Positions 1 to 64,000 are shown, counted from the stretch's first letter. The stretch is 64,000 nucleotides of DNA from Actinomycetota bacterium (GCA_016717115.1 JADKGE010000003.1:21037-85036); one strand, 5' to 3'. Numbers and translations: made by a program. The notes: a model not told the origin generated them from the sequence alone.

Positions 1-232
1 CCTGGTCATCGATATCCAGGTCGGCCCGCGGGTCGGTCACCGGCGCGGCACCACCGCCATCCACCGACCCGGAAGGGCTGGTGGATGGCACGGACCTCTC
101 CGCCAGATCGACCACGATCGGTGAGACATCGATCCCAGCAGGCAGGGCATCGGACCCCGACGCGCACGCAGACACGCCGAGCACGATGAGCGGGATACTG
201 AGCCAGCACTGAACTCGACGTCGGCGGAGCAT
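1..232 (-). CDS. lipoprotein, 5-prime part only (gene continues past left edge)
   Basis: ATG at 230-232 (complement) gives MLRRRRVQCWLSIPLIVLGVSACASGSDALPAG. It has a basic n-region, a hydrophobic core and lipobox VSAC. The frame stays open to the window edge. It is absent from the ORF track because there is no stop inside the window. Confidence 0.5.
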   Translation of the reverse strand, partial: MLRRRRVQCWLSIPLIVLGVSACASGSDALPAGIDVSPIVVDLAERSVPSTSPSGSVDGGGAAPVTDPRADLDIDDQ

Positions 233-239
233 GAGGCGG

Positions 240-638
240 TCAGATCCGCAACGTCGCACGGCACAGTTGGCCATCGGTGCTCATCGCCCGAACGGTGAAC
301 CGATCGCTGCCGGAGCGATCGCGGACGATGTGGTCGACGTCGACCTCGCCCTCGGTATCTGCTGGACGAGATACCTTCAGCACCTGCGAACCGTTCCTCT
401 TGACGACCACGTTCCAGCGCTCGCCAGGTGTTGCACCGTCGATCTCGAAGCCGATGTCGATGACCCCGAACTCGCGCTCGAGGTTCAGGTCCCATCGGGC
501 GCTGGCTGAGCACGTGCCCGTGGTCTCCCGCTCGACCTCCGCGGGGACCCTGGGCGCGGCCGCCGCAGGAGGGGCCAGAAGCCCGGTCGCAGCGAGCGTG
601 GCTCCAGCAGCAATGGCCGTAAATGTCTGCATACGCAC
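240..638 (-). CDS. small secreted protein of unknown function
   Basis: ORF 240..689. Signal-peptide-like RMQTFTAIAAGATLAATGLLAPPAAAAP. GAGAGGA lies about 8 nt upstream of GTG 638 (ATG 632 is an alternative). High GC3. Confidence 0.55.
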   Translation of the reverse strand: MRMQTFTAIAAGATLAATGLLAPPAAAAPRVPAEVERETTGTCSASARWDLNLEREFGVIDIGFEIDGATPGERWNVVVKRNGSQVLKVSRPADTEGEVDVDHIVRDRSGSDRFTVRAMSTDGQLCRATLRI

Positions 639-837
639 GATGTCGTTCCTCTCCCTCGGACAGCGGACTGCTGCCACGGCACTGAGCATCGAGGGTCAAC
701 CTGAGCGGGAGATGAAGTGAAGATGAGCCTTCCTTCAGCCGGTGAGCCGGGCTCGATGGTGGCTTCGGGTGTCCTTGGGCCCCATCGGCTGCTGAGCAAT
801 CGAGCACGGGAACGACGCTTCGTCCACCATTGAGTGG

Positions 838-1008
838 TCAGTTCGCAAGGTCGCACACTCCGACGATGGGCTCTCGTGCGGACTCAACGGACGCGCCGCT
901 GCTGTCGACCAGCACGGCCTCCATCCCGTCGACCATCGCGTCACGAAGGTCCGACACGACCGGCAGGCTGCCGGCCAGGCCCAGGTCCGCGTCGACCGCA
1001 GGAGTCAC
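838..1008 (-). CDS. 56-aa ORF, possible CBS-domain-like remnant
   Basis: Own translation: VTPAVDADLGLAGSLPVVSDLRDAMVDGMEAVLVDSSGASVESAREPIVGVCDLAN. About 84 percent GC3. Below the 60-aa cutoff of the track. Weak RBS. Confidence 0.25.
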   Translation of the reverse strand: MTPAVDADLGLAGSLPVVSDLRDAMVDGMEAVLVDSSGASVESAREPIVGVCDLAN

Positions 1009-1147
1009 CTCACTCAGCGTCGCCGGCCTCGTCAGGATGCGCGATCACCGCACCGCTCATGAGCACGACGCTATCCCCTGCGCTTGTCGCCCGCGCCTTG
1101 TACGCTCCCTAAGACCAAATGCACGAAGCGTGAGGAAGTGGATCGCC

Positions 1148-1582
1148 ATGGATAGGGATGTGCTCGCGCCGGTGGCCTACCTGGCAGTGGAGTTCCCGGC
1201 CGGCCGGGTGACGGGGGAGGGGTTCGCCCTCGTCCACGACCTGGTCGCCCCGGGTGTCATTGCCGTGCTCGACCTCGAGTTCATCGCGAAAGAGGCTGAC
1301 GGCAGCGTCCACAAGGTGCGCCTGGACGACATCGATCACGGGGCGGATGTCGACATCACGCAGTGGCAGGGCGCCTATTCGGGACTGCTGGACCAGGACG
1401 ACGTCGACACGGTTGCCGCGGCCATGCGGTCCGGCGGCCTGACCGGGATCATTGTCTACGAGAACGTGTGGGCTGCGCCGATGCTCGCAGCTATGGATGC
1501 GAATGGTGCACGCCTTGTCGGCTCCGGCAGTATCGACGTCGACGACCTCATCCAGTCGCTGAACGACACCTCGCCAGCCTGA
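1148..1582 (+). CDS. small conserved actinobacterial protein (DUF6325-like, family number from memory)
   Basis: ATG 1148 inside ORF 830..1582: MDRDVLAPVAYLAVEFPAGRVTGEGFALVHDLVAPGVIAVLDLEFIAKEADG. Followed after 26 nt by a SHOCT gene. A truncated paralog lies at 24756. Confidence 0.6.
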   Translation: MDRDVLAPVAYLAVEFPAGRVTGEGFALVHDLVAPGVIAVLDLEFIAKEADGSVHKVRLDDIDHGADVDITQWQGAYSGLLDQDDVDTVAAAMRSGGLTGIIVYENVWAAPMLAAMDANGARLVGSGSIDVDDLIQSLNDTSPA

Positions 1583-1608
1583 GTCCCGCGAATCGAACGG
1601 AGCACCTC

Positions 1609-1884
1609 ATGGGCCTTATCAAGACCGGTATCAAGGCAGCCGTGGCCGTCAAGGTGGGCCACATGGTCCACGATCGAATCCAGACCCGCAAGCAGGCGGA
1701 GTGGGAGGCGCAGGGCAACCCGCAGGGCACCACCCCGCCAAACCTGTTCACCAGCACCCAGACCGCCCCGGCCGCAGCCGATGACCGCCTCACGCGCCTC
1801 GCCCAGCTTGGCGAGCTCCGTGCCACGGGCGTCCTCACCGATGCGGAGTTCGATCAGCAGAAGGCCCTCATCCTCGCAGGCTGA
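1609..1884 (+). CDS. SHOCT domain-containing protein
   Basis: ATG 1609 with GGAG about 8 nt upstream (inside ORF 1363..1884). C-terminal LAQLGELRATGVLTDAEFDQQKALIL is the SHOCT motif. Confidence 0.7.
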   Translation: MGLIKTGIKAAVAVKVGHMVHDRIQTRKQAEWEAQGNPQGTTPPNLFTSTQTAPAAADDRLTRLAQLGELRATGVLTDAEFDQQKALILAG

Positions 1885-2067
1885 GTGCCCCCCGTGAGGG
1901 GATGGCGCTCGGTGGATGCTTATGCGTCACGTACTGGATCGAGGCTGGGCCTGCGCTGCGAAATGCCCCGGATATGCCCCGGAACAAGGCGCAGGTATGG
2001 ACGAACATGCCGAGCTAGGCCGGAGTATGCACGAGTATGAGCTTGACCCTAGAGGGGCAGCGAACGG

Positions 2068-2108
2068 CTCGTAATGCGTAGGTCCGGGGTTCAAGTCCCC
2101 GAGGCGGC
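2068..2108 (+). repeat. tRNA-Thr(CGU)-like 3-prime half, copy 1 (att-type core)
   Basis: Sequence CTCGTAATGCGTAGGTCCGGGGTTCAAGTCCCCGAGGCGGC. It reads as anticodon loop C-U-CGU-A-A, 3-prime anticodon stem TGCGT, variable AGGTC, T arm CGGGG/TTCAAGT/CCCCG and acceptor strand AGGCGGC. The 5 nt upstream (AACGG) cannot pair with TGCGT, and no GCCGCCT acceptor or D arm precedes it, so this is a fragment. Confidence 0.8.
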
Positions 2109-2119
2109 TCGGCCCGAAA

Positions 2120-2142
2120 CCCGTTGCAGCGCAACGGGTTTT
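2120..2142 (+). terminator. hairpin plus T-tract just after the tRNA-like core
   Basis: CCCGTTGC-AGC-GCAACGGG followed by TTTT. The identical hairpin follows copy 2 (36888..36906). Degenerate versions follow copies 3 and 4. Confidence 0.55.
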
Positions 2143-2143
2143 C

Positions 2144-2281
2144 GTATTTGCGAAGGAGTATTTGCGTGTCTAATATCGGTGTTATGTCCCTTTTTAGCAC
2201 TACTGCTATGCACTAGCGATGGACCGCTCGGTCCCGAACTGGGCCCCGCTATGCACTAGAACGCCATTGATTCCAGTGCAT
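2144..2281 (+). repeat. cluster of short direct/inverted repeats (arm-type recombinase site candidates) with no adjacent integrase
   Basis: GTATTTGCG x2 (2144, 2158). GCTATGCACTAG x2 exact (2205, 2248). Inverted AGTGCAT at 2275. Confidence 0.5.
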
Positions 2282-2609
2282 GCTGCACTCTGTAGTGCAA
2301 CCCGGCCGCAGCAACCGCGATCACGACTTCCTTCGGCGCGGGAGCAAGCTATCGATCAGGTCGAGTGAACGTCCTCGGTGACGGATGGCAGGTACCGCGT
2401 GCTCTCGCTTTGCCTGGACCGTGCGGAAGTCCCTCCGCTGTGGCCTGCTCGCCACCTTCGAGGCCCGCACGTTGACGACCGTGCGCAATCGTCGGCCGGG
2501 TGGCGTCCCTTCGCAGGCGTGGCCCCAGTGGGGTGAGGCCATCTCATTGCCAATGGATGGGCGCGTACCTACAGTGAGGCGAAGCCGCATCGCCCGAGGA
2601 GGTACACCG

Positions 2610-3065
2610 ATGGATCCCCGCCCTCCACTCCCTCCCTTCACCGAGGAGACCGCTCGCGCGAAGGTGCAGGCGGCCGAGAACGGCTGGAACACCCGGGACC
2701 CCGAACGCGTGGCCGCCGCCTACACCGAGGACACGGAGTGGCGGAACAGAAGTGAGCACGTCGTCGGCCGGGAGGACGTCGTCGCCTTCCTGACGCGCAA
2801 GTGGGCGAAGGAGCACGACTACGCGCTGCGCAAGAGCCTGTGGGCGTTCTCGGGCAACCGCATCGCCGTGCGCTTCCAGTACGAGTGGCACGACGACGAG
2901 GGCCAGTGGTTCCGCAGCTACGGGAACGAGCAGTGGGAGTTCGACGACCTGGGCTACATGCGTCGTCGTGAGGCCAGCATCAACGACGTCGCGATCGCGG
3001 AGTCGGACAGGCGCATCTTCGGTCCTCGTGATCCGGACGACTCGAGCGACGTACCGGTCTTCTAG
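2610..3065 (+). CDS. DUF1348 / NTF2-like (SnoaL-fold) protein
   Basis: ATG 2610 preceded by GAGGAGG (inside ORF 2385..3065). [40 protein letters not shown]...[20 protein letters not shown] matches the DUF1348 pattern I know. Confidence 0.75.
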
Positions 3066-3622
3066 CCTAGGCGCAGCAGGTCGATGACCATCGGCTGGTG
3101 CGGCCGTGCATGGTAGGTCTCCTCGAAGCCGTCCGTCGTCCACCCGAGCCGCTCGAAGAAGCGGACGTTGGCGATCTGGATGTGCGCCTTCATGATCCGA
3201 CCGCCGTGCTCGGCAGCGGTCGACACCGCCAGCCGGACGAGATCCGACCCGAGCTGGTAGACGCGGAACTCGGGCTCGACCGCGAGCCGGTCCCCCTGCC
3301 AGACGTCGCCGGTCCTGTCCAGGGGATAGAGGCGCACCGCACCGACGACGCGCGATTCCGTCGCGCCGACGAGGTGGATCGTGTCAATCCGCTCGTCGAA
3401 CTCGTCGCGGTCGGTGGCCGGGAAGATGGCCTGCTCGACGACGAACACCTGATGTCGAATGGCGAAGTGCTCGTCGAGGTCCTCCGGGGTGAGGGCAGCC
3501 CTGCACTCGGTCCGGAGGAGCGGGACATCGTCTAGGCGAGTGATGTCGGTCCTCGCCCGATGGTGACGGGAACGGCGGTCGGCGCCGGCTCGAGGGACTT
3601 CAGCCCCGAGCAGGCCTGGCAC
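3062..3622 (-). CDS. GNAT N-acetyltransferase, MSMEG_0567/Sll0786 (Nit1C) type
   Basis: [15 protein letters not shown]...VVGAVRLYP...WQGDRLAV...[14 protein letters not shown]. Lies directly downstream of the radical SAM gene. The GTG start at 3622 would overlap that gene by 91 nt, so the true start is uncertain. Confidence 0.7.
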
Positions 3623-4725
3623 CGCGCGCAGCCGGCCTTCGTCGTGCCGGCATTCATCCCCCGCAGCGCCATGTAGGCCTGCACCTGTCGGTAGATGGGC
3701 TCGGTGTACTCGCGTGGCGGCGAGGGCCAGTCGGCCATGAGCGAACCGGCGACGGGGCGAAGCGGGACGACCAGCGGGAAGACGCCGATGTCAATGGCCC
3801 GCTTGGCTCCTTCGATCGTGATCTTCGGGTCCTCGCCCATGCCGAGGATGACGTAGGTCGACACCTGCCCCTCGCCGAACACCGCCACGGCTCGCTCCCA
3901 CGCGGCGAAGTAGGCCTCCATGCCCGTGCGCGACTTCGCCGGCGCCACGCGCGCCAGGACCGCGGGGTCGAAGGACTCGAGATGGATGCCGACGGAGTCG
4001 ACGCCCATGTCGCCCACCTCGTTGATCACGTTGAGGTCGAGGGGCGGCTCGAACTGCACCTCGACGGGCAGACCGCTGGCCTCCTTCACCGCCTGGGCGC
4101 ACTTGGCCACGTACCGGGCACCGCGATCGACACCGCGCGAGCTGCCGGTGGTCAAGGTGGCGTCGACGGCTCCATCGAGGTCGCGCGCCGCGACGGCGAC
4201 CTCGGCGAGCATCTCGGGGGTCTTCTTCACGATGGTGCGGCCCGCGTCCAGCGACAGGCCGATGCCGCAGAAGGTGCACTGGTCGTCGTTGCCCCAGTAG
4301 GCGCACGTCTGCACGACTGTCGACGCCAGCGAGTCGAGGTGCAGCAGGGCGATCTGCTCGTACGGGATCCCGTCGGCGGTGGTGAGGTCGTAGAAGGCGG
4401 GTCGCTGCTGGGTGCGAGCGCTGGCGAGTCTCGTCGACCCGAGGTAGACGCCGTAGCCGTCGTCCTCGGCGCGCAGGACGTAGGGCGTGTCCTCGGGCTT
4501 CGCCTTGGGGGCCGTGACGCGGTAGCCGTCGATCCACAGCATCCCGAGGTCGGTGGGCCCGGCGCCGCCGACCCGCTGCTCGATGGGTCCGTCCATCTGG
4601 ACGCCACGTGCCTGGATGTCGATGGTCAGGCTGCTGATGTCCATGGGCCGGGTGAAGCCGGCGAGGAATCGTCCGTCGGCGTCCGGACCCTCGGTGACTC
4701 GTGCGTAGTCCAACTGTGTGGTCAT
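3532..4725 (-). CDS. radical SAM protein, MSMEG_0568 (Nit1C) type
   Basis: 397-aa ORF with ATG 4725. Cys cluster TCAYWGNDDQCTFCGI. The GNAT partner lies immediately downstream, as in Nit1C clusters. Confidence 0.7.
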   Translation of the reverse strand: MTTQLDYARVTEGPDADGRFLAGFTRPMDISSLTIDIQARGVQMDGPIEQRVGGAGPTDLGMLWIDGYRVTAPKAKPEDTPYVLRAEDDGYGVYLGSTRLASARTQQRPAFYDLTTADGIPYEQIALLHLDSLASTVVQTCAYWGNDDQCTFCGIGLSLDAGRTIVKKTPEMLAEVAVAARDLDGAVDATLTTGSSRGVDRGARYVAKCAQAVKEASGLPVEVQFEPPLDLNVINEVGDMGVDSVGIHLESFDPAVLARVAPAKSRTGMEAYFAAWERAVAVFGEGQVSTYVILGMGEDPKITIEGAKRAIDIGVFPLVVPLRPVAGSLMADWPSPPREYTEPIYRQVQAYMALRGMNAGTTKAGCARCQACSGLKSLEPAPTAVPVTIGRGPTSLA

Positions 4726-4836
4726 TCTCGCGCTCCGTTCAGGTTGTGCCGCTTGAGACGACCCCCGCGGTGCCGCTAACTGGATTGATCGAAGGCAACA
4801 TCATAGGAAGGTTGACGGCAAATCGGATAGGAAATT

Positions 4837-5478
4837 TCACGTCGTCTTGTGTCGCCACTCGTCGGCGGTGGCCAGCCACGTGGCCCGGTCGGGGCACTCG
4901 GCCGTCTCGCGCCCGCCTGCGGGATCCACGAGAGTCACGCGAAAGACGGGTTCGCCGGTACTCGGCTGCATGGAGACGGATCGCACCAGTTCGGCGCCCG
5001 AGGCGATGTGGACCTCGACCCATTCCTGGGTGGGCGACATGCCCAGGGTGGCCGCGTCCGGCTCGGACACCGTGACCCAGGCCAGCCCCGCAGCTCGCGC
5101 CTCCTCGACCCTCGTGCTGGTGCGATCCAGCGCGGTGAGCATCAGCAGGGCCCGAAAGCGCTGCGACATGGCCGCATCGACCACCATGTCGAGGTCGAGG
5201 TCCGCGATGGGGAGGGCCTGGCGACTGGCGATCTCCCGGGCGTTGGCCACTGCGGCCGCGTGGCCGCTCTCGAGATCGGCGAGCGTCGAGTCGGCGAAGT
5301 AGGCCGTCAGTTGGCCGATGAGGGTGATGGCGCGCTGGTAGCGGTCGGCGTCGACCATGACGAGCGGGAAGACCTGGTCCTCGGCGGCTCGAAGGCGAGT
5401 CGCCAGCGCGCGGTACTCAGGGGGGATCGCCGACGACTGATCGGCTCCGAATGCGGGGGACGGCGGGATGTTGTTCAC
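4837..5478 (-). CDS. hypothetical protein heading the radical SAM-GNAT operon
   Basis: 213-aa ORF with very high GC3 throughout; I recognise no motif. The GTG start at 5478 lies inside the CACTATAGTG palindrome, so the start is uncertain. Confidence 0.55.
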   Translation of the reverse strand: MNNIPPSPAFGADQSSAIPPEYRALATRLRAAEDQVFPLVMVDADRYQRAITLIGQLTAYFADSTLADLESGHAAAVANAREIASRQALPIADLDLDMVVDAAMSQRFRALLMLTALDRTSTRVEEARAAGLAWVTVSEPDAATLGMSPTQEWVEVHIASGAELVRSVSMQPSTGEPVFRVTLVDPAGGRETAECPDRATWLATADEWRHKTT

Positions 5479-5556
5479 TATAGTGCTGGAACCCTCTCCT
5501 ATCCAGTACGGTTGACCACACCCTATAGGCGCGACTTGCAGTGAGGCGGTGATTCA

Positions 5557-6528
5557 GTGTCGACGACATCTGTCCTTCGCACGGTGGTCATCGCCCTCGG
5601 CGGCAATGCGATCACCGCCGAGGATCAATCCGGAACCTACGCCGAAATGCTGGTCAACTGCCAACGAATGGCGAAGGCGGTGAACGCACTGGTCGACGGC
5701 GGCTGGCGGGTCGTCGTGACCCATGGCAACGGCCCCCAGGTGGGCAACCTGTCCCTCCAGCAGGGTGCGGCCGAGCCCACCGTGCCCGCCCAGCCGCTGA
5801 GCTCGCTGGTGGCGATGACCCAGGGCTGGCTGGGCGGCCTCATCGAGCTGGCGCTGCGCAACACCGGCAGCGCCAGCATGCCGCCCGTCGTGTCGGTCGT
5901 GACGCACGTCGTCGTGGACCCGAGGGACCCCGGATTCCTGAAGTTGACGAAGCCGATCGGCCCCTTCTACGAGAAGGACGCGGCGCAGGCCAGGACGGAC
6001 GAGCTCGGGTGGCAGATGGTGGAGGACTCCGGCCGTGGGTACCGCCGGGTCGTCGCGTCGCCCCACCCCGTGTCGATGCTCGAATCAGACGCGATCGCCA
6101 CCCTCGTCGACAAGGGGTTCCTGGTCATCGCGGCGGGCGGTGGCGGCGTGCCCGTCATCAGGAGTCAAGGCCTCCTCCAGGGCGTCGATGCAGTGGTCGA
6201 CAAGGACCGCGCCGCGGCGATCCTGGCCGCTCAGCTGAAGGCCGACGCGCTGCTGCTGGTGACCGGCGTCGACTCCGTGCTCCTCGACTTCGGGAAGCCG
6301 ACACAGCGCGCACTCCACGATGTGGGAGCCGAGGAGATGCTCCGTCACAACGACGACGGGCAGTTCCCGTCCGGCAGCATGGGGCCCAAGGTGGAGGCGG
6401 CCGTGGAGTACCTCGGCCAGTGCAACGGCCAGGCCGTCATCACGTCGGTCGACAAGATGGTGCCGGCGCTCGAGGGGATGAAGGGCGTGGGCACGAGGAT
6501 TCGACGCACGACGGTGAGGGTTCCGTGA
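5557..6528 (+). CDS. arcC: carbamate kinase
   Basis: VVIALGGNAI...VVVTHGNGPQVGNL...; 323 aa, GTG start. Its stop overlaps the FdrA start (GTGA). Confidence 0.85.
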   Translation: MSTTSVLRTVVIALGGNAITAEDQSGTYAEMLVNCQRMAKAVNALVDGGWRVVVTHGNGPQVGNLSLQQGAAEPTVPAQPLSSLVAMTQGWLGGLIELALRNTGSASMPPVVSVVTHVVVDPRDPGFLKLTKPIGPFYEKDAAQARTDELGWQMVEDSGRGYRRVVASPHPVSMLESDAIATLVDKGFLVIAAGGGGVPVIRSQGLLQGVDAVVDKDRAAAILAAQLKADALLLVTGVDSVLLDFGKPTQRALHDVGAEEMLRHNDDGQFPSGSMGPKVEAAVEYLGQCNGQAVITSVDKMVPALEGMKGVGTRIRRTTVRVP

Positions 6529-8066
6529 CGCCTGTCCAGTCCGTCAAGCTGTTCAAGGACACCTACCTGGACTCCGTCCTCCAGCTCATGGGCACCCGTG
6601 CCATGGAGGGCATGTCCGGTGTCGGCTGGGCGGCGGTCGCCATGTCGACGGCCTCCAACGTCGAGACGCTCTCGGAGCGCGGCTTCCCGTCGACCGAGCT
6701 TGCCGGCGCGTCGCCCGGCGATCTGTTCATCGCGGTCGAGGCGGTCGATGAGCAGACGGCGGCCAGTGCCACCGGCGAGGCCGAAGTGGTCATGTTCTCT
6801 GCGAGGCAAGGGCGCGACACGAGCGGCCAGGCGGCGCCTCGCTCGCTGGAGGAGGCCCTGCGCCAGCAGCCGGCCTCGAACATCGCGGTCATCTCCGTGC
6901 CGGGCGACTATGCGGCCCTGGAGGCGCACAAGGCGCTGGCCAGCGGCCTGGACGTCCTGCTCTTCAGCGACAACGTCTCCCGCCAGGACGAGATCGAGCT
7001 GAAGGAGCACGCGCGGCTGCGCGATCGCCTGCTCATGGGCCCCGGCGCCGGGACGGCCATGCTCGGCGGCGTGGGACTGGCCTTCGCCAACGTCGTGCGC
7101 AGCGGACCGGTCGGCGTGATCGCCGCTGCGGGCACGGGCGCGCAGGAGGCCATGGCCCTGCTGGATCGCTGGGGTGTCGGCGTGTCCCATGTCATCGGCC
7201 TCGGTGGCCGCGACCTCAACGAGGACATCGGCGGGCGCATGGCGCGACAGGCCATCGCCTACCTGAAGGCCGACCCCGGCACGGAGGTCATCCTGTTCGT
7301 CTCGAAGCCGCCGGCTGCGGACGTCGCTCGCGACGTGCTGGCCCTGGCCGACGGCACGCCGCTGATCGCCGCCTTCATGGGGGTGGACACGGGCATGCCC
7401 GTGCCGACCGGCGTCGTCGTCACCGACACCCTCGAGGGAGGTGTGGTGAAGGCGCTGGAGGCGCTGGGCCGCGTGCCTCCGGACACCACGTCGCTCGTCG
7501 GCCCTTCGCTCGACGACGCGATCGCGCGGGTCGACGCCGACCGAACGACGATCCGTGGCCTGTACTCCGGTGGCACCCTCTGCTACGAGGCGCTCGTGCT
7601 GCTGGGCCGGCACTTCGGCGCGGTCTACTCGAACACCCCCGTCGACAAGACGCTGCGGACGCCCGCCCCGGAGCATTCGTCGATCCTCCTCGACCTCGGG
7701 GAGGAGGAGTACACCAAGGGGCGGCCGCATCCGATGATCGATCCGCAGGCGCGTGTCGAGATGCTCGAGGAGCTCGTCGACGACGACGACGTGGCGGTCA
7801 TCGTCATGGACGTCGTGCTCGGGTACGGCTCGCATCCCGACCCGGCGGGCGTGCTCGCTCCTGTCTGCGCGCGCATCATGGCCGACGGCGGCCCGCAGGT
7901 CGTCACATACGTCCTTGGCACAGACGGGGACCCGCAGCACTACCAGGCCCAGGTCGACGTGCTCACCGCCGTGGGATGCATCGTCACCGAGACCGCGGCG
8001 CGGGCCGCCCTCGCGTCGGCAGCCATCGCCGCGCGGAAGCCGGGCGTTGCTAGCGTCAGCCTGTGA
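6525..8066 (+). CDS. fdrA: FdrA family protein (succinyl-CoA-synthetase-alpha-like)
   Basis: GTG 6525 in frame within ORF 6009..8066. VKLFKDTYLDSVLQLM..., VISVPGDYAALEAHKALASGLDVLLFSDNV, GPGAGTAMLGGVGLAFAN, VIGLGGRDL. Confidence 0.8.
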   Translation: MTPVQSVKLFKDTYLDSVLQLMGTRAMEGMSGVGWAAVAMSTASNVETLSERGFPSTELAGASPGDLFIAVEAVDEQTAASATGEAEVVMFSARQGRDTSGQAAPRSLEEALRQQPASNIAVISVPGDYAALEAHKALASGLDVLLFSDNVSRQDEIELKEHARLRDRLLMGPGAGTAMLGGVGLAFANVVRSGPVGVIAAAGTGAQEAMALLDRWGVGVSHVIGLGGRDLNEDIGGRMARQAIAYLKADPGTEVILFVSKPPAADVARDVLALADGTPLIAAFMGVDTGMPVPTGVVVTDTLEGGVVKALEALGRVPPDTTSLVGPSLDDAIARVDADRTTIRGLYSGGTLCYEALVLLGRHFGAVYSNTPVDKTLRTPAPEHSSILLDLGEEEYTKGRPHPMIDPQARVEMLEELVDDDDVAVIVMDVVLGYGSHPDPAGVLAPVCARIMADGGPQVVTYVLGTDGDPQHYQAQVDVLTAVGCIVTETAARAALASAAIAARKPGVASVSL

Positions 8067-9229
8067 CAGACGCCCTGAAGGTCGCGGTCCTCACCTATTC
8101 GACCAAGCCCCGTGGTGGCGTCGTGCACTCGCTCAGCCTTGCCGAGGCCCTCGCCGCGCAGGGCGTCGACGTGCACCTCTTCGGTCTGGGGCCTGCCGAC
8201 GGCGAGTTCTTCCGGCCCACCACGGTCCCCTTCACGCTGTTCCCCGCTCCGGAGACCGCCGAGTCGCTCGAAGACAAGGTCTTCGCCTCGGTCGACGCCA
8301 TGGCGCTGGGGCTGAAGGGGCTGGACGCCGGGTTCGACATCCTCCATTCGCAGGACTGCATCTCCGCGCGGGCCGCCACCCGCGTGCGCGACGACGGCCT
8401 GAGCACGCCCGTCGTGCGGACCGTGCACCATGTCGACGACTTCACCACGCGGGCGCTCATCGACTGCCAGCGGCAGGCCATCCTCCAGCCCGATCACATC
8501 CTCGTGGTCAGCACGCGGTGGCAGGAGATCATGCTCGAGGAGTACGGGAGACGAGCCGACATCGTCCGCAACGGAGTCGATCCCGGCCGGTTCCCGGCGA
8601 TCACGGACGATAGGCGATCCGCACTGCGCGAGTCCGTGTCGGCGGGCGACCGTCGCGTGCTGCTCTCCATCGGAGGAATCGAGCCCCGCAAGGGGAGCAA
8701 CGAGCTGTTCGAGGCACTGGGCATCCTGAAGGAGCGCGGTCTGCGACCCGTCCTGGTCATGCTCGGCGGGCACTCGTTCCAGGACTATGCGGCGTACCGC
8801 GACGCGGCCCTCGCCCGCCTGCCGGAGCTCGGCCTCGAGCTGGGTGTGGACATCGTCCAGGTCGGCACGGTCGACGACGTGACGCTCGGGGAGTGGTACC
8901 GGGCGGCAGATGCTCTCGCGTTCCCGTCGGTCAAGGAGGGCTTCGGCCTGGTGGCACTGGAGGGCCAGGCGGCCGACCTGCCCGTGGTGGCCAGCAGCAT
9001 CCCGGTGTTCGCGGAATTCCTGACGGACGGCGAGAACGCGCTGCTCCCCGAGGTCGGCAACCCGATCGCGATCGCTGATGCGCTCGAGCGCGTGCTGACC
9101 GACTCCGACCTGCGAGCCCGACTCGTCGCGGGTGGCCGTGAGGTCGTGCCGAGATTCGGCTGGGACGCATCTGCCCGGCGACACATCGAGATCTACCGCG
9201 AGGTGCTGGCGGGTCGAGCTCAGTCCTGA
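8063..9229 (+). CDS. glycosyltransferase, MSMEG_0565 (Nit1C-associated) type
   Basis: VAVLTYSTKPRGGVVHSLSLAEALAAQGVDVHLF... with a GT4-like C-terminal half (EGFGLVALEG). GTG start overlaps the fdrA stop. Confidence 0.7.
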   Translation: MTDALKVAVLTYSTKPRGGVVHSLSLAEALAAQGVDVHLFGLGPADGEFFRPTTVPFTLFPAPETAESLEDKVFASVDAMALGLKGLDAGFDILHSQDCISARAATRVRDDGLSTPVVRTVHHVDDFTTRALIDCQRQAILQPDHILVVSTRWQEIMLEEYGRRADIVRNGVDPGRFPAITDDRRSALRESVSAGDRRVLLSIGGIEPRKGSNELFEALGILKERGLRPVLVMLGGHSFQDYAAYRDAALARLPELGLELGVDIVQVGTVDDVTLGEWYRAADALAFPSVKEGFGLVALEGQAADLPVVASSIPVFAEFLTDGENALLPEVGNPIAIADALERVLTDSDLRARLVAGGREVVPRFGWDASARRHIEIYREVLAGRAQS

Positions 9230-10224
9230 GCCCGCTCCAGCCCGGTGGCGGGAGTGTCCTGCGCGTCGATCAGGTGCCTGATCTCACCGTCCACGGCGAC
9301 GCTGATCACTCCCGTCTGGTCGATCACGCCCACCTTCGCTGCCGAGAGACCGGCGTCGACGAAGACGGAGATGCACTCCTGTGTCGTCTCCGGATCGCAC
9401 GTCAGCAGGAAGCCGAAGCAGGGGAAGCAGTTGAACCACTGGCCGAGGGGTACGTCGCGGGGGGTCGGGACGGCGTCCACGTCGATGATCACCCCGAACG
9501 ATCCCCACTCGAGCAGCATCGCGAGCGAGCCGACGAGGCCGGCCATGCTGATGTCCTTGGCTCCCCGGGCCAGTCCGCGGCTGGCGATCGCGGAGAACAG
9601 GCGCACGTCGTCCCCGAGTCGATCACCCCGCTCGTCGAAGGACGCGAAGAACGGGAAGTCCGAGCGCATGCGGCCATCGGTGCACGCTACGACGACGAGG
9701 TCCTGGCCGCTCGCGACATTCGTGGACGACAGCACGGTGTCTGCGTGACCCACGGCGAAGGCCGAGAGAGACGCCGGACCGTCGGTGATGGTGAGGTGAC
9801 CGCCGACGATGGGAACACGGTAGAGGGCGGATGCGTACCGCATGCCCTCCAGCACACTGCGCGCTGTCTGCCGCGAGGCGACCACGGTGTCGACGATGGC
9901 CAGGGGAAGGCCGCCCATGGCAGCAACGTCGTTGACGTTCGCGAGGACCGCCGCGATCCCCGCTCCGTAGGGATCGGCCGCCACGAACGGCGGCCAGATG
10001 GCCTCTCCGCAGGCGATCACGCTGGCACCAGCCACGGACACCACTGCGCCGTCGTCGCCGGGACCCTCGACCCAGCCCGACTCTCCGAGCACGTCACTGA
10101 CGAGCCGGATGTCGCGTTTCGCGGCGATCGACGGGTTGGAGAGCACCGCCTGGGCTATCTCGTCGAGAAGCTGCGCTGCAGAGTGCTGACCGCCCACGAC
10201 GCTCCGTTCCAGGGTGTCGGCCAC
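9220..10224 (-). CDS. AIR-synthase-related (PurM-like) protein, sll0787 type
   Basis: 334 aa. GPGDDGAVV, ANVNDVAAMGG, VPIVGGHLT, AKDISMAGLVGSL are PurM-superfamily patterns. Convergent 10-nt overlap with the glycosyltransferase. Confidence 0.7.
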   Translation of the reverse strand: MADTLERSVVGGQHSAAQLLDEIAQAVLSNPSIAAKRDIRLVSDVLGESGWVEGPGDDGAVVSVAGASVIACGEAIWPPFVAADPYGAGIAAVLANVNDVAAMGGLPLAIVDTVVASRQTARSVLEGMRYASALYRVPIVGGHLTITDGPASLSAFAVGHADTVLSSTNVASGQDLVVVACTDGRMRSDFPFFASFDERGDRLGDDVRLFSAIASRGLARGAKDISMAGLVGSLAMLLEWGSFGVIIDVDAVPTPRDVPLGQWFNCFPCFGFLLTCDPETTQECISVFVDAGLSAAKVGVIDQTGVISVAVDGEIRHLIDAQDTPATGLERAQD

Positions 10225-10292
10225 GACGAAGGCGACCGACGAAGTTCTTTCCTATAGTGAATCTTCTCCTAGGATAGTCTAGGATCCTGCGC

Positions 10293-11072
10293 GTGAAGCC
10301 GGATTTCCTGAGACTCCCCGAGGTGCCCGCCAAGCCTCGCACCGTGGGCGTCACGCACATGCTGGACAAGGGAATCCCGCTCAACACCACCGCCGCGATC
10401 CTGCGTTCCTACGCCGATCACATGGACTTCTGGAAGTTCGGCTGGGGCACCGCCTATGTGGAGAGCCAGCTGGCCGACAAGCTCGCCGTCCTGCACGAGC
10501 ACGACGTGGTCGCCTGTCTCGGTGGCACGCTCATGGAGATCGCGTGGGCGCAGAACGCGGTGGACGAATGCCTGGCCTGGGCTCGCCGTGTCGGGTTCCG
10601 CGCGGTCGAGGTGTCGCGGGGCAGCGTGCCGATGCCCCTGTCTGCCAAGGCGATGATCATCCGGCAGGCAGCACCGCACTTCACCGTGCTCGCCGAGACC
10701 GGATACAAGAGCGCCGAGCGGCTCATGTCTCTCGATGAGTGGTCGGCGGAGATCGTCGAGGACCTCGACAGCGGCGCCGAGTACATCGTCACGGAGGGCC
10801 GCGAGAGCGGCACGGTCGGCGTCTACGACCATGACGGCGAGCCCAAGCCCGAGGTCGTTCGCGCCGTGATCGAGGCCGCTGGTCTGGAACGCGCACTCTT
10901 CGAGGCCCCCCGCAAGAGCCAGCAGGCCTGGTTCATCAACGAGTTCGGACCCGACGTCAATCTCGGCAACATCCCGCCCGACGACGCGCTGGCCCTGCAC
11001 ACCCTGCGGCTGGGCCTTCGCGCGGACACGATCAGCATCACCACCACGACCGTCGAGTCAGTTCGACTGTAG
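10293..11072 (+). CDS. phosphosulfolactate synthase (ComA) family protein
   Basis: LRLPEVPAKPRTVGVTHMLDKG...DFWKFGWGTAYV...VEVSRGSV...YIVTEGRESGTVGVYD matches the ComA family pattern. GTG start. Confidence 0.7.
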   Translation: MKPDFLRLPEVPAKPRTVGVTHMLDKGIPLNTTAAILRSYADHMDFWKFGWGTAYVESQLADKLAVLHEHDVVACLGGTLMEIAWAQNAVDECLAWARRVGFRAVEVSRGSVPMPLSAKAMIIRQAAPHFTVLAETGYKSAERLMSLDEWSAEIVEDLDSGAEYIVTEGRESGTVGVYDHDGEPKPEVVRAVIEAAGLERALFEAPRKSQQAWFINEFGPDVNLGNIPPDDALALHTLRLGLRADTISITTTTVESVRL

Positions 11073-11118
11073 GTGTGGGCACCTTGGCCCCGCTCGGGAT
11101 CCTCGTCGTGGAACTGCC

Positions 11119-12450
11119 ATGACTGTGCGTCTCACCGAGTCCGCGATGTACCGGCACGCCTGGACCACTCCGTCGCTCGACGCGATCCTCGCGGAGGACG
11201 CACGACTGCGCACCTGGCTGCGCATCCTCGCTGTGCTGGCCGACTGCCAGGCACGGCTGGGGATCATCCCCGGGGCCGCGGCGACGGCGATCGCCGAGGA
11301 TGCCCAGGCGGATCGACTCGATCTCGAGGCGATCGCTGCGCGAACCCGGGAGTCGTCGCACAGCGTGCTGGGCCTGATCGAGGGGTTGCAGGCGACGCTC
11401 CCCGACCAGGCGCGGGAGTACGTGTACTACGGCATCACGGTCCAGGACCTCACGGACACCTGGTTCGGCCTGGTCATGCGCGACGTGACCGCAATCCTGC
11501 GAGCTGACCTCGTGCGCATCGAGACTGCCTGCCTGCGACTGGCCCACGAGCACCGCGCCACGGTCATGGCGGGACGTACGCACGGACAGGTCGGATCGCC
11601 CATCACCTTCGGCCTCAAGGCCGCGACGTGGGCCGACGAGACGGCGCGCAACATCGAACGGCTCGACGAGGGCGTGCGTCGCTGGGCGGTCGTGCAGCTG
11701 GCCGGGTCGACGGGGGGCCTGGCGTTCTTCGGCGAGCAGGGTGCCGAACTGAGGGCGCTGTTCAGCGGGGCCCTCGGCCTCGGCGACCCGGGCGTCTCCT
11801 GGACGTCGACGCGCGACCGCACCGCGGAGTTCGGCGCCACCCTGAGCCTGGTGACCGGGGCGCTGGCGCGCATCGGGAACGAGATCTACGAGCTCCAACG
11901 GCCGGAGATCGCCGAGCTCAGCGAACCCTTCAACAGTGCGGTCGTGGGCAGCATCACGATGCCGCACAAGCGCAACCCCGAGTACTGCGAGCACCTGGAC
12001 ACCCTGGCCCGGGTCGCGCGTGCAGCGGCCGGGGGCCTGCTGGAGGGAACGGCCGCGAGCCACGAGAGGGACGGCCGCGCCTGGAAGGCGGAGTGGGCCT
12101 TCCTGCCCGACGTGGCGTTGGCCGCCGGCACGTCGGCATCGCTCGGCGCCGAACTCCTCGAGGGTCTCGTGGTCCACCCGGAGGCCATGCTGCGCAACCT
12201 GGGCGACGACGGTTCATGGGCCTCGGAGCAGGTCCTCGTCCAGCTGTCGCGGCGGCTGGGCAAGCATCGTGCCCAGGCGCTGCTGCAGTCGGCCTTCGCG
12301 TCCGACGGGTCCGACGTGGCCACGACCATCGCGGTCGCCGCCGGAGTCGACGTCGCCGACGTGCAAGCCTGGATGGATGTCCCGAACACGACGACGGCGA
12401 CCGCCATGGTCGACGGCGTGGTCGCCCGGCTGGGCGGGCCATCCCGGTGA
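11119..12450 (+). CDS. fumarate-lyase superfamily enzyme (adenylosuccinate lyase / 3-carboxymuconate cycloisomerase-like)
   Basis: 443 aa. Signature loop GSITMPHKRNPEYCEH. RTHGQVGSPITFG. Confidence 0.75.
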   Translation: MTVRLTESAMYRHAWTTPSLDAILAEDARLRTWLRILAVLADCQARLGIIPGAAATAIAEDAQADRLDLEAIAARTRESSHSVLGLIEGLQATLPDQAREYVYYGITVQDLTDTWFGLVMRDVTAILRADLVRIETACLRLAHEHRATVMAGRTHGQVGSPITFGLKAATWADETARNIERLDEGVRRWAVVQLAGSTGGLAFFGEQGAELRALFSGALGLGDPGVSWTSTRDRTAEFGATLSLVTGALARIGNEIYELQRPEIAELSEPFNSAVVGSITMPHKRNPEYCEHLDTLARVARAAAGGLLEGTAASHERDGRAWKAEWAFLPDVALAAGTSASLGAELLEGLVVHPEAMLRNLGDDGSWASEQVLVQLSRRLGKHRAQALLQSAFASDGSDVATTIAVAAGVDVADVQAWMDVPNTTTATAMVDGVVARLGGPSR

Positions 12451-13409
12451 ACCCGACTGCCGCCTTCTCGCGCTACTCGCTGGGGCAGTTCCCCACCCCG
12501 CTGCATCGCCTGCACCGTCTGGAGCAGGCGCTCGGTGGCGGTCACCTGATGGTCAAGCGCGACGACCTCGCCGGCTTCGCCGTGGCCGGCAACAAGACTC
12601 GGCCGCTGGAGTTCCTCATCGGTGATGCCCTGACGTGCGGTGCCGAGGTCGTCGTCAGCGGAGGCGCACCCAAGTCCAACTTCGCTTCCGCGCTGGCGGC
12701 CGCGACTCGATCGGCGGGGCTCGAGTGCGAGCTGATGGTCCCGGGGGGCAAGCTCGACGACCCCCCGGTGCCCTTGGCCATGGCCATCGCGAGCGGCGCC
12801 ACCTTGCGCTTCACGGGCGGTGATCGGGAGGAGCTCGACACGGCGATCGACGAACGAGTCCGGGAGCTGGCTGCCGCGGGCCGACGCGCGTACGCCGTGC
12901 CCCGAGGCGGAGCCTGCGCTGTCGGAGCACTGGGCTTCGCCAATGCCGCCTGCGAGCTCGCAGAGCAGGGGGTGCCCGACGATGCCGCCATCGTGCTGCC
13001 CGTCGGCTCAGGCGCCTCCGTCGCCGGACTGATCGCCGGGCGAGCGGCCGTCGGGGCGGGATGGTCCGTGGCAGGGGTGTCCGTGAGTCGGCCCATCGAC
13101 GAGATGCACGAGCAGACGTCCTCCATCGCCGCTGCCTGCAGCCGGAGCATGCTCACTGCCGAGCCGCACGATGCACTGCTCGTCGATGCCACTGTCCCGG
13201 GCATGGCCGCCGTGACGGAGGGCGAGCGCGTCGATGCGCTGCTGGCCTTCGACACGGAGGGCCTGCTCTTCGACCCCTCCTACGGGGTGAAGGCGCTCCA
13301 CCACGCGCTGACGATGATCAGGCAGGGTTCGACCGAACCGATCATCCTGTGGCACACGGGCGGCCTGACGTCGGCGATTCCGTTGATCGCACGCGAAGGT
13401 GCGTCATGA
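12447..13409 (+). CDS. PLP-dependent enzyme, ACC deaminase / D-cysteine desulfhydrase / CuyA family
   Basis: GTG 12447 (GTGA overlap with the previous stop), in frame within ORF 11628..13409. FPTPLHRL...VKRDDLAGFAVAGNKTRPLEFL contains the PLP-lysine motif. Confidence 0.75.
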   Translation: MNPTAAFSRYSLGQFPTPLHRLHRLEQALGGGHLMVKRDDLAGFAVAGNKTRPLEFLIGDALTCGAEVVVSGGAPKSNFASALAAATRSAGLECELMVPGGKLDDPPVPLAMAIASGATLRFTGGDREELDTAIDERVRELAAAGRRAYAVPRGGACAVGALGFANAACELAEQGVPDDAAIVLPVGSGASVAGLIAGRAAVGAGWSVAGVSVSRPIDEMHEQTSSIAAACSRSMLTAEPHDALLVDATVPGMAAVTEGERVDALLAFDTEGLLFDPSYGVKALHHALTMIRQGSTEPIILWHTGGLTSAIPLIAREGAS

Positions 13410-14884
13410 CCATCGACGGCGCCGACGAGCTGGCACGGGCCGGCTACGCGTGGGAGATCGCCGACGCGCCGCTGCTGCACGAGCCGCTGACTCTCGCGGA
13501 CCTCGCCCACGTGCTCGAGCTGGTCCGCATCAAGGCGATCCCGCCCGCGTCGGCTCGCGCGCTGGCAGGTGAGCTCCTTGCCATGCTCGCCGCCCCGCCC
13601 GAGTCCGTCGACTACTCGCCGGCCTTCGGGGAGATGTACTCCTCGCGCGAGCACCACCTCGCGAACCGGATAGGGGACGATGCGGGCTGGCTGCACTCGG
13701 GCAGGACCAGGCGCGAGGCGATGCGGATCGCCTATCGGATCCTGGTGCGGCGTCATGTCGTCGACCTGGTCGGCGGGGCCGCGGGGCTCGCCGAGGCGCT
13801 GTGCGACCAGGCCGCCGAGGACCTCGACAGCGTGATGCCCGACTACACCTACCTGCAGCCGGCCGAGCCGACCACGTTCGGCCACTACCTCGCGTCGTTC
13901 GTCGATCCGGTGCTCCGCGACGGAGGGCGGCTCGAGCGGGAGTTCGCCGACGTCAATGCCAGTCCCATGGGCTCCGGCGCAGCGAGCGGGTCCGCCCTCC
14001 TGCGTGAGCGCACCGTGGCCGGCAACGACCTCGGCTTCGACGGCGCCATCGACCACGTCCGCGATGCCATGTGGCAGAGCGACCCGTTCACCCACGTGCT
14101 CCTCGCCGCCACCACGCTTGTCCTCGGTCAGGACAAGCTGGCAGAGGACCTCGAGGTCTTCGCCAGTCGCGAGTTCGACTTCGTCCAGCTCGGTGACGGA
14201 CTGGTGCGTCCGAGCGTGCTGATGCCGCAGAAGCGCAACCCGTACGCGCTCACCGTCATCCGGGGGATGTCGGGAATCCTCATCGGGCGCGCGACCGGGC
14301 AGCTGGCCGTGTCCAAGTCGCCGTCCGCACGGAGCGATCTGTACATCTACGCGTATGGCGAGGTGCCCCGCGCGCTCGATCTGGCGACGCGCACGACGGA
14401 GCTGTCGACAGCAGTCGTGCGCACGCTGCGGGTCAGCGCCTCGCGCATGAGCGCGGCGCTGGTCGGCCGCCACACCGGTGCCGCCGAGACGGCCGCCTAC
14501 CTGGTGCGCGAGTTCGGAGTCGACTACCGCACGGCTCACTCGATCGTCTCGCAGGCGGTGCGTGCGGCCGGAGCGGACGCGCGAGAGGTCACGGCTGCCG
14601 ACATCGCGACGGCGGCGCGGACCGCGGGCATCGCGCCCGTCGTCGTCACGGACGACCGGCTGCGTGCGCTGGCCGACCCGCGAGGCGTGGTCGCATCGCA
14701 CGACGGACTGGGCGGCTCGGCGGCGGAGTCGATGACGGCGTTCATCGCGGAGCGGCGAATGCGCGCCGAGGAGCTGGCCACATGGGCGCAGGGCACGAGA
14801 CGCCGCCTCGACGACGGTGAGGCGAGCGTGGTCCGACGGGCACGGGAACTAGTGGGCGAGTACGACGACAAGGAGATCTCATGA
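13406..14884 (+). CDS. fumarate-lyase superfamily enzyme (argininosuccinate lyase-like)
   Basis: ATG 13406 (ATGA overlap), in frame within ORF 13061..14884. YLQPAEPTTFGHY, signature SVLMPQKRNPYAL. Confidence 0.75.
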   Translation: MTIDGADELARAGYAWEIADAPLLHEPLTLADLAHVLELVRIKAIPPASARALAGELLAMLAAPPESVDYSPAFGEMYSSREHHLANRIGDDAGWLHSGRTRREAMRIAYRILVRRHVVDLVGGAAGLAEALCDQAAEDLDSVMPDYTYLQPAEPTTFGHYLASFVDPVLRDGGRLEREFADVNASPMGSGAASGSALLRERTVAGNDLGFDGAIDHVRDAMWQSDPFTHVLLAATTLVLGQDKLAEDLEVFASREFDFVQLGDGLVRPSVLMPQKRNPYALTVIRGMSGILIGRATGQLAVSKSPSARSDLYIYAYGEVPRALDLATRTTELSTAVVRTLRVSASRMSAALVGRHTGAAETAAYLVREFGVDYRTAHSIVSQAVRAAGADAREVTAADIATAARTAGIAPVVVTDDRLRALADPRGVVASHDGLGGSAAESMTAFIAERRMRAEELATWAQGTRRRLDDGEASVVRRARELVGEYDDKEIS

Positions 14885-16296
14885 GTCCAGTACGGGAACT
14901 GCCGAGCGAGGCGCACGTGATCAACCTCGGCCTCCCGGACTTCGCCGCCGCCGTCGCCGCGCAGGGGGCGGAGGCCATCCAGGTCGACTGGAGCCTTCCG
15001 GCCGGCGGAGATCCCACCAGCGTCGCGGCCCTCACTGCGCTGTACGGCGTGCGGTCGATCTCCATCGACGACGCCAACGCCGAGATCGTGCGTCGCCTCG
15101 ACAAGGGCACGCCGTTCCTCACCGGCGTGGCTCCGGCCGGGGAGGTCGTTCCGGGCCTGGGCGACCGCATGCTGCTGCATGCCGGTCCGCCCATCGCCTA
15201 CGAGCAGGTGTGCGATCCGATGCGCCGGTCGATGCGCGCCGCCGTCGTGGCGGAGGGGTGGGCCGCAGACCTCGGTGCCGCCGAGGAGCTGCTCGCCCGA
15301 GGGGACATCGCGCTCGACGCCGCCAACGACCATGCGACGGTCGTTCCCATGGTGACGGCGCTGGGCCCGACCACACCGGTCTGGATCGCGGACAACGCCG
15401 ATGCCGGCACGCGCGGCTTCGCGCCGGTCAACCAGGGCCCCGGTGACGTGGCGTGGTTCGGTCGCGAGAGCCAGGGGGCGATCGACCGACTGGTGTTCCT
15501 GCGCGACGTGGTCCAGCCGAGATTCGCCCGGATCCTGGACGAGGTGGGTCCGATCGACATCATGTCGCTGGCGAGCCAGGGCGTGCAGATGGGCGACGAC
15601 GTGCACATCCGGACCCAGGCAACGACGAACCTGTTGATCCGCAACGTCCTTCCCGCGATCTCCCGGCTCGGAAAGGACCCGGAGTCGGTGGCGATGTCCG
15701 AGTTCCTGGCCACGTCGCACCTGTTCTTCCTCACCATCGCGATGGCCGGCGCGAAGTCGCTGACGCTCGCGGCCGAGCAGGTCGCGGGAGGAACCGTCGT
15801 CACCACGATGGCCCGCAACGGCACCACGTTCGGTGTGAAGCTCGCCGGCTCTGCGACCTGGCACGTGTGCGACGCGCCGCCCGTCGGCGATGCCCTCTAC
15901 TACTCGGGCTACAGCGAGTCGGACGCGGCGAAGGATGTCGGCGACAGCGCCGTCCTCGAGCTGGTCGGCCTCGGTGGCGCTGCCGCGGCCGCCTCGCCGG
16001 CGGTGGCGGGGTTCCTCGGCGGCTCGATGGACGACGCGGTCCGTGCGACCAGCGAGATGATCACCATCTGCCTGTCCGAGAGCACCCGGTTCAAGCTGCC
16101 CATCCTCGGCTTCCGGGGAAGCCCGCTCGGAGTGGATGTCCGACGAGTCGTCGAGACCGGGGTGCGACCGAAGGTGACCACCGGCGTCCTGCACGTCAGC
16201 TCAGGTGTCGGCCAGATCGGCGCCGGGGTCGCGACCGCACCGCTCGAGGGGTTCCGTGAGGCGCTCCTCCTGCTCGCGGCCGGTCCTCGGGACTGA
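14881..16296 (+). CDS. DUF1116 (YlbE-like) protein
   Basis: 471 aa with ATGA overlap to the previous gene. NDHATVVPMVTALGP...MARNGTTFGVKL...ELVGLGGAAAAASPAV is the pattern I associate with YlbE/DUF1116. Confidence 0.65.
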   Translation: MSPVRELPSEAHVINLGLPDFAAAVAAQGAEAIQVDWSLPAGGDPTSVAALTALYGVRSISIDDANAEIVRRLDKGTPFLTGVAPAGEVVPGLGDRMLLHAGPPIAYEQVCDPMRRSMRAAVVAEGWAADLGAAEELLARGDIALDAANDHATVVPMVTALGPTTPVWIADNADAGTRGFAPVNQGPGDVAWFGRESQGAIDRLVFLRDVVQPRFARILDEVGPIDIMSLASQGVQMGDDVHIRTQATTNLLIRNVLPAISRLGKDPESVAMSEFLATSHLFFLTIAMAGAKSLTLAAEQVAGGTVVTTMARNGTTFGVKLAGSATWHVCDAPPVGDALYYSGYSESDAAKDVGDSAVLELVGLGGAAAAASPAVAGFLGGSMDDAVRATSEMITICLSESTRFKLPILGFRGSPLGVDVRRVVETGVRPKVTTGVLHVSSGVGQIGAGVATAPLEGFREALLLLAAGPRD

Positions 16297-16301
16297 CCTC
16301 G

Positions 16302-17132
16302 ATGCCGACCCCCGGTCGCGTGCTCGGCATCGGCGATGTCGCCTTGCGCGCGCTGGCATCGGGTCGCGAGGGCGAGGTCGTGGCGGTGTTCTCACGTGCC
16401 GCATACCTGGACCTCGCCGGAGACATCGCCGTGCTCGTCCTCGGGGACGTCCCGAACGGACCCCTTCATGTGCGACTCGACCGACTGCCGCGACTTCGAC
16501 GCGGCGCCCGGGTCCGTTGCCGCTCAGGCGTGGTCGCGATCGAGGAGCACAGATGGCTCACTCCGTCGGCGGCGTGGCGGCCCGAGCCTCCTGTTGACGT
16601 CGTGTCGGCCGAGCCGATCGTCAGCGCCGTCGTCCGTCATCGACCCGTGCTCGACATGGGGACCGGCAGCGTGGTCGACATCGACGGCTGGCTGGTGCCG
16701 TTGCTGGCTCATGGCGACGTCGCGGGAGCCTGCGCACGCCTCTTCGGGCGAGGGGCGGGCCTGACTCCTGCGGGCGACGACGTGGCCGCCGGCATCCTGC
16801 TCGTCGAGTGCCTGTCGGGCTCCGCTGATCGAACGAGCCTGGGTCTCCTCGCGACCCGTGCGCCGACGCACGCGATCTCCCGTGCCTTCCTGCGAGCTGC
16901 GGCCGAGGGCCAGTGCATCGAGCCCGTCCACACGCTGCTGCGGGCAGCCAGTGCCGGCGACGAGGGCGTGGCCACCGACGCGGTGGAGCAGCTCAGCCGC
17001 GTCGGTCACACGTCGGGATTGGACCTCGCGGCCGGAGTCCGTGCCGCGCTGGTCGCCTTGGCCGCGCGGGCCGATTCCGCCGACCGCACCCCGCGCGACA
17101 CGATCAGCATCCACGCCCACAAGGTGCCGTAG
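16302..17132 (+). CDS. DUF2877 (YlbF-like) protein
   Basis: 276 aa. GRGAGLTPAGDDVAAGILL and VGHTSGLDL motifs. The last 127 nt overlap the convergent NiCoT gene. Confidence 0.65.
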   Translation: MPTPGRVLGIGDVALRALASGREGEVVAVFSRAAYLDLAGDIAVLVLGDVPNGPLHVRLDRLPRLRRGARVRCRSGVVAIEEHRWLTPSAAWRPEPPVDVVSAEPIVSAVVRHRPVLDMGTGSVVDIDGWLVPLLAHGDVAGACARLFGRGAGLTPAGDDVAAGILLVECLSGSADRTSLGLLATRAPTHAISRAFLRAAAEGQCIEPVHTLLRAASAGDEGVATDAVEQLSRVGHTSGLDLAAGVRAALVALAARADSADRTPRDTISIHAHKVP

Positions 17133-18088
17133 GCGACCACGATCACGTAGCCGACGAGCTCGAAGTGCTGGCTCACCTCGGCCAGCGGCGCGAGGAACGC
17201 GATCCCGAACTGGCTGACGAGGAGCCCCGCCGCGTAGATGAGGCCCACCGTGATGGCGATGCATGCGGTCAGCAGCGTCATCACCATGTTGAACGTGAGG
17301 CGTCGTCGGGGCTGCGTTCGATTGGAACCGTAGACGCTGATCATCAGCAGTGAGTTGAGGGTGTCGAACAGGGTCATGCCCGCGGCGAAGAGGATCGGCA
17401 GGGCAAGCAAGGACATCAGGGGCATCGTCCCCGAGACGGCCGCAGTGGCCGACAGGCCGAGCAGGGCGATCTCCGATGCCGTCTCCAGTCCGAGCCCGAA
17501 GACGAAGCCGATGGGGAACATCCGCCAGCTCGCCGTCACCGACGACTGCAGCCGGCTGCCGAAGAGTCGGCTGAGCACGCTCCTGGCATTGAGGATCTCG
17601 TCGATCTGCTCGTTGCTCAGGTCGACGCCGCGGTGGGCCTGCCGGGCCGTCCAGACGCGACGGAGCACGCGCAGGTTGAGGACGCCGACGAAGAGGAGGA
17701 AGGATGCTGCGACGAGTGCCGAGAAGGTGCCGCCGATCCCGCGCACCGCAGGGATGACGGTCTCGCTCGCGGAGGCGCTGGCCACGGCCACGACCACGAA
17801 GAGGACGAACACGACGCTCGAGTGGCCGAGGGCGAAGAACAGGCCGAGTCCGGTCGGACGCTGACCCTGGCGAACGAGCAGCCGAGTGCAGTCGTCGATC
17901 GTGGCGAGGTGGTCGGCGTCGAACGCATGACGCACGCCGAGAACGTAGGCCAGGGTGCCTGCCCCGACGTAGGCGGCCGTCGCACTCCCGGCGCTGGCCG
18001 AGTACGCGTACAGACCCCAGCCCGCGAGGTTCAGCGCGATGACGACCGCGATGACCAGGCGGATCTGCCGGCGGCCCTGGGTTCTCAT
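17006..18088 (-). CDS. NiCoT (HoxN/HupN/NixA) nickel/cobalt permease
   Basis: Signature RHAFDADHLATIDD and FFALGHSSVV. Multiple TM segments. ATG 18088 preceded by GAGGAG (the ORF track start 18157 is less likely). Confidence 0.85.
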   Translation of the reverse strand: MRTQGRRQIRLVIAVVIALNLAGWGLYAYSASAGSATAAYVGAGTLAYVLGVRHAFDADHLATIDDCTRLLVRQGQRPTGLGLFFALGHSSVVFVLFVVVAVASASASETVIPAVRGIGGTFSALVAASFLLFVGVLNLRVLRRVWTARQAHRGVDLSNEQIDEILNARSVLSRLFGSRLQSSVTASWRMFPIGFVFGLGLETASEIALLGLSATAAVSGTMPLMSLLALPILFAAGMTLFDTLNSLLMISVYGSNRTQPRRRLTFNMVMTLLTACIAITVGLIYAAGLLVSQFGIAFLAPLAEVSQHFELVGYVIVVAYGTLWAWMLIVSRGVRSAESARAAKATSAARTPAARSNPDV

Positions 18089-18162
18089 CCCGATCTCCTC
18101 TGCCGGCAATGACCTGAACGCACTCGCGAGGGCTGTCATAGTAAGGCACACGCTCATTCACT

Positions 18163-18606
18163 ATGGGTGATTCGCAGACTCCGATGACGGGCTGGAGGGA
18201 CGACGTGGCCGACGACAGGACCGTGAGCGCGCGGTGGCTCGGTGGGTACCAGGTCGACGTCGTCACGGGAGACTTCACGGTCCGCGTCGACGAACCCGAG
18301 CGCGTCGGTGGCACAGACACCGGCCCGCAGCCGACCGACCTGCTGCTCGCGTCGGTCGCCTCGTGCTTCGTGCTCTCGCTGGCCTGGGCTGCCAAGAAGC
18401 GCGAGATGGAGGTGCCTGCCATCTCCGTCGAGGTGACCGGGACCTACGAGGGCCCGCGCTTCTCCTCGATGGTGATCGCGGTGTCGATGCCGGTGCCCGA
18501 CGACGTGGCAGAGCGACTGATCCAGTCAGCCGAGCGGGTCTGCTACGTGACGAACACGCTCAAGCGCGCGCCGGACATCACGGTGCGGCGCGTCGACGCG
18601 ATCTAG
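18163..18606 (+). CDS. OsmC/Ohr family protein
   Basis: 147 aa. GTDTGPQPTDLLLASVASCFVLSL...AERVCYVTNTL, with the two conserved Cys regions of OsmC. Confidence 0.75.
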   Translation: MGDSQTPMTGWRDDVADDRTVSARWLGGYQVDVVTGDFTVRVDEPERVGGTDTGPQPTDLLLASVASCFVLSLAWAAKKREMEVPAISVEVTGTYEGPRFSSMVIAVSMPVPDDVAERLIQSAERVCYVTNTLKRAPDITVRRVDAI

Positions 18607-19232
18607 CCGTTGCGCAGGGCCACCCACACGACCTCGGCGGGCTTCTTGCTCGCGTTCTCCCAGTGGTGGGGGACATCGCCGGAGAAGTGCAGGGAGTCAC
18701 CCTCGGTGAGGACGAAGTCCTGCTCGCCGACGTGGAAACGCACCTGACCACGGAGCACGTGGACCAGCTCCTCGCCCGGATGCTTGAGCGGCTTCTCCCC
18801 GCTGTTCGCACCGGGCGCCATGCTGGCCACCGCTGCCGCCGTCTGGAACTGCCGGTAGGAGCCGGTGATCCCGGACAGGGACAGACCGGTGTGCGGAGTG
18901 AACACGGCACGCCGCTCATCGGCGGCGGTGAAGTGGACGGGCTCCGGGTGCGACTCCTCCTCCTGCACGAAGTAGCTGACGGGGACGCCGAGGGCGGTAC
19001 CGAGCTTGAGGAGTGTCGTGATGGTGGGCACCATGCCGTTGCGTTCCATCTTGTGGATGGCCGCCGCAGACACGTCGCTGATGACGGCCAGCTGCTGGAG
19101 CGACAGCCCCTGCGCCTTGCGGAGCTCGGCGATCTTGGGACCCACCATGCTGACGATCTCTTCGACCTGGAGGGCTTGGGGCGCGGGCGCCGTCACCGCT
19201 CTCGGCTTGCGTACGGCGGCTTTGGTGGCCAA
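18603..19232 (-). CDS. XRE-family HTH regulator with C-terminal cupin domain
   Basis: HTH IAELRKAQGLSLQQLAVISDVSAAAIHKMERN. Cupin GEELVHVLRG...EGDSLHF. TTG 19232 has GGAGGA 5 nt upstream. The track start 19370 and ATG 19148 are alternatives. Confidence 0.75.
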   Translation of the reverse strand: MATKAAVRKPRAVTAPAPQALQVEEIVSMVGPKIAELRKAQGLSLQQLAVISDVSAAAIHKMERNGMVPTITTLLKLGTALGVPVSYFVQEEESHPEPVHFTAADERRAVFTPHTGLSLSGITGSYRQFQTAAAVASMAPGANSGEKPLKHPGEELVHVLRGQVRFHVGEQDFVLTEGDSLHFSGDVPHHWENASKKPAEVVWVALRNG

Positions 19233-19426
19233 CGGATCCTCCGGCGGGTGCGCTCTTCGTGCGTCCGGCCAGACTACCGTCCGACCGCGCGGGTTCGGCG
19301 TCGAAGCCGCGACGCGCAGTGCCTGACGGGTCTCGCCGAACCGGTTGACGGGCAACCGTGCTTCCAGCATAGTGAACGTCTAGTCATTCATCGTGTACGC
19401 GAGTACGCAACGGGAGGGACAGCCGC

Positions 19427-20770
19427 GTGGCCCAAAGGGTAGTGGTGATCGGTGGTGGCGGAGGCGGACTTGGCGCAGCCGGTGGGGCCAAGGCGGTCGA
19501 TCCCTCGGCCCAGGTCACCGTCTATACCGAGTACGAGGACGTCGCCTACAGCCCGTGTGGCATCCCGTTCGTCCATGGCAAGGAGATCCCGAGCTTCGAG
19601 GCGCTCTTCCTGGCGGAGAAGCAGGCCTACGTGGACGCAGGCATCGACGTGCACTATGAGACGCGCGTGTCGTCGATCGACCGGGCGAACAGGACGATCA
19701 CCGTCGACGGCGAGGGAACGGTCGGCTACGACTCCCTGGTGATCTCGACGGGTTTCGTCTACGCGGACCCGGGGGTACCGGGTGCGGGCCTTGACGGCCT
19801 GTACTACGTGAAGAACATCCGTGACGCCATGGAGTGGGACAAGCGACTGGACACGGTCAAGAAGGCCGTCGTCGTCGAGGCCGGACCGCTCGGCATCGAG
19901 ATGGTCACAGCCCTGGCACACCGTGGCATCGAGACCCACGTCATCGATCCCAACCCGTGGTGCCTGGGCGAACTGCTCGACCCCGACATCGCCGAGGTCG
20001 TGCAGGAGTCGTGGACCGAGCTCGGCATCACCATGCACTGGAACACCACGCTGCTGGGCTTCGTGGACAACGGCAGCGGATCGGTCGGCGGCGTCTCGAC
20101 GTCGGGCGGCACGATCGACTGCGACCTGGTCGTCGTCGCGACCCACAAGCAGCCGAACAACGCTCTCGCGGTGGCGGCGGGCATCGCCATCGGCACTACC
20201 GGTGGGGTGATCGTCGACGAGACGATGAAGACCTCCGATCCCAGCATCTGGGCCTGCGGGGACGTCTGCGAGATCCCGCACGGCAACGCATCCCTCCCGC
20301 TCCAGGGGCTGACCGGCAGCCATGCGTACGCGCAGGGCAAGGTCGCCGGCGCCAACGCGGCCGGTGGCAGCCGCGTCTACAACTCGGTGTACATCCCGTG
20401 GGGCATGGTCGCGGGCAAGTGGATGATCGGCGGGGCCGCCTTCGGAGAGGTCGCTGCCGATGCGCTGGGCATGCCCTACGTCCTTGGCGTCGCCGAGGGC
20501 ATCTCGCGTGCTCGCTACTACCCCGGCGTGAAGAAGGTGAAGGTCAAGCTGCTCGCCGAGCCGGGAACCCTTCGCCTGATCGGTGCCCAGATGATCGGTG
20601 GCGAGGGGATCAAGGAGAGAGCCGACTTCCTCGGTGTAGCCGTCAAGAAGGGCCTGACACTCTTCGACCTGGCCACGATGGAGAACGTGTACTCGCCCCC
20701 GATCGGCGCGCTGAACGAGCCGATCGCCGTGGCTGCGCAGAACGGCGTTGCGGCGTCCCGGAGCGCCTGA
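19427..20770 (+). CDS. pyridine nucleotide-disulfide oxidoreductase (CoA-disulfide reductase / NADH oxidase-like)
   Basis: VVVIGGGGGGLGAAG dinucleotide fold. Single redox Cys in VAYSPCGIPF. 447 aa. GTG start preceded by GGGAGGG. Confidence 0.75.
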   Translation: MAQRVVVIGGGGGGLGAAGGAKAVDPSAQVTVYTEYEDVAYSPCGIPFVHGKEIPSFEALFLAEKQAYVDAGIDVHYETRVSSIDRANRTITVDGEGTVGYDSLVISTGFVYADPGVPGAGLDGLYYVKNIRDAMEWDKRLDTVKKAVVVEAGPLGIEMVTALAHRGIETHVIDPNPWCLGELLDPDIAEVVQESWTELGITMHWNTTLLGFVDNGSGSVGGVSTSGGTIDCDLVVVATHKQPNNALAVAAGIAIGTTGGVIVDETMKTSDPSIWACGDVCEIPHGNASLPLQGLTGSHAYAQGKVAGANAAGGSRVYNSVYIPWGMVAGKWMIGGAAFGEVAADALGMPYVLGVAEGISRARYYPGVKKVKVKLLAEPGTLRLIGAQMIGGEGIKERADFLGVAVKKGLTLFDLATMENVYSPPIGALNEPIAVAAQNGVAASRSA

Positions 20771-20771
20771 C

Positions 20772-21023
20772 ATGACGAAGCTGGCCACGTGGCTCCGGAC
20801 GAATTCCCAGCACTACCTGTTGCGTGACTCCCAGGCGCGTATAGCCAGGAAGTACGGCATCGCCCCACCGGACACCAGGGGTTCGTTCTTCTGGACCAAG
20901 GTGTTCGTCCCGGTGTACCGGGTGCTCCCGTGGGGGCTGCGTTCCAGCGTGATGGCAGCCATGCCGGGCAGCCATCGCAAGCGTTGGTCGAAACAAGCTC
21001 CGCCCGCTGGTGCGGCGGTTTAG
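20772..21023 (+). CDS. 83-aa conserved hypothetical protein
   Basis: ATG 20772 lies 1 nt after the oxidoreductase stop (in frame in ORF 20748..21023): MTKLATWLRTNSQHYLLRDSQARIARKYG...FFWTKVFVPVYRVLPW. Confidence 0.5.
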   Translation: MTKLATWLRTNSQHYLLRDSQARIARKYGIAPPDTRGSFFWTKVFVPVYRVLPWGLRSSVMAAMPGSHRKRWSKQAPPAGAAV

Positions 21024-21062
21024 GTTGGTCACCACTCACATGCAAGGAAAACTGGAGGGTTC

Positions 21063-21551
21063 ATGCCAATTACGGTAGACAGGTCGCTCCCCGCAGAGGG
21101 CGAGTCCCTGTTCAAGAGTGAAGAGAAGATCTTCCCGGAGATCATGGCGAAGCCGGGACAGAAGGCTTTCGTCTTCATCCACACGGTGCCCTACGAGGGT
21201 TCGGTCCTCCTCGTCAACCTCCTGACCTCGACGCGCCTGGTACGCAAGGGTTTCGACGTCAGCATCGTCCTTTACGGCCCTGCGGTCCTTGCGGCCTCCG
21301 GCACGCGCGGATACCCGACGGTGGGCGCCGCGGCGTTCCCCGGTCACCTGGCCATCAACGAGCAGCTCAAGACCCTCATGAAGGAGGGCGCGAAGGTCTA
21401 TGCGTGCCGCTTCGCCATGGGCGCGCTGTACGGCTTCGGCGAGACGGACCTCATCCCCGGAGTCATCCCCTTCAACCCGCTCGACGTCCTCGACGCCGCC
21501 CTCACGGCGTGGACCGAGGGCGCGTTCCAGATGAACACCTGGACGGTCTGA
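21063..21551 (+). CDS. DsrE/DsrF-like sulfur-relay fold protein
   Basis: 162 aa with GGAGGG RBS. KAFVFIHTVPY...VSIVLYGPAV...KVYACRFAMGALYG resembles the DsrE-family core with its conserved Cys. Confidence 0.55.
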   Translation: MPITVDRSLPAEGESLFKSEEKIFPEIMAKPGQKAFVFIHTVPYEGSVLLVNLLTSTRLVRKGFDVSIVLYGPAVLAASGTRGYPTVGAAAFPGHLAINEQLKTLMKEGAKVYACRFAMGALYGFGETDLIPGVIPFNPLDVLDAALTAWTEGAFQMNTWTV

Positions 21552-21556
21552 CCTCA

Positions 21557-21605
21557 CTCGGGATGGGTGGCGGGCCCGGCCCCCACCCATCCCGAGGTCT
21601 TTTCC
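21557..21605 (+). terminator. 14-bp perfect stem hairpin plus T-tract between the DsrE-like gene and nitrile hydratase beta
   Basis: CTCGGGATGGGTGG (21557-21570), a 12-nt GC-rich loop, CCACCCATCCCGAG (21583-21596), then GTCTTTTCCC. Confidence 0.6.
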
Positions 21606-21632
21606 CGACCGCGGCAGCCATGGGAGGCAAGC

Positions 21633-22316
21633 ATGACGACAATCCAACCCGCGAGCGGCATCGCCGACATGGGGGGCACGGACGGTTGGGGCACAGCGCC
21701 GACCATCGACCCGAACGAGAAGGTGTTCAAGGAGCCTTGGGAAGGACGGGCGTTCGCCCTGTCCCTGCTCTCCATGCGGCTCTCGGGCACCAACCTCGAC
21801 GCCTTCCGTCACTCGATGAACCGCCTCGATCGCGAGCACTACATCGATGACGGCTACTACGGCCGCTGGCTGTACGGCGCCGAGAACCTGCTCATGGACA
21901 GCGACATCATCGCGCCGGGCACGGTCGAGGCGCGGGCGGTCAACCTGTCGGGTGGCCATGCGGATGAGCCGCCGGCTCCGGAGCCGCACAAGCCTGACTA
22001 CGCCCCGACCGCGGCCGGGTCGCTTCGGCAGATCGATGCCGAGCCGACGTTCGCCGTGGGCCAGCGGGTGCGGGCCAAGGTCCAGCAGGCACCGGGCCAC
22101 ACCCGGCTGCAGCACTACATCCAGGGGCACGTCGGAACGGTCGCGATCATCGAGCCGCCGCAGGTGCTCCCCGACACGCACGCGCACTTCATCGCGGAGA
22201 ACGCGCAGTGGGTCTACACGGTCGCCTTCGACTCGCACGAGCTCTTCGGCCCTGACGCCGAGCGCTTCACTCTGAACACCGACTGCTACGAGGACTACCT
22301 TGAGGATGCGTCATGA
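21633..22316 (+). CDS. nthB: nitrile hydratase beta subunit
   Basis: ATG 21633 preceded by GGGAGG (in frame in ORF 21567..22316). [27 protein letters not shown]. 227 aa. Its stop overlaps the alpha start. Confidence 0.85.
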
Positions 22317-22908
22317 CGTCTGAACTGACAGTGAACGACCACGTTCCGATCCAGCTGCGCACCGAGGCGCTCGAGGACCTCCTGGTCGAGCGCGGACTCA
22401 TCGATCGCGCCGTCATGGACAACTTCATCAAGACGTACGAGCAGGACGTCGGCCCGCTGAACGGGGCCAAGGTCGTCGCCAAGGCGTGGACCGATCCCGA
22501 GTACAGGGAGCGGTTGCTGGACAACGGCACGACCGCCGTGGCCGAACTCGGATTCAAGGGTCCGCAGGGCGAGCACATCGTCGTCGTCCAGAACTCCGCG
22601 GACGTTCACAACGTGGTGGTCTGCACGCTCTGCTCCTGCTACCCCTGGCCACTTCTCGGCCTGCCGCCCGCTTGGTACAAGGACCCCGCCTACCGCTCGC
22701 GAGTGGTCAAAGAGCCTCGTCAGGTGCTGTCCGAGATGGGTCTCGACGTCCCGGAGTCGAAGGAGATCAAGGTCTGGGACAGCAGCTCAGAGGTGCGCTT
22801 CTTCGTCCTTCCGGAGCGACCGGCCGGTACCGACGGACTGAGCGAGGAGGAGCTGGTCCCGCTCATCACGCGCGATGCGATGGTCGGCGTGGCCGTGGTG
22901 GGTTCCCC

Positions 22909-22912
<4 letters not shown>
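22313..22912 (+). CDS. nthA: nitrile hydratase alpha subunit, cobalt type
   Basis: Metal-binding motif [12 protein letters not shown] (Thr/Tyr variant typical of Co-type enzymes). 199 aa. Confidence 0.9.
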
Positions 22913-23295
<383 letters not shown>

Positions 23296-23324
23296 CGGCC
23301 GGTCCGCCCTGAACGGCATAGGAC

Positions 23325-24254
23325 CTAGCGGGCCAAAGCCGAGCCCTGACGCGGGGCCTCGGCCACCGGGCCGAGTTTGGTGAGCAGGCGCAGGGCCAGT
23401 CGCACCTCGTCGAGGGTGGAGCCCCAGGGCACGACCGCTTCGTTTCCATGCTGCTCGACGCCACGCTCCAGCAGGCAGCACTTGGTGAGGACCAGCGTGC
23501 CCTCGTCGATCTGCGCGGAGCGACGATGCGGGCACAGGTCGACCTGCTGAGGGTCGGTGCCGTAGAAGTTGCGGTGGAACTGCATCGATCGCTCGCAGCC
23601 GATCAGCAGCCAGTCGGCGCTCTCGGCCGGGCGGGTGTCGAGGAACTCCACGGGCGCCGGCAGGTCGACGCCGGAGCCTCGGCAGGGCAGCAGGTACTGC
23701 GGTGCCGGGTTGTCGGCAGCGATGACGCGGATGTCGACCGCGTCCAGCACCAGTTCGATGGGCGGCAGCTCGTCGTCGAACGCCACCGCCTGGCGAGCCA
23801 TCTCCAGGAGCTTCGCCGGCTCGGGGGGCACGACCTCGGTGACGACGATGCGCACCGGGGTCGGTCGCCAGATGACATTGATGTGCTCGTAGCGACCCTT
23901 GACCGCGATGGCATCTGCATCGGTCCGACCGAAGAGGGCAGCCGCGGCCGCCATGGCCGTGGCGTTGCCGACATCGGTGCGCGGCTCGTCGATCCACACC
24001 GTCCGGTCCGGACCCGCGAGCACTCGAGCCTCGATGATCGGTGACATAAGGGGTTCGTACGATTCCTTGCGAATCTCGACGAGGGCATGCTCGTCGCCGT
24101 TGCGCAGCAGCAGCCATTCGGTGCGACGGTACGAATCGCGACCGACGAGGTAGTCGAGGATCGCGGACTCGTCGCTGAGCGGTACGTCGACGTCCTGTAC
24201 CGAGAGGCCGCGATACGGCCGGGTCAGCGCATTCGGCTCGGGCAGGGGAATCAC
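23325..24254 (-). CDS. hypothetical 309-aa protein with Cys-rich C-terminal region
   Basis: Long ORF with high GC3, convergent on the nitrile hydratase operon. LLPCRGSG...IGCERSMQFHRNFYG...DLCP...LTKCCLLERG. I recognise no family. Confidence 0.5.
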   Translation of the reverse strand: MIPLPEPNALTRPYRGLSVQDVDVPLSDESAILDYLVGRDSYRRTEWLLLRNGDEHALVEIRKESYEPLMSPIIEARVLAGPDRTVWIDEPRTDVGNATAMAAAAALFGRTDADAIAVKGRYEHINVIWRPTPVRIVVTEVVPPEPAKLLEMARQAVAFDDELPPIELVLDAVDIRVIAADNPAPQYLLPCRGSGVDLPAPVEFLDTRPAESADWLLIGCERSMQFHRNFYGTDPQQVDLCPHRRSAQIDEGTLVLTKCCLLERGVEQHGNEAVVPWGSTLDEVRLALRLLTKLGPVAEAPRQGSALAR

Positions 24255-24755
24255 GGTCCCTAGCCTCTCACGGTGCGGGGTCGCCCGGCTCAGTCCAGAG
24301 TGGCGGCGTCAGCGTCGTCGCATCCCTTGGTGGGCCTACCCTCATCGGGTTGCTCGCCGAGCTTACCGGCCCGGTGAGCTCTATGTTCCTGGTCGTTGCG
24401 CTTCTTGCTGCCTTTGGGTGCGTTGCAGCGACCAAGCCCATTCCCTCGACGACGACGTGCGGTCGCCAGGTCGCGCTGAGCTCGGAAGCATGCAGAGGTC
24501 GCAACTCTTTCGGCGGTCCTCAGGTCGTCTTCCCGGTCCAAGGAGAGGTCGGTGCCCCGGGTCGTGAAGTGTCCGAGTCCGATTGGCCGGATGAAGTTCG
24601 ACATGGCTCAGTGCTGGCGTCGAAGGGTGGTTATCGGCGTACAGGCTGGAACAATTCCTGCGGCCGCCCTTTCCTTTCCGAGCGCATCGGTGCAGGGTCT
24701 CAGGGGCAACTGACCGCCCTTACGTCCGCCCTTTCTCGCCGATGCTCGCGGTGTC

Positions 24756-24905
24756 TTGAGGAGTCTGGCAGCGCCGACATTCGTTGGTATTGCTGGACTT
24801 CCCGGCAACAAGTTCACCGGGCAGATCGCCCCGGCGATCATGCGGCAGGTCGACAACGGCACCATCCGCGTCCTGGACATCACCTTCATCATGAGGAACG
24901 CCGAC
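24756..24905 (+). pseudogene. truncated DUF6325-like gene fragment
   Basis: PTFVGIAGLPGNKFTGQIAPAIMRQVDNGTIRVLDITFIMRNADG aligns with residues 8-52 of the 1148..1582 protein. Similarity stops at about 24905, where the sequence becomes the reverse complement of the IS110-type fragment. Confidence 0.5.
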
Positions 24906-25024
24906 GGTGGCAGACGCCGTCTTGCCAGCACTCTCCCGTTCTCGTCGACGATCTCGACGTCGTGATGGGCCTCAGCCCAGTCGTCCCCGACGAACAGCAC
25001 CCGCTTCTCCTCCCGGTCGTTCAC
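24905..25024 (-). pseudogene. IS110-family transposase N-terminal remnant
   Basis: MNDREEKRVLFVGDDWAEAHHDVEIVDENGRVLARRRLP matches the characteristic IS110 DEDD N-terminus (G-x-D-W-A-E-x-H-H-D). The remainder of ORF 24608..25024 is unrelated. Confidence 0.5.
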
Positions 25025-25321
25025 GGTGAGCCCGCGAGGAACCTCGCTGCTACCTAATGGACCAGTGCTCAGGGCACGTCATCCCACCAGCGCTACCAGT
25101 TCCTCGCCCACCGGCCGGGGCACGTTCTACGCATAGGAGTCCAAAAACTCCAGGTTCGGGCAGTGCTCACCGGACGGCGGCTCGGACACCAGTCTGGTCC
25201 GAAGACAAGACCCGTGCGGTCCCATTAGGTTCAGAGCTCGAAGTGGCCACGACGAGGACGCTCGATAGGCCCGGGTATCAAGCGACTGATTCCAACCCCC
25301 TGGGCACTCGAGGCGCTGGGG

Positions 25322-26650
25322 TCAGCACGGCTTCTCTGCGCCGGGGCGCGCGTAGAACCACCAGGAGATGACGCCGGCGATGAGTGCGAACACGACTCCC
25401 ATTCCGAAGAACAGTGCCGGGGAGACATATGCGAGCATCACGCCGAAGATGAAGGGGCCGTAGGCGGCGATCGCTGAGGTCCAGCCGATCACTCCGCCTG
25501 CCTGTCGGCGTTCGAAGATCATGGGCATCTGCTTGAAGGTGCTGGCGTTGCCGACTCCGGCGAAGAAGAAGATGGCCAGCATCCCGTAGAGGAACTGCGG
25601 GAACTGGTCGGCAGAAGTGGGGGACAGCTGGAAGCACGTGTAGAGGGATGCAAGGGAGATGCCCACCGTCGCCACCACGGTCATTCGGCCGCCGCCGACG
25701 CGGTCGGCGATCGGCCCGGAGATGATGCGTGCTGCCGATCCGATGAGGGCGCCGAGGAAGGCGTACTTGACGGGGTCGATGCCCGCGTCGCCGAACGCCT
25801 TCGTGCCGTAGAGGTTGTTGATGAGGAGGGCGAAACCGGCGGCGAGGCCGGAGAACGTACCGAAGGTGATGACGTAGAGGTACGTCATGATCCAGGTGTG
25901 CTTGTTCTGGAAGATGTCGAGTTGGTCCTTGAAACCTCGAGCCTGGACAGGAACGCTGCGGAGCAGGAACCAGGCGAGGATGACGGCCACGATCACGAAG
26001 GGGACCCAGAGGTAGCCGGCGTTCTGGTACCAGACCTCCTTGGTGGCGCCGGTGTCCTTGTTCGTCATCATCTGTGATCCGCCGATGATGGCGATGCCGA
26101 TGATCCACGGGGTTACGAACTGCACGAGGCTGACGCCGAAGTTGCCGATGCCGGCCTGGAGGCCCAGAGCGGTGCCCTGCTTGGAGCGAGGGAAGAAGTA
26201 GGAGGTGCTCGGCATGAAGCCGGAGAACGCACCGCCGCCGATCCCGGCAAGGATGCCGAGCAGCATCAGGACGGCATATGGGGTGTCGGGGTTCTGCACG
26301 GCCAGGGCCCAGCCGATCAGCGGTATCAGGAAGAGGGCCGTCGTGAGGGTGACGAGCTTGCGGGTGCCCATGATGGGTGGCAGGAATGTCCAGATCAGGC
26401 GCAGTGTTCCGCCGGCCAGACCTGGCATCGCGATGAGCCAGTAGAGCTGGCCTTGGCTGAGGTCGAAGCCGATGCTGTTGAGCTTCGGAGCGATCGCCGA
26501 GGCGAGAAACCAGGTGATGAAGCCGAGGGTGAGCGCGTAGGTGGTGACCCACAGGGTCTTCCAAGCGCGACCCGAGTCCCAGTCGGCAGCTTCCGGATCC
26601 CAGACGGGGAGCCAGTCCGATCCCTTGCGCTGCGTCGTAGGCGTGCTCAT
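25322..26650 (-). CDS. narK: nitrate/nitrite transporter NarK (MFS, NNP family)
   Basis: 442 aa, 12-TM pattern. GLAGGTLRLIW, AGIGGGAFSGFMP, GNASTFKQMP. The start overlaps the upstream narK stop. Confidence 0.85.
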   Translation of the reverse strand: MSTPTTQRKGSDWLPVWDPEAADWDSGRAWKTLWVTTYALTLGFITWFLASAIAPKLNSIGFDLSQGQLYWLIAMPGLAGGTLRLIWTFLPPIMGTRKLVTLTTALFLIPLIGWALAVQNPDTPYAVLMLLGILAGIGGGAFSGFMPSTSYFFPRSKQGTALGLQAGIGNFGVSLVQFVTPWIIGIAIIGGSQMMTNKDTGATKEVWYQNAGYLWVPFVIVAVILAWFLLRSVPVQARGFKDQLDIFQNKHTWIMTYLYVITFGTFSGLAAGFALLINNLYGTKAFGDAGIDPVKYAFLGALIGSAARIISGPIADRVGGGRMTVVATVGISLASLYTCFQLSPTSADQFPQFLYGMLAIFFFAGVGNASTFKQMPMIFERRQAGGVIGWTSAIAAYGPFIFGVMLAYVSPALFFGMGVVFALIAGVISWWFYARPGAEKPC

Positions 26651-28023
26651 GAGCGGGCTCCTGTCTTGTCGAACTCGGACTCGTCGAGGAAGGGAGCTTC
26701 GTCAGCGAGGGGGGTGTGGTGGTCGTGCTCGAACTTGTTGGACAGCTCCGGGCTCGCCTTGTGGAGGAGGGAGACGACGGTGACATGCATCCAGACCATG
26801 GCGATCAGCGTCACCATGAAGATCACGAAGAACGTGGACTGCGGGAGCATCGTGAACGACGTCGTGTAGGCGAACAGAAGCGGCAGGAAGAATCCGCCGA
26901 GCGCACCGAGGGAACCGACGAGGCCGCCGACGGCGCCCACGTCGTTCGGGAAGTACTCGGGGATGTGCTTGTAGACCGCGGCCTTGCCGATGCCCATCGC
27001 GCAGCCCATGAGGAAGACCAGCAGCGTGAAGAGGATGGTGCCGACCTGCCAGGGGAGGATCTCGCTGGTGGTGCCGTTCGGATTCGCCAGGACGATGTGG
27101 CCGTAGGGCATCATCAGGATTCCCGACGCGATGAGCATGATCGTGAAGCAGATGTACATGACCTTGCGTGCGCCGATGCGATCGGACATCCAGCCACCGA
27201 CCGGGCGCAGCAGTGACGCGGGGAAGATGAAGATGGCGGTGAGCAGGGCGGCTTGCGAGAGTGGCATGCCGTAGACGTCGACGTAGTACTTCGGTAGCCA
27301 GGCGGCTAGGGCGACGTAGGCGCCGAAGACGACGACGTAGTAGAGGCTGAAGCGCCAGACGCGGGCCTGCTTCAGTGGCGTCAGCATCGATTTCATCGAG
27401 CGGCCGCTGCCGGGTTTGATCTCACGGTGCGGGGTGAACGCCCACATTCCGATGGCCATCGCGATGAGCAGGACCATGTACAGGAAGGGGACGAACCGCC
27501 AGCCGCCTGGCACCAGGCCACCGAGATATCCCGCAGCCGGGACGGCGACGATGAGGGCGGGGCCGATGAACTTGGTGACCGACGCGCCCACGTTGCCGGC
27601 GCCGAAGACACCGAGTGCGAAGCCCTGCCGGTTCTGCGGCCACCAGGCGCTGACCCAGGCGATGCCCACGCTGAACGAGTTTCCGGCGAAGCCGACAAGG
27701 AACGCGTAGAACAGCAGCGTTGCAAAGGAGGTCGCGGTCGAGACGAGGTATGCCGGCACGGCGGTGATGGCCAGCATGGTCACGAAGACCCGCTTCCCGC
27801 CGAACCGGTCTGCGGCGATGCCGGCGGGCAGCCGCCAGATCGCGCCGTTCAGGACGGCGACCGCGGTGAGCCAGGCCAGCTGCACGTCCGACAGGCCGAA
27901 CTCCTCGCGGATCGGGATGCCCAGGACGCCGAACATGAGCCAGACGGCGAACATCAGCGTGAAGCCGAGGGTGGACCAGACGAGGACCGGCACGCGGCCC
28001 TTCTCAAGGGTGTCAGTCGTCAC
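26647..28023 (-). CDS. narK: nitrate/nitrite transporter NarK/NasA (MFS, NNP family)
   Basis: 458 aa. GAIWRLPAGIAADRFGGKRVF, GAGNVGASVTKF, GGWMSDRIGARKV. GTG start. Confidence 0.85.
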   Translation of the reverse strand: MTTDTLEKGRVPVLVWSTLGFTLMFAVWLMFGVLGIPIREEFGLSDVQLAWLTAVAVLNGAIWRLPAGIAADRFGGKRVFVTMLAITAVPAYLVSTATSFATLLFYAFLVGFAGNSFSVGIAWVSAWWPQNRQGFALGVFGAGNVGASVTKFIGPALIVAVPAAGYLGGLVPGGWRFVPFLYMVLLIAMAIGMWAFTPHREIKPGSGRSMKSMLTPLKQARVWRFSLYYVVVFGAYVALAAWLPKYYVDVYGMPLSQAALLTAIFIFPASLLRPVGGWMSDRIGARKVMYICFTIMLIASGILMMPYGHIVLANPNGTTSEILPWQVGTILFTLLVFLMGCAMGIGKAAVYKHIPEYFPNDVGAVGGLVGSLGALGGFFLPLLFAYTTSFTMLPQSTFFVIFMVTLIAMVWMHVTVVSLLHKASPELSNKFEHDHHTPLADEAPFLDESEFDKTGARS

Positions 28024-28030
28024 GGGACAT

Positions 28031-28069
28031 GATTAAACCACAAACAATGTTTAAACACCGTGTTTAATC
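28031..28069. promoter_or_regulatory. AT-rich operator-like repeats in the narK / regulator-narG divergent region
   Basis: GATTAAAC (28031) is the exact inverted partner of GTTTAATC (28062). A third copy GTTTAAAC sits at 28049. The local sequence is far below genomic GC. Confidence 0.5.
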
Positions 28070-28101
28070 AAATAGCCACGAATGTGTGGTAGAAAATACC
28101 T

Positions 28102-28791
28102 GTGACCGACAGCGTGACGACCCAGGAGAGCCGGGCCAGGATCCTGCTGGCCGTCGAGAACGCCGCCGACCCGATGACGGTCGAGGACATCGCCGACCGC
28201 ACGGGTCTGCACGCGAACACCGTCCGCGCGCACCTCGATGTGCTCATGGCCGCCGGCTCCATCAGCCGCACCGCGGCCGACGCGCACGGCCGCGGCCGCC
28301 CTCGCTGGCTGTACCGGGCGGCGTCGCCAGTCAGCTCCCCGTTCCAGGTGCTGGCCGAGGCCTTGAGCATGCAGCTGACGCAGGTGGCCGATCCCGCCCT
28401 CGCGGGACGGGCGGCCGACCAATGGGCGCAGGCCCTGCCGGACCTGCCGAGGGCGGCAACGCCGGACGAGGCCGTCGCCGAGGCGACCGATGCCCTGAAC
28501 GGACTCGGCTTCACCGCCGTGGCGAATCCCCGAGGCGACGCGATCACGCTCACCGACTGCCCCTACGCCGAGCTGGTCGACGCCAACCCCATCATCTGCG
28601 ACATCCACGCCGCACTGGTGGCGCGACTGCTCACCCAGACCGGCCAGCCCGTCACCGTCGAGTCGGTCGTGGTGTGGACCCGACCGGGCATGTGCGCGGC
28701 GCACCTGCGCCGACCCGATCTCGTGCCCGCCCGCATCATCACCGCCGACGACCGAGGGACGTTCACCTCCAACGAAAGAAGCACGTCGTGA
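28102..28791 (+). CDS. winged-helix (ArsR/MarR-like) transcriptional regulator co-transcribed with narG
   Basis: ESRARILLAVENAADPMTVEDIADRTGLHANTVRAHLDVLMAAGSI. 229 aa, GTG start. Its stop overlaps the narG GTG (GTGA). Confidence 0.65.
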   Translation: MTDSVTTQESRARILLAVENAADPMTVEDIADRTGLHANTVRAHLDVLMAAGSISRTAADAHGRGRPRWLYRAASPVSSPFQVLAEALSMQLTQVADPALAGRAADQWAQALPDLPRAATPDEAVAEATDALNGLGFTAVANPRGDAITLTDCPYAELVDANPIICDIHAALVARLLTQTGQPVTVESVVVWTRPGMCAAHLRRPDLVPARIITADDRGTFTSNERSTS

Positions 28792-31700
28792 CCACATCCG
28801 ACATCGCCAGCGATGCCACATCCGAGTTCCTCGTCCGGGCGGGCCGCTTCTTCACGCCCGGCCGGGTGTCCGCCGACATGCGCACCGTCACGAAGACCGG
28901 CGGGCGCGAGGGTGACGTGTTCTACCGCGATCGCTGGAGTCACGACAAGGTCGTGCGGAGCACGCATGGCGTGAACTGCACGGGTTCATGCTCGTGGAAG
29001 GTGTACGTCAAGGACGGCATCATCACGTGGGAGACGCAGCAGACCGACTACCCCAGCGTCGGGCCCGACAGTCCGGAGTACGAGCCGCGCGGATGCCCGC
29101 GCGGGGCGGCCTTCTCCTGGTACACCTATTCCCCGACCCGGGTGCGCTACCCGTACGTCCGCGGGGTGCTCCTGGAGGCGTACCGCAAGGCCCGCGCGCT
29201 GCACGATGACCCCGTCGATGCCTGGGCAGCCATCGTCGGTGACCCCGAGACCCGGCGCCGCTACCAGCGGGCACGCGGTAAGGGCGGGCTCGTCCGGGCG
29301 TCGTGGGCAGAGGTCAACGAGATCATCGCCGCCGCGCACGTTCACACCATCAAGGCCCATGGCCCGGACCGTGTCTTCGGCTTCTCGCCCATCCCGGCCA
29401 TGTCGATGGCCTCGCATGCAGCCGGCGCCCGATTCATCAGCCTGCTCGGCGGATCGATGCTGTCCTTCTACGACTGGTACGCCGACCTGCCGGTCGCATC
29501 ACCGCAGGTCTTCGGCGACCAGACCGACGTGCCTGAGTCGGCCGACTGGTGGAACGCCGCCTACCTGATCATGTGGGGCTCCAACGTCCCCGTCACTCGT
29601 ACCCCCGACGCCCACTTCATGGCGGAGGCCCGCTACCGCGGCCAGAAGGTCGTCACGGTCTCGCCGGACTACGCCGACAACACCAAGTTCGCCGACGAGT
29701 GGATGGCGCCGCATCCCGGCACCGACGGCGCATTGGCGATGGCGATGGGGCACGTCATCCTCACGGAGTTCTTCATCCAGCGCCAGGTCCCGCGCTTCAT
29801 CGACTACGTCAAGAAGTACAGCGATCTGCCCTTCCTCGTGACCCTGAAGGAGAAGGACGGCGCCTGGGTCCCGGACAAGTTCGTCACGTCGGCCGACCTC
29901 GGCGACACCGCGGAAGGTGCAGCCTTCAAGACCGTGTTCGTCGACTCCGCCACCGGCCTGCCGCACGTGCCCAACGGATCGCTCGGCTTCCGCTTCAACG
30001 AGTCCGGCATGGGCAAGTGGAACCTCGACCTCGAGAACGTCGACCCTGCCCTGTCGCTGCACGGCGCCAGCAGCACGGAGAACGTGGAGGTGCTCCTGCC
30101 GCGCTTCGACGTCGGCCAGGCGGACAACGAGGGCGGCGGCATCCATCATCGAGGGGTACCGGCCGCGAGACTCGCCACCACCGCCGGCGAGAGACTCGTC
30201 ACGACGGTGTTCGACCTCCTGCTGGCGCAGTACGGAGTGGGACGCGACGGCCTGCCGGGCCAGTGGCCCACCGGCTACGACGACCCCGAGCCCTACACGC
30301 CCGCGTGGCAGGAGGAGATCACCGGCGTCCCGGCCGCCATGGCCGAGCGCATCGGCCGTGAGTTCGCGCAGAACGCCGAGGACTCCGGCGGCCGATCGAT
30401 GATCCTCATGGGCGCCGGCACCAATCACTGGTTCCACTCCGACACGATCTACCGCACCTTCCTGGCCCTGACGACGCTCACCGGGACACAGGGGATCAAC
30501 GGCGGCGGCTGGGCGCACTACGTCGGGCAGGAGAAGTGCCGTCCCGTGACCGGGTGGGCGCAGCTCGCGTTCGGCCTGGACTGGTCGCGGCCGCCGCGGC
30601 AGATGATCGGCACCGGATTCTGGTACGTCCAGACCGATCAGTGGCGTTACGACCGGCTCGGTGCTGACCTGCTCGCCACTCCGCTGGGCGAGGGCCGCTT
30701 CGTCGGGCAGTCGATGATCGACACGATCGCGCAGTCAGCCCGCTCTGGCTGGATGCCGTCCTACCCGCAGTTCGACCGCAACCCGCTGGACATCGTCGAC
30801 CAGGCGGAGGCCGCGGGCAGGGCGCCCGCCGAGTACGTGACCGAGCAGCTCACCAGTGGTGAGATGAAGTTCGCGATCGAGGACCCCGACGCCGAGGAGA
30901 ACTGGCCGCGTGTGCTCACGGTGTGGCGGGCCAACCTGCTGGGCTCGTCCAGCAAGGGCAACGAGTACTTCCTCAAGCACCTGCTCGGAACCGACAACTC
31001 GGTCCGCGCGACCGAGACACCCGAGAGTGAGCGGCCCAGAGACATCACCTGGCACGACGAGGCCCCGGAGGGCAAGCTCGACCTGCTGGTGAGCATCGAC
31101 TTCCGGATGACGAGCACCGGCCTGTTCGGCGACATCCTGCTGCCGGCCGCGACCTGGTACGAGAAGCACGACCTCTCGTCGACCGACATGCACCCGTTCA
31201 TCCACGCCTTCACCCCGGCCATCGACCCGCCGTGGGAGACCAAGAGCGACTACGACATCTTCCAGGCCCTCGGCCGCCGCGTCTCGGACCTGGCTCCCGG
31301 TCACCTCGATGTCCGCAAGGACCTTGTCGCGGTGCCGCTGCTGCACGACACGGCGGACGAGATGGCGGTGCCCGGCGGAGTCGTCCGCGACTGGAAGTCC
31401 GGCGAGGTCGAGCTCATCCCCGGCCTGACGGCACCGAAGTTCGTCGTCGTGGAGCGCGACTACACGGCCATCGGCGCGAAGATGTCGGCTCTCGGCCCCC
31501 TGGCGGAGACCCTGGGCATGGTCACCAAGGGTGTGCCTTTCTCCCCGACGGAGGAGATCGCCCTGCTCGCCAGCAAGAACGGCGTCATCCCCGACGGTCC
31601 GGCTGCCGGGCGGCCTTCGCTGGTCACCGACGTTCATGCCTGTGAGACGATCCTGGCGCTGTCCGGCACGACGAACGGCCGCTTGGCAGTCCAGGGCTTC

Positions 31701-32483
31701 CGCGCCGTGGAGAAGCGGACCGGCCAGCGGCTGGCCTTCCTCGCTGAGGAGGAGGAGGGCAAGCGCATCACGTTCCCCGACACGCAGGCTCGACCCGTCC
31801 CGGTGATCACCAGCCCAGAATGGTCAGGCAGCGAGCATGGCGGCCGCCGCTACACCGCATTCGCGATCAACGTCGAGCAACTCAAGCCCTGGCACACGCT
31901 GACCGGACGCATGCACTTCTTCCTCGACCATGACTGGATGAGCGAGCTCGGCGAGAACATGCCGATCTTCCGGCCGCCGCTGAACCTGCACCGACTCGAC
32001 GGAAACCAGCAACTCGGCGACGGCAAGGAAGTGACCGTCCGCTACCTCACGCCCCACTCCAAGTGGTCGATCCACTCCGAATACCAGGACAACCTCTTCA
32101 TGCTGTCCCTGTCCCGAGGCGGACCCGAGATCTGGATGAGTCCGCAGGATGCCGAGGCCATCGGTGTCAAGGACAACGAGTGGGTCGAGTCCTACAACCG
32201 CAACGGCGTCGTCGCCGCAAGGGCCATCGTGTCGCACCGGATGCCCGCCGGAACGGTGTTCATGTACCACGCCAAGGACCGCACCGTCGACGTGCCGATC
32301 ACGGAGACGTCCAAGAAGCGCGGAGGCATCCACAACTCGCTGACCCGGCTGCTCATCAAGCCCAGCCACATCGTCGGCGGCTACGCCCAGCTGTCCTTCG
32401 CGTTCAACTACCTGGGGCCCACGGGCAACCAGCGCGATGAGATCACCGTGATCCGCCGCCGTTCGCAGGAGGTCGAGTACTGA
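28788..32483 (+). CDS. narG: respiratory nitrate reductase alpha subunit
   Basis: GTG 28788 in frame in ORF 28086..32483. HGVNCTGSCSWKVYVKDGIITWETQQTDYP FeS/Mo-bisMGD N-terminus. About 1231 aa. Confidence 0.95.
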   Translation: MTTSDIASDATSEFLVRAGRFFTPGRVSADMRTVTKTGGREGDVFYRDRWSHDKVVRSTHGVNCTGSCSWKVYVKDGIITWETQQTDYPSVGPDSPEYEPRGCPRGAAFSWYTYSPTRVRYPYVRGVLLEAYRKARALHDDPVDAWAAIVGDPETRRRYQRARGKGGLVRASWAEVNEIIAAAHVHTIKAHGPDRVFGFSPIPAMSMASHAAGARFISLLGGSMLSFYDWYADLPVASPQVFGDQTDVPESADWWNAAYLIMWGSNVPVTRTPDAHFMAEARYRGQKVVTVSPDYADNTKFADEWMAPHPGTDGALAMAMGHVILTEFFIQRQVPRFIDYVKKYSDLPFLVTLKEKDGAWVPDKFVTSADLGDTAEGAAFKTVFVDSATGLPHVPNGSLGFRFNESGMGKWNLDLENVDPALSLHGASSTENVEVLLPRFDVGQADNEGGGIHHRGVPAARLATTAGERLVTTVFDLLLAQYGVGRDGLPGQWPTGYDDPEPYTPAWQEEITGVPAAMAERIGREFAQNAEDSGGRSMILMGAGTNHWFHSDTIYRTFLALTTLTGTQGINGGGWAHYVGQEKCRPVTGWAQLAFGLDWSRPPRQMIGTGFWYVQTDQWRYDRLGADLLATPLGEGRFVGQSMIDTIAQSARSGWMPSYPQFDRNPLDIVDQAEAAGRAPAEYVTEQLTSGEMKFAIEDPDAEENWPRVLTVWRANLLGSSSKGNEYFLKHLLGTDNSVRATETPESERPRDITWHDEAPEGKLDLLVSIDFRMTSTGLFGDILLPAATWYEKHDLSSTDMHPFIHAFTPAIDPPWETKSDYDIFQALGRRVSDLAPGHLDVRKDLVAVPLLHDTADEMAVPGGVVRDWKSGEVELIPGLTAPKFVVVERDYTAIGAKMSALGPLAETLGMVTKGVPFSPTEEIALLASKNGVIPDGPAAGRPSLVTDVHACETILALSGTTNGRLAVQGFRAVEKRTGQRLAFLAEEEEGKRITFPDTQARPVPVITSPEWSGSEHGGRRYTAFAINVEQLKPWHTLTGRMHFFLDHDWMSELGENMPIFRPPLNLHRLDGNQQLGDGKEVTVRYLTPHSKWSIHSEYQDNLFMLSLSRGGPEIWMSPQDAEAIGVKDNEWVESYNRNGVVAARAIVSHRMPAGTVFMYHAKDRTVDVPITETSKKRGGIHNSLTRLLIKPSHIVGGYAQLSFAFNYLGPTGNQRDEITVIRRRSQEVEY

Positions 32484-34111
32484 TGCGCGTCATGGCTCAG
32501 ATGGCAATGGTGATGAACCTCGACAAGTGCATCGGGTGCCACACCTGCTCCGTCACGTGCAAGCAGGCGTGGACGAACCGTTCCGGCGTCGAGTACGTCT
32601 GGTTCAACAACGTCGAGACCCGGCCGGGCCAGGGATACCCGCGCACCTACCAGGACCAGGAGAAGTGGAAGGGCGGCTGGACGGTCAAGCGCGGCAAGCT
32701 GAAGCTTCGATCGGGTGGCCGCTTCAAGCGTCTTGCTCAGATCTTCAGCAACCCCAACCTTCCCACGCTGCAGGACTACTACGAGCCGTGGACCTACGAG
32801 TACGACATGCTGCTGTCCTCGCCCTTGGGCGAGCACACCCCGGTAGCGCGGCCCAAGTCGCTCATCACCGGCAAGAACATGAAGATCGAATGGTCGGCCA
32901 ACTGGGACGACGACCTCGCCGGCGGACCGGAGCTCGCCCCGAAGGACCCGGTCCTGGTGAAGATCAAGGACCAGGTCGGTGACCGGGTCAAGATGGAGTT
33001 CGAGCAGGCCTTCATGTTCTACCTGCCGCGCATCTGCGAGCACTGCTTGAACCCGGCGTGCGTCGCCGCCTGCCCGTCCGGCGCGATGTACAAGAGGTCC
33101 GAGGATGGGATCGTCCTGGTCGACCAGGACCAGTGCCGCGGCTGGCGCATGTGCGTGTCCGGCTGCCCCTACAAGAAGGTCTACTTCAACCACAAGACGG
33201 GCAAGGCCGAGAAGTGCACGATGTGCTACCCACGCATCGAGGTCGGACTGCCCACTGTGTGCGCGGAGACATGCGTCGGCCGCCTTCGGTACATCGGACT
33301 GTTCCTCTACGACGCCGACAAGGTCACCGCGGCGGCGTCAGTCGAGAACGAGCACGACCTGCTGCAGGCCCAGTTGGACCTCCTCCTGGATCCCAACGAT
33401 CCCGCCGTGCAGGAGGCCGCACGTCGCGACGGCATTCCCGCCGACTGGCTCGATGCGGCGCAGCGCTCACCGGTCTACAAGCTGGCCAAGGTCTACAACG
33501 TCGCCCTCCCACTGCATCCGGAATACCGAACCATGCCGATGGTCTGGTACATCCCACCCTTGTCACCGGTGGTCGACGCGCTGCGCGACACCGGCAACGA
33601 CGCGGAAGACGTCGACAACCTCTTCGGTGCGCTCGACACGCTGCGCATCCCGATCGAGTACCTGGCTGAGCTCTTCACTGCGGGTGACCCCGCGCCGGTG
33701 CAGTCCTCACTACGCAAGCTCGCAGCGATGCGGTCCTACATGCGCGACGTCAACCTCGGTCGTGAGCCACGACCGGAGATCCCCGCGGCCGTCGGCATGA
33801 CCGAGGAGTCCATCTACGAGATGTACCGACTCCTGGCGATCGCCAAGTACGAGGACCGCTACATCATCCCCAAGGCGCACGCCGAGACCGCGAGGGATCT
33901 TGAGGAACTGGCCTGCGCAGTCGACTACGACGGCGACCCCCACGACGCCTCCGGCCCGTTCGGCTACGCGTCCGGTCGCCCGGTACCCGTCGCGGTCGAG
34001 ACGTTCCACGCCCTCAAGGAACGGCAGACCTCCGAAGTGCTGATACCGCTCGATGCGGTGCGGATGAACCTGCGTAGCTGGGGCGGGGGAGGGCAGTCAG
34101 ATGACGAGTGA
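32483..34111 (+). CDS. narH: respiratory nitrate reductase beta subunit
   Basis: CIGCHTCSVTCK, CEHCLNPACVAACPSGA, CRGWRMCVSGCPY ferredoxin-type clusters. 542 aa. Confidence 0.95.
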   Translation: MRVMAQMAMVMNLDKCIGCHTCSVTCKQAWTNRSGVEYVWFNNVETRPGQGYPRTYQDQEKWKGGWTVKRGKLKLRSGGRFKRLAQIFSNPNLPTLQDYYEPWTYEYDMLLSSPLGEHTPVARPKSLITGKNMKIEWSANWDDDLAGGPELAPKDPVLVKIKDQVGDRVKMEFEQAFMFYLPRICEHCLNPACVAACPSGAMYKRSEDGIVLVDQDQCRGWRMCVSGCPYKKVYFNHKTGKAEKCTMCYPRIEVGLPTVCAETCVGRLRYIGLFLYDADKVTAAASVENEHDLLQAQLDLLLDPNDPAVQEAARRDGIPADWLDAAQRSPVYKLAKVYNVALPLHPEYRTMPMVWYIPPLSPVVDALRDTGNDAEDVDNLFGALDTLRIPIEYLAELFTAGDPAPVQSSLRKLAAMRSYMRDVNLGREPRPEIPAAVGMTEESIYEMYRLLAIAKYEDRYIIPKAHAETARDLEELACAVDYDGDPHDASGPFGYASGRPVPVAVETFHALKERQTSEVLIPLDAVRMNLRSWGGGGQSDDE

Positions 34112-34748
34112 GCATCGCAAGGACCGGCAGGTCGCAGCTGCCCGGCTCGCGGCGTCGTGGCTGCTCTGGTACCCCGACGACCTGCTCCTCAGCCGTCTTG
34201 ATGACATCTCAGCCGTCGTTGACGACCTGCCTGATCGATTGTCGATGCCGATACGCGCATTCCTCGACTACCTGGAGAACACGCCCATCAGAGAGGTGCA
34301 GGCCCACTACGTCGCGACATTCGACATGAAGCGCAAGGCCTGCCCCTACCTCACCTACTGGACCGACGGAGACACCCGAAACCGCGGCCGGGCCATCCTG
34401 AGGTTCAAGCAGGCCTACCTCGAGTCCGGGTTCGACGCCGGCAACGTCGAGCTGGCCGACCACCTCGCCATGGTGCTGGAGTTCGCCGCGGTGGGCGACG
34501 AGTTGACCGGCGACGCCCTGCTGGCTGAGCACTCGGTGCCCATTCACCTGCTCCGGGATGCCCTCGCGAAGCTGGGCTCCGCCTACGTGCACGTGCTCGA
34601 TGCGATCGTCGTCACGTTGCCGTCCATCACTCCGGACATCGAACTGCGCATGGCTCAACTCGCAGCCTCAGGCCCGCCCGCGGAGTCAGTCGGTCTCGAG
34701 CCGTTCGGAGTCAGCGTCACCATCGAATCGATTGGGGCACGGCGATGA
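34101..34748 (+). CDS. narJ: nitrate reductase molybdenum cofactor assembly chaperone
   Basis: 215 aa located between narH and narI. YVATFDMKRKACPYLTYWTDGDTRNRG. Confidence 0.85.
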   Translation: MTSEHRKDRQVAAARLAASWLLWYPDDLLLSRLDDISAVVDDLPDRLSMPIRAFLDYLENTPIREVQAHYVATFDMKRKACPYLTYWTDGDTRNRGRAILRFKQAYLESGFDAGNVELADHLAMVLEFAAVGDELTGDALLAEHSVPIHLLRDALAKLGSAYVHVLDAIVVTLPSITPDIELRMAQLAASGPPAESVGLEPFGVSVTIESIGARR

Positions 34749-35479
34749 CCGCTTCCGAGATCCTGCTGTGGGTTGCCCTGCCCTACATCACCATCGCGGT
34801 CTTCGTCACCGGAACCGTGTGGCGCTATCGATACGACAAGTTCGGCTGGACCACACGCTCCAGCCAGCTCTACGAGCGCAAGCTGATCCGAATCGCCAGC
34901 CCGATCTTCCACATCGGCATCCTGGCCGTCCTGATGGGTCACGTCGTGGGCCTTCTCATTCCGGAGAGCTGGACGAATGCTGCCGGGCTCAGCGAGGACG
35001 CGTACCACCTGATGGCTGTGGGGATCGGCGCCGTGGCGGGAGTGTGCACGTTGGTAGGCGTATCGCTGCTGGTCTACCGGCGTCGCACCACCGGCGCCGT
35101 GATGGCAGCCACCACGAAGAACGACAAGACGATGTATGTCTTCCTCATCGCAGCGATCTGCCTCGGACTGCTCACCACGATCATCGGCTCCGGTGTCCTC
35201 GGCGACGGCTACAACTACCGCGAGACGGTCTCGCCCTGGTTCCGCTCGATCTTCCTGCTCAATCCGCAGCCCGAGTTGATGGCCGAGTCCCTGCCGTCGT
35301 TCCAGGTCCACGCGGTCGCCGGCATGCTGCTCTTCATCATCTGGCCGTTCACCCGTCTGGTGCACGCGTTCAGTGCGCCCTTCGGCTACGTGTTCAGGCC
35401 ATACGTCGTCTACCGCGACAAGGGCCCGCACGATGCCGGTAACCATGCACCCAAGCGAGGCTGGGAGAAGGTCGGCTGA
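34745..35479 (+). CDS. narI: respiratory nitrate reductase gamma subunit
   Basis: 244 aa, 5-TM pattern. ILLWVALPYITIAVFVTGTVWRYRYDKFGWT. Confidence 0.9.
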   Translation: MTASEILLWVALPYITIAVFVTGTVWRYRYDKFGWTTRSSQLYERKLIRIASPIFHIGILAVLMGHVVGLLIPESWTNAAGLSEDAYHLMAVGIGAVAGVCTLVGVSLLVYRRRTTGAVMAATTKNDKTMYVFLIAAICLGLLTTIIGSGVLGDGYNYRETVSPWFRSIFLLNPQPELMAESLPSFQVHAVAGMLLFIIWPFTRLVHAFSAPFGYVFRPYVVYRDKGPHDAGNHAPKRGWEKVG

Positions 35480-36639
35480 TGACTCTCGTCGAGCCGAGTT
35501 GGCACGACGCCCGCCAGGCCGCCTATGCCTGCGTTGCATCTTTGCCGATCGAGCGGGTCAGCCTCATCGACGCCCATGCACGAGTAGCTGCGGAGCCCGT
35601 CACAGCTCTGACACCGCTGCCGCCGATGCCCATCTCCGCCATGGACGGTTGGGCAGTCTCGGGCGAGGGTCCGTGGGTCGTGGTCGGGCAGGTACTTGCC
35701 GGCCGGGTCTGGCCAACGCCTCTCGCTCCTGGTCAGGCAGTTCTGATCGCCACCGGGGCGGCCGTCCCGGCGGGATGCGACGGGGTCCTCCGAAGCGAGG
35801 ACGGGCTCGTTGATTCGCTCGGGTTCGTGAGGGGGCGACTTCGCGAGAGTGGCGACATCAGGCCGGCGGGTGAAGAGGCCCGCGAAGGGGACGTTTTGAT
35901 ACCCCGGGGTGTTGTTCTGACGCCGGCCCGGATCGGATTGGCTGCCGCGGCGGGGCACGACACCCTCGCCGTCAGACGTCGAACCATCGCGAGACTGCTC
36001 ATTCTCGGTGACGAACTCCTCAGCGAAGGGCCAGCCAGGCACGGACAGGTGCGCGACAGCCTCGGCCCGCAACTGCCGGGTTGGTTTGATCGCCTCGGCG
36101 TTGACCTGAGGGAGTCAATCCGGGTCGAAGACACGCTCAGCGCGTTGTCGACGGCGTTGGATGAGGCGCAAGGGGTCGACATCGTCTTCACTACGGGAGG
36201 CACTGCGGCGGGACCAGTCGACCACCTGCATGCCGCTATCGCTGCAACCGGTGGCTCACTCATCGTGGACACCGTTGCTTGCCGCCCCGGACACCCGATG
36301 CTGCTGGGTGCGTGGCCATCAGGCCGCCGCCTCGTCGGGTTGCCGGGCAACCCGCTGGCTGCGATCGTTGCCCTGCTGACGTTGGCGCAGCCCCTGGTCG
36401 GTGGCCTCGGAGGCCGTCGCATGGAGCCACTGCCGAGGGTTGTGCTGGCCGACTACGTCGCGTCCCAGGGAGCCAAGACCAGGCTCGTTCCTTGCCGACG
36501 CGTTGGTGATCGCGTGTTCCCCCTCGACCACATCGGATCGGGAATGTTGAGGGGCCTTGCCGAAGCGGACGGCTTCGCGGTCGTAGCGGCCGGAGAGGGA
36601 GAGCCGGGATCGACTGCAGAGTGGCTGCATCTTCCCTGA
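35479..36639 (+). CDS. moeA: molybdopterin molybdotransferase
   Basis: PISAMDGWAV, GGTAAGPVDH, VACRPGHPMLLG, LPGNPLAA. 386 aa. Confidence 0.85.
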   Translation: MTLVEPSWHDARQAAYACVASLPIERVSLIDAHARVAAEPVTALTPLPPMPISAMDGWAVSGEGPWVVVGQVLAGRVWPTPLAPGQAVLIATGAAVPAGCDGVLRSEDGLVDSLGFVRGRLRESGDIRPAGEEAREGDVLIPRGVVLTPARIGLAAAAGHDTLAVRRRTIARLLILGDELLSEGPARHGQVRDSLGPQLPGWFDRLGVDLRESIRVEDTLSALSTALDEAQGVDIVFTTGGTAAGPVDHLHAAIAATGGSLIVDTVACRPGHPMLLGAWPSGRRLVGLPGNPLAAIVALLTLAQPLVGGLGGRRMEPLPRVVLADYVASQGAKTRLVPCRRVGDRVFPLDHIGSGMLRGLAEADGFAVVAAGEGEPGSTAEWLHLP

Positions 36640-36835
36640 TCGACATCATGATGCTCGGACTGAAGCATCGGTGGTGCTTAGGTCCAAGGACCGAAGCGAG
36701 CGTCGGTCCGGTGGGAAGTTAGCCCCGCGGCTAGCCGCAACTCCAGTGAACTGGAGTGGCCTGGAGTGGTCTGGATGGTACGAAAGCCGTTGGTAGGACT
36801 GGACTTCCCTCATGACCGTGGGGCTGGAGATTTGT

Positions 36836-36876
36836 CTCGTATTGCGTAGGTCCGGGGCTCAAGTCCCCGAGGCGGC
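36836..36876 (+). repeat. tRNA-Thr(CGU)-like 3-prime half, copy 2
   Basis: CTCGTATTGCGTAGGTCCGGGGCTCAAGTCCCCGAGGCGGC, 39/41 identical to copy 1. The upstream TTTGT cannot form the anticodon stem. Confidence 0.8.
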
Positions 36877-36960
36877 GCGGCCCGAAACCCGTTGCAGCGC
36901 AACGGGTGTGCGTGTTTTCAGGGGGCACCTACGGTGTCCACTATGGGGAATACGTCCGCC

Positions 36961-37053
36961 CACTTGCGCTGGGCACTTGCGCGACGCGCGCAAGTCGGCC
37001 GGCCGCACGCCGCCGCTACTTGCGCTCGAATGCACCCCTTAAGAGCGCAAGTG
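36961..37053 (+). repeat. arm-type repeat cluster inside the left end of the island
   Basis: CACTTGCGC at 36961 and 36974. TACTTGCGC at 37017. Inverted GCGCAAGT at 36988 and 37045. Confidence 0.6.
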
Positions 37054-37117
37054 GGTACACATAGCGCAAACAAGCGTTCCGGGTGGCCCCGACGGGCGCG
37101 ACGACGGACGACAAGAC

Positions 37118-37450
37118 TCAGGAATCGCGATCCACTCGCGGTTCGAATCCGCAATCACTCAAGTACTGTCGAAGCTCCTCGTCCCCGGAGGCCTCCGCGA
37201 TCTCGCCGAGCAGGACGGCTGCCTCCTCCTGATCCGCGTCGATGAGCCACTTCAGGGTCGCGACGTCGCCAGTCTCCGCGGCCATCTGGGCAAGAGCCGC
37301 ACCCGCCTGGCCAACGCCGGAGTCGACGAGTGCCCGCAGCAAGTCGACGTCGTCATCCGCGACAGCGAGCTCAACCAGCTGGGCGGCGGCGTCCTGGTCG
37401 CCTTCCTCCTCGACCAGTCGGCGTAGCGCTTCACGATCGTCGAGCTCCAT
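37118..37450 (-). CDS. acidic 110-aa protein with three ~30-aa helical repeats
   Basis: Repeats DAAAQLVELAVADDDVDLLRALVDSG / AGAALAQMAAETGDVATLKWLIDAD / EAAVLLGEIAEASGDEELRQYLSDCG. Lies between the att repeat and the integrase. Confidence 0.5.
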   Translation of the reverse strand: MELDDREALRRLVEEEGDQDAAAQLVELAVADDDVDLLRALVDSGVGQAGAALAQMAAETGDVATLKWLIDADQEEAAVLLGEIAEASGDEELRQYLSDCGFEPRVDRDS

Positions 37451-37549
37451 CGAGCCATCGTAAGTGGGGAACCGCCTGTGAGGTCGCGATCAGCCGGCTC
37501 GGGAACGAGTGACTCGATGACGGAACCAGCTCGTCCGACCGGGCCCGCG

Positions 37550-38977
37550 TTACGACGTCGTGCCTCCGTAGGACGAGGTGACGCAGGCGGCGGCCGCCGG
37601 GTGCTTGACGGCCCAGAGGCGCCACAGTTCCTCGACACGAGCGGGGAGGGAGAGTTCGGGCTTGAGGCGGAGCTTGGCGCGGTCGGGGTCGTGGGCCTTC
37701 TCGCTCATCGCCCTCGCGTAGTACTTCTCGGTGGTGCGGGTGTCACGGTGCCGGAGCATGGCTGAGGCCTCGAGGTCGGTCGCTCCCGCGTCATGGAGGA
37801 TCGACGCGGTGAAGGCGCGCAGGTCCTTGATCAGGATCGGGTTGCGGCGGGGATCCAGCTCGGGACGACTGTCGTCGCCGACGAGACCCGCGGCCGTTCG
37901 GGCCGGCACCCAGGCGTCGCGGGTCCAGTTGCGGTTGTTGATGATGCCGATGCGCTCGGGGGACTGCTGCCAGCGGTGACCGCGGAACAGCAGATCTCCG
38001 GCCGGGCTCGGGCACTCGGGCTGTGAGATGCGCAGGTGCGCCAGACGCAGCAGCGCCTGCCACAGAGGCGTCGGCAGCGGGATGGTGGCGCGTTGGCCGC
38101 CCTTGACGGGTTCCTCGAGCCACGCGCCCTTGAGTCGCCCGTCGAACGCTGGTGAGCCGGATCGGTCGGCTCGGGTGAGCGCGGCTTTGTGGCCCTGCTT
38201 CCACACCAGTACCCGCGCGACGGTGAGCATCGGCCGGTCGGGCCACACGTCCGTGCACCTCAGCGAGGTCGCCTCGGTCCACCGCAGACCCGACCAGGCG
38301 AGCAGCGCGATCAGTACCTGGTCCTGCTCGAACTTCGGTGTCGCGATGAGGGTGGAGAGGTCAGCCCAGGTCGGCAGCAGCACCAGGCGCGACCGCGAGT
38401 CCTCGTCGGCGTCGGTCTTCGACCAGAACGACGCCACCTGTCCGACAGGGTTCGCGCCAGTGAACTCACCGCGGGTGATCAGCCACTTGAACGTCCCCGA
38501 CAGCAGCCACCGCCCGTACCGAATACGGGACGCGGCGACACCAGCGCCCGCGAGATCCTCGTACCACTTGTTGATCACCGGAGCGGTGACTCTGTTGAGG
38601 GTTAAGGCCCCGATGTTCGCGCGGGGGTGCCTGACGCAGGCGTCGAGGACGGCGCGGTAGCCCTGTTCCGTCGCCGCTGCCCACCGTCCGCGCGCAGCCG
38701 TGGACCGGTACTCGATGTAGCGCTCGACCGCCTGGGCCAGATTCGTCGGAGTCCCAGCGGACGGGACTTCCCGGCGCTCGCTGCGCAGATCGGCGATGAA
38801 GTCGTTGAGGGCCACCCGGGCCTCCGCTTCGGAGCGGAAGATGCCTGGGACGCGCACCCGTTTCCCGTCACCCATCGACGCCGGCAGATACGCGTGCCAC
38901 GTCCCCGAGCCCTTGCGCGGACGCTCCAGGACGGTGCCCACGTTCGCGGTACTGCGCGTCGAGCGTTTACGAGCCAC
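37550..38977 (-). CDS. int: tyrosine-type site-specific integrase with N-terminal arm-binding domain
   Basis: C-terminal LRAFTASILHDAGATDLEASAMLRHRDTRTTEKYY (R..H..RH..Y catalytic pattern). N-terminal GSGTWHAYLP...FRSEAEARVALNDF resembles the AP2-like arm-binding domain. GTG 38977 has GGAGG 6 nt upstream (the track start 39025 is TTG). Confidence 0.85.
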   Translation of the reverse strand: MARKRSTRSTANVGTVLERPRKGSGTWHAYLPASMGDGKRVRVPGIFRSEAEARVALNDFIADLRSERREVPSAGTPTNLAQAVERYIEYRSTAARGRWAAATEQGYRAVLDACVRHPRANIGALTLNRVTAPVINKWYEDLAGAGVAASRIRYGRWLLSGTFKWLITRGEFTGANPVGQVASFWSKTDADEDSRSRLVLLPTWADLSTLIATPKFEQDQVLIALLAWSGLRWTEATSLRCTDVWPDRPMLTVARVLVWKQGHKAALTRADRSGSPAFDGRLKGAWLEEPVKGGQRATIPLPTPLWQALLRLAHLRISQPECPSPAGDLLFRGHRWQQSPERIGIINNRNWTRDAWVPARTAAGLVGDDSRPELDPRRNPILIKDLRAFTASILHDAGATDLEASAMLRHRDTRTTEKYYARAMSEKAHDPDRAKLRLKPELSLPARVEELWRLWAVKHPAAAACVTSSYGGTTS

Positions 38978-39090
38978 GGGTGCCTCCAGAGTTTGGCGCG
39001 ACGCTAGGCCGAACTGCTTCACCAATCCGGCGGACGAGCCTGCCTGTGGACAGGTGACAGTTGGGAGCGAGGCTGTGGATCATTGGTGAC

Positions 39091-39315
39091 TCACCGGTAG
39101 GGGTGATCGCGGTAGCTGTCGATGAAGCACGCGAGGTCCTCGGGCGCGTATCGCACCATCCGCCCGATGCGACGGCACGGAAGCACCCCCCGGCTGGTGA
39201 GGTTGCGGACCATGCTCGACGACATCGAGAGGATCTCGGCGACCTGGTGCACGCGATACAGCTCTGGCCTCATCGACGTCGACACATCCGAAGCACTTGG
39301 CGTTGAGTTGCTCAT
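39091..39315 (-). CDS. xis: excisionase-family helix-turn-helix DNA-binding protein
   Basis: ATG 39315 with AGGAG 6 nt upstream. LYRVHQVAEILSMSSSMVRNLTSRGVLPCRRIGRMVRYAPEDL is the excisionase/AlpA-type HTH. 74 aa. Confidence 0.75.
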   Translation of the reverse strand: MSNSTPSASDVSTSMRPELYRVHQVAEILSMSSSMVRNLTSRGVLPCRRIGRMVRYAPEDLACFIDSYRDHPYR

Positions 39316-39430
39316 GTCTGACTCCTGGCAGGTGTGTGGGGCTCCTACCAGCACTACGGCGAACACCGCTGGGTACCGCGCAAGTTTCGTCAGCGTCGGC
39401 GGCGGCTGCGCTGCGCGCGTCGTCCGCGGC

Positions 39431-39611
39431 GCAAAGCGAAACGCAGACCACAAGAAGACACGAATCAAGAACCACGAACACGAACAACAACGAAGCCAAG
39501 ACCAAGACGATCAACAGAACGACAGATCACTAACACACGAGAACAAGACCACCAAGGACAAGATCAACGACCATCAAGAACGAGCCCAAGAACAAGAACG
39601 AAGCCCCAACC
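39431..39611 (+). repeat. T-depleted CAAGA(A/C)-rich low-complexity tract upstream of xis
   Basis: About 180 nt with only a handful of T on the plus strand. Exact CAAGAAC at 39466, 39575, 39587, 39593, plus many CAAGAC/CAAGAA/CAAGGA variants. All six frames are open as a by-product. Confidence 0.7.
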
Positions 39612-39765
39612 GGGCTGGCATCCTGATGCCTCCGGCGGTTCGGCCTCACAGAATGAGCCCGTGTGACGGTCGGTCGAACGCCCGCCGTGGAAGCGCGTCC
39701 GGCCGTCAAATCGCCCGACCTTGAGTGGCCCTTTCGGGACCGAAAAGGGCGCAATAGGCGCCGGC

Positions 39766-40998
39766 TCAGGTCGTGGACAAGGGCTTCAGCGCCGAGGTGA
39801 GTGGGAGTGCGAGCAGCAGGGCGATTGCCACGACGAGCAGTGTCGAAGAGGGGTCGGTGTGCTCGGCGATGAGTCCGATGAGTGCCGGGCCGCCGAGGAA
39901 TGCGACTACGGTGAGGGACGCGACCACGCTGATTCTGGGAGCCGCCATGCGAGGAGTGTCAGCCGCGGCGCTCATGGCGACCGGGTAGCCGAGAGCGATC
40001 CCGCATCCCCACACGAAGGCGCTGAAGAGCAGGCCGATGGGCTGGTGGACGAGCGCGAAAGCGAGCACGCCGATGATGGCGAGGAGCACACTGGCTCGGA
40101 GTGCAGCGACGCGTCCCATGCGGGCCAAAACTGTCGGACCGACCCATCGAGTGACCGCCATGCCGGCGACGAAGGCGGCATAGGCGAGTGACGCGACCGC
40201 GGCTTTCATGCCACCGGGGTCGGCCGCAGCGACCGCGATCCAGTCCATTCCAGCCCCCTGAGCAAAGGCCAGCGCCACCGCGAACAGACCGATAGCGATG
40301 GTGCGTGGCTCGCGCCAGGCCCGACGCACCGAGCCAGGCTCAGGCTTGCCAGTGTCGTCAGGATTGGCCTCCGTGAAGTGTCGACCAGCGACCATGCACG
40401 TCACGGCGACGGCGGCCGCGATGGTGCACAGGTGTGCCGGAACGGAGATGCCGAACCCATTGGCAGCGACTCCCGCCAGCGCTCCGACAACGGTCCCGAT
40501 GGAGAAGACCGCGTGGAACCTCGGCATGATGGCGCGCCCCGAGGCTCGCTCGACAGCGGCTCCCTCCACGTTCTGGGCCACGTTCCAGAAGGCGGTGCAG
40601 AAGCCGAATATGAGCAGGCCAATGCCGACGACCGGGGGCCCGAACAACACTCCGAGGCCGGTAGTGGCGACACCCACGGCGGCACCGAGGCCGCCGTGAG
40701 CCACGGCCCGCGCCGGACCGAGCCACCCGACCAGATGCCCAGCCAGTGGCAAGGCCAGCAGCGTCCCGACGCCCACGCACACGATCAGAAGACCAAGAGT
40801 GGACGGCGTCAGACCGAGGTCATCGCGCATCTGGGGAATCCGCGAGGCCCAGCTCGCGACCAGCACACCGTTGGCAGCAAAGGAGGCATAGACCGCAAGG
40901 GTCACGATGCGTAGATGTTCTCCACCCCTCGCCGAGTCGGCGGTCACGGCAACGGCGCTGGACCCGAACTCGCCCGCACGGCTAGTTCGCCGACCCAC
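39766..40998 (-). CDS. MFS transporter
   Basis: 410-aa ORF with a 12-TM-like hydrophobic pattern. The track start 40998 overlaps the lacI-type gene by 55 nt, so GTG 40947 or 40905 may be the true start. Confidence 0.7.
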   Translation of the reverse strand: MGRRTSRAGEFGSSAVAVTADSARGGEHLRIVTLAVYASFAANGVLVASWASRIPQMRDDLGLTPSTLGLLIVCVGVGTLLALPLAGHLVGWLGPARAVAHGGLGAAVGVATTGLGVLFGPPVVGIGLLIFGFCTAFWNVAQNVEGAAVERASGRAIMPRFHAVFSIGTVVGALAGVAANGFGISVPAHLCTIAAAVAVTCMVAGRHFTEANPDDTGKPEPGSVRRAWREPRTIAIGLFAVALAFAQGAGMDWIAVAAADPGGMKAAVASLAYAAFVAGMAVTRWVGPTVLARMGRVAALRASVLLAIIGVLAFALVHQPIGLLFSAFVWGCGIALGYPVAMSAAADTPRMAAPRISVVASLTVVAFLGGPALIGLIAEHTDPSSTLLVVAIALLLALPLTSALKPLSTT

Positions 40999-41966
40999 AG
41001 TTGCTGCTCGGGAGGGAGCTCGAGTCCGGCGATGGACCTGATGAGGAGGCGCGCCGCCGTACGGCCGATTTGCTCGGCCGGAGAACTGATGGTCGTGATG
41101 GCTGGGGTGGTGGCGGATGCGAAGTCCTCGGGCGTGCCGATGGAGACGATAGACAGGTCCTCGGGAATGTGGACGCCCTGCTCGATCGCTTCCTGCATCA
41201 AGCCGATCGTTGCCTCAACGTTCAGGCAGATGAGTGCGGTGCAACCAGGGGCGTCCGCCGAAAGCCGTCCCAGTGCCTCTCGCCCGGCTTCGATCGTCGA
41301 CTCGCAGTAGACGACCGCACCCGTAGTTCCCGTTGCCTCGAGTGCTGATCGGAAACCGTTCTCGGCCCGCACGGGTGCGCCAAGCTTGAGGTCGATGTTG
41401 CGCTGAGGGCCGGACAGGTAGCCGATGCGTGTGTGACCGAGACCGACGAGGTACTGGGTGGCCTTGAGCATGGCTGCTTGGAAGTCGCGGTCCGCCGCGA
41501 TCGCCGCGTCAGACTTCGCTCCGGTGCGGCCGATGAGGCCTACGGGCACGCCGGCCTTGCCGAGGGTGCGTAACCGCTCATCCTTCATGCGGACTTCCAT
41601 GAGCAGCACGCCGCCGATGAGTCCGGCTTGGAACAACGACGCCACGTCACTGACGTCGCGATCCTCTGTTGGCCACAGCAGCAGGTGGTAGCCGAGCTCA
41701 CGGGCAGCGCTTGCCGCGCCGAGAACGTACTCGAGGTCAGCATTGGAGATTCCGCGCTCTTGGCTGGGAAACAGCAGGGCGATGATCGAGCTGCTTCCAC
41801 CTGCGAGGGCCTGAGCCATCAGGTTGGGCCGGTAGTCGAGTTCGCGCATCGCCTCGAACACGCGCTCGCGTGTCGCCTGGGAGATGGTCCGCTTGCCGCT
41901 GAGGGCATACGACACGGTCGCCTCGGACACTCCTGCCCGTTGAGCGACATCCTTGCGAGTAGGCAT
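40944..41966 (-). CDS. LacI-family transcriptional regulator
   Basis: MPTRKDVAQRAGVSEATVSYALSGKRTISQATRERVFEAMRELDYRPN HTH. Periplasmic-binding-fold C-terminus. ATG 41966 lies 9 nt after GGAGG. Confidence 0.85.
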   Translation of the reverse strand: MPTRKDVAQRAGVSEATVSYALSGKRTISQATRERVFEAMRELDYRPNLMAQALAGGSSSIIALLFPSQERGISNADLEYVLGAASAARELGYHLLLWPTEDRDVSDVASLFQAGLIGGVLLMEVRMKDERLRTLGKAGVPVGLIGRTGAKSDAAIAADRDFQAAMLKATQYLVGLGHTRIGYLSGPQRNIDLKLGAPVRAENGFRSALEATGTTGAVVYCESTIEAGREALGRLSADAPGCTALICLNVEATIGLMQEAIEQGVHIPEDLSIVSIGTPEDFASATTPAITTISSPAEQIGRTAARLLIRSIAGLELPPEQQLWVGELAVRASSGPAPLP

Positions 41967-42062
41967 GCGGGACATCCTCCAAGAGGTGGGCGCGCGGACT
42001 TCCATCGACCCGCCGAAGGCCGGTCCAGGTCGCCGTGATCGTCGTTGCAGATTTGTTATGTT

Positions 42063-42088
42063 CCAGTGTTGACGCGCGTCAACACTGG
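42063..42088. promoter_or_regulatory. perfect 26-bp palindrome, LacI-type operator candidate
   Basis: CCAGTGTTGACGCGCGTCAACACTGG equals its own reverse complement. Lies in the divergent region between the LacI gene and the ABC operon. Confidence 0.7.
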
Positions 42089-42225
42089 CGTTTACCTTAT
42101 GCGAGACGTTCCCTTCTGTGCACGGAAGACGACTGTCGCCGGTTGGTCCCCACCAGGGCTGATCGGGCTCCACCAAGACAATCCAGTCGGCCCGGCGACG
42201 TGGCCACCACTACAGGAGAAGGCAC

Positions 42226-43638
42226 ATGAAGTTCAGGCACAACATGCACACGAGGGGACGGTCGACGTCCATCCTCAGCGGAGTGGCCGTTGTGGCCGTT
42301 GCCGCTTTGACGCTTACCGCCTGCGGAGGCTCGTCCAGCTCTTCGGAGTCTTCGGCCGCGGCCGGTGACAAGGCGAGCACGGCAGCGAGCGCCGCGGCGT
42401 CCGCGGCGGCCAGCGCCGCCCCCGCCGGTGAGGTCACCAAGATCACGGTGTGGGCGCAGGAGGGCCAGGAGGGAGAGGTCCAGGCGGCCAAGGACGAGGT
42501 TGCCGCGTTCAACGCTGCCAACCCGAACATCCAGGCCGAGCTGACCCTGATTCCTCAGGCGACCTACGGCCAGACGCTGGCATCGACCTACGTGGACGCC
42601 CTTCCGGATGTTTACGAGTTCGACGGCGAGACGGTCGGCGCCCTCGTGTACGCCGGCAAGGTGGCACCGCTGGAAGGCCTCGTCGATCAGTCCGTCTTCG
42701 ACAACGAACTGCCGTCCCTGGTGGCCGAGGGAACCGTCGACGGCAAGATCTACTCGGTTTCGCAGTACGACTCGGGTCTCGCGCTGTACGGCAACAAGGC
42801 CATGCTCGAGGCTGCCGGCATCACGGACATTCCCACGACCGTCGATCAGGCCTGGACCGCCGAGGAGTTCCAGACTGTCCTGGAGAAGCTCGCCAAGGTG
42901 GGCAAGGACGGCAAGGCGATCGACCTCAAGGAGCAGTACGCCGGCACGTGGCCGGGCTATGCCTTCACCCCGGTCGTGAACTCGGCCGGATTCCCGCTCA
43001 TCAAGGACGGCAAGGCTGAGGGTTCGCTCAACTCCCCCGAAGTCGCTGCGGCTCTCTCCCAGATTGCCAGCTGGCGCCAGTACGTCGATCCCAATGCCGA
43101 CGACAAGGCGTTCACCGACAAGCGCGTGGGACTGGCCTGGGTTGGCCACTGGGCATACGGCGCCAACAAGGAAGCTCTCGGTGAGGATCTCGTCGTCATC
43201 CCGCTGCCCGACTGGGGCAATGGCACGAAGAGCGGCCAGGGATCGCACAGCTGGGGCATCGGCGCCAATGCGGCCAACAAGGAGGCCGGTGGCAAGTTCC
43301 TCGACTTCATCATGCAGGACCAGTGGGTCGATCAGATCACCAAGGCCAACGGGGCTGTGCCGGCGAACAAGGCCGTCCTTGCCGCCAGCGAGCTGTACGG
43401 ACCGGGCGGCGACCTTGAGCTCTACGGCCAGCAGCTCGCGCTGACCTGCGGCTCGGCCGACCCGACACCGGAGTGCGTCACTGTGCCCCGCACGATCAGC
43501 GCCGCCTGGCCGGTCATCAACCAGAAGTTCAGCGACGCCTTCTGGGCGATCTACGGCGGCGGCGATGCACAGGCCGAGCTGGACAAGGCTGCCAAGGCGA
43601 TCGATCAGGATGCAGCCGACAACAACAACTACCAGTAG
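42226..43638 (+). CDS. sugar ABC transporter substrate-binding lipoprotein
   Basis: Signal plus lipobox VAALTLTACGGSSS. 470 aa with a family-1 solute-binding pattern. Confidence 0.8.
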   Translation: MKFRHNMHTRGRSTSILSGVAVVAVAALTLTACGGSSSSSESSAAAGDKASTAASAAASAAASAAPAGEVTKITVWAQEGQEGEVQAAKDEVAAFNAANPNIQAELTLIPQATYGQTLASTYVDALPDVYEFDGETVGALVYAGKVAPLEGLVDQSVFDNELPSLVAEGTVDGKIYSVSQYDSGLALYGNKAMLEAAGITDIPTTVDQAWTAEEFQTVLEKLAKVGKDGKAIDLKEQYAGTWPGYAFTPVVNSAGFPLIKDGKAEGSLNSPEVAAALSQIASWRQYVDPNADDKAFTDKRVGLAWVGHWAYGANKEALGEDLVVIPLPDWGNGTKSGQGSHSWGIGANAANKEAGGKFLDFIMQDQWVDQITKANGAVPANKAVLAASELYGPGGDLELYGQQLALTCGSADPTPECVTVPRTISAAWPVINQKFSDAFWAIYGGGDAQAELDKAAKAIDQDAADNNNYQ

Positions 43639-43751
43639 TACCTGACCGCACGTGGGTCATCAGGAGCGCCGGGCCAGTCGGTCTGGCCCGGCGCTCCTTC
43701 CCCCAGCACTTTGAGGTACCCAGCACTTCCGAGGCTCGAAGGAGCTAGCCG

Positions 43752-44687
43752 ATGGCAACGAATCAGCAGGTAGCCCCTGCCAAGCAGAGGTTCGGATACG
43801 ACAACACGGCAGGCTTCATGATGAGCCTGCCGGCCCTGCTTCTGCTCGCCTTGTTCGTGCTGGTCCCATTCGTGATGGCTTTCGTCCTGTCGATGCAGAA
43901 CGTGCGCCTTGATGGGGCTCGACCCAACGTATGGATGGGCTTGGAGCAGTACCGGCGGATCCTGCTGGATCCCGATACGAGCTCGGTCTTCTATCGCTCA
44001 CTTCTCAACAACTTCATCTTTGCCCTCATCGTTGTGCCGATCCAGACCGCGTTGGCCGTGGGCTTGGCCGTGATGGTGAACCAGAAGCTCAAGGGCATCG
44101 CCATCTTCCGGACCATCTTCTTCCTGCCGGTGGTGTTCCCCATGGCACTGGTGGCGACGATCTGGAGTCTCATCTTCGCCCGCGACAGTCTCGGGATGCT
44201 CAACGGATTCCTGGCGGCCGTCACGTTCGGCATGATCGGCCCGCAGGACTGGCTGGGCGACCCCAAGCTCGCACTTCTGTCCATCGCCATCATGTCCATC
44301 TGGGCCGGCGTCGGCTTCCAGATGATCATCGTGCTTGCCGGACTCCAAGGCATCCCTCAGGAACTGTACGAGGCTGCCACCCTCGACCGCGCAAACCCAT
44401 GGCAGCAGTTCTGGAACGTTACGATTTTGGGCCTGCGCAACACACTGGTCTTCGTCATCATCGTGACAACGATCTTCTCGTTCCGGCTCTTCGATCAGGT
44501 CTACATCATGACGCGAGGCGGACCGGGCGACTCCACTTCGACCGTCATGTACCAGGCCGTGACTTCAGCGTTCGTGGAGAACAACGTGGGTCGTGGTGCC
44601 GCTATGACCGTCGTCTTCGTCTTCGTCATCATCGCGATCACCCTGCTCCAGCAGCGCATCTTCCGCCAGAACAGGGAGGTCCAGTGA
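43752..44687 (+). CDS. sugar ABC transporter permease
   Basis: 311 aa, 6 TM, EAA-type loop (AATLDRANPWQQFWNVTILGLRN). Confidence 0.8.
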   Translation: MATNQQVAPAKQRFGYDNTAGFMMSLPALLLLALFVLVPFVMAFVLSMQNVRLDGARPNVWMGLEQYRRILLDPDTSSVFYRSLLNNFIFALIVVPIQTALAVGLAVMVNQKLKGIAIFRTIFFLPVVFPMALVATIWSLIFARDSLGMLNGFLAAVTFGMIGPQDWLGDPKLALLSIAIMSIWAGVGFQMIIVLAGLQGIPQELYEAATLDRANPWQQFWNVTILGLRNTLVFVIIVTTIFSFRLFDQVYIMTRGGPGDSTSTVMYQAVTSAFVENNVGRGAAMTVVFVFVIIAITLLQQRIFRQNREVQ

Positions 44688-45583
44688 CAACCGCGATCGC
44701 CGAGACTCCGACGAGTCAGGCTGCTCCGCACAAGGGCATGACCCTTCGCACGCGCAAGAACATCTCCAACGCGATCTCCTACTTCTTCCTCTGCCTGGTG
44801 TCGCCGCTGTTCCTGGCGCCCATCGCCTACATGATCATCGGCTCGTTCAAGCCGTCCGATGAGGTGCTCAACGGACTCGGCGGGTTCCTGCCGACGAACC
44901 TGTCGCTGGACAACTACAGCGGCGTCATGGGTCGGTTCGACAGCGACGCATCGGGGTACTTCTGGAACTTCTACCTGACGTCGCTGATCGTCAGCCTGGT
45001 GATCGTGATCGGCGGGCTGGTGATCAACTCGATGGCGGCGTATGCCCTCGCCCGATTGAGGTGGGTCGGGCGCAACCTCGTGCTCTCGATCATCGTGCTG
45101 CTCGTGATCCTGCCCTTCGAAGCGATCGCGGTGCCGTTGTTCTACCTGATGAACGGGATGAGGAACACGTACTACGTGCAGTTCCTGCCCTTCATCGCCA
45201 GCGCATTCTCGATCTACCTGTTCTATACGTTCTTCATCAGCATCCCCAACGAGATCCAGGAGTCCGCGCGGCTCGATGGAGCCAAGCCCTTCCGCGTGTT
45301 CATATCGATCATCGTCCCGATGTCGAAGCCGGTGTACGCGTCCGTCACGATCCTTACGTTCCTCGCGGCCTGGTCGTCGTTCCTCTTCCCAGTCATGATG
45401 ATCGACCAGCCTCGGGTCCGCCCGCTCCCGCTCGCTATCGCGGTGTTCAAGGCTCAGCCGCCGACGGACTGGGGCCAGATCTTCGCGTTCGGCGTTCTAC
45501 TGGTCATCCCGGTAGTCCTCGTCTTCCTGGTGTTCCAGCGGTGGTTCATCCAGAGCGTCGCCTCATCGGCGGTCAAGGGCTAG
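44684..45583 (+). CDS. carbohydrate ABC transporter permease
   Basis: GTG 44684 (GTGA overlap), in frame in ORF 43931..45583. ESARLDGAKPFRVFISIIVPMSKP EAA loop. Confidence 0.8.
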   Translation: MTTAIAETPTSQAAPHKGMTLRTRKNISNAISYFFLCLVSPLFLAPIAYMIIGSFKPSDEVLNGLGGFLPTNLSLDNYSGVMGRFDSDASGYFWNFYLTSLIVSLVIVIGGLVINSMAAYALARLRWVGRNLVLSIIVLLVILPFEAIAVPLFYLMNGMRNTYYVQFLPFIASAFSIYLFYTFFISIPNEIQESARLDGAKPFRVFISIIVPMSKPVYASVTILTFLAAWSSFLFPVMMIDQPRVRPLPLAIAVFKAQPPTDWGQIFAFGVLLVIPVVLVFLVFQRWFIQSVASSAVKG

Positions 45584-45585
45584 CA

Positions 45586-47265
45586 GTGTCACTTTCCACA
45601 GTCCCCAACTCCACCAGTGAGGCGGGCCCACAGGTCGATGTCGAGTCAAGCCGGGCCTGGTGGCAGCAGGCCGTCGTCTACCAGATCTATCCGAGGAGCT
45701 TCGCCGACTCCAATGCGGACGGCATAGGGGATCTGCGTGGGATCGTCAGCCGCATCGACTACCTGACCAAGCTCGGCATAGACGCGGTGTGGCTCAGCCC
45801 GTTCTACCCATCCGGCTGGGCTGATGGCGGCTACGACGTCGCGGACTATCGGAACGTCGATCCGCGATTCGGCACCCTGGAGGACTTCGATCTTCTTGTG
45901 CAGTCTCTGCACGCCGTCGGCATCCGGATCATGGTCGATCTGGTGCCCAACCATTCCTCGAGGCTCCACCCGTGGTTCGTGGAGGCACTGGCCGCGGGAC
46001 CTGGCTCACCAGAAAGGGATCGCTACATCTTCCGCGACGGTCGCGGAGTCGATGGTTCGCTGCCTCCCAACGACTGGCCCTCGCACTGGGGCCCGCAGGG
46101 GTGGACACGTGTCGAGGACGGGCAGTGGTACCTGCACTTCTTCAGCCCCGATCAACCCGACTTCAACTGGGACAACGCCGAGGTGCGTCAGGAGTTCGAG
46201 CACACGATCCGGTTCTGGGCCGATCGTGGGGTGGACGGATTCCGGGTCGACGTCGCACATGGACTGGTCAAGGACATGTCCGAGCCGTATCAGCACTTCA
46301 CGAGCTTCAGCCCGCTCCTGACCCCCACCGACGGCAGCCACCCGCTCTTCGACCGCGACGACGTTCACGAGATCTACCGCGGCTGGCGAGCCATCTTCGA
46401 GGCGTACGACCCGCCGCGGATGGCCGTGGCAGAGGCGGCTGTTCCTGCCGAGCGGATCCCGCTGTATGCCAGTTCGGATGGCCTCAATCAGGCCTTCAAC
46501 TTCGACCTGCTGTTCACGGAGTGGAGCGCTGCAGAGTTCCGCACGGCCATCTCCACCAATCTCGATATCGCTAGCAGCTCCGGGTCCCCCAGCACGTGGG
46601 TGCTGTCCAACCATGATTGCGTCCGACATGCATCCCGCTATGCGCTCCCACCGGGCACCGATCGCAACGCGTGGCTTCTCGCGAGTGGCAGGGAGCCTTC
46701 AGAGGACCGGTCCACCGGCCAGTCGCGTGCACGGGCAGCGATCATGCTGCTGCTGGCTTTGCCGGGCTCGGCCTATCTCTACCAGGGTGAGGAGCTGGGA
46801 CTCTTCGAAGTGGCGAACCTGGACGTGGCCACCCTTCTCGACCCCGTGTGGACACGAACCCTGCACACGGAGAAGGGCCGAGATGGCTGCAGAGTGCCGC
46901 TTCCCTGGCGGGCCGCGACGGACAACTTCGGGTTCAGCGCTGGAGCGAGCCCTCTCCATCAGCCCGGTTGGTTCGCAGACTTCGCAGTCGACGCTCAAGA
47001 GGCCGACCAGTCGTCGACGCTGGCCCTCTATCGTGCGGCGATCTCTCTCCGGAAGCAGCTGCAAGGGCGGGACGTCCTGGCATGGGTCGACACCGCCGAC
47101 GAGGACGTGCTGCACTTCACGCGGCCCGGAGGCTGGCAGTCCATCACCAACTTCGGTTCGTCCCCCGTCCCACTCCCGGTTGGCAAGGTCCTCCTTTCGA
47201 GCGGTCCGCTGCTCGATGGCCTGCTACCCGCCGATACCACTGCGTGGCTGACGAGTACGGCCTGA
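45586..47265 (+). CDS. GH13 alpha-glucosidase / oligo-1,6-glucosidase-like
   Basis: GTG 45586 in frame in ORF 45061..47265. WWQQAVVYQIYPRSFADSNADGIGDLRGI, DLVPNHSS, GVDGFRVDVAHGL. Confidence 0.85.
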   Translation: MSLSTVPNSTSEAGPQVDVESSRAWWQQAVVYQIYPRSFADSNADGIGDLRGIVSRIDYLTKLGIDAVWLSPFYPSGWADGGYDVADYRNVDPRFGTLEDFDLLVQSLHAVGIRIMVDLVPNHSSRLHPWFVEALAAGPGSPERDRYIFRDGRGVDGSLPPNDWPSHWGPQGWTRVEDGQWYLHFFSPDQPDFNWDNAEVRQEFEHTIRFWADRGVDGFRVDVAHGLVKDMSEPYQHFTSFSPLLTPTDGSHPLFDRDDVHEIYRGWRAIFEAYDPPRMAVAEAAVPAERIPLYASSDGLNQAFNFDLLFTEWSAAEFRTAISTNLDIASSSGSPSTWVLSNHDCVRHASRYALPPGTDRNAWLLASGREPSEDRSTGQSRARAAIMLLLALPGSAYLYQGEELGLFEVANLDVATLLDPVWTRTLHTEKGRDGCRVPLPWRAATDNFGFSAGASPLHQPGWFADFAVDAQEADQSSTLALYRAAISLRKQLQGRDVLAWVDTADEDVLHFTRPGGWQSITNFGSSPVPLPVGKVLLSSGPLLDGLLPADTTAWLTSTA

Positions 47266-47266
47266 C

Positions 47267-48277
47267 ATGACGCTGCGACTCGCCGACTCCTGGATCTGGG
47301 ACTCCTGGTACGCCTTCGATGGCGAACTGCATCACGCCTTCTACCTTCGTGCTTCCAGAGACCTCGGCGATCCGGAACTGCGCCACCGCCACCCGCACGT
47401 CGGTCACGCCACCTCGTCTGACCTTCGCAACTGGACCGTCCTGCCGGATGCGCTGTCACCGAGCGAGGAGCCGGCGTTCGACGACTGGACCACCTGGACA
47501 GGCAGCGTGGTCCGCGACGAAAGCGGCACCTGGTGGATGTTCTACACCGGCTCCACTCACTCCGACGGGGGGCTCGTCCAGCGCGTCGGAGCGGCGACGT
47601 CAGAGGACCTGATCACATGGACCAAGGCGAAGGATGTGCCCATCCTCGAGGCCGACTTCCGCTGGTACGAGGAACTCGACACCGACTTTTGGCACGACCA
47701 GGCGTGGCGAGACCCGTTCGTGTTCCAGCACAACTTCGGTATGTGGCACATGCTGGTCACCGCTCGGACAAAGACCGGGCCCACTCGCGACCGGGGTGTT
47801 CTCGGACACTGCGTCTCCCGGGACCTGCGTCACTGGACAGTGCTGGAGCCGCTCACGCCACCGGGAGCCGGATTCGGCCAGATGGAGGTCGCGCAGGTCG
47901 AGGAGGTCGACGGCACCCCGACCCTGCTCTTCTCCTGCGGAACAGCCGAACTCAGCGAAGAGGCACGCAGCCGCTACGGCTCGGGCGGAGTGTTCAGCGT
48001 CACCGGGCCCTCCACCCTGGGGCCGTTCGACATCACCACGGCGACGCGCTTCCCGACAGACTCCGTCTACGCGGGTCGCCTCGTGCAGCACAACGGGTCT
48101 TGGGGGCTCATCGGCTTCCGCAACATCGAGAACGATGAGTTCGTCGGAGAGATCACCGATCCCACGCCGGTGACCAGCATCCCGGGCCTGGGACTGATAC
48201 CGACCGACGCGTTCGGCCGAAGCCTCCGAGGAACATGGTCGCCCCAAGATCGGCATGAACGTCAAGGTCAGGCCTGA
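47267..48277 (+). CDS. five-bladed beta-propeller glycosidase, GH32/GH68-clan fructosidase-like
   Basis: WIWDSWYAF, WTGSVV, WRDPFVF (RDP motif). 336 aa with no signal peptide. Confidence 0.55.
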   Translation: MTLRLADSWIWDSWYAFDGELHHAFYLRASRDLGDPELRHRHPHVGHATSSDLRNWTVLPDALSPSEEPAFDDWTTWTGSVVRDESGTWWMFYTGSTHSDGGLVQRVGAATSEDLITWTKAKDVPILEADFRWYEELDTDFWHDQAWRDPFVFQHNFGMWHMLVTARTKTGPTRDRGVLGHCVSRDLRHWTVLEPLTPPGAGFGQMEVAQVEEVDGTPTLLFSCGTAELSEEARSRYGSGGVFSVTGPSTLGPFDITTATRFPTDSVYAGRLVQHNGSWGLIGFRNIENDEFVGEITDPTPVTSIPGLGLIPTDAFGRSLRGTWSPQDRHERQGQA

Positions 48278-48500
48278 GCGCACCTACGTCTTCGCCGCCT
48301 AAGGCGACCAGAAGCGTCTCTCGCACCTGCGCTGACTCGGAATGGCTAGGAGGAGCTGCCCGAGCGAACGAGATGGCGTTGGCTTCACACCGTGGGCAGG
48401 ATCAACAGGGTGCAGTTCCGTGCAAGTGGCACTGAACTGCACTCTGCTTGCGCTGAGTTAGTCGAGTTGGGCACGGAACGCGTAGGTCCACCTAGATGCA

Positions 48501-48548
48501 GAGTTGCGCCCTACTTGCGCTCTACTTGCGCTTAGGGGAGCGCAAGTA
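48501..48548 (+). repeat. arm-type repeat cluster inside the right end of the island
   Basis: TACTTGCGC at 48512 and 48523. Variant AGTTGCGCC at 48502. Inverted GCGCAAGTA at 48540. Same motif as at 36961-37053. Confidence 0.6.
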
Positions 48549-48629
48549 GTGACGCTGGGTAGCGCTCGGTGGCAGTGAAGCCGTTGGTATTCAACAGTTC
48601 TTAGGGGCCAGACTTGCACTCTGATTCAA

Positions 48630-48670
48630 CTCGTAATGCGTAGGTCCGGGGTTCAAATCCCCGAGGCGGC
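48630..48670 (+). repeat. tRNA-Thr(CGU)-like 3-prime half, copy 3
   Basis: CTCGTAATGCGTAGGTCCGGGGTTCAAATCCCCGAGGCGGC, 40/41 identical to copy 1, followed by CCCA. The upstream TTCAA cannot form the anticodon stem. Confidence 0.8.
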
Positions 48671-48783
48671 CCCACGTGAAAGTCGTTGCGGCGCAACGCT
48701 ATTCGCCATTCTTTCACTTTCTGGGCGCTGTCGGAATTGACCGATTTGTTGTGCCCTCGCCCTTGCTTTCGCCCTTTTCTATC

Positions 48784-50198
48784 GGTGACGTCCCCGGTGG
48801 TGGTGGGTTTTCGGCCTTGAGCGTGGCGGTGTCTGCGACGTAGTGGGCCATCGTGCAAGGGTCAGTGATGTTCGGACTAGGAACTCACGAGAGGACACCT
48901 TGCACGATGGCTATGGACCAGTCTGCCCTGTTGGAACTGCTGGAGGCGTTGAAGGCTGCCGGAGTGGATGAACGGATCCGGATCGCCGCGCAGAGCATGT
49001 ATCAGGCGTTGATCGACGCGGAGGCTGAGGGCGTGATCGGCGCGGGCTTCTGGGAACGAACGGAGGCCCGCACAGCGGTCCGGAACGGGTCGAGGCAGCG
49101 GCTGCTGTCCACGACGGCCGGGGACCTGGAGCTGCGGATCCCGAAGCTGCGGTCGGGATCGTTCTTCCCGTCGCTGCTGGAGCGCCGGCGCCGGATCGAC
49201 CAGGCGCTGTTCGCGGTGATCATGGAGGCCTACCTGCACGGCGTCTCGACGCGCAAGGTCGACGACCTGGTCAAGGCCCTCGGCGCCGACACCGGGATCT
49301 CCAAATCGGAGGTCTCGCGGATCTGCAAGGACCTCGATGAGGAGGTCGGTGCGTTCCGAGACCGGTCCCTGGCGGAGACGACGTACCCGTACGTGTTCCT
49401 CGACGCGACCTACTGCAAGGCCCGCGTGAACCACCGCGTCGTCTCGCAGGCCATCGTCGTGGCGATCGGCGTGACCGCCGACGGCAGGCGCGAGGTCCTG
49501 GGCATGGACGTCGGCGACAGCGAGGACGGCGCGTTCTGGACCGCGTTCCTGCGCGGCCTGAAGGCCCGCGGACTGACCGGCGTGCAGCTGGTCATCTCCG
49601 ACGCCCATAGCGGCCTGAAGCAAGCAATCGCAGCGGTTCTCATCGGCTCGAGCTGGCAAAGATGCCGCGTGCACTTCATGCGCAACGTCCTCGCGGTGGT
49701 GCCGAAGGGCAACGCCGAGATGGTCGCCGCGGCCATCAGGACGATCTTCGCCCAGCCCGACGCCGAGCACGTGGAGGAGCAGTTCGACGTCATCGCCGGG
49801 ATGCTCGGCCGGCAGCTGCCCAAGGTCGAGGCGATGCTCCGCGAGGCGCAGGACGACCTGCTGGCGTTCACCGGGTTCCCGCAGGTCCACTGGCGGCAGA
49901 TCTGGTCCACCAACCCGCTCGAGCGGGTGAACAAGGAGATCAAGCGCCGCACCGACGTCGTTGGCGTGTTCCCCAATCCCGAGGCGCTCCTGCGCCTCGC
50001 CGGAGCGGTCCTCGTCGAGCAGCACGACGAATGGGCCGCCGCCGATCGCCGCTACTTCAGCGAGCGATCCATGACCCTCGTCACGACCAGCAGCACCGAC
50101 AACGAGGGGCAGGTGACGACACCGGAACTCATGTCGGCATGATCAGAGAACTGACCTGAGCGCGACGAGCGAAAAGCCACCACGCCAGGGGACGTCAC
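48784..50198 (+). mobile_element. IS256-family insertion sequence, apparently intact (1415 bp)
   Basis: Terminal inverted repeats GGTGACGTCCCC... (48784) and ...GGGGACGTCACC (50198), about 26/30 matching. Flanked by the 8-bp direct repeat TTTCTATC (48776-48783 and 50199-50206). Confidence 0.85.
48907..50142 (+). CDS. IS256-family transposase
   Basis: ATG 48907 in frame in ORF 48853..50142. LRIPKLRSGSFFPSLLERRRR, VFLDATYCKARV, VISDAHSGLK, WQRCRVHFMRN, STNPLERVNKEIKRR. Confidence 0.95.
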   Translation: MAMDQSALLELLEALKAAGVDERIRIAAQSMYQALIDAEAEGVIGAGFWERTEARTAVRNGSRQRLLSTTAGDLELRIPKLRSGSFFPSLLERRRRIDQALFAVIMEAYLHGVSTRKVDDLVKALGADTGISKSEVSRICKDLDEEVGAFRDRSLAETTYPYVFLDATYCKARVNHRVVSQAIVVAIGVTADGRREVLGMDVGDSEDGAFWTAFLRGLKARGLTGVQLVISDAHSGLKQAIAAVLIGSSWQRCRVHFMRNVLAVVPKGNAEMVAAAIRTIFAQPDAEHVEEQFDVIAGMLGRQLPKVEAMLREAQDDLLAFTGFPQVHWRQIWSTNPLERVNKEIKRRTDVVGVFPNPEALLRLAGAVLVEQHDEWAAADRRYFSERSMTLVTTSSTDNEGQVTTPELMSA

Positions 50199-50353
50199 CT
50201 TTCTATCCGGCCTGGCGTGCCGTCGCCCTTTCGCTACGCGGCGTCGCATGGGGGCGTGAGAGGCGAAAGGGCGAGGTTGGGGCGAGGACGCCCTCTAAGA
50301 ATTGAGGCTGGACGTGCTCTGGTGCTGTTCAGAAGGACTGCTCCGCGATGATC

Positions 50354-50380
50354 GACCTACGCACATTTGATGCGTAGGTC
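50354..50380. repeat. anticodon-arm-like hairpin sharing the TGCGTAGGTC core
   Basis: GACCTACGCA - CATTTGA - TGCGTAGGTC: a perfect 10-bp stem with a 7-nt loop. The 3-prime arm is identical to positions 8-17 of the 41-nt repeat. Confidence 0.5.
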
Positions 50381-50572
50381 CGAGAGGTTGTTCCGATGGG
50401 CGCAGGCTCGGATGGCGTTGAGTTGCAACGGAGATTCCTGAATCGCCTCCATCTCGAATCGCTCTTCGGAGGTCTTTCGCCCTTTCCTTCGCCCTTTGAA
50501 TTGGCGGGAGCCAGGGCGGGGGTGTTCAGCCGTGCGCATGACCGGGACGCACAACTTGCTGAAGTCCCGAGC

Positions 50573-51040
50573 TCAGGGCGAGGCGGGGCCACTCGCTGGC
50601 GCTGATTCTCTTTCAGGCGACTGCCCAGGTTCGGGGCTGTGTGCGTCCGTGGCCGAGAGGTAGTCCATTCGGTATCCGTCGTCGTCCTTCTGCAGGAGCC
50701 CTTGCTCAACGAGGGCGAAGGGGTCGATCAGGAGGTCCATGCATGCGGGAAGCCCGGCGACGCCACCTCGACGAACCACCAGGACGGCGTAGGGACTGCT
50801 GTCGCTCGCGTCGTGCAGCTTCAGGGCCTACAGCCATTCGCTACGAGACAGGAGGAATGACCCGGTTGTGCTGCTCTTGACCTCAAGGGCCACCGGCTGT
50901 GGATGGCCGGTTCGATCGACGTCCAACCAGCCGAGCATGTCGAATCCGAGAGTGTCGGCGTGTTCGCTCAAGTGAAGCAGACCCCTTCCAGTATCGATTG
51001 AGGAACTCGGAGGGCGCACCTGTCGAGGCCGCCCTGGCAC
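50573..51040 (-). pseudogene. PD-(D/E)xK nuclease-like (DUF3883-type) gene interrupted by an in-frame TAG
   Basis: ORFs 50828..51040 and 50573..50779 are in the same frame. Own translation across the junction: ...VALEVKSSTTGSFLLSRSEWL*ALKLHDASDSSPYAVLVVRRGG...IDPFALVEQGLL. The E-V-K and S-x-x-E-W pattern is typical of this domain. Confidence 0.5.
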
Positions 51041-51307
51041 ACCTCCCAGGCGCGCTCGACCCCAACGCGGACGAGGAGGACCTCATCGCAGATCTGGTGT
51101 GGCCGCACTGGGAAATGCGATCAGTCCGTCACGTGATGCGGGGTGTTGGAGGGCGTGTGTAACGCCTGGGACGGTGGCGAGACTGAATCATGAAGGCGTA
51201 TCCCCGTCGGGGGCAGGATGCGCGAAACCGACCGATGGAGGAGGTCTCCGGTGACGAACGACCTGAATGGGATGGCCCCGGGCGATACGCCGGGTGGAGG
51301 CAATCGG

Positions 51308-51472
51308 ATGAGCGTGGGCAGGCGGGCGGTGCTGGCTTTCGTGGCGGTCTTCGTGGCGAACGGGCTGGGTGGCGGCGACAGGAGGACGTCTGGAGTCCTA
51401 CTCATTGGTGCGGTGGTGGTCGTGATCCTTCTCGTTGGGTCGGCGCGGTGGATCCGCGGACGCCGGACGTGA
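51308..51472 (+). CDS. 54-aa two-TM membrane protein
   Basis: ATG 51308 with GGAGG 7 nt upstream: MSVGRRAVLAFVAVFVANGLGGGDRRTSGVLLIGAVVVVILLVGSARWIRGRRT. High GC3. Confidence 0.4.
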   Translation: MSVGRRAVLAFVAVFVANGLGGGDRRTSGVLLIGAVVVVILLVGSARWIRGRRT

Positions 51473-51584
51473 TCACCACGATGGCAACTGTTGGCGCGAG
51501 GGGCTCTTGGGGCCGTTGGGATCCAGTGAGGGAGCCGGAGCGTCCGGATGACAGCCACGGACGTCCGGAACCGGAACGCACGAG

Positions 51585-52181
51585 ATGACCGATGACGACA
51601 TGGTGGTTCGTGAGCTCCTGCTGATCTGCGGGAGCCTGCGGGCGGCGTCGACCAACATGGCGATGATGCGCACCGTCCTGCAGATGCTGCCTGACGGTGT
51701 CGCGGGCACGCTCTACGAGGGGCTGGCCACCCTGCCTCACTTCGATCCCGACGACGACCACGACCCGCTCCCCGCTGCGGTCGAGTCCCTTCGGGCCTCG
51801 CTGCGCGGCGCGGACGCGATCATGTTCTGTACCCCCGAGTACGCGGGAGGTCTGCCCGGCTCGTTCAAGAACCTTCTCGACTGGACCGTGGGAGGCCAAG
51901 AGATCGAACTGCCCGTCGGGTGGATCAACGTCTCTACGGCTCCCGGGGGAGCGCAACGTGCCCACGAGTCGCTGGGTGTCGTCCTTGGCTACACCGGGGC
52001 GCAGGTCGTCGCAACGGCATGCAAACAAATCCCGGTGCGGCGGGACCTCATTGACTCCGACGGCACCATCGGTGATGAAACGATCCGGTCCGAGGTCTCA
52101 CACGTGATTGCCGAGATCCTCACCCACGTGCCTCGCCAGCATCGGACGGTGGGCGATCAAGGGGCGGGCCTGGGCGGGTGA
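51585..52181 (+). CDS. NAD(P)H-dependent FMN reductase family protein
   Basis: LLLICGSLRAASTN...ADAIMFCTPEYAGGLPGSFKNLLDW is the FMN_red pattern. Confidence 0.8.
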   Translation: MTDDDMVVRELLLICGSLRAASTNMAMMRTVLQMLPDGVAGTLYEGLATLPHFDPDDDHDPLPAAVESLRASLRGADAIMFCTPEYAGGLPGSFKNLLDWTVGGQEIELPVGWINVSTAPGGAQRAHESLGVVLGYTGAQVVATACKQIPVRRDLIDSDGTIGDETIRSEVSHVIAEILTHVPRQHRTVGDQGAGLGG

Positions 52182-52327
52182 AGGTCGCCATGTCCAGAGA
52201 TCGGCGGGTTGACAGGTTGCGGGTGCGCGGCGGCCCTGACAGTGACGACACCGGCTTCGGGCGTCCGAGGCGGGCCCGTGGACGTGTCGGAATAGACTTC
52301 GGCGGTCCTAGGCGAGGAGTTGCCCAG

Positions 52328-53017
52328 ATGAGCACGTCGTCCGCCCGGGAGCCGGTAACGGTCGAGTCCGCGCGTTCCAGAGACGCGGAACTCGTCGGCC
52401 GTTTGCGCGCAGGTGACGCCGCAGCGTTCGCGGAGATCGTGGACGACTGGTCCGCATCCATGCTTCAGCTTGCACGGACTTATGTGTCGACGCGTTCCTC
52501 GGCCGAGGAGATCGTTCAAGAATGCTGGCTCGCGGTGTTTCGGGGCCTGGACGCCTTCGAGGGCCGGTCATCCCTGCGGACGTGGACCTACCGGATTCTC
52601 ACGAACTTGGCCAAGACCCGCGGGGTAAGCGAAGCTCGCGTGCTGCCGTGGGCGCCGGGGGGCGACGACGACCCCGGACCGACGGTGGACCCGAGCCGCT
52701 TCCGCGGGGCCGGCGAGAAATGGGCGGGCGGATGGACCCCCGAGGGCGCGCCGACGTCGTGGGAGCCTTCGCCGGAGTCGGCGCTGATCGGAGCGGAGAT
52801 CCGTTCTCTGCTGTCGGCGGCGCTGTCGCTGCTGCCCGAGCGCCAGCGGCAGGTGGTCAGTCTGAGGGACATCCAGGGAATGTCGGCGGACGAGGCGGGC
52901 GCCCTCATGGGGATCAGCTCAGGCAACCAGCGGGTCCTTCTGCACCGCGGTCGGGCGCGGTTGCGTCTGGCACTGGAGGGGTACTACCGAGACATGACGA
53001 GCGAGGTGATGTCGTGA
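52328..53017 (+). CDS. ECF-type RNA polymerase sigma factor
   Basis: ATG 52328 with GAGGAG upstream (in frame in ORF 52178..53017). Region 2 EEIVQECWLAVFRGLDAFEGRSSLRTWTYRIL. Region 4 LPERQRQVVSLRDIQGMSADEAGALMGISSGNQRVLLHRGR. Confidence 0.85.
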   Translation: MSTSSAREPVTVESARSRDAELVGRLRAGDAAAFAEIVDDWSASMLQLARTYVSTRSSAEEIVQECWLAVFRGLDAFEGRSSLRTWTYRILTNLAKTRGVSEARVLPWAPGGDDDPGPTVDPSRFRGAGEKWAGGWTPEGAPTSWEPSPESALIGAEIRSLLSAALSLLPERQRQVVSLRDIQGMSADEAGALMGISSGNQRVLLHRGRARLRLALEGYYRDMTSEVMS

Positions 53018-53280
53018 TCGAGTCAAAGGCGCAGGAGCCGGATCTCGCCTGCAGGGAGTTCGTCGAGATGGTGACCGCCTACCTCGAGGGGGCGCTCGAC
53101 GAGCAGGCGTCGTTGGCGGTGCAGAGCCACCTGTCGCACTGCCCAGGCTGCGACGTCTACCTCGCGCAGATGCTCGCAACCATCGCGGCGGTCGGGCACG
53201 TACCGGTGGAGTCCTTGAGCTCGACCGCCAAGGCCGACCTCACCGCCGCGTTCCGCGACTTCCACATGCGGGCCCGGTAG
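53014..53280 (+). CDS. zf-HC2 anti-sigma factor (short, cytoplasmic)
   Basis: GTG 53014 (GTGA overlap), in frame in ORF 52522..53280. CREFVEMVTAYLEGAL...HLSHCPGC (H-x3-C-x2-C). 88 aa. Confidence 0.75.
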   Translation: MIESKAQEPDLACREFVEMVTAYLEGALDEQASLAVQSHLSHCPGCDVYLAQMLATIAAVGHVPVESLSSTAKADLTAAFRDFHMRAR

Positions 53281-53548
53281 TCGCCAGTCCGTGGCGGATC
53301 CCTGCCTGCGCTCACTCATGCGGCGCTGTTGCGTCAGGCGATCGCGGTAGTCGCCGGTTCGCCGAGGTTCCGTCAACGCCACAGTCCGCTCGTATGCGGA
53401 ATGGACGTGGCCGGCGACGAGGATGCCGTCATTCGCTGGATGCGTAGGCGCTGGCGCAGCGGGCGGACTCGCGATCGAGGTCGCGGGCGCGGGTGGGGCT
53501 GAACTGGTCGAGGGTTTTCCGTGCGATCGCTGTGTGGGCTGGGGTGGA

Positions 53549-53589
53549 CTCGCAATGCGTAGGTCCGGGGTTCAACTCCCCGAGGCGGC
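53549..53589 (+). repeat. tRNA-Thr(CGU)-like 3-prime half, copy 4
   Basis: CTCGCAATGCGTAGGTCCGGGGTTCAACTCCCCGAGGCGGC, 39/41 identical to copy 1. The upstream GTGGA cannot form the anticodon stem. Confidence 0.8.
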
Positions 53590-53759
53590 CCTGAGTCGTA
53601 ATCCATTGCGCTGCAACAAGTTTCGGCGATTTGAGACGTTCAGTCAAGGTGCCCGTTTCGCCGCCTTTCGCGGACGAAATGCCCCGGAAGTGCCCCGGTC
53701 GTGAGGCCGACTTCCCACATCTACGCGTCGAATGCGTAGGTCGGCGGTTCCAGAAGGAC

Positions 53760-54515
53760 CTACTTGTCGAGTTGGAGTCGGCTCCATGCCACGAGGATCA
53801 GGCTGCAGCTGCCCAGGACGAGCGGGATGATGAGTGCGAGCTGGGTTGGGGAGACGCGCGTTCCTTGGCTCACGGCCCACAGTGCCGGTGCGGCGAAGGT
53901 GAACCAGCCGCCTGTCCCGGCGACCACGGCCACTTGGGAGACGACGAGGATTCCTATGGCTGTCCCGATGCCGGCGAGCACTGACCGGCCGAGTGTGGCA
54001 GCCCATGCTGCGGGTATCGCGATGGTCGCGGTCAGCAGGGTCAACGCAACCTGTCTGCCCATCGCTGGCACGGCCTCGACTGTCACGGCTCCGAGGCCGG
54101 ACACGAGCCCAAAGGCGACCAGTGCGAGCACCAGGGAGACGCTCACGGCTAAGGCCCAGAGCGCGTAGATGATGAGTTTCGCGGCCGCGATCGTGTGGCG
54201 TTTGACAGGCAGGGCGAAGAGTCCGGTGATGGTGCCTTCCCCGAATTCACGACCGAACATCCAGCTCAGCAGCGCTCCGCAGCCGAGCAGGCCGGCGGCC
54301 GATGTGACTTGTGCGGCCGCGGCGAAGTACCCGACCCAGCCTCCTGGATCGATGAGGGGCCCGAGCTTGGCGGCCATCTGGGCGTCCGCCGTCCCGACGG
54401 CGAGCAGCATGGATGCGCAGATCAGTGCGATGCCGAGCACGACGATCACGGTGATTGCTCGCGCTGTCCTGGAGCGGTAGACCTTCAGGGCCTCGGTGAC
54501 TAGCGCCGCGTGCAT
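53760..54515 (-). CDS. ABC-2 type transporter permease
   Basis: 251 aa, 6 TM. Its start overlaps the ATPase stop by 16 nt. Confidence 0.7.
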   Translation of the reverse strand: MHAALVTEALKVYRSRTARAITVIVVLGIALICASMLLAVGTADAQMAAKLGPLIDPGGWVGYFAAAAQVTSAAGLLGCGALLSWMFGREFGEGTITGLFALPVKRHTIAAAKLIIYALWALAVSVSLVLALVAFGLVSGLGAVTVEAVPAMGRQVALTLLTATIAIPAAWAATLGRSVLAGIGTAIGILVVSQVAVVAGTGGWFTFAAPALWAVSQGTRVSPTQLALIIPLVLGSCSLILVAWSRLQLDK

Positions 54516-55228
54516 GGCACCTCCGTGTCGTCGGCGAGTACGAGATCGAAGAAGGAGCGCTCGATGTCAATGCCGCCAGGGTCGAGGTCTCCGATGATTC
54601 GTCCTTGATTGACGACGGAGATGCGATCGGCGATGCGGGCGACTTCGTCCAGGTGGTGGCTGCTCACCAGCACGCCGGCGCCATCCCCTGCGCGGGTCAG
54701 CAGTGCTTCGCGCAGGAGGATCACGCCGGCGGGGTCAAGTCCGTTCGAGGGCTCATCAAGCACGATGATCCGTGGATGGTGCTGCAGGGCGGACGCCAAG
54801 CCGAGTCGTTGTCGATTCCCGAGGGAGAGCGTGCGCGCCCGCCGACCCGCGTAGGTGTCCATGCGAAGTTCGGTCATGGCGGCATCGACCATCGGTGCCA
54901 CGCGCGGGGCGGGGACGCCGTGCAGTCGGGCGCCCAGTGCAAGGTTCTGGCGGACGGTGAGCTCGCCGTAGGCCAGGGGGGACTCCACTAGGTGCCCGAC
55001 CGCGGCCCAGTCGGCCCCGTCGAGGCGCCGGCCCTCGATCGTCACGGTCCCCGCGGTTGGTTTCAGCATCCCGAGCAGGATGCGCATCAGCGTGCTCTTT
55101 CCCGCCCCGTTCAGCCCGACGAGGGCGTGGATCTGACCCGCCACGACGGCGATGTCCATCCCGCGGACACCGGCCCCGTCCCCGTAGAGCCGCACCAGGC
55201 CGCGACCGGCGAGCGCCACGTCAGCCAC
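54500..55228 (-). CDS. ABC transporter ATP-binding protein
   Basis: Walker A GLNGAGKSTL, signature LSLGNRQRLGLA, Walker B IIVLDEP. GTG 55228 overlaps the TetR stop by 8 nt (55219 is an alternative). Confidence 0.85.
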   Translation of the reverse strand: MADVALAGRGLVRLYGDGAGVRGMDIAVVAGQIHALVGLNGAGKSTLMRILLGMLKPTAGTVTIEGRRLDGADWAAVGHLVESPLAYGELTVRQNLALGARLHGVPAPRVAPMVDAAMTELRMDTYAGRRARTLSLGNRQRLGLASALQHHPRIIVLDEPSNGLDPAGVILLREALLTRAGDGAGVLVSSHHLDEVARIADRISVVNQGRIIGDLDPGGIDIERSFFDLVLADDTEVPCTRR

Positions 55229-55799
55229 GACGGTCCTCCAGGACCGCGAGGGCGGCATCGAAGGCCGAACCCAGTGGGAGGTCGTCAGTGAGCGACCATT
55301 CGCGAAGTGCGGCGTTCAATGCGCCCATGACGGCCGCTGCGGCAATGAGGGCATCACGACGAGGCGTGCCCGGCACCGTGAGGGCATCGGCTATCGCGGC
55401 CTCGGTGGCGGCCGCTCCGCGGGTCAGGCTTGCGTGCAGGGTCGGCGTCTTGGCCACGATGCGGACCCGCCTGCGGACTTCCTCTCCGCCGACCTCAGGA
55501 ACGCGTCGCCAAGCCATCTGAATGCCGCGGGCGGCTCGAGTGAGCGGGTCCGAGTGCGTCGGCTGATGGGCGATCTCTTGGCCGATCACCGGATCGTAGG
55601 CGTCGTCGACGAGAGGTCCCTCCTTGGAAGTGAAGTGGCGAAAGAACGTCATCTCCGTGACGCCGGCCCTCGCGGCGATCTGGGCCACGCTTGTCGCCTC
55701 GTACCCCTGAACCTCGAACAGGTCCAGTGCTGCCACCTGAAGCCTCTGCTGGGTGATCTCCCGCTTGCTCGCCACGTCATGAATGTTAGTCACTAACAT
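55221..55799 (-). CDS. TetR/AcrR family transcriptional regulator
   Basis: RLQVAALDLFEVQGYEATSVAQIAARAGVTEMTFFRHFTSKE HTH. ATG 55799 lies inside the operator palindrome (GTG 55775 is an alternative). Confidence 0.85.
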   Translation of the reverse strand: MLVTNIHDVASKREITQQRLQVAALDLFEVQGYEATSVAQIAARAGVTEMTFFRHFTSKEGPLVDDAYDPVIGQEIAHQPTHSDPLTRAARGIQMAWRRVPEVGGEEVRRRVRIVAKTPTLHASLTRGAAATEAAIADALTVPGTPRRDALIAAAAVMGALNAALREWSLTDDLPLGSAFDAALAVLEDRRG

Positions 55800-55808
55800 T
55801 TATGACGT
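55774..55808. promoter_or_regulatory. 35-bp near-perfect palindrome, TetR operator candidate
   Basis: ACGTCATGAATGTTAGTCACTAACATTTATGACGT. The arms ACGTCAT/ATGACGT and AATGTTAGT/ACTAACATT pair exactly, with one mismatched position. Confidence 0.7.
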
Positions 55809-56167
55809 CAACATGCGACCGCATTCATGGGGTCGCGTCTTGGAAGCCCACGAGGGCACTGTGGCGTTCGGTTTCGAGACGATCCGCCCGACCGAGGACG
55901 GTTCCACGTCGAGGCCGGTCGTATCGTCATCAGCAGTCTGCTCGTCGGTTCGATCGCCAGTTTCGCGGGCCGGTTCCTAAGTCAGGCGCTCAAGCCTGGC
56001 CTCAAGGGCATGCAAGGCCAGTCTGATGGTGCTCCGCGGTGGTCCTCATGGTTGCGCCGAGTTCGGATGCGACTCAGTCGGGATCTGGTCAAGGTCCGTC
56101 GTCGGGAGTAGTTTTCCGAGATCGTCCCGGTTAGTGGAGCCAAGGCGGGACGCCCCGGAGGCAGACG

Positions 56168-56752
56168 ATGGCCGACAAGCCCATGTATCACGCGGGGTCG
56201 AGAGCCATCCAGGATCGATTCGACAGCCGCCGGATCGCCGACCGCCTGGAGCAGGTGACCGTCCACGAGGAACTATCCGAGTGGGACGTCCACTTCATCG
56301 AGCACGCGTCGATGTTCTTCCTCGCGACGGCTGACGCCGATGGATGGCCCGACTGCTCCTACAAGGGAGGCTTGCCGGGGTTTGTCGACGTGCTCGACGA
56401 CCGAACGTTGGCCTTTCCCAGCTACGACGGTAACGGGATGTTCCGTAGCCTCGGCAACATCGCCATCACCGCCAAGGTGGGCATGCTCTTCATCGACTTC
56501 GAGAACCCCAGCCGGATACGCATCAACGGCACGGCGACCGTGCACTTCGAAGGCGACCTAGTGGAGCACTTCGACGGCGCCCAGGCAGTCGTGCGCGTCG
56601 CCGTCCAACGCGTCTTCCCGAACTGCCCCCGTTACATTCACCGCATGCAGCTCCAGGACTACTCGGTGTACGCGCCGGCTCCGGGGCACGTCCCGCCTCA
56701 GCCTGACTGGAAGCAGAGTCCGGACTTCCGCGACGCCTTGCCAGGAACCTGA
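56168..56752 (+). CDS. pyridoxamine 5-phosphate oxidase-like FMN-binding protein
   Basis: FFLATADADGWPDCSYKGG...GNGMFRSLGNI...RIRINGTA. 194 aa. Confidence 0.75.
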   Translation: MADKPMYHAGSRAIQDRFDSRRIADRLEQVTVHEELSEWDVHFIEHASMFFLATADADGWPDCSYKGGLPGFVDVLDDRTLAFPSYDGNGMFRSLGNIAITAKVGMLFIDFENPSRIRINGTATVHFEGDLVEHFDGAQAVVRVAVQRVFPNCPRYIHRMQLQDYSVYAPAPGHVPPQPDWKQSPDFRDALPGT

Positions 56753-56823
56753 CCGATCCGGCAGATCCACGTACCGCCGGGTTGCGAGGCGATCCGAGTG
56801 GGGTGGGTTTGCTGCTGCTCGGT

Positions 56824-57336
56824 TCAGGGCACGGCCGTGACGGTCGTGGAGCCGGCGGCGTCGAGCACGGTGAAAGGTGCGGGCGGCACCTCGCCTGGGG
56901 GGACCTCGACGAAGACGAGGACGTGGCCGCCGGTCTGGGTGCCCTCGGATCGTGGCGCACCGTCGTAGGCGATGGACATCGTGCGCTTCGTGTCGTCGGA
57001 TGTGATGCCCGTGATGGTCGGATCCGCACCCACTTCGGGTGGAAGCACGAAGGTCACAATCGGCCAGTCTCGGGGGATGCCGGGGTCGGTCGGTTCGGTG
57101 AGGCAGGCGGACATGTCCAGCGTCGCCGAGACCCTGGCAGGACCGACGTCGGTCACGGTCGAGCAGCTGGCTAGGACCTCCCAGTTGGTCACGACGTCCT
57201 TCTTGACGAATCGCGCGACGACCAGGACGAGCGCGACGACGACGGCGACGACCACCACGATCCGGATCCACCCGGGTTGCGCGTCACCGGGCGATGGAAC
57301 AGCGATCGGGTCCACCCCTGCCGGCTCGTCGGCCAT
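56824..57336 (-). CDS. single-pass membrane-anchored protein, unknown function
   Basis: 170 aa. TM segment WIRIVVVVAVVVALVLVVARF followed by an extracytoplasmic domain. Divergent from the MarR gene. Confidence 0.5.
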   Translation of the reverse strand: MADEPAGVDPIAVPSPGDAQPGWIRIVVVVAVVVALVLVVARFVKKDVVTNWEVLASCSTVTDVGPARVSATLDMSACLTEPTDPGIPRDWPIVTFVLPPEVGADPTITGITSDDTKRTMSIAYDGAPRSEGTQTGGHVLVFVEVPPGEVPPAPFTVLDAAGSTTVTAVP

Positions 57337-57387
57337 GTACAGTCCTTACATGTAGTCATACAATTGATGTACGGTAGCACTTGAAGG

Positions 57388-57891
57388 ATGAATTCACGGC
57401 GCAAAGTGGACGCGAAGGGAGCAGTCGTGGACCAGCTCGATGCGACGGCGGTGGAGGTTCTGACGGCCTCGCGGGCCCTGCTGGGTGTTGTTGCCCGCTC
57501 GGTCGCCCCGGTGCTGGACCGGGTCACTGTCCCGCAGTTCCGGGTGCTCGTGATCCTGTCCACATCGGATGGCCCTGTCCGCAGTGGCGACCTGGCCGCG
57601 GCCTTGGGGGTGCATCCGTCGACGTTCACGCGGACCGCGGATCGGCTCGTCGGCGCGGGCTGGGTGCTCCGCGCCGAGAACCCCGACAATCGGCGCGAGA
57701 CGTTGGTCGAGCTGACCGCCGAGGGAGCCCGGCTCGTGGCGCAGGTCACCGACCAGCGCCGCCACGAGATCACGACGATCCTGGCCCGCCTTGAGCCCAC
57801 CGAGCGCGACCTGGTCCTGGACGCGATGACGCTGTTCGCCCGCGCAGCAGGCGAGCCGCGGGTGCGCGACCTGCTCACCTTGGGGGTCTGA
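57388..57891 (+). CDS. MarR family transcriptional regulator
   Basis: VPQFRVLVILSTSDGPVRSGDLAAALGVHPSTFTRTADRLVGAGWVLR...DNRRETLVELT. GTG 57424 with AAGGGAG upstream is an alternative start. Confidence 0.85.
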   Translation: MNSRRKVDAKGAVVDQLDATAVEVLTASRALLGVVARSVAPVLDRVTVPQFRVLVILSTSDGPVRSGDLAAALGVHPSTFTRTADRLVGAGWVLRAENPDNRRETLVELTAEGARLVAQVTDQRRHEITTILARLEPTERDLVLDAMTLFARAAGEPRVRDLLTLGV

Positions 57892-57952
57892 GATCGACAC
57901 GACGTCCATCCCATCCGCCGGCGGCCGCGTCGCCACAAGAGAGGAGCCCGAC

Positions 57953-58113
57953 ATGTCCACCCTTCATGGCACCGATGCGTCTGTTGACGACGCCTTCGAG
58001 AACGCGAGTCGATTGACGCTCTTCGCGGTCGCCGCCGCCGGAGCCGCGGTCGTCATTGGCGCGGTCCTCATCGACCGCCTGCTGCACCACGCCTCCAACC
58101 TTCCCGTGGGGTA
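57953..58113 (+). CDS. 53-aa single-TM protein downstream of marR
   Basis: Own translation MSTLHGTDASVDDAFENASRLTLFAVAAAGAAVVIGAVLIDRLLHHASNLPVG. AGAGGAG RBS about 8 nt upstream. Below the track cutoff. Confidence 0.45.
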
Positions 58114-58142
58114 GCGGCCCGCGGCCGACGTCCAACGCGTCG

Positions 58143-58916
58143 CTAGACCCGCACCTCGGCCAGCGGTTCGCCCGTGGGGTGCTCGGCGCCCGGGTCCTCG
58201 ACTGTGAGCATGAAGGCCGCTGCGTCGTTCACCCCGGTGTGCAGCATCACCGACACGTGCCCGTCGCGGTCGGGCGTGAACGTGGCGGCGGACGTCATCG
58301 AGCCATCCGCCATCACCGTCCACATGTGGTACTCCCGCCCGGACGCGGGCATCGGCAGATCGGTGGCCATAACCGCGCCCATGTCCATCCCGCTGGACAC
58401 GACCAGTTTGGCCGTGCCCTGCGGGAGGTCCAGGGGCATGAAGTGCGCGTCCGGGGCGCTCGTGACGTCCAGGATCACCTGGGCCTCACCGTCGGCGACG
58501 ACCTGCCCCGAGGTGTCGCCGACGTGCAGGACGCCGGTCGTCGCGACTAGGCCAGCCCCGAGGATGAACGCGGCGGCGGCAGCTGCCGGCCACATCCAGC
58601 GCCCCCGGTGGGAGGCAAGGGGAGTGGGCGCCGGCACGGTCCCCTGCGCGTCGTCATCGACAATGCCCACCGAAGCAGAGGGGCCGAACAGCGAGGCCAT
58701 CAACTGGTCCTCGACGTGGGACGGCGGCGCGACGTTGGACGCCGACGCGAGGTCCGCGACGGTGTCCGAGACCGCGGCAACTTCGGCCTGGCACGCGGCG
58801 CAAGTGGGCAGGTGTCCGGTGAAGCGTTCGGACTCGCCGGGGTCGAGGGCATCCAACAGGAATCCGGGCAGCAGGTCGTGGGGATCGCCGGCCAGGTCGT
58901 GCCACGGGGTGGTCAT
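58143..58916 (-). CDS. rskA: anti-sigma-K factor RskA-like (zf-HC2 N-terminus, TM, extracytoplasmic domain)
   Basis: ATG 58916 (ATGA overlap with the sigma gene), in frame in ORF 58143..59246. HLPTCAACQAEV. TM WPAAAAAAFILGAGLVATT. C-terminal REYHMWTV...AFMLTVE pattern. Confidence 0.75.
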   Translation of the reverse strand: MTTPWHDLAGDPHDLLPGFLLDALDPGESERFTGHLPTCAACQAEVAAVSDTVADLASASNVAPPSHVEDQLMASLFGPSASVGIVDDDAQGTVPAPTPLASHRGRWMWPAAAAAAFILGAGLVATTGVLHVGDTSGQVVADGEAQVILDVTSAPDAHFMPLDLPQGTAKLVVSSGMDMGAVMATDLPMPASGREYHMWTVMADGSMTSAATFTPDRDGHVSVMLHTGVNDAAAFMLTVEDPGAEHPTGEPLAEVRV

Positions 58917-59494
58917 GTCGTCCCCTCCATCTCGAGTCGGAGCCGCTGCAACGCGTCGCGTAGTCGGGTCTTCGCCGTTCCGAGCGGGATGCCCAGGTGG
59001 TCGGCGATCTGGGCCTGGGTCATGCCTCGGTGGTAGGCCAGGTCGAGCACCTGCCGCTGCAACGGGGTCAGGGCGGCCAGCGCCGAGCGCACGCGGCGGT
59101 GCTCGGCGCGCAGTTCGACGATCTCCGCGACCGAGTCGTGGTCGACGACGAGCTGGCCGGTCCCCCAGGCACGGCCGCGTTGCCGGTCGGCCTGGTCGCG
59201 CCGGACGCGGTCCACGGCCCGTCGGTGCACGAGCGTCATGATCCACGCCCGGGCGGACCCGGATCCCGGATCGAAGCGGCTCGCGTCGGTCCAGACCTGG
59301 GTGAAGGCCTCCTGCAGCGCGTCCTGCGCGAGGTGCTCGTCGCGCAGGACGCGCAGCGCCAGGCCGTAGGCGGCCGGACTGAATTCCCGGTACAAGGCCT
59401 GGAACGCAGCCCGCTCGCCCATCGCGCAGGCCGCGAGCAGCCGTTCCGGCGACGACGCGGCGTCGACCGGAACAGGGACTGGCTCGGGCTGCAT
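58913..59494 (-). CDS. sigK: ECF sigma factor, SigK-like
   Basis: FQALYREFSPAAYGLALRVLRDEHLAQDALQEAFTQVW...ARAWIMTLVHRRAVD...LTPLQRQVLDLAYHRGMTQAQIADHLGIPLGTAKTRLR. Confidence 0.8.
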   Translation of the reverse strand: MQPEPVPVPVDAASSPERLLAACAMGERAAFQALYREFSPAAYGLALRVLRDEHLAQDALQEAFTQVWTDASRFDPGSGSARAWIMTLVHRRAVDRVRRDQADRQRGRAWGTGQLVVDHDSVAEIVELRAEHRRVRSALAALTPLQRQVLDLAYHRGMTQAQIADHLGIPLGTAKTRLRDALQRLRLEMEGTT

Positions 59495-59528
59495 CAGCTC
59501 AGGTGCTCCAGGAGGCTGGTCGGTGGGA

Positions 59529-59783
59529 TCAGGAGGCCGGGGACTCGCTCATCATCGCGTCCTCCGACGCCTTCGGCGACTCCTCCATCATCGCGTCCGA
59601 CGGTGAGGGCGACTCCTCCATCATGGCGTCCGACGGCTTGGGTGATTCGCTCATCATGGCCGGGGAGTCGCTCATGGTGGCGGCGGGTGTGGGATCCGAG
59701 CTGCTGCTCGAGCAGCCCGAGAGGCCGACGACGGCCAGGACGGCGGTCGTGACGGTGATGACGGCTGGGCGGGTGATGTTCAT
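59529..59783 (-). CDS. 84-aa lipoprotein with Met-rich tandem repeats
   Basis: ATG 59783 with GAGGAG upstream (in frame in ORF 59529..59900). Lipobox VVGLSGC. Repeats SDAMMEESP(S/K) with flanking MMSESP units. Confidence 0.6.
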   Translation of the reverse strand: MNITRPAVITVTTAVLAVVGLSGCSSSSSDPTPAATMSDSPAMMSESPKPSDAMMEESPSPSDAMMEESPKASEDAMMSESPAS

Positions 59784-59896
59784 GGGTGCTCCTCGTGGTC
59801 GTGGGTCGGCGGTGGCCGCCGGTCGTCGGCCATTCGCACCGGCCGGTGCGGTGGATTGGTCGCACCGGTGGGATTCGGGTGAGGTGGGATTCCGGG

Positions 59897-61666
59897 TCAT
59901 CCGAAGGTGAAGGCGTACGCGGCGACTCCGGGTGTGGCCGTGAGGGTGAGGAGCGCGTCGTGGCGGGCGGCCTTGTCGAGGGTGTACAGCGTGGGGGAGC
60001 CGTGGACGTCGATCGTCCGGGCCGTCTTGCCGTCGACGGTGACGTCGATGCTGCCCTCTCCGCCGAGGACGAGGAACACCTTGTTCGCGGTGTAACGCAG
60101 CTGCAGACGGGCACCGTTACCGGCGGTGATGCTCTCGGGGCCGATCGTCCACTCACCGTCGAGGGCCACCCCGTCCGGTGGGACCGTCCCAGGCGCCTCG
60201 TATGTGTGGGTGCTGCCGGCGACGAGGTCGGGGTTTGCGTACGCGTTGGCGCGCTCGGAGCCCAGGTACGTCTCGGGGGTCGTTCCGGGCATCATCGCCG
60301 GCGTGACGGCGGGCGCGCCTTCGGCTGCGATGGCGGCCGCGTCGGGTGCCTTCTGGTCGAGGAGCTGGCGGATGAGGGCCTCGGTCTGGTCGTAGGATCC
60401 CTCGCCGTAATGGACCTGCCGGACGGTCCCGTTCTTGTCGATGAGGTAGTGGGCGGGCCAGAACCGCTGGTCGTACGCGCGCCATGTCTTGAAGTCGTTG
60501 TCGATCGCGATCGGGTACGTCACTCCTAGCCGGGCGGCCTGGTCGGCGACGTTGCCGACCTCGTGCTCGAAGGCGAACTCCGGTGAGTGGACGCCGACGA
60601 TGGTCAGGCCCTTGTCCCGGTACTTGGCGTCCCACGCCGTCAGGTACGGCAGGGTCCGCTGGCAGTTGATGCAGGAGTACGTCCAGAAGTCGACGAGGAC
60701 GACGCGGCCGCGCAGCGCCTCGAGGGTCAGGGCCTTCCCGCCGGGGGTGTTCAGCCACGCTTGGATGCCGACGAAGTCGCGCGCGGTGCCGCAGTTGGCC
60801 AGCGTGCTCGGGTCCTTTTCGCACTTGTCGAACGACATCACTGGGCCGAGGCCGGGGGAGTCGACGGGGACCGTGCCGGGTTCCGGTCCGGCCGCCGCCG
60901 GGCCGTTGAGGGTGCCGAGGGCTTCGCGTGCGGCGGTGCTGTCCTCGATCTGGCTCTGGGCCGCGGTGACGTAGCTGGGCACCAGGCGCTGCACCTGGTC
61001 GGCAAGGCCGAAGAAGACGGCCAGCGCGGTGACGATGAGGACGGCTCCGGTGATGCGGCGGACCAGGGGCATGCGGGTGCGCACGGCCGTGATCCGGGTG
61101 GCCATCTGCTGCCCGGCCAACGCGAACGCCAGCAGGGGCAGGGCGACGCCGATCGAGAACGCGATGGTCAGCACGATCAGGCCGGACTGCACCTGGTTGG
61201 TGGCGGCGAGCACCGTGATGGTTGCCAGGACGGGGCCGGCGCACGGCACGAAGGCGAGCCCAAAGGTGGCGCCGAACAGGAATGCGGACCCGCTACGACG
61301 CGGTCCGACGCGGCTGAATCGGGCGAAGGGCCGTTCGAGGAGGTGGCCAACGGCCGGGATGAGGAACCCGATGCCGACCAGGATCATCGCGGCGATCCCG
61401 ATATTGCGGAGCAGGTCAGCGGGCAGCCCCAGGGCCGCGAGCAGGGAGGCCCCGATCAGGGTGAACACCGCAAACGAGGTGACCAGTCCGGCGATTACAA
61501 TGAACGGGCGCTTCCGGTCCGGCTTCGGCTGAGTACCCGTCGTGGGATCCGCCAGGCCGGGCGGGATCGCGGAGGTCGCGAGAACCGCGGGCAGCACCGG
61601 GAGGATGCAGGGGGACAGGCCGGTGACGATGCCCGACAGCAGGCCGATGAGTACCAGGGTCAACAT
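59897..61666 (-). CDS. dipZ: DipZ-like fusion: CcdA/DsbD membrane thiol-disulfide transporter + thioredoxin-like domain + C-terminal beta domain
   Basis: LSPCILPVLP and FVPCAGPVL (CcdA Cys pair). WTYSCINCQRTLP (CxxC thioredoxin fold). 589 aa. Confidence 0.8.
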   Translation of the reverse strand: MLTLVLIGLLSGIVTGLSPCILPVLPAVLATSAIPPGLADPTTGTQPKPDRKRPFIVIAGLVTSFAVFTLIGASLLAALGLPADLLRNIGIAAMILVGIGFLIPAVGHLLERPFARFSRVGPRRSGSAFLFGATFGLAFVPCAGPVLATITVLAATNQVQSGLIVLTIAFSIGVALPLLAFALAGQQMATRITAVRTRMPLVRRITGAVLIVTALAVFFGLADQVQRLVPSYVTAAQSQIEDSTAAREALGTLNGPAAAGPEPGTVPVDSPGLGPVMSFDKCEKDPSTLANCGTARDFVGIQAWLNTPGGKALTLEALRGRVVLVDFWTYSCINCQRTLPYLTAWDAKYRDKGLTIVGVHSPEFAFEHEVGNVADQAARLGVTYPIAIDNDFKTWRAYDQRFWPAHYLIDKNGTVRQVHYGEGSYDQTEALIRQLLDQKAPDAAAIAAEGAPAVTPAMMPGTTPETYLGSERANAYANPDLVAGSTHTYEAPGTVPPDGVALDGEWTIGPESITAGNGARLQLRYTANKVFLVLGGEGSIDVTVDGKTARTIDVHGSPTLYTLDKAARHDALLTLTATPGVAAYAFTFG

Positions 61667-61713
61667 GCTGGCTATTCGCCACGCGAGAGCCCGAGGATTG
61701 GTCGGGCGCGAGG

Positions 61714-62448
61714 TCAGTCGGCCGCGGGTGCCGGTTCGGGGCCGTCGAGGTGGGGGTAGGGAGCACCAACGATCCAGCCCCCGTAGTGCCGTGGTTCGTC
61801 GTCGGAGGTCACGAGGCGTGCCTGGTCGCCGACGGTGATCGTCCCGGGTCGGATGACCCAGCAGTTCAGCGCGAGCTCACCGCCGAAGTCGCGCCGGATC
61901 TCACGCAGGACATCGAGGTCCTGCTCTCCGGTGTCGGGGTCGATGGTCGTGACGATGCAGCGGGCGCGCAGCGAGTCGATACCGATCAGGACGTCACCGA
62001 TCGCCAGTGCATGCCCGGGCCAGTTGGCCTCATCTCCGGTGGCGACCCCGGAGATGAGGACGTTCGGGCGCAGACGGCGAACGTCGTGGCCGAACCGTGC
62101 GACGGCCTCGTCGGTGGCGACGAGCAGGTTGAGGACGTCGAACCGCTGCGGACTTTCATCGGCGACCAGCGCCGCGCCGTCCCCAGCCCGCTGGCGAACC
62201 AACTCCACGACCTGCGGGGAGTCCCACGACTGACCATTCACCAGCGGAATGCCGTCAGGACCCGTGCGCACCGGGAGAGTCAGCAGGCCGTGCCGCGTGC
62301 GGCCGGTGAGAGGACCTCGCGGTCCCCGCACATGAACGATCCGGTCCCCGCGGACTCCGTCCGCCGTCAACTCGGCGGACGCGAGCCGCTCCCCGCCCAG
62401 GGACTTCACCGGATAGCGCCACAGTCCTGCGACCTGCATGCGGCTCAT
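61714..62448 (-). CDS. MOSC domain-containing protein
   Basis: LWRYPVKSLGGERL...RPNVLISG...LRARCIVTTIDPDTG (conserved MOSC Cys). ATG 62448 or 62439 inside ORF 61714..62553. Confidence 0.8.
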   Translation of the reverse strand: MSRMQVAGLWRYPVKSLGGERLASAELTADGVRGDRIVHVRGPRGPLTGRTRHGLLTLPVRTGPDGIPLVNGQSWDSPQVVELVRQRAGDGAALVADESPQRFDVLNLLVATDEAVARFGHDVRRLRPNVLISGVATGDEANWPGHALAIGDVLIGIDSLRARCIVTTIDPDTGEQDLDVLREIRRDFGGELALNCWVIRPGTITVGDQARLVTSDDEPRHYGGWIVGAPYPHLDGPEPAPAAD

Positions 62449-62575
62449 TGTGCGGGGTCCGTCAAGACCATCCCGTGATTCGGTGTCGAGACCGAATGGC
62501 AGCCGCGCTCCGCGTAAGGTCAGCGGTGGTGCGCCGGGAAGTCTGGTCGGCAAGTCGTCGACCTATGGAGATCAT

Positions 62576-63982
62576 GTGCCCACCGAGCCCACCGGCGCCG
62601 ATCGTTCGTCACGCGCTCGCGGTGTGCTGTTCAGCCGCCCCGCCCTGCTGATCGCCTTTGCCTTCGCGGTGATGGCCGACCCCGTCTCGTCGGTCGCCTA
62701 CGCCATCGAGGCGGCCTTGCGTGCGCTGGGTGGCGACCTGGCTCTCCTGCTGCCGACGATGGCGCTCGTCGTCGCCGTGGTCGCGCTCGTGATCACCAAC
62801 TACCACCAGCTCGTGGCCCGCTTCCCCGAGGGCGGCGGGGCAGCAGCAGCGGCGGGCGCGGCGTTCGGCGAGGGCTGGGCCTTCATCCCGATCGGCGCGC
62901 TGATCGTGGATTTCGTCCTCACCATCGCCATCAGCGTCTCGGCGGCCGCGTCCGCGGTGATCGCGTACGTGCCGGGGCTCGCTCCGTGGCGTGTCCCGCT
63001 GGCGGTCCTGGTCGTGACAGCGGTCGCCGCGCTGACCTGGTTCGGGCATCTGGGCCGGGCCGTGTTCGCCGTCATGACCATCGGCTTCGTGCTTGTCGGC
63101 GCGATGGTGCTCACCGGTGGGCTCACGGCTGCACCCGTCGACACCGTTGCTGCAGCGACGCCGCCCGGTGGCCACGTGGCTTTCGTCGCGATCCTGCTGG
63201 CGTTCCCTGTCGCGATGGCACTGGCCACCGGAGTCGAGGCTCCTTCCTCGGCCATCGCCCAACTCGGCCAGCTCGACGACGCCGGTCGCCGGCGCTTCGG
63301 CCGGGTCACGCTGTGGCTGACCTTGGGCATCGTCGGAACCCTGACCTTGGGCCTGACGGCGATCGCCGTCCGACTGGGTATCGGCATCCCGGCACCGGAG
63401 TCCACCCAGATCGCGAATATCGCGCAGGCGAGCGTGGGACCACGCCTCTATGCGGTGTTCCAGCTCCTGACCGCCCTGCTGCTTCTTGCGGCTGCGAGCT
63501 CCAGCTTCCAGGCCGGCCCGGGCCTGCTCAAGGCCCTGGCCCGTCGCACCCACCTAGACGGCAACGAGACCGGCATCCTGCACCCCCGCATGGGTGTCGC
63601 CAATCAGCACCACACCCCCTACTGGGCCGTCGCCCTATTCCTGCTCGTCTCGATCGCCGTGGTCGTCGCTGCGGGCGCGCAGGACCAGGAGCTCGTGCTG
63701 TTCTACGCAGTGTCGGTGTTCATGAGCTTCCTCGTCGGGTTGATCGCGATGGCGAAGTTCGACCACACCGAGCATCGACGCGTCAGCATGGCCGTCAGCG
63801 TCCTCGGCGCCGTCGTCATCGGGTTCACCCTGATCGTGAACCTGCTCCGCGGATACCCGATCGTGTCCCTGGGCGCCGCCTGCGGCATCGCTGGGATCCT
63901 GTACTGGCTGTGGGTGCGCGCCGGTCGACCACGGGGCATCGCCCGCGCGGTCATCGACGCCGAAGCGCAGACGGATCAGTGA
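62576..63982 (+). CDS. APC-superfamily amino acid/polyamine permease
   Basis: GTG 62576 with GGAG 5 nt upstream (in frame in ORF 62438..63982). About 12 TM. FAVMADPVSSVAYAIEAAL, ARFPEGGGAAAAAG. Confidence 0.7.
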   Translation: MPTEPTGADRSSRARGVLFSRPALLIAFAFAVMADPVSSVAYAIEAALRALGGDLALLLPTMALVVAVVALVITNYHQLVARFPEGGGAAAAAGAAFGEGWAFIPIGALIVDFVLTIAISVSAAASAVIAYVPGLAPWRVPLAVLVVTAVAALTWFGHLGRAVFAVMTIGFVLVGAMVLTGGLTAAPVDTVAAATPPGGHVAFVAILLAFPVAMALATGVEAPSSAIAQLGQLDDAGRRRFGRVTLWLTLGIVGTLTLGLTAIAVRLGIGIPAPESTQIANIAQASVGPRLYAVFQLLTALLLLAAASSSFQAGPGLLKALARRTHLDGNETGILHPRMGVANQHHTPYWAVALFLLVSIAVVVAAGAQDQELVLFYAVSVFMSFLVGLIAMAKFDHTEHRRVSMAVSVLGAVVIGFTLIVNLLRGYPIVSLGAACGIAGILYWLWVRAGRPRGIARAVIDAEAQTDQ

Positions 63983-64000
63983 CCGCAGCACGAATCAGGA

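Follow-up and report, generated by a model that had tools for sequence, protein, structure and literature searches.

Homologues of the bacterial coenzyme M pathway in an Actinomycetota genome, probably serving a nitrogen- and nitrile-related system rather than alkene metabolism

According to a 2024 paper (PMC11507031), methanogenic archaea and aerobic alkene-utilising bacteria are the only organisms in which genes for coenzyme M (CoM) biosynthesis are known. The biochemically characterised bacterial enzymes are those of the xcbABCDE cluster of Xanthobacter autotrophicus Py2 (PMC9457059). Related clusters lie on the alkene/vinyl chloride plasmids of Nocardioides JS614 and Mycolicibacterium chubuense NBB4, in the order comA, 309-aa hypothetical, ADL-like, PLP and ASL-like (PMC8727900), next to etnE and etnABCD and near a gene for a CoADR-family flavoprotein. 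The 309-aa hypothetical belongs to the XcbA family and is probably the 308-aa "xcbF1" of PMC8727900.

The same five enzyme families are encoded in the 64,000 nucleotides of Actinomycetota DNA analysed here (the window). The window and the Py2 cluster share the active-site substitutions of XcbC and XcbD, the PLP lysine and the XcbA family, at 35-40% identity to the Xanthobacter enzymes; identity is 37-63% to the enzymes of the alkene oxidiser JS614, and 49-53% to NBB4, with which only XcbD was compared. The gene order is A-B-C-D-E in Py2 and B-D-E-C, with A displaced, in the window. Unlike the Py2 cluster, that of the window has none of the alkene monooxygenase, epoxyalkane:CoM transferase and 2-ketopropyl-CoM genes among its neighbours; another residue replaces the XcbE tyrosine, and the operon runs on into allG/allH. 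Unlike in JS614 and NBB4, xcb adjoins Nit1C-type, AllFGH, carbamate kinase and nitrile hydratase genes, the genome is without etnE, and the CoADR-like protein of the window is only 31% identical to its counterpart near the plasmid clusters.

We consider it likely that, of the five enzymes in the bacterial CoM pathway, four are encoded at positions 10293-14884, in the order xcbB-xcbD-xcbE-xcbC, and that they serve a nitrogen/nitrile system rather than alkene/epoxide metabolism. If the step chemistry of the Xanthobacter enzymes applies, in which XcbC removes phosphate and XcbD adds cysteine to sulfoacrylate (PMC9457059), XcbB would form phosphosulfolactate from phosphoenolpyruvate and sulfite, and XcbC would eliminate its phosphate to give sulfoacrylate. 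XcbD would then add the thiol of L-cysteine to the sulfoacrylate double bond, the PLP enzyme XcbE would release sulfoethanethioaldehyde from the resulting 3-sulfopropionylcysteine, and XcbA would reduce this aldehyde to 2-mercaptoethanesulfonate (CoM).

The four genes open a plus-strand run of six (10293-17132). The xcbB/comA homologue (g1, 10293-11072) comes first and is followed, after a 46-nt gap, by the xcbD homologue (g2, 11119-12450), which the xcbE homologue (g3, 12447-13409) overlaps by GTGA; the xcbC homologue (g4, 13406-14884) overlaps g3 by ATGA. The stop of xcbC in turn overlaps the start of an allG-like gene of the DUF1116 family (g5, 14881-16296; ATGA), and an allH-like gene of the DUF2877 family (g6, 16302-17132) follows after 5 nt. 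A sequence-only reading of this DNA had described a coupled six-gene operon, and both the gene calls and the junctions read directly bear this out. The motifs it quoted are all found (GSITMPHKRNPEYCEH in g2, GNKTRPLEFL in g3, LMPQKRNPYAL in g4), and its four family assignments were correct by Pfam score (ComA PF02679, 270 bits; Lyase_1, 108 and 114 bits for two genes; PALP, 113 bits); what it had missed is that together they make up the published xcb coenzyme M pathway. In frames that can be scored cleanly GC3 is about 0.82-0.89, the bias of real genes, in DNA of 67% GC. A metagenome contig from one run (X2) spans 11350-15825 with 5 differences from the window, and a contig from another (X1), possibly the source sample, spans 8144-12932 with 0 differences; the xcbB-xcbD junction is bridged by one listed contig only, from that possible source run. 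Short contig "joints" with sides of 20-24 letters were treated as noise from other organisms. Metagenomes of 11 studies, from freshwater and wastewater, contain the stretch with few differences (identity of at least 95%), and the system is therefore not a rarity of one isolate.

For g2, the best NCBIfam match is XcbD (NF052536, 542.5 bits, under the cut-off of 600), which leads the next family (364 bits) by 179 bits; g2 shares 40% identity with the XcbD characterised from Xanthobacter and 50% with that of JS614. It has the XcbD-specific motifs TVQD, GRTHGQ, GSITMPHKRNPE (the GSIT loop) and HERDGRxWKxEW, from which the genome's own PurB differs. The four XcbD motif columns tallied are invariant or nearly so across 80 relatives, and HERDGRxWKxEW was observed in a 13-row alignment only. 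The PurB model TIGR00928 gives g2 236 bits, below its cut-off of 326.2, and a separate PurB-like paralogue (contig C2) keeps the GSS loop that GSIT replaces in g2. In a tree with the genome's own PurB as outgroup, the Xanthobacter and JS614 XcbD proteins fall within the family of g2.

The best NCBIfam match of g4 is likewise XcbC (NF052535, 405.2 bits, under the cut-off of 575), and the ArgH model TIGR00838 stays at 223.9 bits, below its cut-off of 279.5. In an alignment made here with the Xanthobacter enzyme, the residues specific to XcbC are GRTRREA, in which RRE replaces the RND of the ArgH succinyl-binding motif, TYLQ, in which Tyr replaces the catalytic His of ArgH THLQ, R-x-S-V-LMPQKRNPYA and PSARSD. 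These substitutions are common to g4, Xanthobacter and JS614 (with an R-x-S-V/I loop), are absent from the genome's own ArgH, and are invariant in 66 relatives whatever the context; the closer ArgH-like paralogue, on contig C12, retains the ArgH motifs. We found no solved structures of XcbC, XcbD or XcbE for comparison. By their sequences, g2 and g4 are homologues of XcbD and XcbC, not PurB or ArgH: the active-site comparison that had been proposed finds in g2 and g4 the residues that separate XcbD from PurB and XcbC from ArgH.

This bears directly on the model first offered for the operon, in which paired succino-lyases would complete aspartate-dependent aminations, and/or the PLP enzyme would act as a CuyA-like sulfo-lyase, so that the operon would serve to break down a sulfonate or to produce an aspartate-aminated molecule. 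The superfamily membership of the lyases was correct, and CuyA, at 180 bits, does rank second among the models for g3. We nevertheless regard that model as extremely improbable, given the Tyr and RRE of g4, the GSIT of g2, the scores of both lyases under the ArgH and PurB cut-offs, the presence of separate ArgH-like and PurB-like paralogues in the genome, and the positional orthology with the xcb genes of JS614 and Xanthobacter. No ligase matching the two lyases is found and xcb chemistry requires none (PMC9457059). The ATP-dependent ligase that had seemed to be missing was dropped as a problem once the lyases matched XcbC and XcbD; since the reactions of these need no such enzyme, none is missing.

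The match of g1 to ComA (PF02679) is 270 bits against a cut-off of 25.2 and covers positions 2-243 of 243, the full length; the archaeal equivalog TIGR03849 scores 238.5 bits, below its cut-off of 280. This single-copy gene product aligns end to end with the solved ComA/YitD structures 1u83 and 1qwg, and shares 35% identity with Xanthobacter XcbB and 46% with that of JS614. For g3, neither XcbE (NF052537, 202 bits) nor CuyA (NF052482, 180.4 bits) reaches its cut-off of 450, and with a lead of 22 bits over CuyA, XcbE is not clearly separated by score from CuyA, DcyD and ACC deaminase. g3 is the positional XcbE: the assignment rests on its place in the operon, flanked by xcbD and xcbC, an arrangement also present in JS614 and in 63 of 80 related loci. 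The suggested sulfite-releasing CuyA is not what this position indicates, with the small HMM margin kept in mind. g3 keeps the PLP lysine (GNK) and PRGGA motif, both invariant among relatives. The GxGYG tyrosine is kept in Xanthobacter, JS614 and all 11 transferase-linked XcbE proteins with a residue there; in g3 it is Met, and most members of the Nit1C-context clade have Phe or His, so the XcbE step may differ in detail.

The fifth enzyme is encoded 8.4 kb from the operon, on the minus strand (23325-24254), and would carry out the final reduction to CoM. The sequence-only reading had not linked this Cys-rich protein to the operon; it is XcbA (NF052538, 392.6 bits, above the cut-off of 150; DUF7714, 282 bits), the genome's sole copy, 63% identical to JS614 XcbA, with five cysteines conserved in all relatives. 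It groups with the transferase-linked lineage (SH-aLRT 100). Nearly all relatives have xcbA where the 46-nt gap between xcbB and xcbD stands here. An alkene-lineage xcbA stands in for the lost in-operon copy, an arrangement particular to this window, and this substitution speaks for an identical final step in both contexts. One might instead see in that gap a pathway broken by the loss of xcbA and decaying, the remote gene being unrelated and left over from an alkene island since lost; the putative IS scar that the earlier reading described next to it would fit. Against this, none of the five genes is disrupted and their catalytic residues are conserved, translational coupling is preserved, the stretch recurs with few differences in the 11 metagenome studies, and neither the window nor the genome holds another alkene-type xcb gene or a transferase remnant, whether around the displaced xcbA or elsewhere. 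Decay is therefore exceedingly unlikely.

What sets the locus apart is its surroundings, which recall two further described systems. One is Nit1C, the Pseudomonas nitrilase cluster for cyanide assimilation, with sll0783-0787 and MSMEG_0565-0572. On the plus strand, a carbamate kinase gene (5557-6528; TIGR00746, 343 bits, cut-off 358; NF009007 passed, 310 versus 266) and an FdrA/AllF-like gene (6525-8066; FdrA NF004760, 402 bits, cut-off 433), both showing linkage to xcb in 26-27 of 80 loci, precede a Nit1C-type glycosyltransferase gene (8063-9229; TIGR04047, 354 bits, cut-off passed). An AIR-synthase-like (AIRS) gene on the minus strand (9220-10224; TIGR04049, 263 bits, cut-off 321) is divergent from xcbB, and 40 of 80 loci have the AIRS gene upstream of xcbB. 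Downstream, a plus-strand block (19427-23295) encodes, by family matches, a CoADR-like flavoprotein, a 91-aa protein, an MSMEG_0572-family protein and the beta, alpha and accessory proteins of a cobalt nitrile hydratase, with VCTLCSCY in the alpha subunit; its genes show linkage to xcb in 19-35 of the 80 loci. Members of the glycosyltransferase, radical SAM and MSMEG_0572 families score above the respective NCBIfam cut-offs, and the AIR-synthase-like gene best matches the sll0787 model, below cut-off. Unlike Nit1C clusters, the window lacks a Nit1C nitrilase, a GNAT and an MSMEG_0569 flavoprotein; the cobalt nitrile hydratase and CoADR-like flavoprotein stand at comparable places, and xcb and AllFGH/carbamate kinase genes are inserted.

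The other system is the oxamic transcarbamylase AllFGH of Escherichia coli with carbamate kinase AllK (PMC11326118, PMC9843812). The same four families occur in the window, where g5 matches AllG (PF06545, 201 bits) and g6 AllH (PF11392, 78 bits). Unlike in E. coli, the set is split over two operons with allG/allH coupled to xcbC, and no allantoin genes were seen alongside it. The cluster carries the 8-mer ATAGTGAA, which occurs at 10254-10261 (plus strand) in the divergent AIRS/xcbB promoter region and again at 5474, 18157 and 19369. Four copies in the window compare with 0.16 expected, all lie in promoter regions of the cluster, and the element is also found upstream of CK, CoADR, xcbB or rSAM in 17 related loci. 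The xcb operon appears to be co-regulated with carbamate kinase-FdrA, OsmC and the CoADR-like/MSMEG_0572/nitrile hydratase operon.

To our knowledge, epoxyalkane:CoM transferase is the only known bacterial CoM-dependent entry enzyme. No homologue of it was found in this genome, which is 91% complete (best tblastn E-value 4), while the JS614 positive control for the search gave 3.5e-109. A Nit1C/AllFGH context is present in 47 of the best 80 related loci, none of which has the transferase (0/47); the transferase is present in 15 of the remaining loci. In an independent sample of 401 Actinomycetota genomes, ten carry XcbA, and the transferase is absent from seven of these; allG lies 4.8-5.7 kb from xcbA on the same strand in all seven. 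The B-(A)-D-E-C order is common to JS614 and the related loci mapped. The proposed tie of the operon to the surrounding nitrile/Nit1C block is upheld, with the linkage kept in those 47 loci and the promoter motif shared. In five related genomes whose loci show no nitrile hydratase, a search for a Nit1C-type nitrilase gave no match above cut-off and established no adjacency. Full-text search of an incomplete literature library found no paper on a link of xcb with Nit1C or AllFGH.

The product of the operon is very probably a sulfonated small molecule; the xcb set supports this part of the first model, and the aspartate-aminated alternative falls with the identification of the lyases as XcbC and XcbD. 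Judged by homology, hallmark residues and synteny, CoM would be the product in this organism. Against it are the scores of XcbC, XcbD and XcbE under NCBIfam's narrow cut-offs and the position of xcbA outside the operon, and we know of no CoM-using enzyme in this genome. The early chemistry could be the same and the end product not free CoM, with diversion at or after the XcbE step to another sulfonated thiol or conjugate; AllG/AllH/FdrA and the Nit1C-type radical SAM, AIR-synthase-like and GT4 glycosyltransferase proteins would then elaborate or carry the sulfonated intermediate. The systematic difference of XcbE between contexts at the GxGYG tyrosine would fit this, as would the three Xcb equivalog-type models being below cut-off and the xcbC-allG overlap, an AllG homologue being present in 42 of 80 loci and directly after xcbC in every mapped Nit-context locus except one. 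So would the weak matches of the glycosyltransferase (8063-9229) to MshA and BshA, enzymes that make low-molecular-weight thiols. However, Nit1C-context loci retain the full set of five Xcb enzymes, with the terminal reductase XcbA among them (75 of 80 loci), the use of an alkene-lineage XcbA here is hard to explain with a different XcbE product, and six Pseudonocardia loci combine xcb with CoADR-MSMEG_0572 and have no AllG or Nit1C genes within 10 kb. We therefore think such a diversion rather unlikely.

Returning to CoM synthesis for the nitrogen/nitrile system, the operon would be read through into allG/allH. This reading of xcb into allG/allH, the apparent co-regulation with the nitrile block and the lack of a tie to alkenes lead us to conclude that the thiol is most likely a cofactor or carrier of this nitrogen- and nitrile-related system. 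The CoADR-like flavoprotein, by its putative role, may keep the thiol's redox state. One specific scheme, built only from gene content and reaction types, is a long shot: CoM would be the sulfur carrier of an energy-conserving route from the carbon-nitrogen of cyanide or nitriles to ammonia. CoM thiocyanate (CoM-S-CN) would form, for instance from CoM disulfide and cyanide, the cobalt nitrile hydratase would convert it to S-carbamoyl-CoM, FdrA/AllG/AllH would move the carbamoyl group to phosphate and regenerate CoM, and carbamate kinase would yield ATP, ammonia and CO2, with the CoADR-like flavoprotein and OsmC handling the thiol/disulfide state. If true, it would explain why a thiol-cofactor operon runs straight into allG/allH and why a nitrile hydratase stands at the place of the nitrilase of Nit1C clusters.

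Taken alone, the four genes are ordinary members of a published pathway, and the unusual part is their context. The complete xcb set recurs without the transferase in dozens of Actinomycetota species of several orders and two classes, and in transferase-lacking genomes it is always tied to genes of nitrogen starvation, carbamoyl phosphate and nitrile chemistry. The presence of xcb genes among nitrogen-scavenging and nitrile genes, with no alkene-degrading enzyme in this bacterium, suggests that CoM has a second, undescribed job. If CoM is made in these organisms, this would be a third biological role for the cofactor, and the long-unexplained Nit1C-type cluster would gain a testable cofactor.

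Calling the genes of the window afresh recovered the six tightly joined plus-strand genes described in the sequence-only reading, at 10293-17132, and all three motifs quoted there lie within them. A ComA/XcbB homologue (g1, 10293-11072; Pfam ComA, 270 bits) is followed after a 46-nt gap by g2 (11119-12450; Pfam Lyase_1, 108 bits), g3 (12447-13409; Pfam PALP, 113 bits; GTGA junction with g2), g4 (13406-14884; Pfam Lyase_1 plus ASL_C2, 114 bits; ATGA junction) and g5 (14881-16296; Pfam AllG, 201 bits; ATGA junction), and after 5 nt by g6 (16302-17132; Pfam AllH, 78 bits). The GC3 bias of these frames is as expected for real genes in this DNA of 67% GC. The allH-like frame overlaps a convergent NiCoT frame by 127 nt (17006-17132); the AllH match ends earlier in relatives, and therefore either the stop assigned to allH or the end of NiCoT may be misplaced.

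The bacterial pathway to coenzyme M (CoM) was elucidated in Xanthobacter autotrophicus Py2: PEP and sulfite are joined by XcbB, phosphate elimination by XcbC yields sulfoacrylate, XcbD then adds cysteine, XcbE catalyzes the PLP-dependent release of sulfoethanethioaldehyde, and the iron-sulfur protein XcbA reduces this to CoM (PMC9457059). The best NCBIfam models for g2, g3 and g4 are XcbD (542.5 bits, cut-off 600), XcbE (202 bits, cut-off 450) and XcbC (405 bits, cut-off 575), followed by an adenylosuccinate lyase subfamily (364), CuyA (180) and ArgH (224), respectively. All three scores fall under the narrow curated cut-offs, and membership therefore does not follow from score alone. Against reference sequences taken from public records, the window proteins are 35% (XcbB), 36% (XcbC), 40% (XcbD) and 35% (XcbE) identical to the characterised Xanthobacter proteins, and 46%, 46%, 50% and 37% identical, with 63% for XcbA, to those of the Nocardioides JS614 plasmid. 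The xcbA gene lies apart on the minus strand (23325-24254; 309 aa, Cys-rich; XcbA family, 392.6 bits, cut-off 150; also DUF7714), so that all five enzymes are encoded within 14 kb, each in single copy in the genome. In our reading g1 to g4 are a diverged yet recognisable xcbB-xcbD-xcbE-xcbC set that, with xcbA, likely makes CoM.

Active-site residues point the same way. An alignment with the ArgH paralogue of this genome shows that g4 carries every XcbC-specific substitution: GRTRREA where ArgH has GRSRND, TYLQ with Tyr in place of the catalytic His, an R-x-S-V loop before LMPQKRNPYA, and the PSARSD common to XcbC. Likewise, g2 shares TVQD, GRTHGQ, GSITMPHKRNPE and HERDGRxWKxEW with XcbD, and the genome's own PurB differs there. 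The tallied XcbC and XcbD columns, the XcbE PLP lysine and five XcbA cysteines are invariant or nearly so across all relatives. Over its full length the window ComA can be aligned with two enzymes of solved structure, YitD and that of M. jannaschii, including the lysine equivalent to Lys137, for which a role as catalytic acid has been proposed. The lyases had earlier been proposed as an aspartate-amination pair; this idea was dropped because both lack the ArgH/PurB signature and no ligase is required for the xcb chemistry.

One XcbE position varies with context. The tyrosine of GxGYG, a motif of the ACC-deaminase/D-cysteine-desulfhydrase family, is kept in Xanthobacter, in JS614 and in all 11 homologues with a residue there that are linked to epoxyalkane:CoM transferase (EtnE/XecA). 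It is Met in the window protein (in VPGMAAV), and mostly Phe or His, also Asp or Met, where xcb genes lie among Nit1C-type genes as they do here. Judged from these alignments, the position is a putative context-specific active-site difference.

By tblastn, no homologue of the transferase was found in this genome (3.88 Mb, 91% complete; best E-value 4), and the same query matched JS614 EtnE at 3.5e-109. At least 592 XcbD relatives occur in a collection of species-representative genomes, and the loci of the best 80, nearly all from Actinomycetota and 46-65% identical, were compared. The gene order, which the sequence-only reading had proposed to seek elsewhere, recurs among them, usually as xcbB-xcbA-xcbD-xcbE-xcbC. 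The context of the window, with the AIR-synthase-like AIRS gene upstream and allG normally right after xcbC, is found at 47 of the 80, none with a transferase within 10 kb; frequent there are carbamate kinase-FdrA-glycosyltransferase, radical SAM, OsmC, XRE, CoADR-91aa-MSMEG_0572 and nitrile hydratase. Species in culture that have this cluster include Nonomuraea mangrovi, Actinomycetospora succinea and Nocardioides guangzhouensis. Six loci, from Pseudonocardiaceae and relatives, combine xcb with OsmC, XRE and CoADR-91aa-MSMEG_0572 only, again with no transferase within 10 kb. Genes of this context are absent from the remainder: 15 have a transferase within 10 kb (47-78% identical to XecA), and in 12, several on short contigs, none was seen within that distance. 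All 15 fall in a 23-row clade of the XcbD tree (SH-aLRT 94) that comprises Xanthobacter, JS614 and 21 loci lacking the Nit1C context and is nested inside the wider family under an unsure root set on one distant outgroup. In an independent set of 401 Actinomycetota genomes, sampled evenly, XcbA scored above cut-off in 11, the source genome included; three of the other ten have the transferase, and in all seven without it an AllG orthologue shares the contig and strand of xcbA at a distance of 4.8-5.7 kb. The locus groups and this sample thus separate two contexts, of which the one without the transferase is more frequent among the relatives seen.

The position of xcbA is peculiar to the window: nearly all relatives have it between xcbB and xcbD, where only 46 nt (11073-11118) remain here. 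The window XcbA shares 55-66% identity with that of transferase-linked loci, but only 34-47% with the XcbA encoded inside the operon at loci of its own type. In the XcbA tree it belongs to the transferase lineage, within a group of 20 rows (SH-aLRT 100), unlike the window XcbD, which groups with Nit1C-context loci (L001-L004). No other alkene-type xcb remnant was found near the displaced gene. From these trees and identities we read the in-operon xcbA as probably replaced by a copy from the transferase lineage, which suggests that the two contexts share the last step and hence the product. The gene converges on the nitrile hydratase operon and adjoins 24268-25321, described earlier as a putative IS110 scar. 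In the Xanthobacter pXAUT01 record (L081), an unannotated gap before xcbB (3504-4568) contains an XcbA-like coding stretch whose frame changes partway along, owing either to a frameshift in this copy or to an error in the recorded sequence.

Upstream of the operon lie a MSMEG_0568 radical SAM gene (3532-4725, minus), a small conserved gene without Pfam or NCBIfam match (4837-5478, minus), carbamate kinase (5557-6528, plus), FdrA (6525-8066, plus), a MSMEG_0565 glycosyltransferase (8063-9229, plus) and the sll0787-type AIRS gene (9220-10224, minus). Downstream follow the NiCoT transporter (17006-18157, minus), OsmC (18163-18606), an XRE-cupin regulator (18603-19370, minus) and, all on the plus strand, a CoADR-like flavoprotein (19427-20770), a 91-aa protein without Pfam or NCBIfam match (20748-21023), a MSMEG_0572-family protein (21063-21551) and cobalt-type nitrile hydratase with its accessory protein (21567-23295). 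The 91-aa gene is present between CoADR and MSMEG_0572 in 29 of the best 80 loci. A single-Cys flavoprotein of the CoADR family stands beside xcb in both contexts (also at 5757-7127 of L082), with an identity of only 31% between the two, and may be a reductase of CoM disulfide or of persulfide. In E. coli, AllFGH is the oxamic transcarbamylase and AllK the catabolic carbamate kinase (PMC11326118, PMC9843812).

Within the 64 kb there are four copies of the 8-mer ATAGTGAA where 0.16 would be expected, a count reached in none of 100 shuffles. Every copy is located in one of the cluster's promoter regions: upstream of carbamate kinase (5474-5481), between AIRS and xcbB (10254-10261), between NiCoT and OsmC (18157-18164) and between XRE and CoADR (19369-19376); TTCCAGC just precedes the carbamate kinase and CoADR sites. 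In 17 related loci from several taxonomic orders, 19 of 21 copies lie at most 150 bp upstream of a carbamate kinase, CoADR, xcbB or radical SAM match, and one copy stands beside xcbA in L019. This placement points to a single putative regulon, for which the XRE-cupin protein would be, as a guess, the candidate regulator.

Metagenomes of freshwater, wastewater and activated sludge from 11 studies contain the stretch almost complete, and no RNA run contains it. A full-text literature search found no paper tying xcb genes to Nit1C, AllFGH or nitrile hydratase, and the interest of the set lies in this conserved, unpublished context. One speculative and rather improbable way to connect the parts of the cluster is a carbamoyl-carrier cycle, in which CoM-S-CN would pass through nitrile hydratase, AllFGH-type phosphorolysis and carbamate kinase in turn. 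The conserved context itself implies that CoM, or a very close relative, has a role in a nitrogen- and nitrile-related system of Actinomycetota.
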